A stretch of DNA of 32,000 bases from Flavobacteriaceae bacterium (GCA_965224465.1 OZ245049.1:1560001-1592000); one strand, 5' to 3'; shown: positions 1-32,000, counted from the first letter of the stretch. Notes: generated by a model not told the origin, from the sequence alone. Numbers and translations: made by a program.

Positions 1-116
1 TCCTCTACCCTTTCAACGGTTTTTTATTAAATCCTATGATTGCAGGAGCAGCGATGTCCATGAGTTCAATTTCCGTACTTTTGAACAGCCTTAGATTAAA
101 AAACAAACAACTATAA
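1..116 (+). CDS. P1B-type heavy-metal (Cu+) transporting ATPase, 3' end only (gene begins left of the window)
   Basis: Frame 3 is open from the window edge and reads LYPFNGFLLNPMIAGAAMSMSSISVLLNSLRLKNKQL, with stop TAA at 114-116. The NPMIAGAAM..SS.SV..NSLRL tail is the conserved last TM helix and C-terminus of CopA-type ATPases. An HMA-domain gene follows 28 nt downstream. Confidence 0.6.
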   Translation, partial: LYPFNGFLLNPMIAGAAMSMSSISVLLNSLRLKNKQL

Positions 117-144
117 ATAATTATAACAACTAAAATAAAATAGT

Positions 145-354
145 ATGAATACCTATAAATTCAAGACCAATATCAACTGTGGAAGCTGCATTAAATCCAT
201 AACTCCATTTTTAAATGATGTAGACAATATAGACCACTGGAAAGTAAATACTGATATTCCAGACAAAGTTTTAGAGGTACTACTTGACGACACAAATAGC
301 GAGACGGTAATTGCAGCTGTAACAAAAGCAGGATTCGAAATTACAGCATTGTAA
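145..354 (+). CDS. Heavy-metal-associated (HMA) domain protein, CopZ-like metallochaperone
   Basis: 69-aa ORF with an N-terminal CxxC metal-binding loop (NINCGSCIKS) and a C-terminal AVTKAGFE-type motif typical of HMA/Atx1-like domains. It lies next to the ATPase gene. Confidence 0.75.
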   Translation: MNTYKFKTNINCGSCIKSITPFLNDVDNIDHWKVNTDIPDKVLEVLLDDTNSETVIAAVTKAGFEITAL

Positions 355-360
355 AACAAA

Positions 361-924
361 ATGGCAGTAGATCAAGAATATTCAAATATGGATTTCACTA
401 GTTTGAAATCTATGGGAAAAGAATTTGACAATTGCACATTTAGTAATTGTGATTTTTCAGGCGCACATCTCTCTAATTTTCAATTTTCTGAATGTGGGTT
501 TAATCAATGTAATCTAAGTATGTCGTTGACATCAAATACATCATTTCAAGAATGCACATTTGACCGGTGCAAATTAATTGGAATTGCATGGGAATCCTGT
601 AATTCATTTTTATTATCATTCGAATTTAATTATTGTCAGCTCAATTTAGGATCTTTCTACCAATTAAATCTTAAAACCAGTCGATTCTTAGAATGCGAGT
701 TACATGAAGTAGATTTTTCTGAATCAAATTTGGAAGGAATACAATTGGAAAATTGCGATTTAAAAGGCGCCATTTTTAACGAGAGTAATTTGCGAAAAAC
801 AAATTTTGAAACGGCCTCAAATTACAGCATCAATTTAGAAGCAAATAAAGTGAAAGGTGCTAAATTTTCTTCTGACGGCTTAGCAGGACTTTTGGAACAG
901 TATCAATTGGACATTTCGGAATGA
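361..924 (+). CDS. Pentapeptide-repeat protein
   Basis: Tandem 5-residue units run through the whole 187-aa ORF (CTFSN CDFSG AHLSN FQFSE CGFNQ CNLSM ... ENCDL KGAIF NESNL RKTNF). This is the A(D/N)LXX-type repeat of the right-handed quadrilateral beta-helix family. Confidence 0.8.
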   Translation: MAVDQEYSNMDFTSLKSMGKEFDNCTFSNCDFSGAHLSNFQFSECGFNQCNLSMSLTSNTSFQECTFDRCKLIGIAWESCNSFLLSFEFNYCQLNLGSFYQLNLKTSRFLECELHEVDFSESNLEGIQLENCDLKGAIFNESNLRKTNFETASNYSINLEANKVKGAKFSSDGLAGLLEQYQLDISE

Positions 925-937
925 TGATTTGTTCTAT

Positions 938-977
938 AAAAAAAATGCCTATCGAACCAAATCGATAGGCATTTTTT
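938..977. terminator. Bidirectional intrinsic terminator between convergent genes
   Basis: 11-bp perfect stem ATGCCTATCGA (945-955) / TCGATAGGCAT (962-972) with a 6-nt loop. An A-run lies on the left and a T-run on the right. Confidence 0.65.
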
Positions 978-1091
978 AATCCCACAAGTGGGTTTAATTC
1001 CCCGATGCTTGCATCGAAATAATTAAGGTTTTTTATTTTTCATGCCTCGTGGGCTTGCCCCAAGGTTATTGACTTATTTATTTTATATGTA

Positions 1092-2279
1092 CTATAAACT
1101 AGGCACTTGTACCATTTCGTTGGAATCTTCTTCATAATTTACACCTGCAACTTTAAATCCAAAGAGGTTAAAGAAATCTAGGCTATACCCTTCAATATCA
1201 CTAATATCTGGTAAGGTTTCTGTAGAAACAATTTCCCACAACTCCGCAACTTCTTTTTGAATGTCTGGTCTTAATTCCAGTTCATCCACACGAATACGGC
1301 CTTTTTCGTCTGTTTCGATCGGTTTATTGGTATATACTTTATCTTGAAACAAACGTTGAATTTGCTCAATACACCCTTCGTGTACATCATACTTTTTCAT
1401 CACTCTATACAAAAGTGAAATATACAAAGGAATTACAGGAATCGCAGAACTAGCCTGTGTAACCAATGCTTTATTAACAGACACAAAAGCTGTTCCACTT
1501 ATCTCTTTTAACAAGTCTGTAATCTCAAAAGCGGTTGCTTCTAAATGATCTTTTGCACGTCCAATGGTTCCATCTCTATAAACGGCTTGCGTTACTTTTG
1601 GTCCAATATAAGAATATGCAATTGTTTTAGCGTTTGGCGCCAATAAATCAGCATCTTTTAGAGCCGTCATCCATAATTTCCAATCTTCACCCCCCATTAC
1701 GGCAACCGTATTTTCAATATCGCCCTCTTCACAAGGATTGATAGAAATATCTGTTACTTTTCCAGTATGGAAATCAACCGTTTTATTGGTATAGACCCCT
1801 TTAATAGGTTTTAATACGGACTTGTGACGCACGCCCGTTTCTGGATGCATTCTAACAGGAGAAGCCAAACTGTAGATAACTAGATCCACTTGACCTAAAT
1901 CCGCTTTTAACAATGCCAAGGTCTGCTCTTTAATCTCGTTTGAGAAAGCATCTCCATTGACACTTTTCGCATACAATCCTGCATTGGTAGCAGCTACTTC
2001 AAAAGCAGCACTATTGTACCAACCTGGAGAAGCTGTTTTACCTTTGCTCGGCGGTTTTTCAAAAAACACCCCTAAGGTATCAGCCTCTGAACCAAAGGCA
2101 CTTGTAATTCTAGACGACAATCCAAAACCTGTCGAAGCACCAATAACTAAGACTTTCTTAGGTCCATCTATTGTTCCTTTAGACTTTACATATTCAATTT
2201 GGTTTAGGACATTTTTTTCACAACCTTTTGGGTGAGCTGTTAAGCAAATAAATCCTCTTGTTCTTGGTTCTATAATCAT
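1092..2279 (-). CDS. fabV: Enoyl-ACP reductase FabV / trans-2-enoyl-CoA reductase family
   Basis: 395 aa. The N-terminus MIIEPRTRGFICLTAHPKGC is characteristic of FabV/TER. It has the GASTGFG dinucleotide-binding motif and a Tyr-X8-Lys active-site spacing (VYRDGTIGRAK). Confidence 0.85.
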   Translation of the reverse strand: MIIEPRTRGFICLTAHPKGCEKNVLNQIEYVKSKGTIDGPKKVLVIGASTGFGLSSRITSAFGSEADTLGVFFEKPPSKGKTASPGWYNSAAFEVAATNAGLYAKSVNGDAFSNEIKEQTLALLKADLGQVDLVIYSLASPVRMHPETGVRHKSVLKPIKGVYTNKTVDFHTGKVTDISINPCEEGDIENTVAVMGGEDWKLWMTALKDADLLAPNAKTIAYSYIGPKVTQAVYRDGTIGRAKDHLEATAFEITDLLKEISGTAFVSVNKALVTQASSAIPVIPLYISLLYRVMKKYDVHEGCIEQIQRLFQDKVYTNKPIETDEKGRIRVDELELRPDIQKEVAELWEIVSTETLPDISDIEGYSLDFFNLFGFKVAGVNYEEDSNEMVQVPSL

Positions 2280-2349
2280 ATTATTAATATCTTGTTAACA
2301 CTTACTTTTGTAGAATAATGTGCAAAAGTACTCTTTATTTTACAATTAG

Positions 2350-3420
2350 TTAAAGCTTGTATACCACTGCATTGATATTCATACCTGCTCCAACAGAAGC
2401 TAGAATAATAATATCTCCTTCAGAAATCTCATGATTTTCCAAAGCTCCTTTTCTTACTAAGTCAAGTAACGTAGGAACTGTAGCAACCGAAGAATTCCCT
2501 AGTTTATGAATACTCATAGGCATAATTCCATCAGGCACAGGTTTTTTATACAAACGATAAAAACGCTTTAATATAGCTTCATCCATTTTTTCATTGGCTT
2601 GATGTATAAATATTTTTTTTACATCATCTATCTCTACATTACTTATTTTCAATGCTTTTTGCATCGCCTGAGGTACATTATTCAATGCATATTCATATAT
2701 TTTACGTCCATGCATTTTTATATATCGTTTTCCAGACGTGTCATTTTTGTCAAAAGACGTTCCGTAAAACAAATAATAGGCTTCGTTTAAGGTATCGGTT
2801 TGAGCGGCATGACCTAAAATCCCATTCGAACGGTCATCATCTGAGGCTTCAATAATACAGGCGCCTGCTCCATCAGAATAGATCATCGCATCACGGTCAT
2901 AGACATCTACAATTCTAGATAAGGTTTCGCTACCGATCACTAAACACTTTTTAGCAATACCAGCTTTGATAAAAGCTTCTGCTTGAATTACACCTTGCAC
3001 CCAACCAGGACATCCAAACAGAATATCGTATGCTACGCAAGAGGATTTTTTAATCCCTAATTTATGCTTCACCCGTGAAGCCAAGCTAGGTAAGGTATCA
3101 CTTTGATTTGTTTCTTGTATAATATCTCCAAAATTCTGAGCTAAGATAATATAATCCAAATCTTCTTGGTCAATATTTGCATCTTCAATTGCTTTTTTAG
3201 CAGCAAAGTATGCCAAATCAGAAGAGCTTAAATTTTTAGAGGCATAGCGTCGTTCTTCAATTCCTGTTATGGCTGTGAATTTTTTAATCACTTCATCATT
3301 TTTATAAGCAAAGGAAGAACCGTCTGCATTTAAAAATGTATTGTTTAAAAAATCAGCATTGGTTTTTGTTTCAGTTGGGATATAGGAACCCGTACCTGTA
3401 ATAATAGATTTTAAAGGCAT
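2350..3420 (-). CDS. 3-oxoacyl-ACP synthase III family protein (FabH-like)
   Basis: 356 aa. It carries a KAS III-type catalytic triad context: Cys in FGCPGW, His in IHQANEKM, Asn in LGNSSVATVP. The N-terminus ITGTGSYIP is typical of FabH-like enzymes. Confidence 0.8.
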   Translation of the reverse strand: MPLKSIITGTGSYIPTETKTNADFLNNTFLNADGSSFAYKNDEVIKKFTAITGIEERRYASKNLSSSDLAYFAAKKAIEDANIDQEDLDYIILAQNFGDIIQETNQSDTLPSLASRVKHKLGIKKSSCVAYDILFGCPGWVQGVIQAEAFIKAGIAKKCLVIGSETLSRIVDVYDRDAMIYSDGAGACIIEASDDDRSNGILGHAAQTDTLNEAYYLFYGTSFDKNDTSGKRYIKMHGRKIYEYALNNVPQAMQKALKISNVEIDDVKKIFIHQANEKMDEAILKRFYRLYKKPVPDGIMPMSIHKLGNSSVATVPTLLDLVRKGALENHEISEGDIIILASVGAGMNINAVVYKL

Positions 3421-3430
3421 TTATTTGATT

Positions 3431-3814
3431 TTAAAAGTTCATTTTTAACTGCATAACTGTAGCAATAGATTGTGCTCTAGTTTTAGCAGCATGTGCGTTT
3501 TCTCCTTCAAAATTTGCATCTATACTAGCAAAAAAGTAGTCGAGCCACACAGTAAAATGTTTGGATTTAAATGGTTTTGTTTTATTGATTAATAAGTGAG
3601 GACGCATAGCGTTCCTAGCATAAGTACCAGAATAAAAAATAATATTGTCCCAAAAATCAACAAGTATTTGCAAGTGGTGTTCCAGTGCTTCTGGATCGGT
3701 AAATTCAACAAAAAAATGTTTTACATCATCATCTACCATTAATTTTTTATAAAAATCACTTACGATCAGATAAATATCTTCTCTATTTTGAATATCAGAC
3801 TTCATATTTCCCAT
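3431..3814 (-). CDS. Group III truncated hemoglobin-like globin
   Basis: 127 aa. The pattern FY.K...D..V..FF ... H...L..FW ... G.Y......PH ... F..WL..F ... RA..IA resembles Ctb-type truncated globins. The start could be Met1 or Met4. Confidence 0.6.
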   Translation of the reverse strand: MGNMKSDIQNREDIYLIVSDFYKKLMVDDDVKHFFVEFTDPEALEHHLQILVDFWDNIIFYSGTYARNAMRPHLLINKTKPFKSKHFTVWLDYFFASIDANFEGENAHAAKTRAQSIATVMQLKMNF

Positions 3815-3845
3815 TACTTTAAGGTAATTATCTCATAAGTACTTA

Positions 3846-4328
3846 CTACAAATAAGACTTATCAAAGCCGAAAGGTAGTAAATCTGCAACAGAATTCGTT
3901 TGAATTATATCTCCGATTTCTCCCATAAAAAATAGTTCGATTTCTTTTTGCTGTTTTACTTCATATTCAGAGAGTACCTGCCTACAAGCACCACAAGGAC
4001 CTACGGGCTTACTTACCGTATTTAATTCTGAACTAGCAGCGATTGCTATTTTGAGAATTTTCATCTTAGGATCTTTTGCAGACGCATGCCAAATGGCAAC
4101 TCTTTCTGCACACATTCCAGATGGATAAGCAGCATTCTCTTGATTATTACCAACAGCAATAGTTCCATCTGCCAACAACAAAGCTGCTCCTACTTTAAAA
4201 TTGGAATAGGGCGCATAGGCGTTCTCTTTAATTTTAATGGCTTCTTTCATTAAATTTTGAACTTCCAAAGGAAGCTCTGTCATATTTTCAAAAACCGTAT
4301 ACGTAGTTGAAATGTTTTGTAACTTCAT
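3846..4328 (-). CDS. cdd: Cytidine deaminase
   Basis: 160 aa with the CAERVAI (C/H-A-E) catalytic motif and the PCGACRQ zinc-ligand motif of homotetrameric cytidine deaminases. Confidence 0.85.
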   Translation of the reverse strand: MKLQNISTTYTVFENMTELPLEVQNLMKEAIKIKENAYAPYSNFKVGAALLLADGTIAVGNNQENAAYPSGMCAERVAIWHASAKDPKMKILKIAIAASSELNTVSKPVGPCGACRQVLSEYEVKQQKEIELFFMGEIGDIIQTNSVADLLPFGFDKSYL

Positions 4329-4342
4329 ATAATATCTAAATA

Positions 4343-5473
4343 TTAATTTCCAATATCAAAGGACAATGAAAATCGGAGGGTGTTTTCTAAAGGATTGTTT
4401 ATAGCAGTTGCATTAAATAAGTAAGAAACGTCTATTGTTGTATTATTAACATTAAACCCAGCTCCTACAGTAAAATATTTTCTTGAACCTTTTAATTCGC
4501 TTTCGTTAAAATAGCCTGCTCTAAGAGCAAACAACTTATTATAGGTGTATTCCGCACCTAAAGCCCAGGTTACCTCTTTTAATTCTTCACTAGATCCGCC
4601 AGGAGCATCTCCAAAGGACTGAAACATCCCAGCTACAAAACCTATATCATCATCTTTACCTTCTAATATCTCAAACGTTGTAGTACTTCTTATGGGTGGC
4701 GTTGGAACCAATAATTTATTAAACTCTACCGTTAAAGCAATAGAATTACTCACGTCTAAAATAAAATCAAAACCTCCACCTACTCTTAGATTTGTAGGAA
4801 TAAAATTTGTAACACCATCATCTGAATAAGATACTTTAGGTCCTATATTAGAAATACTGTAACCTCCACGCCAACGACCATTAAAATTACCGTAATTTTT
4901 CTCTTCTGATTCAAAATACCCAGAAATATCAACGGCAAAAGCACTCACTGGATGAATAGAAGAGTCTGTAGACTCTATCCCTAGATCCGATCTCAAATAA
5001 CGCAAAGTAACAGCCATACTATAACTTTCACTCAATAATAAAGCATAAGAACCATCTACAGAAAATTCATTTAACTTATCCGTACCCAAAGGTGCTCCTT
5101 GAATATCGGTTAACGGAATATCCCCAAGATTAAAATAGCGAATACTTGCGCCCCAAGCACTTCTTTGATCCAAGCGATTCGAAATTGTAAACCCTCCCAG
5201 AAAAACATCATTTGTCAATTCTCGGAGCCAAGGAGTGTAAAATACCCCCATACTAAGTTTGCTTTCCATAAAAGCATGTTTCGCTGCATTCCAATACTGA
5301 GAATTAGCATCCGAATGTGTAGCGACCCCTAAATCTCCCATACCTCCAGCTCTTGCATCAGGTGCAATTAACAAAAAAGGCGCTGCTGTAGTAATGGTCC
5401 TACCCGTATACTGGGCATTTACAACAGACAAGAACGAAATAAAAAAAAGGAAACTAAAACCTAGTTTATTCAT
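4343..5473 (-). CDS. porV: Type IX secretion system outer-membrane protein PorV (LptO)
   Basis: 376 aa with a signal peptide. The mature N-terminus ITTAAPFLLIAPDARAGGMGDLGVAT..DANSQYWNAAK matches the conserved PorV signature. The rest has beta-barrel-like alternating sequence ending in an aromatic-rich C-terminus. Confidence 0.8.
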   Translation of the reverse strand: MNKLGFSFLFFISFLSVVNAQYTGRTITTAAPFLLIAPDARAGGMGDLGVATHSDANSQYWNAAKHAFMESKLSMGVFYTPWLRELTNDVFLGGFTISNRLDQRSAWGASIRYFNLGDIPLTDIQGAPLGTDKLNEFSVDGSYALLLSESYSMAVTLRYLRSDLGIESTDSSIHPVSAFAVDISGYFESEEKNYGNFNGRWRGGYSISNIGPKVSYSDDGVTNFIPTNLRVGGGFDFILDVSNSIALTVEFNKLLVPTPPIRSTTTFEILEGKDDDIGFVAGMFQSFGDAPGGSSEELKEVTWALGAEYTYNKLFALRAGYFNESELKGSRKYFTVGAGFNVNNTTIDVSYLFNATAINNPLENTLRFSLSFDIGN

Positions 5474-5993
5474 TATTTAAAAAAATATATTTTATTCAAG
5501 AGCAAATATGCAAAATTTTTAATGAATCTAATGATTCGAAACAATTATAACTAAATAATCTCTATTCATTATAGGACTAAAAACGAAAAATAATCTAAAT
5601 TATTGTACAATCAACACCTTATATATAAGAATACCAAATACATTTCCAAGTAACGGCTTAGAGATGGAATTATTTTTTGCAATAACTAGGTGTAAAATCT
5701 AAAGACAACCTTAGCTATCGTTCTATATTTCAACAACACTAAAACGAAAAACAAACTATTCATATCTGTCATTTTGGATTGTACTTGTATAACATACAAT
5801 ATCACTCAATTTAACATTAAAAAAACCAGCACACACAGGTCTAAAAAACCTCAAATTATTCATTTTTTTTATTCCCAAATACTAAATTAAAAAAGCCTGC
5901 GTTATAATGTCGTCACACATGGAATATAAATTTTAATTTTATGTGGAATGAAAACTAATTTAATGTACATTGCGTCAAAATAAATACCCTAAT

Positions 5994-7703
5994 ATGCTTA
6001 ATATGGAAATGACTCGCATTAGTCGGTTACTCAAATATTTAACAACAGTAATTATTACTGTTTCAATCACTAGTTGTTCAAATAATGGATCATCTAGCAA
6101 TGGTTCACTAACAGGCTGGACTGATAAAGACAAAAAAGCTGCTGGTTTTTCTACCAGTAAAAGCTTTAAAGGTCAAAAAACCCCCGCTGGAATGGTCTTA
6201 GTAGAAGGAGGTACTTTTACAATGGGACACGTACAAGATGATGTTCTATTCGACTGGAACACAACCCCTGTAAAACAACAAGTACGTTCCTTTTATTTAG
6301 ATGAAGCTGAAATCACAAATTCTGAATATCTGTTTTACTTAGAATGGTTAGAAAGAGTCTTCCCTCCTGCTGATCCAAACTTTGAACATATCTATCAGTC
6401 TGCAGTGCCAGACACTTTAGTATGGAGAAATGTGCTCGGATCAAACGAAAATTTAACAGAAAATTACTTAAGACATCCATCATACGCCAATTATCCTGTA
6501 GTAGGAGTAACATGGATACAAGCAAATAGATATTGTAACTGGAGAACCGATCGTGTAAACGAAAAAATATTGGTTGACAAAGGTGTTTTAAAATCACTAT
6601 TTCAAGAAGATTCTATTACTGTAAGAGGTAAAAATCATTTTAATACTGACACTTATATTACCAATCCTACACTTCTTTTTGATGGGGATTCTACAATATA
6701 TAAGACTGGTTTACCTACCAATATAAAACGTAAAAAAGGGAGTGCTAAACCTGCAAAAGGAAAATTCTCTGGTAGACATGTAAAAATATCTGATGGTATT
6801 CTTGCTACTAAATTTAGACTTCCTACAGAAGCTGAATGGGAATATGCTGCCAAAGCGGTTATCGAAGATAGAGAGTACAATAATATAAGAGGGCGTAAAA
6901 AATATGCTTGGAGTGGAAAATACACACGTAACAAAACAAAAGCGTTGAAAGGAGACCAATTGGCAAACTTTAAACAAGGAAAAGGAGATTACAGTGGTGT
7001 TGCAGGATGGAGTAACGATATGGCAGATATTACCATTGCCATAAAATCGTACGCACCTAACGCTTTTGGACTTTATGACATGTCTGGAAATGTAGCGGAA
7101 TGGGTAGCCGATGTTTACCGACCTATTATTGATAATGATGCCAACGACTTCAATTATTTTAGAGGGAATATCTTTACGAAAAAATTGATTGATGCCGAAG
7201 GAAAAGTAGTAATGGTTGATGACAACACTGTAGAATACGACACCTTAGACAACGGAAAAATAATCCCTAAAACAATACCAGGAGCCATAGAATACGTTCC
7301 TGTTACTAAAAGGGATGCCTATATGAGAAGAAATTACGAAAAGGCGTACAACGTCGATTCTCGAGATGGTGATCTTGCTTCTACGAAATATTTTAACAAA
7401 GATGAATCCGAATTAGAGAATAAACCAAGAATGTACAACCACCCAGAAAAACCTAGACAATTAGGCGAAAGTGGTCTGCTAATACAGCAATACGACAAGG
7501 AACAACGTATTACACTAATAAGTGATGATACCCGTGTGTATAAAGGAGGTTCATGGAGCGATCGTGAGTACTGGTTAGACCCTTCACAACGTAGATATTT
7601 ACCATCTTACATGGCTACAAATTACATAGGATTTAGATGTGCAACTGATAGGTTAGGTCCAATGAACCAATCTAAAAGATCAGCAGTCGCCAAAAAATTA
7701 TAA
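5994..7703 (+). CDS. gldJ: Gliding motility lipoprotein GldJ (FGE-sulfatase-like domain)
   Basis: It has a lipoprotein signal ending ITSC. FGE/GldJ-type blocks are present: RLPTEAEWEYAAK, GLYDMSGNVAEWV, RVYKGGSW. The gldJ-murF adjacency is as in Flavobacterium. The track start at 5970 is a TTG; in-frame ATGs at 5994, 6003 and 6009 are more plausible, so the exact start is uncertain. Confidence 0.85.
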   Translation: MLNMEMTRISRLLKYLTTVIITVSITSCSNNGSSSNGSLTGWTDKDKKAAGFSTSKSFKGQKTPAGMVLVEGGTFTMGHVQDDVLFDWNTTPVKQQVRSFYLDEAEITNSEYLFYLEWLERVFPPADPNFEHIYQSAVPDTLVWRNVLGSNENLTENYLRHPSYANYPVVGVTWIQANRYCNWRTDRVNEKILVDKGVLKSLFQEDSITVRGKNHFNTDTYITNPTLLFDGDSTIYKTGLPTNIKRKKGSAKPAKGKFSGRHVKISDGILATKFRLPTEAEWEYAAKAVIEDREYNNIRGRKKYAWSGKYTRNKTKALKGDQLANFKQGKGDYSGVAGWSNDMADITIAIKSYAPNAFGLYDMSGNVAEWVADVYRPIIDNDANDFNYFRGNIFTKKLIDAEGKVVMVDDNTVEYDTLDNGKIIPKTIPGAIEYVPVTKRDAYMRRNYEKAYNVDSRDGDLASTKYFNKDESELENKPRMYNHPEKPRQLGESGLLIQQYDKEQRITLISDDTRVYKGGSWSDREYWLDPSQRRYLPSYMATNYIGFRCATDRLGPMNQSKRSAVAKKL

Positions 7704-7723
7704 TTTATTTTATTTATAAATTC

Positions 7724-7756
7724 AAAACCTCGCTGATTTTCAGCGAGGTTTTTTTT
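7724..7756 (+). terminator. Intrinsic terminator after gldJ
   Basis: 10-bp stem AACCTCGCTG (7726-7735) / CAGCGAGGTT (7741-7750), 5-nt loop, followed by a T8 run. Confidence 0.8.
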
Positions 7757-7766
7757 ATAGTACATC

Positions 7767-9026
7767 ATGACAATAGCGCAACTTTATCAATTATTTACCC
7801 TTAGCAATGGTGTCACTACAGACACCCGTAAAATAAATAAAAACTGCCTTTATTTCGCCCTTAAAGGAGCAAATTTTGATGGGAACACTTTTGCGACAGA
7901 AGCATTAAAACAAGGGGCGTCATATGCCATCATAGACAATAAGCACTACAAAACATCTGACAAACACATTCTGGTAGACAATGTATTAAGTTCACTTCAA
8001 GCATTGGCACAACACCATCGAATGCTGCTAAACATCCCAATAATCGGACTGACAGGCAGCAACGGAAAAACAACTACAAAAGAGTTGATAAAATGTGTGT
8101 TGGAAAAAAAATATAAAGTTGTAGCTACCCTAGGAAACCTAAACAATCACATCGGAGTTCCATTAACATTGCTGTCTATGAACAACAGCACCGAAATAGG
8201 AATTGTAGAAATGGGAGCAAATCACCTTAAAGAAATAGCACTCCTAAGTACTATTACCCAACCAAATTTCGGCTACATTACAAACTTCGGAAAAGCACAT
8301 TTAGAAGGATTTGGGAGTGAAGAAGGCATTGTCCAAGGAAAATCTGAACTCTACGATTTTTTAAGAGAATCAAAAGGACACAGCTTTATTAATCAAGATG
8401 ACCCACTCCAAATAAAACAATCTAAAGGAATTGCTTCTATTACTTTCTCACAGAAAACAATCCCCTTTATAGAAGCCAACCCTTTTGTGAAAACAGCGTT
8501 TCAATCCTTGGAAATAGCAAGTCAGCTTATTGGAAAATACAATTACTTAAATATTGCCGCAGCTATTTGTATAGGTAATTATTTTAAAGTAACTCCTCTA
8601 AAAATCAAAGAAGCTATTGAACAATACACCCCCAACAACAATCGCTCTCAAATAATTAAAAAAATCAACAAAACCATTCTTTTAGACGCATACAACGCAA
8701 ATCCTAGTAGTATGGTCGCTGCATTAGAAAATTTTAAACAGCTAAGCGATCCTAAAAAAATAGTTATTCTTGGAGATATGTTTGAACTTGGAAACGCGAG
8801 TTCTCTAGAGCATCAAAAAATAGCACAGATGGCAGAAAGCATGAATTTTGACAAAGTGATATTCATAGGAAAAGCATTTAAGGCTATCTCCGTAAAAAAA
8901 GCAATACAATACAAAACGTATGAGGATTTTGAATCTGAAATAACTGCCATTGATTTCGAGCATGCAATCACCCTTATTAAAGGTTCTAGAGGCATGGCAT
9001 TGGAACGCATTGTAACTATATTATAA
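7767..9026 (+). CDS. murF: UDP-N-acetylmuramoyl-tripeptide--D-alanyl-D-alanine ligase
   Basis: 419 aa. Mur ligase P-loop GLTGSNGKTTTKE. The N-terminal block DTRKI..NCLYFALKG.NFDG..F and the C-terminal DAYNANPSSM and LGDM.ELG blocks are typical of MurF. Confidence 0.85.
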   Translation: MTIAQLYQLFTLSNGVTTDTRKINKNCLYFALKGANFDGNTFATEALKQGASYAIIDNKHYKTSDKHILVDNVLSSLQALAQHHRMLLNIPIIGLTGSNGKTTTKELIKCVLEKKYKVVATLGNLNNHIGVPLTLLSMNNSTEIGIVEMGANHLKEIALLSTITQPNFGYITNFGKAHLEGFGSEEGIVQGKSELYDFLRESKGHSFINQDDPLQIKQSKGIASITFSQKTIPFIEANPFVKTAFQSLEIASQLIGKYNYLNIAAAICIGNYFKVTPLKIKEAIEQYTPNNNRSQIIKKINKTILLDAYNANPSSMVAALENFKQLSDPKKIVILGDMFELGNASSLEHQKIAQMAESMNFDKVIFIGKAFKAISVKKAIQYKTYEDFESEITAIDFEHAITLIKGSRGMALERIVTIL

Positions 9027-9260
9027 TCCATAGCTACACATCAATCTGTTTTTTGTATAGGTTCAAAATTGATGAATCCTATCTTATCTAATTCCATACT
9101 AAACCCCCTACTCTTCTCTCATAATCACATATTTTATCAAATTAACTTGTGTTTTTTTGACGCTATAGTCCTACAGAACATGCGACACTACATCCTTTCG
9201 AAAACATACTTTTTTCAAGAACTTGCCTCTGAAAATTGAAACTTCTAAAAGTAACGTATG

Positions 9261-10385
9261 CTGAATTCAAGTCACAAACGCAACTTTTAGTTAAATAATA
9301 ATTGTTCCATTACAAATATAGGGTTTTGATATGAAAACCTTTTCCTAGGCCTTCTATTTAATTTTCCTTCCACCTGTTTTATCATCTGCTTAGTTAATAT
9401 CGAAAAGTCACTTCCTTTAGGGAAATATTGCCGAATAAGCCCATTTAAATTTTCATTAGATCCTCTTTCCCATGAATGGTAAGGATGTGCAAAATAATAA
9501 TCGATTCCTAAAAATTCAGCTACTTTTTTATGTCCTGCAAACTCTTTTCCGTTATCAGCTGTTATAGTGTTTATATACGGTATCCAATCTTCTAAAAGCT
9601 CATTAATAGCAGCTGTTACAACAGAAGATTCTTTAGATGCTATTTTTTTCATCTTTAGCATCCCAGAAGCCCTGTCATTGATTGTAAGAATGGCTTGATG
9701 ATGATTTTTTCCAATTATTAAATCCACTTCTAAATCTCCAAAACGTTCTCTTTTCTCCACTATATCTGGTCGTTTTTCAATACTAATTCGATCTTTAATA
9801 ATACCACGTGAGTCCTTGAATGCCCCTCGTTTCCTGTACTTCCTTCCTTGTCTTCTTAAATGAGTATAGAGTGTGCCTTTATGCTTCTTATCTTGCCAGA
9901 TATGCTGATAAATACGTTCTACTGAAACAACTTCTTTTCCTTGCTTAGTAAGTATTCCAACCACTTGTTCTGGACTATAATCATCACGTAACAGCTTTTC
10001 AACCTCGCTTCTTATCTTCTCAGTAAACCTAATGTGCTTTCGCTTTTTCTTATGTCTATCCTTCCACTTTCTATGTGCTAATTCGTATTCATAGGAGCCG
10101 CTACGAGCATCGCAATTACGTTTGCATTCTCTACTTATAGTGCTTTTATGTTTCCCTATAGCCAAGGCTATTTTGGACTTAGAATACCCCTGTGATAACA
10201 TACAGGTAATTGTGTATCTTTGTTCTTTGGTTAAATGTGCCATACTACTTCTTTTTCAGAGACTTGAGGGCGTAAGGTAACTATTCCATCAAAACATGAA
10301 GGAGAGGTGACTCTCTTTCTGTTTTGAAAAATAAACCTTAGAGACTCTCAAATCTAAGAAGTTGCATTTACTACTTGAATTTAAG
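9261..10385 (-). mobile_element. IS30-family insertion sequence, apparently intact (~1.13 kb)
   Basis: Imperfect ~26-27-bp terminal inverted repeats: CTGAATTCAAGTCACAAACGCAACTT at 9261-9286, versus the reverse complement of 10359-10385, CTTAAATTCAAGTAGTAAATGCAACTT. They bracket one transposase ORF. Direct repeat TATG (or GTATG) lies at 9257-9260 and 10386-10389. Confidence 0.8.
9287..10243 (-). CDS. IS30 family transposase
   Basis: 318 aa. N-terminal HTH MAHLTKEQRYTI..MLSQGYSKSKIA.AIGKHKSTISRE.KRN is characteristic of IS30 transposases. The C-terminal DDE integrase core includes ADNGKEF and ERGSNENLNGLIRQYFPKG. Confidence 0.9.
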   Translation of the reverse strand: MAHLTKEQRYTITCMLSQGYSKSKIALAIGKHKSTISRECKRNCDARSGSYEYELAHRKWKDRHKKKRKHIRFTEKIRSEVEKLLRDDYSPEQVVGILTKQGKEVVSVERIYQHIWQDKKHKGTLYTHLRRQGRKYRKRGAFKDSRGIIKDRISIEKRPDIVEKRERFGDLEVDLIIGKNHHQAILTINDRASGMLKMKKIASKESSVVTAAINELLEDWIPYINTITADNGKEFAGHKKVAEFLGIDYYFAHPYHSWERGSNENLNGLIRQYFPKGSDFSILTKQMIKQVEGKLNRRPRKRFSYQNPIFVMEQLLFN

Positions 10386-10466
10386 TATGTTTAGTTTATG
10401 ACTTCATAAAAGTCTTGTTTTTACGCGTAATAATGTGGAGTTCCTAATAAATATGTGACTATTTTA

Positions 10467-11300
10467 CTAAGCCACTTTCTTAATTTCCTTTTTTAGTTTT
10501 ATTTCCATTTCAAGCGGTGATAAATACCCTAAACTTGAATGTAATCTTTTGATATTGTACCAAGAGATATATTCATTTATCGACTCGTGTAATTGCAGAT
10601 ATGACATGTACTTGAAACGATAGAGCCACTCATACTTTATGGATTTAAAAAAGCTCTCAGCAACAGCATTATCCCAACAATTACCTTTTCTACTCATGCT
10701 CTGTGTTATTTTCTGATTAAAATATAAAATAGCAGTCATTTTATTAGATGCGTATTGCACTCCTCTGTCTGAATGAAAGATAAACCCTGGATTAATAGCT
10801 CTTGTTCTTCTAGCCGCAATCCACGCTTTTACAATAGTGTTTTGGGTGGTCATGTCCTCACTTAAAGACCATCCTACCACTTTTCTGTCAGCTAAATCAA
10901 TTATCGTGGTTAAGTAATTCCAATCATCATTTACGCGTATATAGGTGATGTCTGACACCCATTTATCTCCTATTTTCAAACTGGTAAACTCTCTGTTTAA
11001 TATATTTTTAGCAATAGGATAATCGTGTTTAGAGTCTGTAGTTACCACAAAAGCCTTCTTCAGAACACTTCGCAGACCCATCTCTTTCATCAACAGCGCC
11101 ACGTAAGAACGGCAATAATACACTCCTTCTCGCTCCAATGCTTTTTGAATTCTATGACTCCCATAGATCTCTTTACTTTCGATAAAATGATAGGTAATCC
11201 TATCCATCAAGTCTACTTTAGCAGTATTCTGTACGCTGGAACCGTTATTGTTTACCCAGTGATAATATGCGTTTTTACTAACGCGCATGGATTTACACAT
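10467..11300 (-). CDS. IS3 family transposase OrfB (DDE integrase core), probably made as an OrfAB fusion by -1 frameshift
   Basis: The 277-aa ORF as tracked has the rve-type core (WVSDITYI ... HSDRGVQYAS ... NCWDNAVAESFF). Its frame is -1 relative to OrfA and stays open upstream of the first Met. The true N-terminus is likely supplied by frameshifting at 11381-11387. Confidence 0.85.
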   Translation of the reverse strand: MCKSMRVSKNAYYHWVNNNGSSVQNTAKVDLMDRITYHFIESKEIYGSHRIQKALEREGVYYCRSYVALLMKEMGLRSVLKKAFVVTTDSKHDYPIAKNILNREFTSLKIGDKWVSDITYIRVNDDWNYLTTIIDLADRKVVGWSLSEDMTTQNTIVKAWIAARRTRAINPGFIFHSDRGVQYASNKMTAILYFNQKITQSMSRKGNCWDNAVAESFFKSIKYEWLYRFKYMSYLQLHESINEYISWYNIKRLHSSLGYLSPLEMEIKLKKEIKKVA

Positions 11301-11347
11301 CTTTTCAACAGGGAAGGATACTCCATTATTAAAAATGAATTTATACC

Positions 11348-11632
11348 TTATCTGTCGCTCTTGGAAAAGATGCCTACCGCCTTTTTTAATATATCACGCT
11401 CCATAGTTACGTTACGAAGTTCCTTTTTTAACGCCTTTAGCTCCACTTCATCATTGGTTAACTCTTTCTTTTTAGAAAAGTCACCCGATTTAATCTCGTA
11501 TTCTCGCTTCCAGCGAGATATCATACTTACATCCAACTCGTAATCTGTACTAATCTGTTTTGATTTCATTCCGGACTTTAATAGTTCTACTATCATTACC
11601 TTGAACTCATTATCATGCTTTTTTCTTCCCAT
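11348..11632 (-). CDS. IS3 family transposase OrfA (HTH)
   Basis: 94 aa. MGRKKH..EFK..IVELLKSG.K..QIS.DYELD.SMISRWKREY plus a leucine-zipper-like C-terminus, typical of IS3/IS911 OrfA. Confidence 0.85.
   Translation of the reverse strand: MGRKKHDNEFKVMIVELLKSGMKSKQISTDYELDVSMISRWKREYEIKSGDFSKKKELTNDEVELKALKKELRNVTMERDILKKAVGIFSKSDR
11381..11387 (-). promoter_or_regulatory. Programmed -1 ribosomal frameshift heptamer A-AAA-AAG
   Basis: The minus strand reads ATT AAA AAA GGC in the OrfA frame, and the plus strand is CTTTTTT at 11381-11387. This is the canonical IS3-family slippery motif. The OrfB frame is exactly -1 by codon-phase arithmetic from the ORF coordinates. Confidence 0.6.
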
Positions 11633-12148
11633 AATTCAAATATATAAATTTATAGGCTTAATAAAACCGTCACAACAAATGTAGACACTCCAAATTGACA
11701 ATACGCACGTGAAACACAAACATAACACTCAAAATAAAATCAATATTAAAAAAAAAGGTTCTTTTTTAGGAATAATAAGTACTGCCTAATATAGCAAGAT
11801 TCAGTAAAAACAAAACACAACACAAACAACTATTCACAAGTAGTTTAAAGTAGTAAACATTCAAAACACAACATAAAAGCATTCGAAAACAACATTAAAC
11901 CCGCATAGAAAATGCATGTACTAAGGGATTTTAGCGACTTTCAACTCAAAATCATTAAAAAAACTAACAGAGATCAACGGCAGAACTAGATGTCACTAAA
12001 AAATAAACATCATTTCAAAAAAAATAAACAGATTGAAAATTGAGTTAACGATACTATTCCATTTTAATAAGTTCTTTTTAATTGAATAGGAACTATTTTT
12101 TACCCTTAAATTTATCAATAAAAATAATAATTTTAATATTTTAAATGA

Positions 12149-13159
12149 ATGATAATGGGTGAATTAAAAAAGAATAAAAAAAATACAAATTCAAATCGGA
12201 CTATCGGTCTTATAGGATGTGGCATGGTAGGAATGAGTTTTATTTATTCTTCCATAAATGCTGGTGTCGCAGAAGAATTTATTCTTATCGATAAATTCAG
12301 CGACCTTTCTCAAGGAAATAGTCTTGATATAGAAGATGCTATTGCAGCTTCTACTAATTCGGGAGTTATAGTAAGAGAGGGATCATATGAGGATTTAGAG
12401 CATGTAGATTTTCTTGTAATCGCAGCAGGAAGACCACAAAAAGATGGAGAAACACGTCTAGATCTAGTAATGGGAAACAGCCTTATAATAAAAGATATTG
12501 CACAAGGAGTTAAAGACAGTGGCTTTGCTGGCATCAGTTTAATCGTATCTAATCCCGTTGATGTATTAAGTCTTGTCTATTTAAAAGTAACAGGTTTCGA
12601 CTCAAAAAAAGTCATCTCTTCAGGAACTGTATTGGATACAGCACGTTTAAGAATAAAACTAGGAGAACTTCTAAATGTTAACTCTGCTTCGGTACAAGCG
12701 TATGTAATAGGAGAACATGGAGATTCTTCTGTAGCAGCCTATCGTTCGGCTAGCATAGGAGGCTTACATTTATTTGAATTCATGAAAATGAAAGGTGTTG
12801 GGGCAGAAAACCTAGCTCTTATCCATAAACAAATAGTTGGAAAAGCTTATGAAATAATAAAACGGAAGAAAGCTTCTTATTATGGGATAGGCAATGTTAT
12901 TGCCGACATCGCAAAATGTATTCTGAAAGATGAAAAAAGAGTGATGAGTGTTTCTATTCTTCTTGATGAAAGTTTTAGCAAACAAGAAGTTTTTGCAGGA
13001 ATGCCTTGCGTTTTAGGAAGAGAAGGGGTTTTGCAAATAATAAAACCAAAACTTTCTATTGAAGAAAGTTTGGCTTTTCAAAAATCATTAGATACCCTTA
13101 TATATTATAATTCGTATGTAAAAAAAGAATTTAATACTGAGATTTTAGAAAGCACATAG
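12149..13159 (+). CDS. ldh: L-lactate dehydrogenase
   Basis: 336 aa. Rossmann motif IGLIGCGMVGMS. LDH/MDH blocks: AGRPQKDGETRLDL (substrate Arg loop), VSNPVDV, DTARLR and the catalytic His in IGEHGDS. Confidence 0.8.
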   Translation: MIMGELKKNKKNTNSNRTIGLIGCGMVGMSFIYSSINAGVAEEFILIDKFSDLSQGNSLDIEDAIAASTNSGVIVREGSYEDLEHVDFLVIAAGRPQKDGETRLDLVMGNSLIIKDIAQGVKDSGFAGISLIVSNPVDVLSLVYLKVTGFDSKKVISSGTVLDTARLRIKLGELLNVNSASVQAYVIGEHGDSSVAAYRSASIGGLHLFEFMKMKGVGAENLALIHKQIVGKAYEIIKRKKASYYGIGNVIADIAKCILKDEKRVMSVSILLDESFSKQEVFAGMPCVLGREGVLQIIKPKLSIEESLAFQKSLDTLIYYNSYVKKEFNTEILEST

Positions 13160-13456
13160 TTATACCAATTACACTCCTCGTATGCTTCTTAAGGTTTCTA
13201 AGAAAACATCCGAGGAGCCCCCACATAAAAAATCTTCTTCAACTATTTTATAAATGGATTTTATGTGATTCTCTTAAAGGCAAAATATTCTTCAAAAAAA
13301 CCTTAAAACTGTAATCGCAAACTGTGTGAAAACCTTTTTTATTGAGAAACAATCGCTAAACAAAAACATAAAACACATATTTTTTAAAATTAAATACTAC
13401 TGTATACATCTTTATTTTTCAAAAAACTCATTATAAATCATTTCTGCTATTTTCAA

Positions 13457-14092
13457 TTAAAATTTATTATCTATATCAACATTCTTGAAAAAATCTGCGA
13501 TTACAAAAGGAATGTTATTTTTTCCAAAAAAAGAATTATACTTGACAAATGCTTTTACTCGTATTAAATAAAACATTCCATTCTCTTCGTAATAAGAGTC
13601 CATATCTTGAGATCGTTGCTCAAATTTATAATTAAAAGGAATAAAGGTTTTATTTATAATTGAACCTATTTTGGCTTCTGATTTAACAACCGTAAAAACA
13701 CAATCTCCTTTTTCTCGTTTGAACAAATCTATAATCTGTTCTAAAATATAATTATTCCTTATAGGGTTCGTAGGTTGTAATACGAGTAAAGCATCTGGAA
13801 ATGTAAAATGATTATTACTTAAATACATAAGAAAATGTTTAATAAATAAGGAACTTGAAGCTTTAGAAGAACAGTATTCCTCTGGTCTTATAATATATGG
13901 AACATCATTTTTCTTGCAAAATTCAACAATCACATTATCGTTAGTAGTGACAAAATATTCAGAAATATATTTAGATTTTTTAGCAAAATTAACAGAATGC
14001 ATAAATAAAGGTTTTCCTAAAAATAAAGCAAAATTTTTCCCAGGAAACCTGATAGAATTTTTACGCGCTGGAATGAGTGCTATTATTTTCAT
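13457..14092 (-). CDS. Acylneuraminate/CMP-sugar cytidylyltransferase family protein (NeuA/KdsB-like)
   Basis: 211 aa. The N-terminal IALIPARKNSIRFPGKN is the signature nucleotide-binding loop of the CTP_transf_3 family. Its start codon overlaps the upstream gene stop (ATGA, 14089-14092). Confidence 0.7.
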   Translation of the reverse strand: MKIIALIPARKNSIRFPGKNFALFLGKPLFMHSVNFAKKSKYISEYFVTTNDNVIVEFCKKNDVPYIIRPEEYCSSKASSSLFIKHFLMYLSNNHFTFPDALLVLQPTNPIRNNYILEQIIDLFKREKGDCVFTVVKSEAKIGSIINKTFIPFNYKFEQRSQDMDSYYEENGMFYLIRVKAFVKYNSFFGKNNIPFVIADFFKNVDIDNKF

Positions 14093-15516
14093 TGAACATT
14101 CGCTATTTTTAAGATTTCTGACACTGCATTATTGATAGCAAATTCAGCTGTAGTCATAAAATAATTAGACTTTTCAACGATTATATTCCCCTGTATTCTA
14201 GCCACTAAACTATTAGAATTTAGTAATTCTTTAATTTTACTCTTTGCTTCGTTTAAAGACCTAACCTCAAATCCTAATTCTAATTCCTGTAGATTAGGGT
14301 GATAATTAGACATGGATGTAGGGTTAAAAACAAATGGAATGGCATCATACACAATACTTTCCATTAAAGTGGATGAAAAAACAGCTACACTAACAATACT
14401 TCTAGACAAAACATTATCTAATGACACCGATTTTGATGGTACAAAAAACACATTTTTATACTTGTTTAATGTTTGTATTTTATCTGAAAAAAATTGATTT
14501 GCAGGATGCTCTCTAATTAATATTTCTAAATTCGGAAATGTAATAGCGCAGTAAGCTGCAAATGCAATCATTTGGTTTATTACAGGAATGGATAAAATGA
14601 AATAAGGCGCTTGAAAAAAGAAAGAAATGGCATTTTTATCTTGAATATTGTAATCGCTAATTTTAAATGGGTAGCCAGTACTTATGAATTTTGGTTTGTT
14701 ATTCACTTTTTTGAAAAGACAGGAAAATTCATTTCCCCATGTTAAAAAATAATCAAAAGGCATGTTCCTAAATCCTGTATGTAATATGCAAGGCCATCCA
14801 TGTTGCAAGCAAATTGTTTTTATTTTTAATTTAGTTGCTATAGATGCTAAGATGTCATAATCTACAATATTGCCGCCTTCTATGACAAGTATGCATGCTG
14901 GATTTAAAACCTTAATAATTAATTCAAAAGTGTTGTATAAATAGTAAAGGTTAGGGAATTTACTTTTTAAAAATTCGTTTGGATATAGTTCTATCTCTAG
15001 CGCAGCAAATTCTATAATTTCTATATTTTTAGGATATGCTGTTGTGTTGTTAATACTTGCACTAGTTAGTACTACTATTTCTTGGTTTATAGCGGATAGT
15101 ATTCCTAAAACTTGTTTTAAAAAACGCTCGTTATAGGCGTAAAAGAGGATTTTATTTTTATAGGGATGTAATACTTTTTCTAAAGATGCTATTATATTTG
15201 AGTTATCGTTTTTTGTATCACTTGAAACAAAATATTCCTTGTTTTCTAACTGTAAATTTTTAAAAGTCTCTCGGTAAAACTCTTCTTTAAAGAATGGATT
15301 TAAACGACCGTTTAAATAATTAGCATTAAACGAAGCTCTTAGTGCATCGTTGTGTAAAGGGATGTTAAAAATTCGTTTCCCTAGTAAAGACCTTATATTT
15401 TCATTGTTTAACATTAAGTAATTGTGGTCTTTATCCTCAATTACATTCAAGTATTCTTCAATTATTTGTTCTATATATTTTAAATATTGAACTCCGTAAT
15501 CTTTTTGGTCCATCAT
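14089..15516 (-). CDS. Hypothetical protein, possible GT-B-type CMP-sugar-dependent transferase (weak assignment)
   Basis: 475 aa. Only weak motif-level hints: a LQHGW block, an EHP (HP) motif followed by VFSST. These are reminiscent of bacterial sialyl-/Kdo-transferase and capsule-synthesis families. Context with the overlapping cytidylyltransferase gene supports this. No confident family recognition by eye. Confidence 0.3.
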   Translation of the reverse strand: MMDQKDYGVQYLKYIEQIIEEYLNVIEDKDHNYLMLNNENIRSLLGKRIFNIPLHNDALRASFNANYLNGRLNPFFKEEFYRETFKNLQLENKEYFVSSDTKNDNSNIIASLEKVLHPYKNKILFYAYNERFLKQVLGILSAINQEIVVLTSASINNTTAYPKNIEIIEFAALEIELYPNEFLKSKFPNLYYLYNTFELIIKVLNPACILVIEGGNIVDYDILASIATKLKIKTICLQHGWPCILHTGFRNMPFDYFLTWGNEFSCLFKKVNNKPKFISTGYPFKISDYNIQDKNAISFFFQAPYFILSIPVINQMIAFAAYCAITFPNLEILIREHPANQFFSDKIQTLNKYKNVFFVPSKSVSLDNVLSRSIVSVAVFSSTLMESIVYDAIPFVFNPTSMSNYHPNLQELELGFEVRSLNEAKSKIKELLNSNSLVARIQGNIIVEKSNYFMTTAEFAINNAVSEILKIANVQ

Positions 15517-15530
15517 GATTATAGTTTGAA

Positions 15531-16832
15531 TTAAGATCTATTAATTACATTTTTTAATTGGTAAAAAAAACGTTCCATCAATCGTAAATCTTCTGTAATA
15601 ATTTCTGCCATGCCTCTCATTTCTTGATTAAAAGAAATTTTTTTATTGTACGTAGTTATTAACGTAGTATCTAGATTAACATCTATATTGTAAAAGCCTT
15701 CCGCATCTGGAATAATTGAAATTCGATTGATAATACCAATGAGCATTCCGTACTCATTTGAGGGGTAGTTTTGTAATTTAATATGTACTTTTTGTCCAAT
15801 TTTAATTTTTCCAAAATTATACGATGCTGCTTTTATTTTCCCTATATAAGATCCAAATTCATTTGGTACAATGGAAAAAACAATGTCGCCAGATTTAATG
15901 GTTTGGGTTTTATTCCAAATATCCACAAATGCAACTTGACCAGAAATTGAAGATATTAAAGCATAGTTATATTCCCAGTCTTTAATCGCTTTTTTTAATT
16001 GGTAAAAGGATTGGATTACATTGTTAAACTGGGTTGTTTCTTCAAATCTTTTATTAATCCAAGTCCCATTTAAGCTTTTGTATAAATTACCCAAGCTTTC
16101 TTTTAATTGAGAAATCTGTGAATTCATACCTTGAGCATTTTTTTTTGCTTGCAGAAATCCTAACTGCTTTAGTTCATAGTCTTGTGCGGATATAATTCCT
16201 TTATCAAATAATAATTGTTGTCTTGAGAGCCCTTTTTCTTTTAGGGCTAGTTCTCTTTTGTTAATGTCTTTTTGAACTATTAAAATTTCTAGGCGTTGTT
16301 TGGTTTGGGAAATGGAAAGCCTGTTTATAGCTGACTCGTTATTAAATGGTTTTAGTTTTTTATTGAGTACGTATTTAGAGTAATTGTTTTCAAAAACCGC
16401 AAAACTTGTAGCAATATCTCCTAACATTAACACTGGTAATTCATGTAGTGGAAAATAAAAAGATGTAGCATTTAAAACAACTTTGTCTGTGAACTTTTTC
16501 AGTAGCAATACGTCTTTGTATTTTGCCGAGTTTTTTACAACTGCCAATAAAGTGTGTTCTTCTACAAATTCGGCATCTTTCACCAACAATGCATCCATTT
16601 GACCATTGGAACGTGAAATTACTTTTTCGGGTGGTAAAGTGGTGGTAACTATTACTTCGCTCGAAATAATATCAGGATATTTTACAAACCACGATATAAA
16701 TATCAATAGCAATACAATTATAAATACCAAGGTCATTCCCCATCTTATCATCCAATGTGGAATATAAGATAGTATTTCTTGTACTTCCTCGCTACGTACT
16801 GCAATATGTGTTGCTTTTTTATTTTTTTTCAT
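15531..16832 (-). CDS. HlyD-family membrane-fusion/adaptor protein for the peptide ABC exporter
   Basis: 433 aa. N-terminal cytoplasmic tail plus one TM (MTLVFIIVLLLIFISWFV). A long coiled-coil-like middle region (QTKQRLEILIVQKDINKRELALKEKGLSRQQ...) is followed by C-terminal beta-rich barrel-like sequence. It sits in the same operon as the C39-ABC gene. Confidence 0.8.
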   Translation of the reverse strand: MKKNKKATHIAVRSEEVQEILSYIPHWMIRWGMTLVFIIVLLLIFISWFVKYPDIISSEVIVTTTLPPEKVISRSNGQMDALLVKDAEFVEEHTLLAVVKNSAKYKDVLLLKKFTDKVVLNATSFYFPLHELPVLMLGDIATSFAVFENNYSKYVLNKKLKPFNNESAINRLSISQTKQRLEILIVQKDINKRELALKEKGLSRQQLLFDKGIISAQDYELKQLGFLQAKKNAQGMNSQISQLKESLGNLYKSLNGTWINKRFEETTQFNNVIQSFYQLKKAIKDWEYNYALISSISGQVAFVDIWNKTQTIKSGDIVFSIVPNEFGSYIGKIKAASYNFGKIKIGQKVHIKLQNYPSNEYGMLIGIINRISIIPDAEGFYNIDVNLDTTLITTYNKKISFNQEMRGMAEIITEDLRLMERFFYQLKNVINRS

Positions 16833-18405
16833 TATTTTTTGTATTTAAAATATCTTTAAAAGCAATACTATCCATAGGGTTTGGAGCGTTTAAAAGATAC
16901 ACGGCATTGTTAGCATCCAAAAGTGTCCATCTAGGTAATTGCACCCAGTTTTTCTTAAAATCTATGAACTTAAAATAATAATTAATTACATCTGACTTCT
17001 TACGATTACGAATACGGTAATGTTGAGTTTTATTTGTGTCCCCTTCTAATTCATGAATAAATTTCGACCATTTATTTTGTTCATCATCAAGCGAAATATA
17101 GATATATGAAGCTTTGTAATCATTTTCTAATGTCTTTCGGAATTGATGTAAATTAACAATATTGGAAGGTGTAATCTTATCATTATATGACCAAAAATGT
17201 ATTATTTTGTTATTGTTTTGATACGACATTAATAGCTCCTCAAATGTGATCTCCCTCCCTGTAATAGTAATTAATTTCTCTTGTAAAACGCTTTCTGGAA
17301 TCATATGCTCATTTATATTGATGTCTGAGGCTATATCTTCAATTTCATCTATATAAGATAGTGGAAGTTTTTTTGTTTTTAAATTCTTTATTTGAGTTAA
17401 AAAAACCTCTTTGTTATGTGCGTTATTCACAAAACCAATCGCATTAAATTCTTTTAGCAAATAAATTATGGCAAGATCTTGAACTATTCCTTTCAATTGA
17501 CTATTTATCATTTTCTTCTTTAGTAAAAACGAATCGTTATCATTCAAACTAGAGTCTAAACGACTAGAAACGTTTATGATATATGCTTTTAAACTACGCT
17601 TAAAATAATCATTATTAATAAGTTCTGGTCGATTAAAATGGTGTAAAGGAATGCTATTAATAAAACCCAATGTGTATCGTTTTTCTTCTCCTGAATTGGC
17701 ATTTATTAATTGGTTTTTCTTGAATGCTTTATTTATATATATGTTGTTTACCTGTTTACTGGAAGTGTTTACTTTGATTTCTCCTTTTCTTGGAACCATC
17801 ATATTAAACAAATATTCAAATTCAATTTCAGATTTCACTAGAATTACAAATTTTTCAGACACCTCAGAATGAATTTTTATATATTGTTTTAGAAATAGTA
17901 GTTGATCATCTTTAATTTTTTTGCATTCTTTTTCGTATCTTTTAAAGTCATTCCAAAAAGCATTATTTTTATACTTTAAAGATATTGAAGTATTCATTTT
18001 ATTGTAAAAATTATAATGAGCTTCGTTTTTCCCTGAAAATGTAACTTTACCTTGGTTAAATGCAATAGAAACGGTGTCACCAGGGCTAAGCATAATTCTT
18101 GTGTTGTGAAAATATTTTCCAAAAAAAACAATTTCCATTAGTTGTGGAGTCTTTACTGCCTTTAATCGTATAAAAAGCGTGTCTTTCTCAATATATTTTT
18201 CTTCTGCTGCATGCTTTTTCCCTTCAAAGTTTGCATAATCGGTAAGGTTAAAATAAGTAAGGTTACTCTTATCTTTTGAGCTTACTTTTAATAAGATGTT
18301 TTTTATTTTTGACTCTAGAACTATCACATCATTTTCTTTTTTTGAATTTTGTTTCTGTGCACAGGATATACATATAAAAACAAACAAACAAATAATTTTA
18401 TTCAT
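16819..18405 (-). CDS. Lipoprotein with a C-terminal thioredoxin-like fold lacking the CXXC motif (module 1 partner)
   Basis: 528 aa. Lipobox FICISC. The C-terminal ~110 aa align by eye to the TlpA domains of the two paralogous neighbours. FWSYNDKIT replaces FWASWCAPC, while the YIYISLD and cis-Pro LPRWTLLD blocks are retained. It overlaps the HlyD start by 14 nt. Confidence 0.6.
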   Translation of the reverse strand: MNKIICLFVFICISCAQKQNSKKENDVIVLESKIKNILLKVSSKDKSNLTYFNLTDYANFEGKKHAAEEKYIEKDTLFIRLKAVKTPQLMEIVFFGKYFHNTRIMLSPGDTVSIAFNQGKVTFSGKNEAHYNFYNKMNTSISLKYKNNAFWNDFKRYEKECKKIKDDQLLFLKQYIKIHSEVSEKFVILVKSEIEFEYLFNMMVPRKGEIKVNTSSKQVNNIYINKAFKKNQLINANSGEEKRYTLGFINSIPLHHFNRPELINNDYFKRSLKAYIINVSSRLDSSLNDNDSFLLKKKMINSQLKGIVQDLAIIYLLKEFNAIGFVNNAHNKEVFLTQIKNLKTKKLPLSYIDEIEDIASDININEHMIPESVLQEKLITITGREITFEELLMSYQNNNKIIHFWSYNDKITPSNIVNLHQFRKTLENDYKASYIYISLDDEQNKWSKFIHELEGDTNKTQHYRIRNRKKSDVINYYFKFIDFKKNWVQLPRWTLLDANNAVYLLNAPNPMDSIAFKDILNTKNNEKK

Positions 18406-18420
18406 AATAATATATTATTA

Positions 18421-18442
18421 AAGGGGACGTTAACGTCCCCTT
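18421..18442 (-). terminator. Strong hairpin immediately downstream of precursor 1 (attenuator/terminator candidate)
   Basis: Perfect 22-nt palindrome AAGGGGACGTTAACGTCCCCTT, 14 nt after the precursor stop codon and 15 nt before the next start codon. Confidence 0.6.
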
Positions 18443-18455
18443 AATTAATTAATTT

Positions 18456-18683
18456 TTAACAATCCTTTCCTGTACAAATAGCCCATCCACTATAGCCTCC
18501 TTGATTATAACATGCATGCTCTACAGTGGCATCATCTGCATTAGGGGCATTATCTATCCATACACCCGAATTACACTTAATACTCCATTTGTTCACATCG
18601 TCTCCACTACCTCCATTAATACTTCGTTGTTGTTCCTTACTTAATACTTTGGCACCTTCTAAATTTAATTTTAATTTTTTCAT
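18456..18683 (-). CDS. Double-glycine-leader peptide precursor 1 (bacteriocin-like, 4-Cys core)
   Basis: 75 aa. Leader MKKLKLNLEGAKVLSKEQQRSINGG ends in the GG cleavage motif. The 50-aa core is SGDDVNKWSIKCNSGVWIDNAPNADDATVEHACYNQGGYSGWAICTGKDC. The leader is shared with two other loci in the cluster. Confidence 0.8.
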   Translation of the reverse strand: MKKLKLNLEGAKVLSKEQQRSINGGSGDDVNKWSIKCNSGVWIDNAPNADDATVEHACYNQGGYSGWAICTGKDC

Positions 18684-18765
18684 TATAAAAATATTTTAAT
18701 TATTATGTTGCCTTGAACATTTAAAGACACTCAAGGTGTGTGTCTATTCCTCGCGAGAGAATATT
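18684..18765 (-). promoter_or_regulatory. Conserved 82-nt element upstream of a precursor gene (copy A)
   Basis: Identical to 20950-21031 and ~85 percent identical to 24761-24842, with the same length. It contains the palindrome TATTC-CTCGCGAG-A-GAATA (18745-18763). It also has the hairpin AGACAC(18725-30)/GTGTCT(18740-45) and a competing CCTTGA(18711-16)/TCAAGG(18731-36) pairing. Confidence 0.5.
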
Positions 18766-19078
18766 TTAATTTCCGAGCTCTAATTGATTTTCAACCAACT
18801 TAAAGTAGGATCCTTTTAAGGATATCAGTTCCTTGTGTGTTCCTTTTTCTACAATTCTCCCCTTATCAAGTACTACTATTTGGTCTGCATTTTTAACAGT
18901 ACTCAGCCTATGTGCGATAATAATAGCTGTACGGTTTTTAAAAAAAGTGTTTAGTTTTTCCATTATTACTTTTTCGTTATTTGCATCAAGAGCAGAGGTA
19001 GCCTCGTCAAAAAACAATATTTGGGATTTTTATACACCGCTCTTGCAATGAGTAATCGCTGTTTTTGTCCAGTGCTTA
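18766..19078 (-). pseudogene. Truncated, frameshifted duplicate of the 3' end of the C39-ABC exporter gene
   Basis: Nucleotide-identical to 21032-21345 except for one missing A in the run at ~19016-19017, which shifts the frame. It begins inside the LSTGQ signature codons and lacks everything upstream. The tracked 83-aa ORF ([10 protein letters not shown]...ELGN) is its distal part. Confidence 0.85.
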
Positions 19079-20634
19079 TCCAATAAGGCTCTTATCTCTT
19101 TTCCCTCTGGGCCAGGTGCATTTTTATGGATCAAATTACCTTGTTGGTCGTACAATAAATACCTTGGAATTGATTTCAGGTTTAATTGCTTATAAAAAAG
19201 TGCATTGGGATAATTTACAGCAAATAAATTGTTGCGGCTTCTAAGAAAGCCCTCCTCTTTGGAGGCTGTTTTCCATTTTTTAAAATCGCGGTCTATAGAT
19301 ATATAAACAAACGCAACCTCTTTATTGCTATAATCCTTATGTAGTTTTTTTGCTTCGGGAAATGCCGCTCTACAAGGTGCACACCAACTTGCCCAAAAAT
19401 CTACATATACCAGCTTACCTTTGTGTTTGTTTAACACATCTTTAAGTTGTGTTTTTTGTTTAAATGTGTCTATTAGATAAACTTTTTTGGTATCAGTAGT
19501 GTCTAAATAGTACGTAGTATTGATCAAATTAATATAAGTGCTATCGTTAATTGTTTTTTTGAATTTCAGAAAATATTTACTTGCATCTTGAACAGGAAAA
19601 TCTTTGATTATTTTTAGTAAATAGGTATACATTAAGTATTCTTTTACTTTTTTAGAAAAAAGGTTACTTGATTGAATTGAATCAAAAACGGCTTTCCAAT
19701 CATAATAATAACCACCACTTTTATTTAGATGAAATTCGTACTTAGTTGTCTTGTTTTCAAAATAATTAGGGAGGAATTGATAAGAAATAAAATCATGATA
19801 AAATTTATTTTCTAGTAAACTATCTCCTAGTTGTATGATACTTTTAATTGATGTTCTTTTGGGACGATGAGTTCTTTGTGAAATAGTAAATACATCTAGG
19901 TTAGACTTGAAAAACGTATCAAGTGGTAGTTCCGTCTGTTTTGCTAATCTGCTCCAGTTTATGAATGTTAATTTTTGTTTGTAGTAAGTATAGATGTCTT
20001 TAGATAATAAATCAGTAGCATATAATGAATCTAAGAAATGTTGCTGTGTCTTTAACTCCTCGAGTAATCTATTGGAGTATTCTACATTCAATTTTTTAAA
20101 GTAATTTTCCCACTTTGTTTTTGGTAGATCAAACGGTGGAAAGGGAACCCTTTTAAAACACCTCTCAAAACTAGTTAAATCATGCTTGTTATTGCCTTTT
20201 AAGGTTAATGATTCAAAGGAGTAATCATATTTTTTATGTGCTCTGTTTAAAATTGATATTATAGGTATACCCCTTATATATTTAACATAAACCGAATCTC
20301 CTGGTTTAAAAATGTAGGAAAGACCTTCTAATCCTATTTTTTCAAAATAAATTTCTTTTTTTTTGCCATTAAATGATATGTTAACAGTATCATTTAATGG
20401 TGCTCTTTGTGGATTAATATACTTACAAATCCCAGAGGAATCATAATATGACGCTATATAATTCAAATATTTTACCCCTCCAATATTTTGGCTATTCACC
20501 AATGATATATGTATTGGTTTTGGAATACAGTCAAATATTAAAGTTAGTTTTTTAGTTTTTAATTGTTCAATATTTACTTGCTTCTCTTTGTTGCAGCTAA
20601 TTATTAGAATAACAATTACTAGAAAATATCTCAT
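19030..20634 (-). CDS. TlpA-family thiol-disulfide oxidoreductase lipoprotein (module 2 partner), with a chimeric C-terminal tail
   Basis: 534 aa. Lipobox ILIISC. The C-terminal thioredoxin domain has VDFWASWCAPCRAAFP and the cis-Pro block SIPRYLLYD. The last 15 residues (HWTKTAITHCKSGV region) are translated from the duplicated ABC fragment in another frame (junction at 19078/19079). Confidence 0.75.
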   Translation of the reverse strand: MRYFLVIVILIISCNKEKQVNIEQLKTKKLTLIFDCIPKPIHISLVNSQNIGGVKYLNYIASYYDSSGICKYINPQRAPLNDTVNISFNGKKKEIYFEKIGLEGLSYIFKPGDSVYVKYIRGIPIISILNRAHKKYDYSFESLTLKGNNKHDLTSFERCFKRVPFPPFDLPKTKWENYFKKLNVEYSNRLLEELKTQQHFLDSLYATDLLSKDIYTYYKQKLTFINWSRLAKQTELPLDTFFKSNLDVFTISQRTHRPKRTSIKSIIQLGDSLLENKFYHDFISYQFLPNYFENKTTKYEFHLNKSGGYYYDWKAVFDSIQSSNLFSKKVKEYLMYTYLLKIIKDFPVQDASKYFLKFKKTINDSTYINLINTTYYLDTTDTKKVYLIDTFKQKTQLKDVLNKHKGKLVYVDFWASWCAPCRAAFPEAKKLHKDYSNKEVAFVYISIDRDFKKWKTASKEEGFLRSRNNLFAVNYPNALFYKQLNLKSIPRYLLYDQQGNLIHKNAPGPEGKEIRALLDKHWTKTAITHCKSGV

Positions 20635-20655
20635 AATGGTTTTTTGTTAGGTTAT

Positions 20656-20680
20656 AGGAAAGGAGTTTTCCTCCTTTCCT
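20656..20680 (-). terminator. Hairpin downstream of precursor 2
   Basis: 10-bp stem AGGAAAGGAG (20656-65) / CTCCTTTCCT (20671-80) with a 5-nt loop, 20 nt after the stop codon of the precursor-2 reading frame. Confidence 0.5.
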
Positions 20681-20700
20681 AAGTTTTGAATAATTGACTT

Positions 20701-20949
20701 TTAACAACCAAGATATTTTTTATGATCAGTATTTAGCCAGCTTACCTCACAGCAAGAATCGCAACAATAATTACCTCCTGTAACCGATGCTCCGTGAATT
20801 GCAGCATCACTACTAACACCAGACATACCACTAAATCCATTTCCACTGTCAAATGCACATGATCCAGCCGGCCAGCCACTACCTCCATTAATACTTCGTT
20901 GTTGTTCCTTACTTAATACTTTGGCACCTTCTAATTTTAATTTTTTTAT
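20701..20949 (-). CDS. Double-glycine-leader peptide precursor 2 (6-Cys core). ATA occupies the start position, so it is possibly a pseudogene or non-canonically initiated. Absent from the ORF track.
   Basis: My own translation of the minus strand is (ATA)KKLKLEGAKVLSKEQQRSINGG-SGWPAGSCAFDSGNGFSGMSGVSSDAAIHGASVTGGNYCCDSCCEVSWLNTDHKKYLGC, with stop TAA at 20701-20703. The leader DNA is identical to precursor 1 except for a 6-nt deletion (Asn-Leu) and ATG to ATA. An in-frame TAA lies at 20962-20964, with no ATG/GTG/TTG in between. Confidence 0.55.
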   Translation of the reverse strand: MKKLKLEGAKVLSKEQQRSINGGSGWPAGSCAFDSGNGFSGMSGVSSDAAIHGASVTGGNYCCDSCCEVSWLNTDHKKYLGC

Positions 20950-21345
20950 TATAAAAATATTTTAATTATTATGTTGCCTTGAACATTTAAAGACACTCAA
21001 GGTGTGTGTCTATTCCTCGCGAGAGAATATTTTAATTTCCGAGCTCTAATTGATTTTCAACCAACTTAAAGTAGGATCCTTTTAAGGATATCAGTTCCTT
21101 GTGTGTTCCTTTTTCTACAATTCTCCCCTTATCAAGTACTACTATTTGGTCTGCATTTTTAACAGTACTCAGCCTATGTGCGATAATAATAGCTGTACGG
21201 TTTTTAAAAAAAGTGTTTAGTTTTTCCATTATTACTTTTTCGTTATTTGCATCAAGAGCAGAGGTAGCCTCGTCAAAAAACAAATATTTGGGATTTTTAT
21301 ACACCGCTCTTGCAATGAGTAATCGCTGTTTTTGTCCAGTGCTTA
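20876..21345. repeat. Segmental duplication, copy B (within the intact ABC gene, intergenic element and precursor-2 leader)
   Basis: See copy A. Identity ends at 21345 (inside the LSTGQ codons) and at 20876 (just after the GG-SG codons). Confidence 0.9.
20950..21031 (-). promoter_or_regulatory. Conserved 82-nt element upstream of a precursor gene (copy B)
   Basis: Identical to 18684-18765. It lies between the ABC stop (21032) and the precursor-2 start position (20949). Confidence 0.5.
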
Positions 21346-23218
21346 GCCCAGCTCCTTCCATGCCTATTTTAGTGTTATAGCCTAGTGGTAGGTCATCAAT
21401 ATAATCAGAAATATTAGCAATGTCTATTGCATGATTTAATCGTTTCTGATCAATTATTTCTTCTCCAATGGCAATGTTGTTTGCAATGGTATTGTTAAAA
21501 ATATAGCCCTCTTGCATTACAACACCACAGTGTTGTCTCCATGTTTTAACGGCAATGTTTTTTAAATCGTGCTTTGCAACAAAAATGGTACCTTTATCCA
21601 ATTCATAAAAACGCATTAATAGTTTCATTAAGGTAGTTTTACCACTTCCACTTACTCCTACAATGGCGGTTATTTTATTGCTTGGTATATATAAATCCAA
21701 TTCTTTAATTACGGGTTGTAAACCTCCAATATATCGAAACGAAACTTTTTTTAATTCGATAGACGCATTAGCAGGGATCTCATTTATTTTTTGATCGCTT
21801 GTTTTCTCTTCATCATCCCTGTTGTGTATCTCTCCAAGTCTATCTAAGGATATTTTTGCATCTTGTAGTTCTCTCATAAATCCAATAAACTGAGTTACAG
21901 GTGCATTTAATTGTCCTACAATATAGCTTATAGCCATCATCATTCCTAAGGTAATATCACCATCAATTACTAATTTGGCAGACAATACGGTAATAAACAT
22001 GTTTTTTAGTTCGTTAATAAATGAAGACCCTACACTTTGGGTCTGTTCTAAAACAAGACTTTTAATTGATATTTTAAACAAACCAGCTTGTATATATTCC
22101 CAACCCCAACGCATTTGCCTTTCGGCATTGTGTAATTTAATTTCCTGCATACCTCCAATCAATTCAATTATTTTACTTTGATTGGCACTTGAGTATGAAA
22201 ACCGCTTATAATCCAATATTTTCCTGCGCTTAAAAAAGAAGAGTACCCAAGTAAAATACAAAACACTCCCCACTAAAAATACCGTGAAAATTTGCATGCT
22301 ATAATAGCTCAATACAAAACTAAACACAAAAAAATTAAACAGGGAAAAGACAACGTTTAAGGACGATGTGGTTAATATATTCTGTATCCTACGATGATCC
22401 TGTATACGTTGCATAAGATCACCTGTTAAGCGCACATCAAAAAAGGATATGGGTAAGCTCATTAATTTGATAAAAAAATCAGATATTAATGCAATACTTA
22501 TTCTAGTGCTCATATGGAGCATAATCCAACTTCTTATAATCTCAATAGATGCTTTTCCTAGGAATAGCAATAGCTGAGCTGCTAAAATTAGATAAATAAA
22601 ATGGATGTCTTGGTTTTGAATCCCTACGTCTACAATACTTTGTGTTAAAAAAGGCACCATAAGTTGTAATACACTGCCAGCCATTAAACCGATGGCTATT
22701 TGAACCAAAAACCGCTTGTATTTTAATACGTATTTAAACAAAAAGGAAAAACCAAAAGGAATCTCTTCTTCAAAGGTTTCCTGATAAAACTTAGGGGTAG
22801 GATCTACTATTAAAACGATGCCTTCCTGAGTATTTTCTGTTGCGTTATTTCCAATCCATTGACGTATAAAGTCTTGTTTATTGTATTCTAAAAGACCATT
22901 GGCAGGATCAGAAATGTACAGAACCTCTTTTTTTATTTTATAAAGGACTACATAATGATTTTTATTCCAATGCAAAATACAGGGTAAGGGGGCTTCCTGT
23001 AATTTAATAAACGATAATTGCGCTCCTAAACTTCTAAAACCAATAGATTCTACAGCTTCCCCCAAGCCCAATAAACTACTGCCTTTTCGGGTGGTTTCGC
23101 TTAGGGTCCGTAATTGTTGGGTGTTGATTGTTTTACCATAAAACTTGGTAATAATTTTGATGCAAGTAGGGCCGCAATCTTTAGACTCTGTTTGTTTATA
23201 ATTTGGGAATTTTTTCAA
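21032..23218 (-). CDS. Peptide-cleaving/export ABC transporter with an N-terminal C39 peptidase domain
   Basis: 728 aa. C39 domain with catalytic Cys in KDCGPTC and His in HWNKNHYVV. A six-helix ABC exporter membrane domain follows. The NBD has Walker A GVSGSGKTT, signature LSTGQKQR, Walker [12 protein letters not shown] and H-loop IIAHRLS. The start codon is TTG (23216-23218), directly preceded by an in-frame TAA. Confidence 0.9.
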   Translation of the reverse strand: MKKFPNYKQTESKDCGPTCIKIITKFYGKTINTQQLRTLSETTRKGSSLLGLGEAVESIGFRSLGAQLSFIKLQEAPLPCILHWNKNHYVVLYKIKKEVLYISDPANGLLEYNKQDFIRQWIGNNATENTQEGIVLIVDPTPKFYQETFEEEIPFGFSFLFKYVLKYKRFLVQIAIGLMAGSVLQLMVPFLTQSIVDVGIQNQDIHFIYLILAAQLLLFLGKASIEIIRSWIMLHMSTRISIALISDFFIKLMSLPISFFDVRLTGDLMQRIQDHRRIQNILTTSSLNVVFSLFNFFVFSFVLSYYSMQIFTVFLVGSVLYFTWVLFFFKRRKILDYKRFSYSSANQSKIIELIGGMQEIKLHNAERQMRWGWEYIQAGLFKISIKSLVLEQTQSVGSSFINELKNMFITVLSAKLVIDGDITLGMMMAISYIVGQLNAPVTQFIGFMRELQDAKISLDRLGEIHNRDDEEKTSDQKINEIPANASIELKKVSFRYIGGLQPVIKELDLYIPSNKITAIVGVSGSGKTTLMKLLMRFYELDKGTIFVAKHDLKNIAVKTWRQHCGVVMQEGYIFNNTIANNIAIGEEIIDQKRLNHAIDIANISDYIDDLPLGYNTKIGMEGAGLSTGQKQRLLIARAVYKNPKYLFFDEATSALDANNEKVIMEKLNTFFKNRTAIIIAHRLSTVKNADQIVVLDKGRIVEKGTHKELISLKGSYFKLVENQLELGN

Positions 23219-23300
23219 TTAGTTGAGTTTTTTAAATAACATTTATAGCTCAGGTAAAGCATAACCTCCACAATCTCTGCACACAATTTATAAGTTGAAT

Positions 23301-24410
23301 TTAAGTCTTCAATAAAATTGCTATTTCTTTTGCTAGTGCATCAAAGGACTTATCCTGTGGCTTTTTTAATTTTCCTTGTTTATTTATTAAATAACAGTCT
23401 GGAATACCTTGGATATCGTATTTTAATGCTACATCGTCATTTACTCCTTTTACATTGCTCATATGAATTTTAGGAACAGTATCTGCCTCTACCATTCGCT
23501 TCCAGTCTTGTCGGTTTTTGTCCATGGAATAATAAACCACCTCAAACTCATCTTTAGGGAATTTATGAACAAGTTTACTCACTACTTCTTTATTAAATGT
23601 CTTACAAGGAGCACACCACGAGGCACCGAATTGCAACAATATTACCTTTCCTTTGGAATCGGATAATTTAAGGGGGGCGCCTTGAATATTTTTTGCTTCA
23701 ATTTCTATAAATGTATCATAGTCTTTAAGGATATGGTAGGTAGCATATTTTTTAATAGCTTGTCCGTTTACTGATTGTGAAAACCTGGTATTAAGAAGCT
23801 TGTAAAAAGATTGAATGCTGTCTCTTGAGAGTTTTTTTTTATTGGATAATATAAAATCCAAAGCTAGCTTAGAATTGGCATTTTTATGTATGAAGTCGTC
23901 TAAAAATTGTCTTGATTTAGTCTTGTAAGCTTTTTTTACAATATTATGTTGCTTAGTATTGGCTATATTTTGGATTACTTCATTTTTATAGAAGGACGTA
24001 AGGTTATATATTAAATCGACCTTGGCTCCAATCACCTGTTCTGTTATAATATCATTGAGTATTGCTCCAAATAATTCTGCTTTTTTAAAGTTTTTGAAGT
24101 CTCCTTTTATTTTTATCTTTGAGTTATCAAGCCAGAATGAGATATAGGATTTTGAGTAAGTTTTCTGGAGGGTGTCATAAAAACCAAGAGTTACTTTTTT
24201 TGGTTCATTTAGGCTTCCTTTTAGTTTAAAATTAGTTTCTTTTGAATACGTTGAGTCAAGTGTTTTACCTTTATACATCAGTAAAACATTTAAATTTTCG
24301 GGCAAATTCATTATTGAGGCATCTATTACGTAGTTGTCTTTGTGTTCGTTTTTTGTACAGCTTATTAATTGAATTAATGCCATAAGTGCGAATGCTATTT
24401 TTTTTATCAT
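23301..24410 (-). CDS. TlpA-family thiol-disulfide oxidoreductase lipoprotein with a DUF4369-like N-domain (module 3 partner)
   Basis: 369 aa. Lipobox QLISC. The N-terminal beta-rich Y.IDA....P....V.L.Y.....DS pattern resembles DUF4369. The C-terminal thioredoxin domain has LLQFGASWCAPCKTF and the cis-Pro block GIPDCYLIN. Confidence 0.8.
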   Translation of the reverse strand: MIKKIAFALMALIQLISCTKNEHKDNYVIDASIMNLPENLNVLLMYKGKTLDSTYSKETNFKLKGSLNEPKKVTLGFYDTLQKTYSKSYISFWLDNSKIKIKGDFKNFKKAELFGAILNDIITEQVIGAKVDLIYNLTSFYKNEVIQNIANTKQHNIVKKAYKTKSRQFLDDFIHKNANSKLALDFILSNKKKLSRDSIQSFYKLLNTRFSQSVNGQAIKKYATYHILKDYDTFIEIEAKNIQGAPLKLSDSKGKVILLQFGASWCAPCKTFNKEVVSKLVHKFPKDEFEVVYYSMDKNRQDWKRMVEADTVPKIHMSNVKGVNDDVALKYDIQGIPDCYLINKQGKLKKPQDKSFDALAKEIAILLKT

Positions 24411-24532
24411 TTTTTTTTAATATCTTATGTTTTCCTAGTAATTATATTGGGAATTAACTAAAGGCTCCCCTCGAAATAGCCTATTTAAAAATCATAGAAT
24501 GAGGTTATCCCCCTTCTATAATTAAGTTACGG

Positions 24533-24760
24533 TTAGGAACAATTTCCAAAGCCTCCTCCATACCAAGGGAAATCGCAACCACCAGAGGCACAATCGTTGT
24601 CCCGAGAACAGGCACAGTCTTTACTTTCTTGACCATGTCCTTCGTCGTCTCGACCTTGATTGCAACCGGTGTTTGAGTCTCCACTACCTCCATTAATACT
24701 CCGTTGCTGCACCTTACTTAATACTTTAGCACCTTCTAAATTTAATTTTAATTTTTTCAT
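24533..24760 (-). CDS. Double-glycine-leader peptide precursor 3 (bacteriocin-like, 6-Cys core)
   Basis: 75 aa. Leader MKKLKLNLEGAKVLSKVQQRSINGG. The 50-aa core is SGDSNTGCNQGRDDEGHGQESKDCACSRDNDCASGGCDFPWYGGGFGNCS. Confidence 0.8.
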   Translation of the reverse strand: MKKLKLNLEGAKVLSKVQQRSINGGSGDSNTGCNQGRDDEGHGQESKDCACSRDNDCASGGCDFPWYGGGFGNCS

Positions 24761-24842
24761 TGTTAAAAATTTTATTAATTATATTTGCCTCGAACATTTA
24801 AAGACACTCAAGGTGTGTGTCTATTCTTCGCGAGAGAATATT
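24761..24842 (-). promoter_or_regulatory. Conserved 82-nt element upstream of a precursor gene (copy C, diverged)
   Basis: Same length and register as copies A and B. The distal 55 nt are nearly identical (two substitutions). The palindrome is retained as TATTCT-TCGCGA-G-AGAATA. This copy is not attached to any ABC fragment. Confidence 0.5.
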
Positions 24843-24865
24843 GTTCTACAATCCCTTTGCTTTAA

Positions 24866-32000: not shown

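Follow-up and report, generated by a model that had tools for sequence, protein, structure and literature searches.

Peptide toxins of Bacteroidetes are a recent and little-explored class, and to our knowledge, the only loci studied encode one peptide and one thiol oxidoreductase. The bacteroidetocin (class IIf) loci of Bacteroidales consist of genes for a membrane protein, a GG-leader Cys peptide, a thiol oxidoreductase and a C39-ABC exporter; experiments showed that full toxin activity requires the oxidoreductase, which gives no immunity (Coyne et al., 2019; PMC6671954). The stretch of DNA analyzed here (hereinafter the window; 32,000 nucleotides from a Flavobacteriaceae bacterium, GCA_965224465.1 OZ245049.1:1560001-1592000) shows a similar order of genes, namely those for a 538-aa protein, a precursor peptide (precursor 3), a 369-aa lipoprotein and an ABC exporter, a likeness at the level of the published description. 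As described for bacteroidetocins (PMC6671954), the oxidoreductase gene directly follows that of the peptide, and upstream there is a gene for a multi-pass membrane protein. The differences are, however, substantial. The window contains three copies of the peptide-plus-oxidoreductase unit, each with a peptide family and a lipoprotein clade of its own; both the leaders (25 aa versus 15-16 aa) and the cores (50-59 aa versus 42-48 aa) are longer than those of bacteroidetocins; the membrane protein is a fusion of C39-like, VKOR and thioredoxin domains, and an HlyD adaptor is present. Furthermore, in two of the lipoproteins, a region of about 380 aa precedes the thioredoxin domain, and one lipoprotein is redox-dead.

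The common fold, the WCxPC motif, the cis-Pro and the lipoprotein anchor relate the window proteins to the TlpA/ResA/CcmG oxidoreductases, including Bacteroides DUF4369-thioredoxin lipoproteins (4yod, 4ka0, 2lja, 2lrn and 3fkf), whereas the 528-aa lipoprotein of the window lacks both cysteines. The TlpA/ResA family consists of periplasmic reductases, and the characterized TlpA/ResA/CcmG members reduce substrates of cytochrome c or Cu-center assembly and show no gene-by-gene pairing with secreted peptides. Among Gram-positive bacteriocin systems, the thioredoxin-fold accessories PedC (pediocin PA-1), BdbA/BdbB (sublancin operon) and SkfH secure correct disulfides. The combination of BdbB and BdbA parallels that of the VKOR fusion and a TlpA-like protein in the window, but these systems possess one accessory per operon, not per peptide family, and no large recognition region, and we are aware of no redox-dead paralogs described for them. 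DsbA/DsbB plus DsbC/DsbD likewise assign oxidation to one partner and isomerization or reduction to the other, and protein disulfide isomerase contains, in its redox-inactive b and b' domains, Cys-less thioredoxin folds that serve purely for substrate binding; these are general systems, whereas the window proteins appear to be dedicated to a small peptide family whose genes are adjacent. The immunity lipoproteins NisI and SpaI, from producers of lantibiotics, bind the cognate peptide at the outer face of the cytoplasmic membrane, with specificity for a single family, but they have an unrelated fold, carry no redox motif and belong to Gram-positive hosts.

Organization of the Locus

Judging by its predicted gene content, the window contains a multi-peptide, bacteroidetocin-like bacteriocin locus of a marine Flavobacteriaceae bacterium. 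The genes, all on the minus strand, follow the order VKOR-thioredoxin oxidase, cassettes, C39-ABC exporter, cassettes, HlyD adaptor. The first gene (24866..26482) encodes the 538-aa fusion of a C39-like N-terminal domain (Pfam Peptidase_C39, 3.6e-5), a VKOR membrane domain (1.5e-14) and a thioredoxin-like domain (1.2e-3). Its Cys motifs, the loop FCAGASKKLSC, CPLC in the membrane and CGHC, are those of VKOR-thioredoxin fusion oxidases, and it is presumed to be the dedicated disulfide oxidase of the locus; a homolog is encoded in most of the related loci. The 728-aa peptidase-C39 ABC exporter (PCAT; 21032..23218; Pfam and NCBIfam) is adjoined by small GG-leader Cys peptides, as is typical of bacteroidetocin-type loci. 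The last gene (15531..16832) encodes a 433-aa HlyD-type periplasmic adaptor (NCBIfam TIGR01843, 4e-19). The locus contains no outer-membrane channel gene and no immunity candidate other than the lipoproteins, and no gene for CcdA/DsbD, which recycles TlpA/ResA-like oxidoreductases, is present in the window.

Each of the three cassettes comprises a gene for a GG-leader Cys-rich precursor followed, on the same strand, by a lipoprotein gene (369, 534 or 528 aa) after 122, 66 or 50 nt, respectively, the adjacency expected of class II immunity genes. These are the three modules delineated in the first-pass annotation, and all their features were found where it had placed them. Precursor 3 (24533..24760; 75 aa) consists of a 25-aa GG leader and a 50-aa core of family C (CxCxxDxDC) with 6 Cys. 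Precursor 1 (18456..18683), also 75 aa, combines a GG leader with a family A core (CNSGVWI...ACxNQGGYSG) that contains 4 Cys. The precursor 2 ORF (20701..20949) belongs to family B (NYCCDSCC), with 6 core Cys; the ORF itself stands as previously annotated, but it starts with ATA instead of ATG, has no canonical start codon ahead of an internal Met and has lost 6 nt of the leader, so that it is probably translated poorly or not at all. The orthologous gene in the closest relative (locus L026) is intact and starts with ATG. An 11-bp hairpin (20655..20681, minus strand; -17.9 kcal/mol, z -5.5), a candidate attenuator or stabilizer, separates precursor 2 from the 534-aa gene, and a GC-rich hairpin followed by an A/U-rich tail (18414..18449, minus strand; -16.4 kcal/mol, z -3.3) separates precursor 1 from the 528-aa gene. 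Each cassette is composed of a 5' RNA element (see below), a GG-leader Cys-rich precursor, a hairpin and a clade-matched TlpA-like lipoprotein.

The cassette of precursor 1 and the 528-aa protein is an insertion that arose by recombination. Its left junction is marked by a second copy of the ABC 3' end, 315 nt long (18766..~19081, minus strand), and an 83-aa ORF (18766-19017) lies inside this duplicate. The 300 nt at 18666-18965, which cover the ABC 3' end, the intergenic region and the start of the leader, differ from the resident copy (20932-21231) by a single mismatch, and the last 14 aa of the 534-aa protein (HWTKTAITHCKSGV) are an out-of-frame reading of ABC-derived DNA. Homology to L026 resumes 8 nt before the ATG of the HlyD adaptor gene. 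Peptide and oxidoreductase genes move together as one cassette in marine Flavobacteriia.

The Lipoproteins and the Loss of the Redox Site

The 369-aa lipoprotein (23301..24410, minus strand) combines DUF4369 with a TlpA-like thioredoxin domain (FGASWCAPC), shows partial matches to ResA/TlpA models of NCBIfam and falls in the clade with family C partners. The 534-aa lipoprotein (19030..20634, minus strand) has a large N-terminal region and a TlpA-like domain (FWASWCAPC), identified with Pfam and NCBIfam. Both match Pfam Thioredoxin_8 (5e-16 and 5e-17, respectively), Redoxin and AhpC-TSA, DUF4369 is found in the 369-aa protein only, and the WCxPC active site is intact (WCAPC) in both.

The 528-aa lipoprotein (16819..18405, minus strand) consists of a beta domain (~37-125), a helical domain (~128-364) and a thioredoxin fold (~377-527), as delineated from homologs, a profile and an AlphaFold2 model. 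It contains the motifs FWSYNDKITPS, YIYISLD and LPRWTLLD; K-ITPS occupies the column of CxPC in its relatives, both cysteines are absent, and the cis-Pro (P491, in LPRW) is retained. This protein has no match to the Pfam thioredoxin models or to any other Pfam model. It is, nevertheless, a full-length homolog of WCxPC proteins of about 530 aa (E 1e-65 to 1e-39, 98% coverage), and its family profile matches the Bacteroides TlpA-like structures (2lja, E 5e-13). In the AlphaFold2 model (pLDDT 74.6), the C-terminal domain resembles the TlpA/ResA-type folds 4ka0, 2lja, 2lrn and 3fkf (Foldseek, TM 0.65-0.74). The earlier assignment of a thioredoxin-fold C-terminus devoid of redox cysteines is borne out by the profile and the structural comparison, and because the fold is present but CxxC is not, the 528-aa protein is a fold member, not a catalytic member. 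The cis-Pro loops LPRW, IPRY and IPDC share one alignment column, with the Pro invariant in the three window proteins and at least 90% conserved among homologs.

The lipoboxes noted before in all three proteins (QLISC, LIISC and ICISC) hold family-wide, with an invariant lipid Cys (C15 and C14 in the family alignments) preceded by a hydrophobic signal region. The surface-export signal of Bacteroidetes follows a K-(D/E)2 type consensus just after the lipid Cys. The resemblance to this signal that was suggested for the window proteins does not hold: positions +2 to +6 are Lys-rich (AQKQN, NKEKQ and TKNEH), and two adjacent acidic residues are found there in only 2 of 50 lipoproteins.

CxxC is present in 57 of the 59 locus lipoproteins and in 116 of 124 family representatives, which implies that redox chemistry is normally under selection. 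The peptide encoded next to the lipoprotein, rich in Cys, is the obvious substrate. CxxC has been lost independently in several lineages with intact genes, two of which still adjoin a gene for a precursor-1-type peptide, in agreement with the initial suggestion that binding, not only redox chemistry, matters. At least four independent CxxC-less lineages retain intact ORFs of ~527-532 codons in DNA of ~27-31% G+C, with conserved structural motifs, and the 528-aa protein and its closest relative also keep the cis-Pro; three of the five redox-dead lineages are orphans among housekeeping genes. The redox site can thus go repeatedly while the protein stays. Within family A, the state of the active site correlates with the Cys content of the partner: WCxPC is found in 4/4 pairs with at least 6 Cys and in 0/7 pairs with 5 or fewer, the site being degenerate or lost in all seven. 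The first-pass remark that the CxxC-less protein has the partner with the fewest cysteines is supported by these pairs.

Pairing of Peptide Families and Lipoprotein Clades

Across the comparison set of 105 related loci, the peptide family predicts the lipoprotein clade in 22/22 pairs (permutation p <= 1e-5). Five peptide families and lipoprotein clades correspond one-to-one, and the lipoproteins are only 25-35% identical across loci, so distinct peptide families retain their own lipoprotein clades across long evolutionary distances. A lipoprotein gene is located downstream of 23 of the 24 peptides of the paired families, and multi-cassette loci recur (L070, L088, L026 and L043). Given that the precursor-then-lipoprotein adjacency recurs elsewhere with full concordance, the pattern is not due to chance, and the notion of peptide-specific partners gains support.

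The earlier proposal of one-to-one pairing needs some qualification: 115 of the 149 (77%) Cys-rich precursors in sister loci, which have the same median of 6 Cys, lack a lipoprotein, and three contiguous lipoproteins accompany a single precursor in L019. Unlinked lipoprotein genes, which the first-pass annotation had named as grounds for rejecting its proposal, are frequent and count against it in part: they lie away from precursors in 16 of the 24 genome loci as well as in L107 and L109. In all these loci, in L001 and in the remnant L009, intact orphan lipoproteins are found where the peptide and export genes are lost or absent; the decayed L009 retains intact lipoproteins, and the ABC, VKOR and precursor genes are gone. 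Members of the family are also encoded among housekeeping genes and in tandem arrays devoid of any bacteriocin gene (L002/L003, L107 and L109).

Possible Functions of the Lipoproteins

The interpretation that we favor, tentatively and with slightly less than even confidence, is that the lipoproteins are family-specific periplasmic thiol-disulfide accessories or holdases acting beside the VKOR-thioredoxin oxidase of a bacteroidetocin-like locus. The exporter would remove the leader and export the peptide, and the quinone-linked VKOR-thioredoxin fusion would put disulfides into it. The lipoprotein, probably anchored in the periplasm and present in amounts below those of the peptide, would bind the cognate core through its large N-terminal beta-plus-helical region, and the CxPC thioredoxin domain, in the presumed redox direction, would swap thiols and disulfides until native pairing is reached or proofread. 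For the two-disulfide precursor-1 peptide, catalysis may be dispensable, with the 528-aa protein persisting as a binding-only holdase or escort. An accessory role is supported by the complete family-clade concordance, the nearly invariable downstream lipoprotein gene and the recurrence of multi-cassette loci; by the general retention of CxxC and the correlation of active-site state with Cys count in family A; by the TlpA/ResA-type fold with CxPC and the oxidase encoded in the same locus; and by the stable intergenic hairpins, a layout of operons with a structural gene followed by an accessory gene. In addition, the bacteroidetocin oxidoreductase occupies the same position, is needed for full activity and confers no immunity (PMC6671954), but this precedent may not transfer if the VKOR fusion already fills the oxidase role in Flavobacteriia. 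Other observations count against an accessory role: most sister-locus precursors lack a lipoprotein, so disulfide formation as such needs none; intact orphans are unexpected for a pure maturation factor; L019 encodes three lipoproteins for one precursor; one-step ABC-HlyD export would bypass the periplasm; and the window contains no CcdA/DsbD gene. If the accessory role is correct, the lipoprotein may affect peptide yield, and co-expression of the cognate lipoprotein becomes a practical rule for heterologous production.

The main rival, possible but rather unlikely, is immunity, whereby each lipoprotein would protect the cell, in analogy to NisI and SpaI, by capturing peptides of the cognate family in the periplasm and reducing them where CxPC is present; orphans would then be immunity-only genes kept against the peptides of neighbors. 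A gene immediately downstream of each bacteriocin gene is in the classic toxin-immunity position, the locus offers no other immunity candidate, and the linkage is asymmetric, peptides of the paired families nearly always having a lipoprotein and the lipoprotein often lacking a peptide. The decay of L009 with the lipoproteins spared fits this explanation, as do the intact redox-dead lineages, most of them orphans among housekeeping genes. Class II immunity proteins, however, are small membrane or helical proteins, unlike thioredoxin-fold lipoproteins of 369-534 aa; in sister loci, a protective gene is missing beside most precursors; the strong conservation of CxPC requires the added assumption that reduction inactivates the peptide; and the closest studied oxidoreductase was needed for production and gave no protection (PMC6671954). 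Slightly more doubtful is the proposition that TlpA-like lipoproteins form a new class of family-specific immunity proteins of Gram-negative Bacteroidetes, in which a large recognition region would intercept a given family of disulfide-rich peptides in the periplasm; reduction would inactivate the peptide, and in the recurrent Cys-less forms, binding would suffice. Should immunity be the function, the many orphans of Flavobacteriaceae would record past or present exposure to the peptides of neighbors.

It is improbable that the lipoproteins are escorts that act stoichiometrically, taking the oxidized peptide over from the exporter in the inner membrane and passing it to an exit in the outer membrane or displaying it on the cell surface. 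The large non-catalytic N-terminal region, the retention of redox-dead members beside their peptide genes and the lack of an outer-membrane channel gene in the locus are compatible with such a carrier, but the hairpins that follow the precursor genes suggest that the lipoprotein is made in smaller amounts than the peptide, the acidic surface-export signal is missing, most peptides of the same export system do without such a partner, and the orphans are left unexplained. Even less probable is the absence of any dedicated function, with ordinary TlpA-like lipoproteins of the expanded Bacteroidetes repertoire traveling with the cassettes and the 528-aa protein being a decaying relic: the concordance of families and clades persists over deep divergence, the CxxC-less ORFs are intact with conserved motifs in multiple lineages, and the active site follows the partner's Cys count. 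In its favor are the housekeeping contexts and tandem arrays, the failure of the 528-aa protein against every Pfam thioredoxin model and the locus decay seen in precursor 2 without ATG. Whether as accessories or as immunity proteins, the lipoproteins offer a concrete, testable point of entry into how the disulfides of small secreted peptides are handled in a substrate-specific manner, or into a new mechanism of immunity to such peptides.

An RNA Element Upstream of the Precursor Genes

Upstream of almost every precursor gene lies an RNA element of the pseudoknot type that shows covariation and has no counterpart in Rfam. If confirmed, it would represent a new cis-regulatory motif, and it could readily be used to find precursor genes, which are often overlooked by annotation pipelines. 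According to the repeat family and the pair counts in the alignment, the element consists of a hairpin (P0) and interleaved stems (S1 and S2). In the window, model R1 locates it on the minus strand upstream of precursor 3 (24788..24839, 101 bits), precursor 2 (20977..21028, 91.8 bits) and precursor 1 (18711..18762, 97.4 bits).

Organization of the locus

All genes listed in the first-pass annotation were recovered where it had placed them, on the minus strand. The first gene of the locus encodes a 538-aa protein with C39-like, VKOR and thioredoxin domains (24866-26482) and is followed by precursor 3 (24533-24760), the 369-aa lipoprotein (23301-24410), the 728-aa C39-ABC exporter (21032-23218), the precursor 2 ORF (20701-20949), the 534-aa lipoprotein (19030-20634), an 83-aa fragment that duplicates the C-terminus of the ABC exporter (18766-19017), precursor 1 (18456-18683), the 528-aa lipoprotein (16819-18405) and a HlyD-type adaptor (15531-16832). 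The VKOR fusion, the 369-aa and 534-aa lipoproteins, the exporter and the adaptor are all recognized by Pfam or NCBIfam profiles. A search for an additional precursor upstream of the 538-aa gene found none, and a scan for sigma-70 promoters returned 58 sites where 61 are expected.

The bacteriocin locus is flanked by housekeeping genes. The adaptor is followed on the same strand by two genes (13457-15516) that may or may not be part of the locus. They encode a 475-aa protein with no assigned function and a cytidylyltransferase of 211 aa, occupy the same position in L026, the locus of the closest relative (79% and 72% identity, respectively), and are not found there in the other loci. An IS3-family transposase pair (HTH_Tnp_1 and rve) and an HTH_38 protein are encoded at 9287-11632, about 4 kb beyond the end of the locus.

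The VKOR-thioredoxin fusion contains a loop cysteine pair, a membrane CPLC motif and a CGHC motif. Its C39-like domain (the N-terminal ~130 residues) aligns with the exporter peptidase over the C-terminal half only, with 24% identity. This may be a non-catalytic, leader-binding domain because it has a gap at the position of the NHY motif of the exporter.

Peptide families and their cognate lipoprotein clades

With the lipoprotein as anchor, a scan of genomes yielded 25 Flavobacteriaceae and related loci; with the ABC exporter as anchor, a scan of metagenomes yielded 80 loci with exporters 67-96% identical. The common core of these loci consists of the VKOR fusion, precursors, the ABC exporter, further precursors and HlyD. 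A homology search with precursor 1 retrieved only 6 proteins, and the precursors were collected with an improved leader HMM that takes in a second leader type (MKKQFLNLGKAL...); the first HMM, which lacked this type, left several lipoproteins seemingly unpaired. Among the 149 distinct GG-leader precursors with 3-8 cysteines identified in this way, 34 are directly followed by a thioredoxin lipoprotein and 115 (77%) are not. The median number of cysteines is 6 in both groups, and the median core length is 48.5 residues in the paired precursors versus 39 in the unpaired ones. Given that 77% of equally Cys-rich precursors lack a lipoprotein, a general requirement of these proteins for disulfide formation was rejected.

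Where a lipoprotein is present, its clade can be read from the core motif of the peptide. Peptides of family A (precursor 1; CNSGV...NQGG) are paired with the 528 clade (6/6 pairs), those of family B (precursor 2; [YW]CC[AD]SC) with the 534 clade (9/9), those of family C (precursor 3; CxCxxDxDC) with the 369 clade (3/3), those of family D (CxYDCxxDG) with a subclade of ~480-aa proteins (2/2) and those of family E (...LVSSxCxG) with a subclade of the 528 clade (2/2). The concordance of 22 out of 22 pairs (permutation p <= 1e-5, a value that ignores shared ancestry) indicates that each peptide and its lipoprotein are passed on together, even where the lipoproteins share only 25-35% identity. Seen from the peptides, the association is near-obligate, with a lipoprotein present for 23 of the 24 peptides of families A-E. 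Two to four cassettes are repeatedly found in one locus, as in L070, with the three types of the window in a row, L088, also with three, and L026, L043, L028 and L034, with several each.

The one-to-one pairing proposed in the first-pass annotation thus holds as a match of family to clade, in all 22 pairs, but not as a strict rule of one lipoprotein per precursor. The latter was ruled out by L019, in which a lone precursor ahead of the VKOR gene accompanies a run of three adjoining lipoproteins, one per type, and is also contradicted by L104 and L026, where two precursors precede a single lipoprotein.

A thioredoxin fold without cysteines

The 528-aa protein yielded no usable match in Pfam and NCBIfam, only a spurious one to CowN, and was therefore classified with family profiles and a structure model. 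Its alignment extends over the entire length (98% coverage, E-values from 1e-65 to 1e-39) of proteins of ~530 aa that contain WCxPC and are recognized by thioredoxin Pfam profiles; where a neighbouring family member has W-G-YND-L-CHPC, the 528-aa protein has W-S-YND-K-ITPS. The profile of its family matches TlpA-like structures from Bacteroides. An AlphaFold2 model (pLDDT 74.6, pTM 0.70) is made up of a beta domain spanning residues 37-125, a helical domain spanning 128-364 and, C-terminally, a domain that superposes on TlpA/ResA-type structures with TM scores of 0.65-0.74, in agreement with the original suggestion that the C-terminus of this protein is a thioredoxin fold that has lost the redox cysteines. 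Homology between the 528 and 534 families extends over the full length (profile-profile probability 100%, E = 1.4e-40), and the part that the 369 family shares with them is the thioredoxin domain only (profile-profile E = 2.7e-17). The 369-aa and 534-aa proteins combine the TlpA-like fold with a CxxC site and are putative oxidoreductases; the 528-aa protein is a member of this fold that lacks the defining CxxC. The hint of a surface-export signal did not survive comparison within the family: the residues after the lipidated cysteine are Lys-rich, and two adjacent acidic residues are found in 2 of 50 members.

The CxxC motif is absent in only 2 of the 59 lipoproteins from the loci. An exhaustive search of representatives recovered 195 lipoprotein family clusters at E <= 1e-30, and among the 124 near-full-length representatives CxxC is kept in 116 and absent in 8. 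At least four Cys-less lineages, 26-31% identical to one another, can be delineated, namely the window protein together with that of L001 and the representatives P0027, P0052 and P0069. All four are intact ORFs of lipoprotein length. The gene ahead of P0052 (locus L108) encodes a family-A peptide with 5 cysteines, and P0027 and P0069 are orphans amid housekeeping genes. A homology search started from the alignment of the Cys-less members returned the same 10 proteins.

The state of the site tracks the cysteine content of the adjacent peptide in eleven family-A pairs. Peptides with 6-8 cysteines are accompanied by a canonical WCxPC lipoprotein in 4 of 4 cases (L005, L011, L041, L012). Those with 3-5 cysteines are followed by proteins with LCHPC (L106), LCTPC (L112), RCDPC (L016), RCEQC (L111) and NCERC (L010), and those with 4-5 cysteines in the window and L108 by proteins with no site, so that all seven degenerate or lost sites go with five peptide cysteines or fewer (Fisher p ~0.003 for eleven pairs, which represent fewer than eleven independent events). 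An earlier remark that the Cys-less protein accompanies the peptide with the fewest cysteines is supported among these family-A pairs. The redox site has been lost repeatedly, and the correlation links the chemistry of the lipoprotein to the cysteines of its neighbour and shows that the protein remains worth keeping once the chemistry is gone.

Gain, loss and decay of cassettes

Precursor 2 has ATA (20949-20947) instead of ATG exactly where the candidate RNA element upstream of the precursors predicts the start, and its leader lacks the residues NL owing to a 6-nt deletion in the region 20929-20934. This probably reflects recent silencing of the allele, or else an error in the sequence, given that the start-codon base is the sole mismatch in a 300-nt repeat common to the precursor-2 and precursor-1 copies and that the orthologue in L026 (ABC exporter 96% identical) has both ATG and NL.

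Relative to L026, the precursor-1/528-aa cassette is an insertion: the homology spans the exporter, precursor 2 and the 534-aa gene, breaks off at 19075 and is restored 8 nt ahead of the HlyD start. The inserted block opens with 315 nt from the ABC 3' end, with a TAAG microhomology at the joint. A duplication of ~480 nt (18600-19081 versus 20872-21348) comprises the intergenic element together with the ABC 3' end on one side and the leader on the other. Because the block starts with ABC sequence, the 534-aa protein ends, at the left junction of the duplication (19075-19081), in 14 residues encoded by out-of-frame ABC-derived DNA. L026 has an extra cassette of its own, preceded by a 5' ABC fragment and composed of two precursors and a 429-aa lipoprotein, and ABC or HlyD fragments likewise border cassettes in L026, L032, L034, L037, L065 and L066. 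The insertion in the window and the different cassette in L026 show that cassettes are gained and lost via recombination, with borders in conserved ABC, intergenic and leader sequence. A 16-bp inverted repeat is present within the 534-aa coding sequence (20364-20402), also with an inverted match to L026.

From the lipoprotein side, the linkage is far looser. In the lipoprotein-anchored scan, a GG-leader ORF, exporter or VKOR gene was found within 8 kb in just 8 of 24 loci, and the RNA-element model gave no match in the orphan loci. The closest relative of the 528-aa protein, the Cys-less protein of L001 (48% identity), is encoded between sulfatase and SusC/D-like genes. In L009, lipoproteins of the 528 and 534 types are located next to a HlyD fragment, and the rest of the locus is gone.

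Damaged precursors are found beside intact lipoproteins in L012 (7557-7896), L043 (5462-5560) and L010 (1568-1777), and the damage in related loci involves a frameshift, a leader interrupted by an in-frame stop or loss of the C-terminal cysteine. In other related loci, the exporter or VKOR genes are lost altogether. In L106 (705-3783), divergent genes for a LanB-type lanthipeptide dehydratase (Lant_dehydr_N, Lant_dehydr_C) adjoin the VKOR, precursor, lipoprotein, ABC and HlyD set.

Possible functions of the lipoproteins

The locus is predicted to work like the bacteroidetocin locus, to which it was likened by gene position and published description (PMC6671954), and like Gram-positive thioredoxin-assisted bacteriocin operons. 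Compared with these systems, the new features are the multiplication of the unit, the deep family-to-clade fidelity and the large N-terminal region, as well as the recurrent redox-dead forms and the exchange as cassettes. Literature searches for VKOR and C39 in a bacteriocin context and for DUF4369 with bacteriocins found nothing, and those for double-glycine peptides of Flavobacteria with thioredoxin found nothing relevant.

TlpA-type proteins belong to the reductase/isomerase class. We favour, tentatively and with slightly less than half of our confidence, a role of the lipoprotein as a periplasmic accessory protein specific for a peptide family. The VKOR-thioredoxin fusion, the obvious oxidase, would be sufficient for most peptides, and in certain longer peptide families the TlpA-type partner would bind the core via its N-terminal region and either correct the disulfide pattern or protect it; redox-dead lipoproteins would be holdases. 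Stable hairpins located right after the stop codons of precursors 1 (18414-18449, z -3.3) and 2 (20655-20681, z -5.5), before the lipoprotein genes, fit a high ratio of peptide to accessory protein expression; downstream of precursor 3, no hairpin of comparable significance was found. In the only experimental precedent, the bacteroidetocin locus, activity depends on a thiol oxidoreductase gene at the equivalent position, and this gene gave the cells no protection (PMC6671954), but the counterpart of this oxidoreductase might be the thioredoxin domain of the VKOR fusion instead of the window lipoproteins. The weak points of the accessory role are the persistence of orphans and the large fraction of peptides without a lipoprotein.

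The main rival, which we consider unlikely, albeit deserving attention, is that the lipoprotein confers immunity to the peptide. Immunity would account for the toxin-like asymmetry of the linkage, the orphans and the redox-dead binders, and there is a functional precedent in the lipoprotein immunity proteins of lantibiotic producers. It is, however, at odds with the bacteroidetocin experiment (PMC6671954), and the fact that most peptides have no partner at all counts against it as well. A stoichiometric carrier, for which we see little probability, and the absence of any dedicated function, for which we see even less, both fit the data more poorly.

A candidate conserved RNA element upstream of the precursors

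A 52-nt element is located ~27 nt upstream of all three precursor starts (24839-24788, 21028-20977 and 18762-18711, minus strand) and, beyond the window, at ~135 sites in loci L005-L108, ahead of almost every GG-leader precursor gene. It consists of a hairpin, P0, and two interleaved stems, S1 (AGACAC/GTGTCT) and S2 (CCTTGA/TCAAGG), with loops of 3, 0 and 8 nt that suit an H-type pseudoknot. In 88 distinct upstream regions, 93.8% of cells pair, compared with 31-52% when the partners are slid; both sides change in 15 of the 17 pairs, and there are 122 compensatory cells versus 31 +/- 7 in shuffles, none of 500 of which reaches the observed number. Many pairs are U-G on the sense strand; on the opposite strand they would be C-A, so an RNA is more likely than a DNA operator.

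The element, for which no match was detected in Rfam 15 at E <= 1, is a candidate new cis-regulatory RNA. When P0 and S2 are turned into a covariance model, its matches stop at a GG-leader ORF start in 3 of 3 cases in the window, 8 of 8 in the genome loci and 115 of 127 in the metagenome loci; of the 12 others, several lie ahead of additional precursor-like ORFs. The element is a useful marker for unannotated precursor genes.

Follow-up and report, generated by a model that had tools for sequence, protein, structure and literature searches.

Genes of the peptide export locus

The window, a 32,000-nucleotide stretch of a Flavobacteriaceae bacterium genome (GCA_965224465.1, OZ245049.1:1560001–1592000), contains a double-glycine-leader peptide export locus with the layout of bacteroidetocin loci; the locus family is abundant in marine Flavobacteriaceae. 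The genes are all on the minus strand, in the order VKOR-like protein, pep3, lipo3, C39-ABC, pep2, lipo2, ABC 3′ fragment, pep1, lipo1 and HlyD. The C39-ABC exporter gene (21032–23218) is intact; its 728-residue product matches Pfam Peptidase_C39 (1.5e-32), ABC_membrane and ABC_tran, and NCBIfam bacteriocin_ABC (TIGR01193, 2.7e-124, under the curated cut-off). The HlyD-type adaptor (NCBIfam type_I_hlyD) is encoded from codon 13 (RSEEVQEIL…) onward by 15531–16796, and the VKOR match is located in one 538-residue protein. The locus exports small cysteine-rich peptides with a 25-residue double-glycine leader, which are cut and pumped out by the C39-ABC exporter with the HlyD adaptor. Their oxidation presumably falls to the VKOR-like membrane protein and to the thioredoxin-fold lipoprotein whose gene follows each peptide gene. 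The GC content is flat (26–36%) across the locus, giving no foreign composition signal, and scans of the locus for sigma-70 promoters and terminators showed no enrichment.

Lipo2 (19030–20634) is a 534-residue predicted thioredoxin-fold lipoprotein with one WCAPC motif; like lipo3, it matches Thioredoxin_8 and Redoxin (Pfam) as well as AhpC-TSA. The thioredoxin fold of lipo1 (16819–18405, 528 residues) appears degenerate: the protein has no CxxC, and reads YNDKITPS where homologues have WCEPC or WCLPC. Lipo1 gave no Pfam match, and in database searches its best relatives share 49% (partial) and then 33% or less identity with it. The spacer between lipo3 and the ABC gene (23219–23300) holds a decayed remnant of another lipoprotein gene, its final 26 codons, in the frame …RDCGGYALPEL-stop-MLFKKLN-stop; 70 of its 82 nucleotides are identical to positions 5888–5969 of the related locus L089, in which this lipoprotein gene is intact.

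The pep1, pep2 and pep3 leaders all end in …INGG, followed by cores with four, six and six cysteines, respectively. Pep1 (18456–18683) carries its leader at 18683–18604, pep2 (20701–20949) at 20949–20876; the two leaders are identical apart from the lesions of pep2, and the cores are unrelated. As seen in the translation, pep2 starts with ATA and lacks two leader codons, which makes it a probable pseudogene; its orthologue in L089 has both the ATG and the Asn-Leu codons. In 46 of 313 leader matches the profile alignment does not start at the initial Met. An upstream ATG is visible in nearly all of these 46; it is absent from pep2 and possibly one other.

Altogether, 340 leader matches were collected from the window and 83 related loci (one a duplicate), and the cores of 313 family members mostly contain four or six cysteines. 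In 1166 pairs within loci and 3000 pairs between genomes, identity drops from ∼0.7 to the random level of 0.3 exactly at the GG, the point at which the conserved leader yields to the hypervariable core in every member of the peptide family. The first-pass annotation had read razor-sharp identity boundaries as evidence for cassette recombination; because the edge at the Gly-Gly is family-wide, we dropped it as evidence for any specific event.

The intergenic element and the repeat

Each peptide gene is preceded by one conserved element of 60 nucleotides, which shows strong base-pair covariation and fits a pseudoknot. In the spacer upstream of pep2 (20950–21031), P0 lies at 21028–21012, S1 pairs 21011–21006 with 20996–20991, and S2 pairs 21002–20997 with 20982–20977. 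The spacer upstream of pep1 (18684–18765) contains the same element, with P0 at 18762–18746, S1 at 18745–18740 with 18730–18725, and S2 at 18736–18731 with 18716–18711. No Rfam 15 family matched at E ≤ 1 within 13000–27500; with the element alone, the best match had an E of 1.7 and scored 15 bits, where the gathering score is 47. When one copy of the element was folded thermodynamically, the result was unremarkable (z = −0.28), and the evidence for the predicted structure is the covariation. We found no description of this RNA motif in the literature.

Element-plus-leader copies are 85–95% identical among paralogues and orthologues. We tentatively suggest that the element belongs to an undescribed class of pseudoknotted cis-acting RNA that borders almost all double-glycine peptide genes of marine Flavobacteriaceae on their 5′ side. 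Such an RNA could control how the transcript of each module is expressed or processed and, together with the leader, might supply portable homology for the swapping or accretion of modules. As a candidate new regulatory RNA, the covarying element is concrete and directly testable.

The element and leader of pep1 and pep2 are contained in one larger repeat. By repeat search and MAFFT alignment, copy B (19078→18604, 475 nt) and copy A (21345→20876, 470 nt), both on the minus strand, differ at three places: one nucleotide is deleted from a T-run of the downstream copy B, near 19016; copy B has ATG at 18683–18681 where copy A has ATA at 20949–20947; and 6 nt (Asn-Leu) are missing from the leader of the upstream copy A. 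In a self-blastn the copies are 98.1% identical over 479 columns including gaps, a similarity far beyond chance. The ABC part of copy A is the last 313 nt of the intact gene (21345–21032). That of copy B (18766–19078, codons 625–728) starts within the codons CTA AGC ACT GGA CAA (LSTGQ) and is frameshifted; its codons 646–728 remain 100% identical to the intact gene (tblastn). One further copy, C (24677–24842), comprises only the element and leader before pep3 (24760–24533) and is 91.6% identical to copy B. Wherever copy C differs, the element and leader of copy B agree with copy A, save for copy A's own two lesions; the last ∼20 nt of the leader are the same in all three copies.

The repeat period, 2266–2267 nt, equals one unit (ABC 3′ end, element, pep2, lipo2). 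The flanking DNA of copies A and B is unrelated on both sides. Only ∼470 nt of each 2.27-kb unit are shared, the cores are unrelated, and the homology over the whole length that would mark a simple tandem duplication is absent.

The first-pass annotation had described most of this correctly. The near-identity of 18604–19078 and 20876–21345, with one 6-nt indel, one substitution and one 1-nt indel, was borne out by self-alignment. The flanks are diverged as claimed (lipo1 and lipo2 share only 29% identity over 90 residues), and alignment and tblastn both agree that the left copy, which begins in the LSTGQ codons and is frameshifted, is a dead ABC fragment. We likewise concur that an old tandem duplication with uniform divergence does not account for the mosaic. 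The noted C/T change is present, and its effect had been missed: it abolishes the ATG start of the upstream peptide gene.

Empty site, joints and the proposed route of gain

One close relative, represented by four independent metagenome assemblies (JGI) that have the same downstream 474-residue and CTP_transf_3 genes, carries the empty site. The window matches L089 in two blocks (blastn): 19075–23296 with L089 1739–5965 at 90.6% identity, and 15501–16840 with L089 392–1732 at 88%. The stretch between these matches has no counterpart in L089. At the nucleotide level, the ABC gene is 91.7%, lipo2 90.2% and HlyD overall 88.4% identical to L089; the ABC protein is 96.3% identical to its orthologue. 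In L089 and L114–L117 lipo2 ends naturally and adjoins HlyD; the L089 orthologue has 524 residues and ends in LLDKSLKK-stop, 2 nt ahead of the HlyD ATG. Because the natural lipo2 end abuts HlyD in the relative, window positions 16797–19078 represent a gain of 2282 nt, as delimited by blastn and alignments, which comprises the ABC fragment, element, pep1, lipo1 and the first 12 HlyD codons. Other lipo2 homologues have their C-terminus 5–9 residues past the aligned DK, and the family ends in …LLKK or …FLKK. The L089 end agrees with this family consensus, and the state of the window is therefore derived. Comparison gives ABC–element–pep2–lipo2–HlyD as the ancestral order.

Since the relative preserves the empty site, both joints can be read to the base. 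At the left joint (19078/19079), the window follows L089 up to …TTGGATAAG and then diverges; here the ABC gene has GGGCTAAG/CACTGG, the slash marking the joint. Four nucleotides of microhomology, TAAG, are common to GATAAG (lipo2 codon 520) and GCTAAG (the ABC LSTGQ codons), and we regard this joint as illegitimate by its sequence. At the right edge, homology with the relative is back exactly at CGTAGCGAGG, HlyD codon 13, with near-identity from there on; the conserved HlyD sequence from this codon is presumed to be the homologous anchor. The sequence of lipo2 is native to 19079, and 19078–19030 add one foreign tail of 14 codons (HWTKTAITHCKSGV) plus the stop at 19032–19030, which are ABC-fragment sequence translated out of its original frame. 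Judged by the orthologue, the last four natural codons, SLKK, are lost. The first-pass annotation had recognised the foreign, out-of-frame end, although it counted 15 codons.

Cassette number varies widely in this family. The ABC–HlyD interval holds no cassette in L001, one in L002 and two in L003; over 76 related ABC genes that have HlyD downstream, it contains 0–9 peptide genes. Among the loci compared, one ABC 3′ fragment occurs, in this window; two relatives have ABC 5′ fragments instead. One of these mirror-image scars lies in L089, where codons 1–33 sit beside an extra module and equal the intact gene over ∼98 nt; the second is in L080. Sliding-identity analysis of ABC and HlyD against L001–L003 gave no readable recombination breakpoints at ∼75% identity, and that against L089 no clear patch. 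No close relative of pep1 or lipo1 was found as donor in 5.8 billion proteins or any locus compared, and one exact 27-mer from the window's ABC 3′ end is absent from the JGI metagenomes.

Taken together, these observations make it very probable that one cassette was gained through an illegitimate left joint and that the ABC piece is the scar. The first-pass annotation had proposed the recent gain of one whole core-plus-lipoprotein cassette, with cassette variation among relatives as a check, and the empty site and the peptide gene counts agree with both. It had also cast the ABC-end, element and leader stretch as the homology handle. This part did not stand: the homology edge is at HlyD codon 13, and the ABC piece is a passenger scar rather than the crossover site, because crossover there swaps cassettes and duplicates nothing. 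One repair event that copied the ABC fragment alone between two resident cassettes was dropped too, because the whole pep1–lipo1 segment is absent from the relative.

The order of the joints is given by the comparison, and from it we infer the mechanism. We lean towards one single step, in which a version of the locus with a different cassette (ABC–element–pep1–lipo1–HlyD), from a very close relative, would have recombined with the resident locus. On the HlyD side, homologous exchange would have been resolved at codon 13, where the conserved part of HlyD starts; at the opposite end, the incoming DNA, broken in the ABC signature codons, would have been joined illegitimately to the last lipo2 codons at TAAG. 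Such a pattern is known as homology-facilitated illegitimate recombination. The genome has kept both cassettes, together with one dead 313-nt ABC 3′ fragment, a 14-residue foreign tail on lipo2 and two near-identical copies of the ABC end, element and leader. Against the single step, the donor must match the recipient's ABC end, element and leader at 99.4% or more, and would be a putative conspecific with a different cassette; nor, to our knowledge, has natural transformation been documented in these bacteria. The event appears recent, or at least the latest homogenisation of copies A and B does: they differ by one substitution in ∼470 nt, against ∼10% divergence between the window and the relative. 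Later changes are the loss of the pep2 start codon and two leader codons, and of one base from the ABC fragment.

An intrachromosomal origin or subsequent gene conversion explains the identity of the ABC 5′ fragment in L089 no less readily than foreign DNA does, which also counts against the single step. An intrachromosomal route in two steps is possible, if rather unlikely: microhomology-mediated tandem duplication of the 2.27-kb unit, followed by replacement of the distal core, lipoprotein and HlyD N-terminus by a foreign pep1–lipo1, through ordinary homologous recombination with the element/leader and conserved HlyD sequence as arms. It explains the near-identity of the copies without any donor carrying the same ABC sequence, and the one-unit period and the agreement of copy B with copy A where copy C differs both suit it. 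The identical last ∼20 nt of the leader could be the crossover block, the identity of element-plus-leader copies would suffice for recombination, and L001 has two cassettes with a 155-nt handle in common at 100% identity and different cores. However, this route requires two rare events, the second while an unstable duplication persisted, and forces the crossover into the last few leader bases; no intermediate with two identical cassettes occurs in any locus compared.

If the two-cassette state or the duplication were old and the 470-nt stretch kept identical by repeated conversion from the intact ABC gene, near-identity would be mute on age. Conversion tracts stop at the end of homology, so sharp edges are expected, and the L089 fragment, too, matches the intact copy without a difference over ∼98 nt. 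We nevertheless find this improbable: one relative at ∼90% nucleotide identity keeps the natural lipo2 end and has neither fragment, pep1 nor lipo1, so the structure must postdate that split; the copies still carry three private differences that conversion has not removed; and an illegitimate joint cannot arise by conversion. Deletion of the segment in the relative, with the window ancestral, is still less credible. Cassette loss does occur here, as the lipoprotein relic in the window attests, but recombination between the two repeats would remove core2–lipo2 and not pep1–lipo1, the family-typical …SLKK-stop end of lipo2 could not be restored, and the next relative, L002, is also single-cassette in the interval. 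Equally remote is one assembly artefact, a chimeric join or mis-expanded repeat. Repeats of ∼470 nt can mislead short-read assemblers; yet the two copies have private differences and unique flanks, the inserted genes are intact and of expected types, the HlyD N-terminus is full, and the source record consists of one 5.24-Mb contig.

Comparison with known systems

The repeat is the scar of the recent gain of a second peptide-plus-lipoprotein module in a marine flavobacterium. Such gain is a familiar growth route of toxin-like loci and an ordinary kind of event, well documented here; the element before each module may be new. The locus offers a clean natural example of the growth of a secreted-peptide arsenal, with the older peptide gene seemingly silenced afterwards, in one large and little-studied locus family akin to the bacteroidetocin systems that gut Bacteroidales carry.

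The likeness to the bacteroidetocin loci of Bacteroidales (Coyne et al. 2019, PMC6671954) lies in the VKOR-like gene, pep3, lipo3 and ABC, and concerns locus layout and domains. Like those loci, the present one has small double-glycine-leader peptides with paired cysteines and, likened by domain matches, an adjacent thiol oxidoreductase (lipo2, lipo3) and a multi-pass membrane protein (VKOR, 538 residues). Different from bacteroidetocins, whose leaders have 15–16 residues (PMC6671954), the leader here has 25, and the locus adds the HlyD adaptor, several peptide–lipoprotein modules and one RNA-like element before each peptide gene. The bacteriocin–immunity analogy of the first-pass annotation was not supported: by sequence, the lipoproteins appear to be thioredoxin-fold proteins and not obvious immunity proteins, and the equivalent oxidoreductase of bacteroidetocin loci is required for toxin activity and gives no protection (PMC6671954). 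With class II bacteriocins, microcins and TIGR04149 of Bacteroidota, the peptides share the conserved leader ending in GG, C39 processing and dissimilar cores. Unlike the radical-SAM-modified RiPP precursors of TIGR04149, pep1 scores 16.8 bits against the cut-off of 25, and no radical-SAM domain was found among the 10 locus proteins.

The closest parallel to the gain itself is given by the effector–immunity and orphan toxin-tip arrays of V. cholerae T6SS, Rhs and CDI loci, for which the proposed origin is homology-facilitated illegitimate recombination or C-terminal displacement; the former has been suggested for the V. cholerae T6SS and Rhs toxin-module arrays (PMC5361080). Of its marks, we found the empty site and one microhomology joint paired with a homology edge, but no donor from another lineage. 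Like those arrays, the window combines a conserved anchor at one edge with an illegitimate joint at the opposite edge, retains the old module, keeps a fragment of a conserved gene as scar, and has empty sites in close relatives. Different from them, the scar derives from the exporter gene and not from a toxin gene, the retained module pairs a peptide with an oxidoreductase-like lipoprotein rather than with an immunity gene, and the older peptide gene was apparently inactivated afterwards.

Gene order and repeat copies

Only minus-strand genes are found in this part of the window. As assigned by Pfam and NCBIfam and read in the direction of transcription, they encode one 538-residue VKOR-family protein (26482–24866) with a C39-like N-terminus and a thioredoxin-like C-terminus; pep3 (24760–24533); the DUF4369 and thioredoxin lipoprotein lipo3 (24410–23301); the C39-ABC exporter (ABC, 23218–21032); pep2 (20949–20701); the lipoprotein lipo2 (20634–19030), which is of thioredoxin fold and contains WCAPC; one dead copy of the ABC 3' end (19078–18766); pep1 (18683–18456); the lipoprotein lipo1 (18405–16819); and one HlyD-type adaptor (16832–15531). 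The double-glycine-leader peptides pep1, pep2 and pep3 have the leader MKKLKL(NL)EGAKVLSK.QQRSINGG in common, followed by unrelated cores with four or six cysteines each. Lipo1 gives no Pfam hit and has lost the CxxC motif, which its homologues retain as WCEPC or WCLPC; redox activity may have been lost as well. Almost no close relatives of lipo1 were found among 5.8 billion proteins. Strong, GC-rich hairpins follow pep1 (18431–18463, GGGGACGTTAACGTCCCC) and pep2 (20655–20681, with an 11-bp stem); each is a possible attenuator or terminator that would separate a peptide gene from the lipoprotein gene after it. Transposase genes of the IS30 and IS3 families are located at 9287–11300, about 2 kb past the downstream end of the locus.

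Repeat search, MAFFT and self-blastn confirmed the near-identical repeat of ∼470 nt with unrelated flanks that was described in the first-pass annotation. Copy A (21345–20876) and copy B (19078–18604) are 98.1% identical over 479 columns, gaps counted, and differ at three places only: copy B has a 1-nt deletion in a T-run near 19016, copy A has a 6-nt deletion relative to copy B, and the start-codon position reads ATG in copy B but ATA in copy A. The third copy, copy C (24842–24677), is shorter and 91.6% identical. Beside the repeat copies, the peptide cores do not align with one another, and lipo1 and lipo2 share just 29% identity over 90 residues.

Empty site in a close relative

Scanning metagenomes with the pattern of the conserved intergenic element that precedes each peptide gene, we found a close relative of the locus, L089, whose ABC protein is 96% identical to that of the window. 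Nucleotide identities between the window and L089 are 91.7% for ABC, 90.2% for lipo2, 88.4% for HlyD, 84.2% for lipo3 and 76.8% for the VKOR gene, which confirmed that the two loci are orthologous. Window 19075–23296 aligns to L089 1739–5965 with 90.6% identity and window 15501–16840 to L089 392–1732 with 88%; the window sequence between these two blocks has no counterpart in L089, where 53 nt stand in place of window 16797–19078 (2282 nt). Four independent JGI assemblies share the L089 layout, and the 474-residue and CTP_transf_3 genes that follow it there are the same as those in the window. L089 lipo2 is 524 residues in length and ends in …EIRALLDKSLKK*, with its stop 2 nt ahead of the HlyD ATG; since its homologues usually end in this way (…LLKK, …FLKK), the window carries the derived state.

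Base-level alignment resolved both edges. On the left, the window is identical to L089 up to …TTGGATAAG and then reads CACTGGACAAAAACAG…, which is the ABC sequence following GGGCTAAG; TAAG is common to both partners, so this joint is a 4-nt microhomology. On the right, the first 12 HlyD codons are wholly different (MKKNKKATHIAV versus MQNNKEQEDFEI), and near-identity returns at CGTAGCGAGG, codon 13, where the RSEEVQEIL… stretch begins. One joint is thus illegitimate, whereas the other edge is the start of conserved sequence, and a whole module was gained: the ABC fragment, the element, pep1, lipo1 and the HlyD N-terminus. The empty site in L089 supports the general proposal of the first-pass annotation, a recent cassette recombination. 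The three A/B differences include one substitution in about 470 nt, compared to about 10% divergence between the window and L089; by this measure, the cassette event, or the last conversion between the copies, is recent.

At the other end of the locus, the VKOR-like gene (window 24866–26482, L089 9589–11196) is 76.8% identical in nucleotides and 68% in residues, compared to 88–92% nucleotide identity for ABC, lipo2 and HlyD; beyond it lie sugar kinase and GAPDH genes in the window and ATP synthase in L089. Both features suggest mosaic ancestry or relocation of the VKOR end.

Proposed routes of cassette gain, and its scars

The gained segment looks as if it was cut from a locus of the order ABC–element–pep1–lipo1–HlyD. 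The incoming DNA would have been held by homology in HlyD at one end, while its other end, broken within the ABC signature codons, would have been joined at microhomology; overall, this would be homology-facilitated illegitimate recombination. Only the 1-nt deletion distinguishes the ABC fragment from the resident gene; therefore, either the ABC, element and leader of the donor were nearly identical to those of the window, or the copies have since been homogenised. The leading alternative, microhomology-mediated tandem duplication of a 2.27-kb unit followed by homologous swap of the distal core and lipoprotein, explains the identity of the copies without a near-identical donor, but it needs two events. 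We also considered that L089 might derive from the window state by deletion and rejected this, because recombination between the repeats would drop core2–lipo2, not pep1–lipo1. By either route of gain, the duplication did not arise through a crossover within the 470-nt stretch, and the ABC part of the repeat is a scar; the role of homology handle that this stretch had been given is unsupported.

Such scars are found on each side of ABC. In L089 (7783–7881), and in L114–L117, which have the same layout, one ABC 5' fragment (codons 1–33, ∼98 nt identical to its intact gene) is located between lipo3 and the extra module pepX1–pepX2–lipoX; it is the mirror image of the scar in the window. The lipoX gene, encoding a 429-residue thioredoxin lipoprotein, is intact upstream of ABC in L089. 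The 82-nt spacer that separates lipo3 from ABC in the window (23219–23300) matches the last 26 codons of lipoX at 70 of 82 nt, with two stops, and is a decayed relic of the lipoX 3' end. Between the two congeners, ∼90% identical, modules were gained or lost on each side of ABC, and both differences left gene-fragment scars. Another partial ABC duplication is present in Flavobacterium macrobrachii (L080), where a 558-nt repeat (1329–1886 and 6163–6720, 92% identity) contains the 3' end of one 363-residue gene and an ABC 5' fragment, codons 2–75.

Polarised against copy C and L089, the ATA and the 6-nt deletion arose in copy A (pep2), and the 1-nt deletion arose in the dead ABC fragment. No ATG, GTG or TTG is present in pep2 upstream of the GG site, whereas the L089 orthologue is intact, with the ATG and the Asn-Leu codons. 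Pep2 (ATA at 20947–20949; leader 20876–20949, two codons missing) is thus probably a pseudogene. In 46 of 313 leader matches, the profile alignment does not start at the initial Met; an ATG lies upstream in nearly all, pep2 and possibly one other being the exceptions. Two of the three changes fall within the first ∼36 nt of the pep2 gene (P about 0.017 under uniform placement), which is a hint that silencing of pep2 was selected for, perhaps because of the damage to lipo2; the clustering could also be chance or sequencing error.

Locus family and intergenic element

Thousands of relatives of the ABC protein occur in Flavobacteriaceae, e.g. in Lutibacter, Tenacibaculum and Polaribacter. Our comparison set contains 80 loci from species genomes and several contigs retrieved by exact look-up; the leader profile gave 340 matches in the window and 83 related loci, a number that includes one duplicate. 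When copies are aligned at the GG codons, their nucleotide identity of about 0.7 falls to a random 0.3 exactly at GG, in 1166 within-locus pairs as in 3000 between-genome pairs. The sharp downstream edge of the repeat, taken in the first-pass annotation as a sign of recombination, is therefore a family-wide property and does not mark this one event. The cassette variation expected among relatives is present, as the ABC–HlyD interval contains 0 to 9 leader matches, one per peptide gene, among 76 ABC genes with a downstream HlyD. Element-plus-leader repeats of 130–170 nt and 90–100% identity lie inside many loci; among the genome-derived loci, only the window has the ABC 3' fragment. In one relative, L027 (2156–6378), the three lipoprotein subfamilies (lipo3-like, lipo2-like and lipo1-like) are in tandem with no peptide genes interspersed; its single peptide gene, of another leader type, lies upstream of VKOR.

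The element is a block of about 58–60 nt within the repeat, conserved across genera. Its copies in the window (21028–20977, 18762–18711 and 24839–24788, minus strand) lie 20–30 nt upstream of each peptide gene. Pairs were counted in an alignment of 102 distinct copies. Helix S2 (CCTTGA…TCAAGG) is 96.7% paired, with changes on both sides in four of six pairs (in one example, UA 57, GC 26, CG 8, GU 4, UG 4 and AU 2), and was recovered independently by RNAalifold; S1 (AGACAC…GTGTCT) is 99% paired, with one covarying pair; the upstream hairpin P0 is 79% paired. The covariation score was not matched in any of 500 shuffles, and slid controls lay far below it. S1 and S2 cross, and an H-type pseudoknot with loops of 3, 0 and 8 nt fits; the frequent U-G pairs are compatible with the sense strand only. 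The stability of a single folded copy is not unusual, so the case for a structure is made by covariation. All 206 copies found by nhmmer are on the same strand as the ABC gene of their locus; a leader gene starts 10–50 nt downstream of 181, and a few precede ABC or HlyD. No match was found in Rfam 15. The element may act as a leader-RNA regulator, serve in processing or stability, or belong to an unusual promoter.

[quoted passage not shown] Events of this kind are well known from other toxin loci; the novelty is therefore modest, and the by-product of greatest interest is the covarying element. The locus matches bacteroidetocin loci in the arrangement of its core, where a membrane protein and a GG-leader Cys peptide are encoded together with a thiol oxidoreductase and a C39-ABC exporter; in bacteroidetocin loci, the oxidoreductase and the membrane protein are required for toxin activity and give no immunity (PMC6671954).
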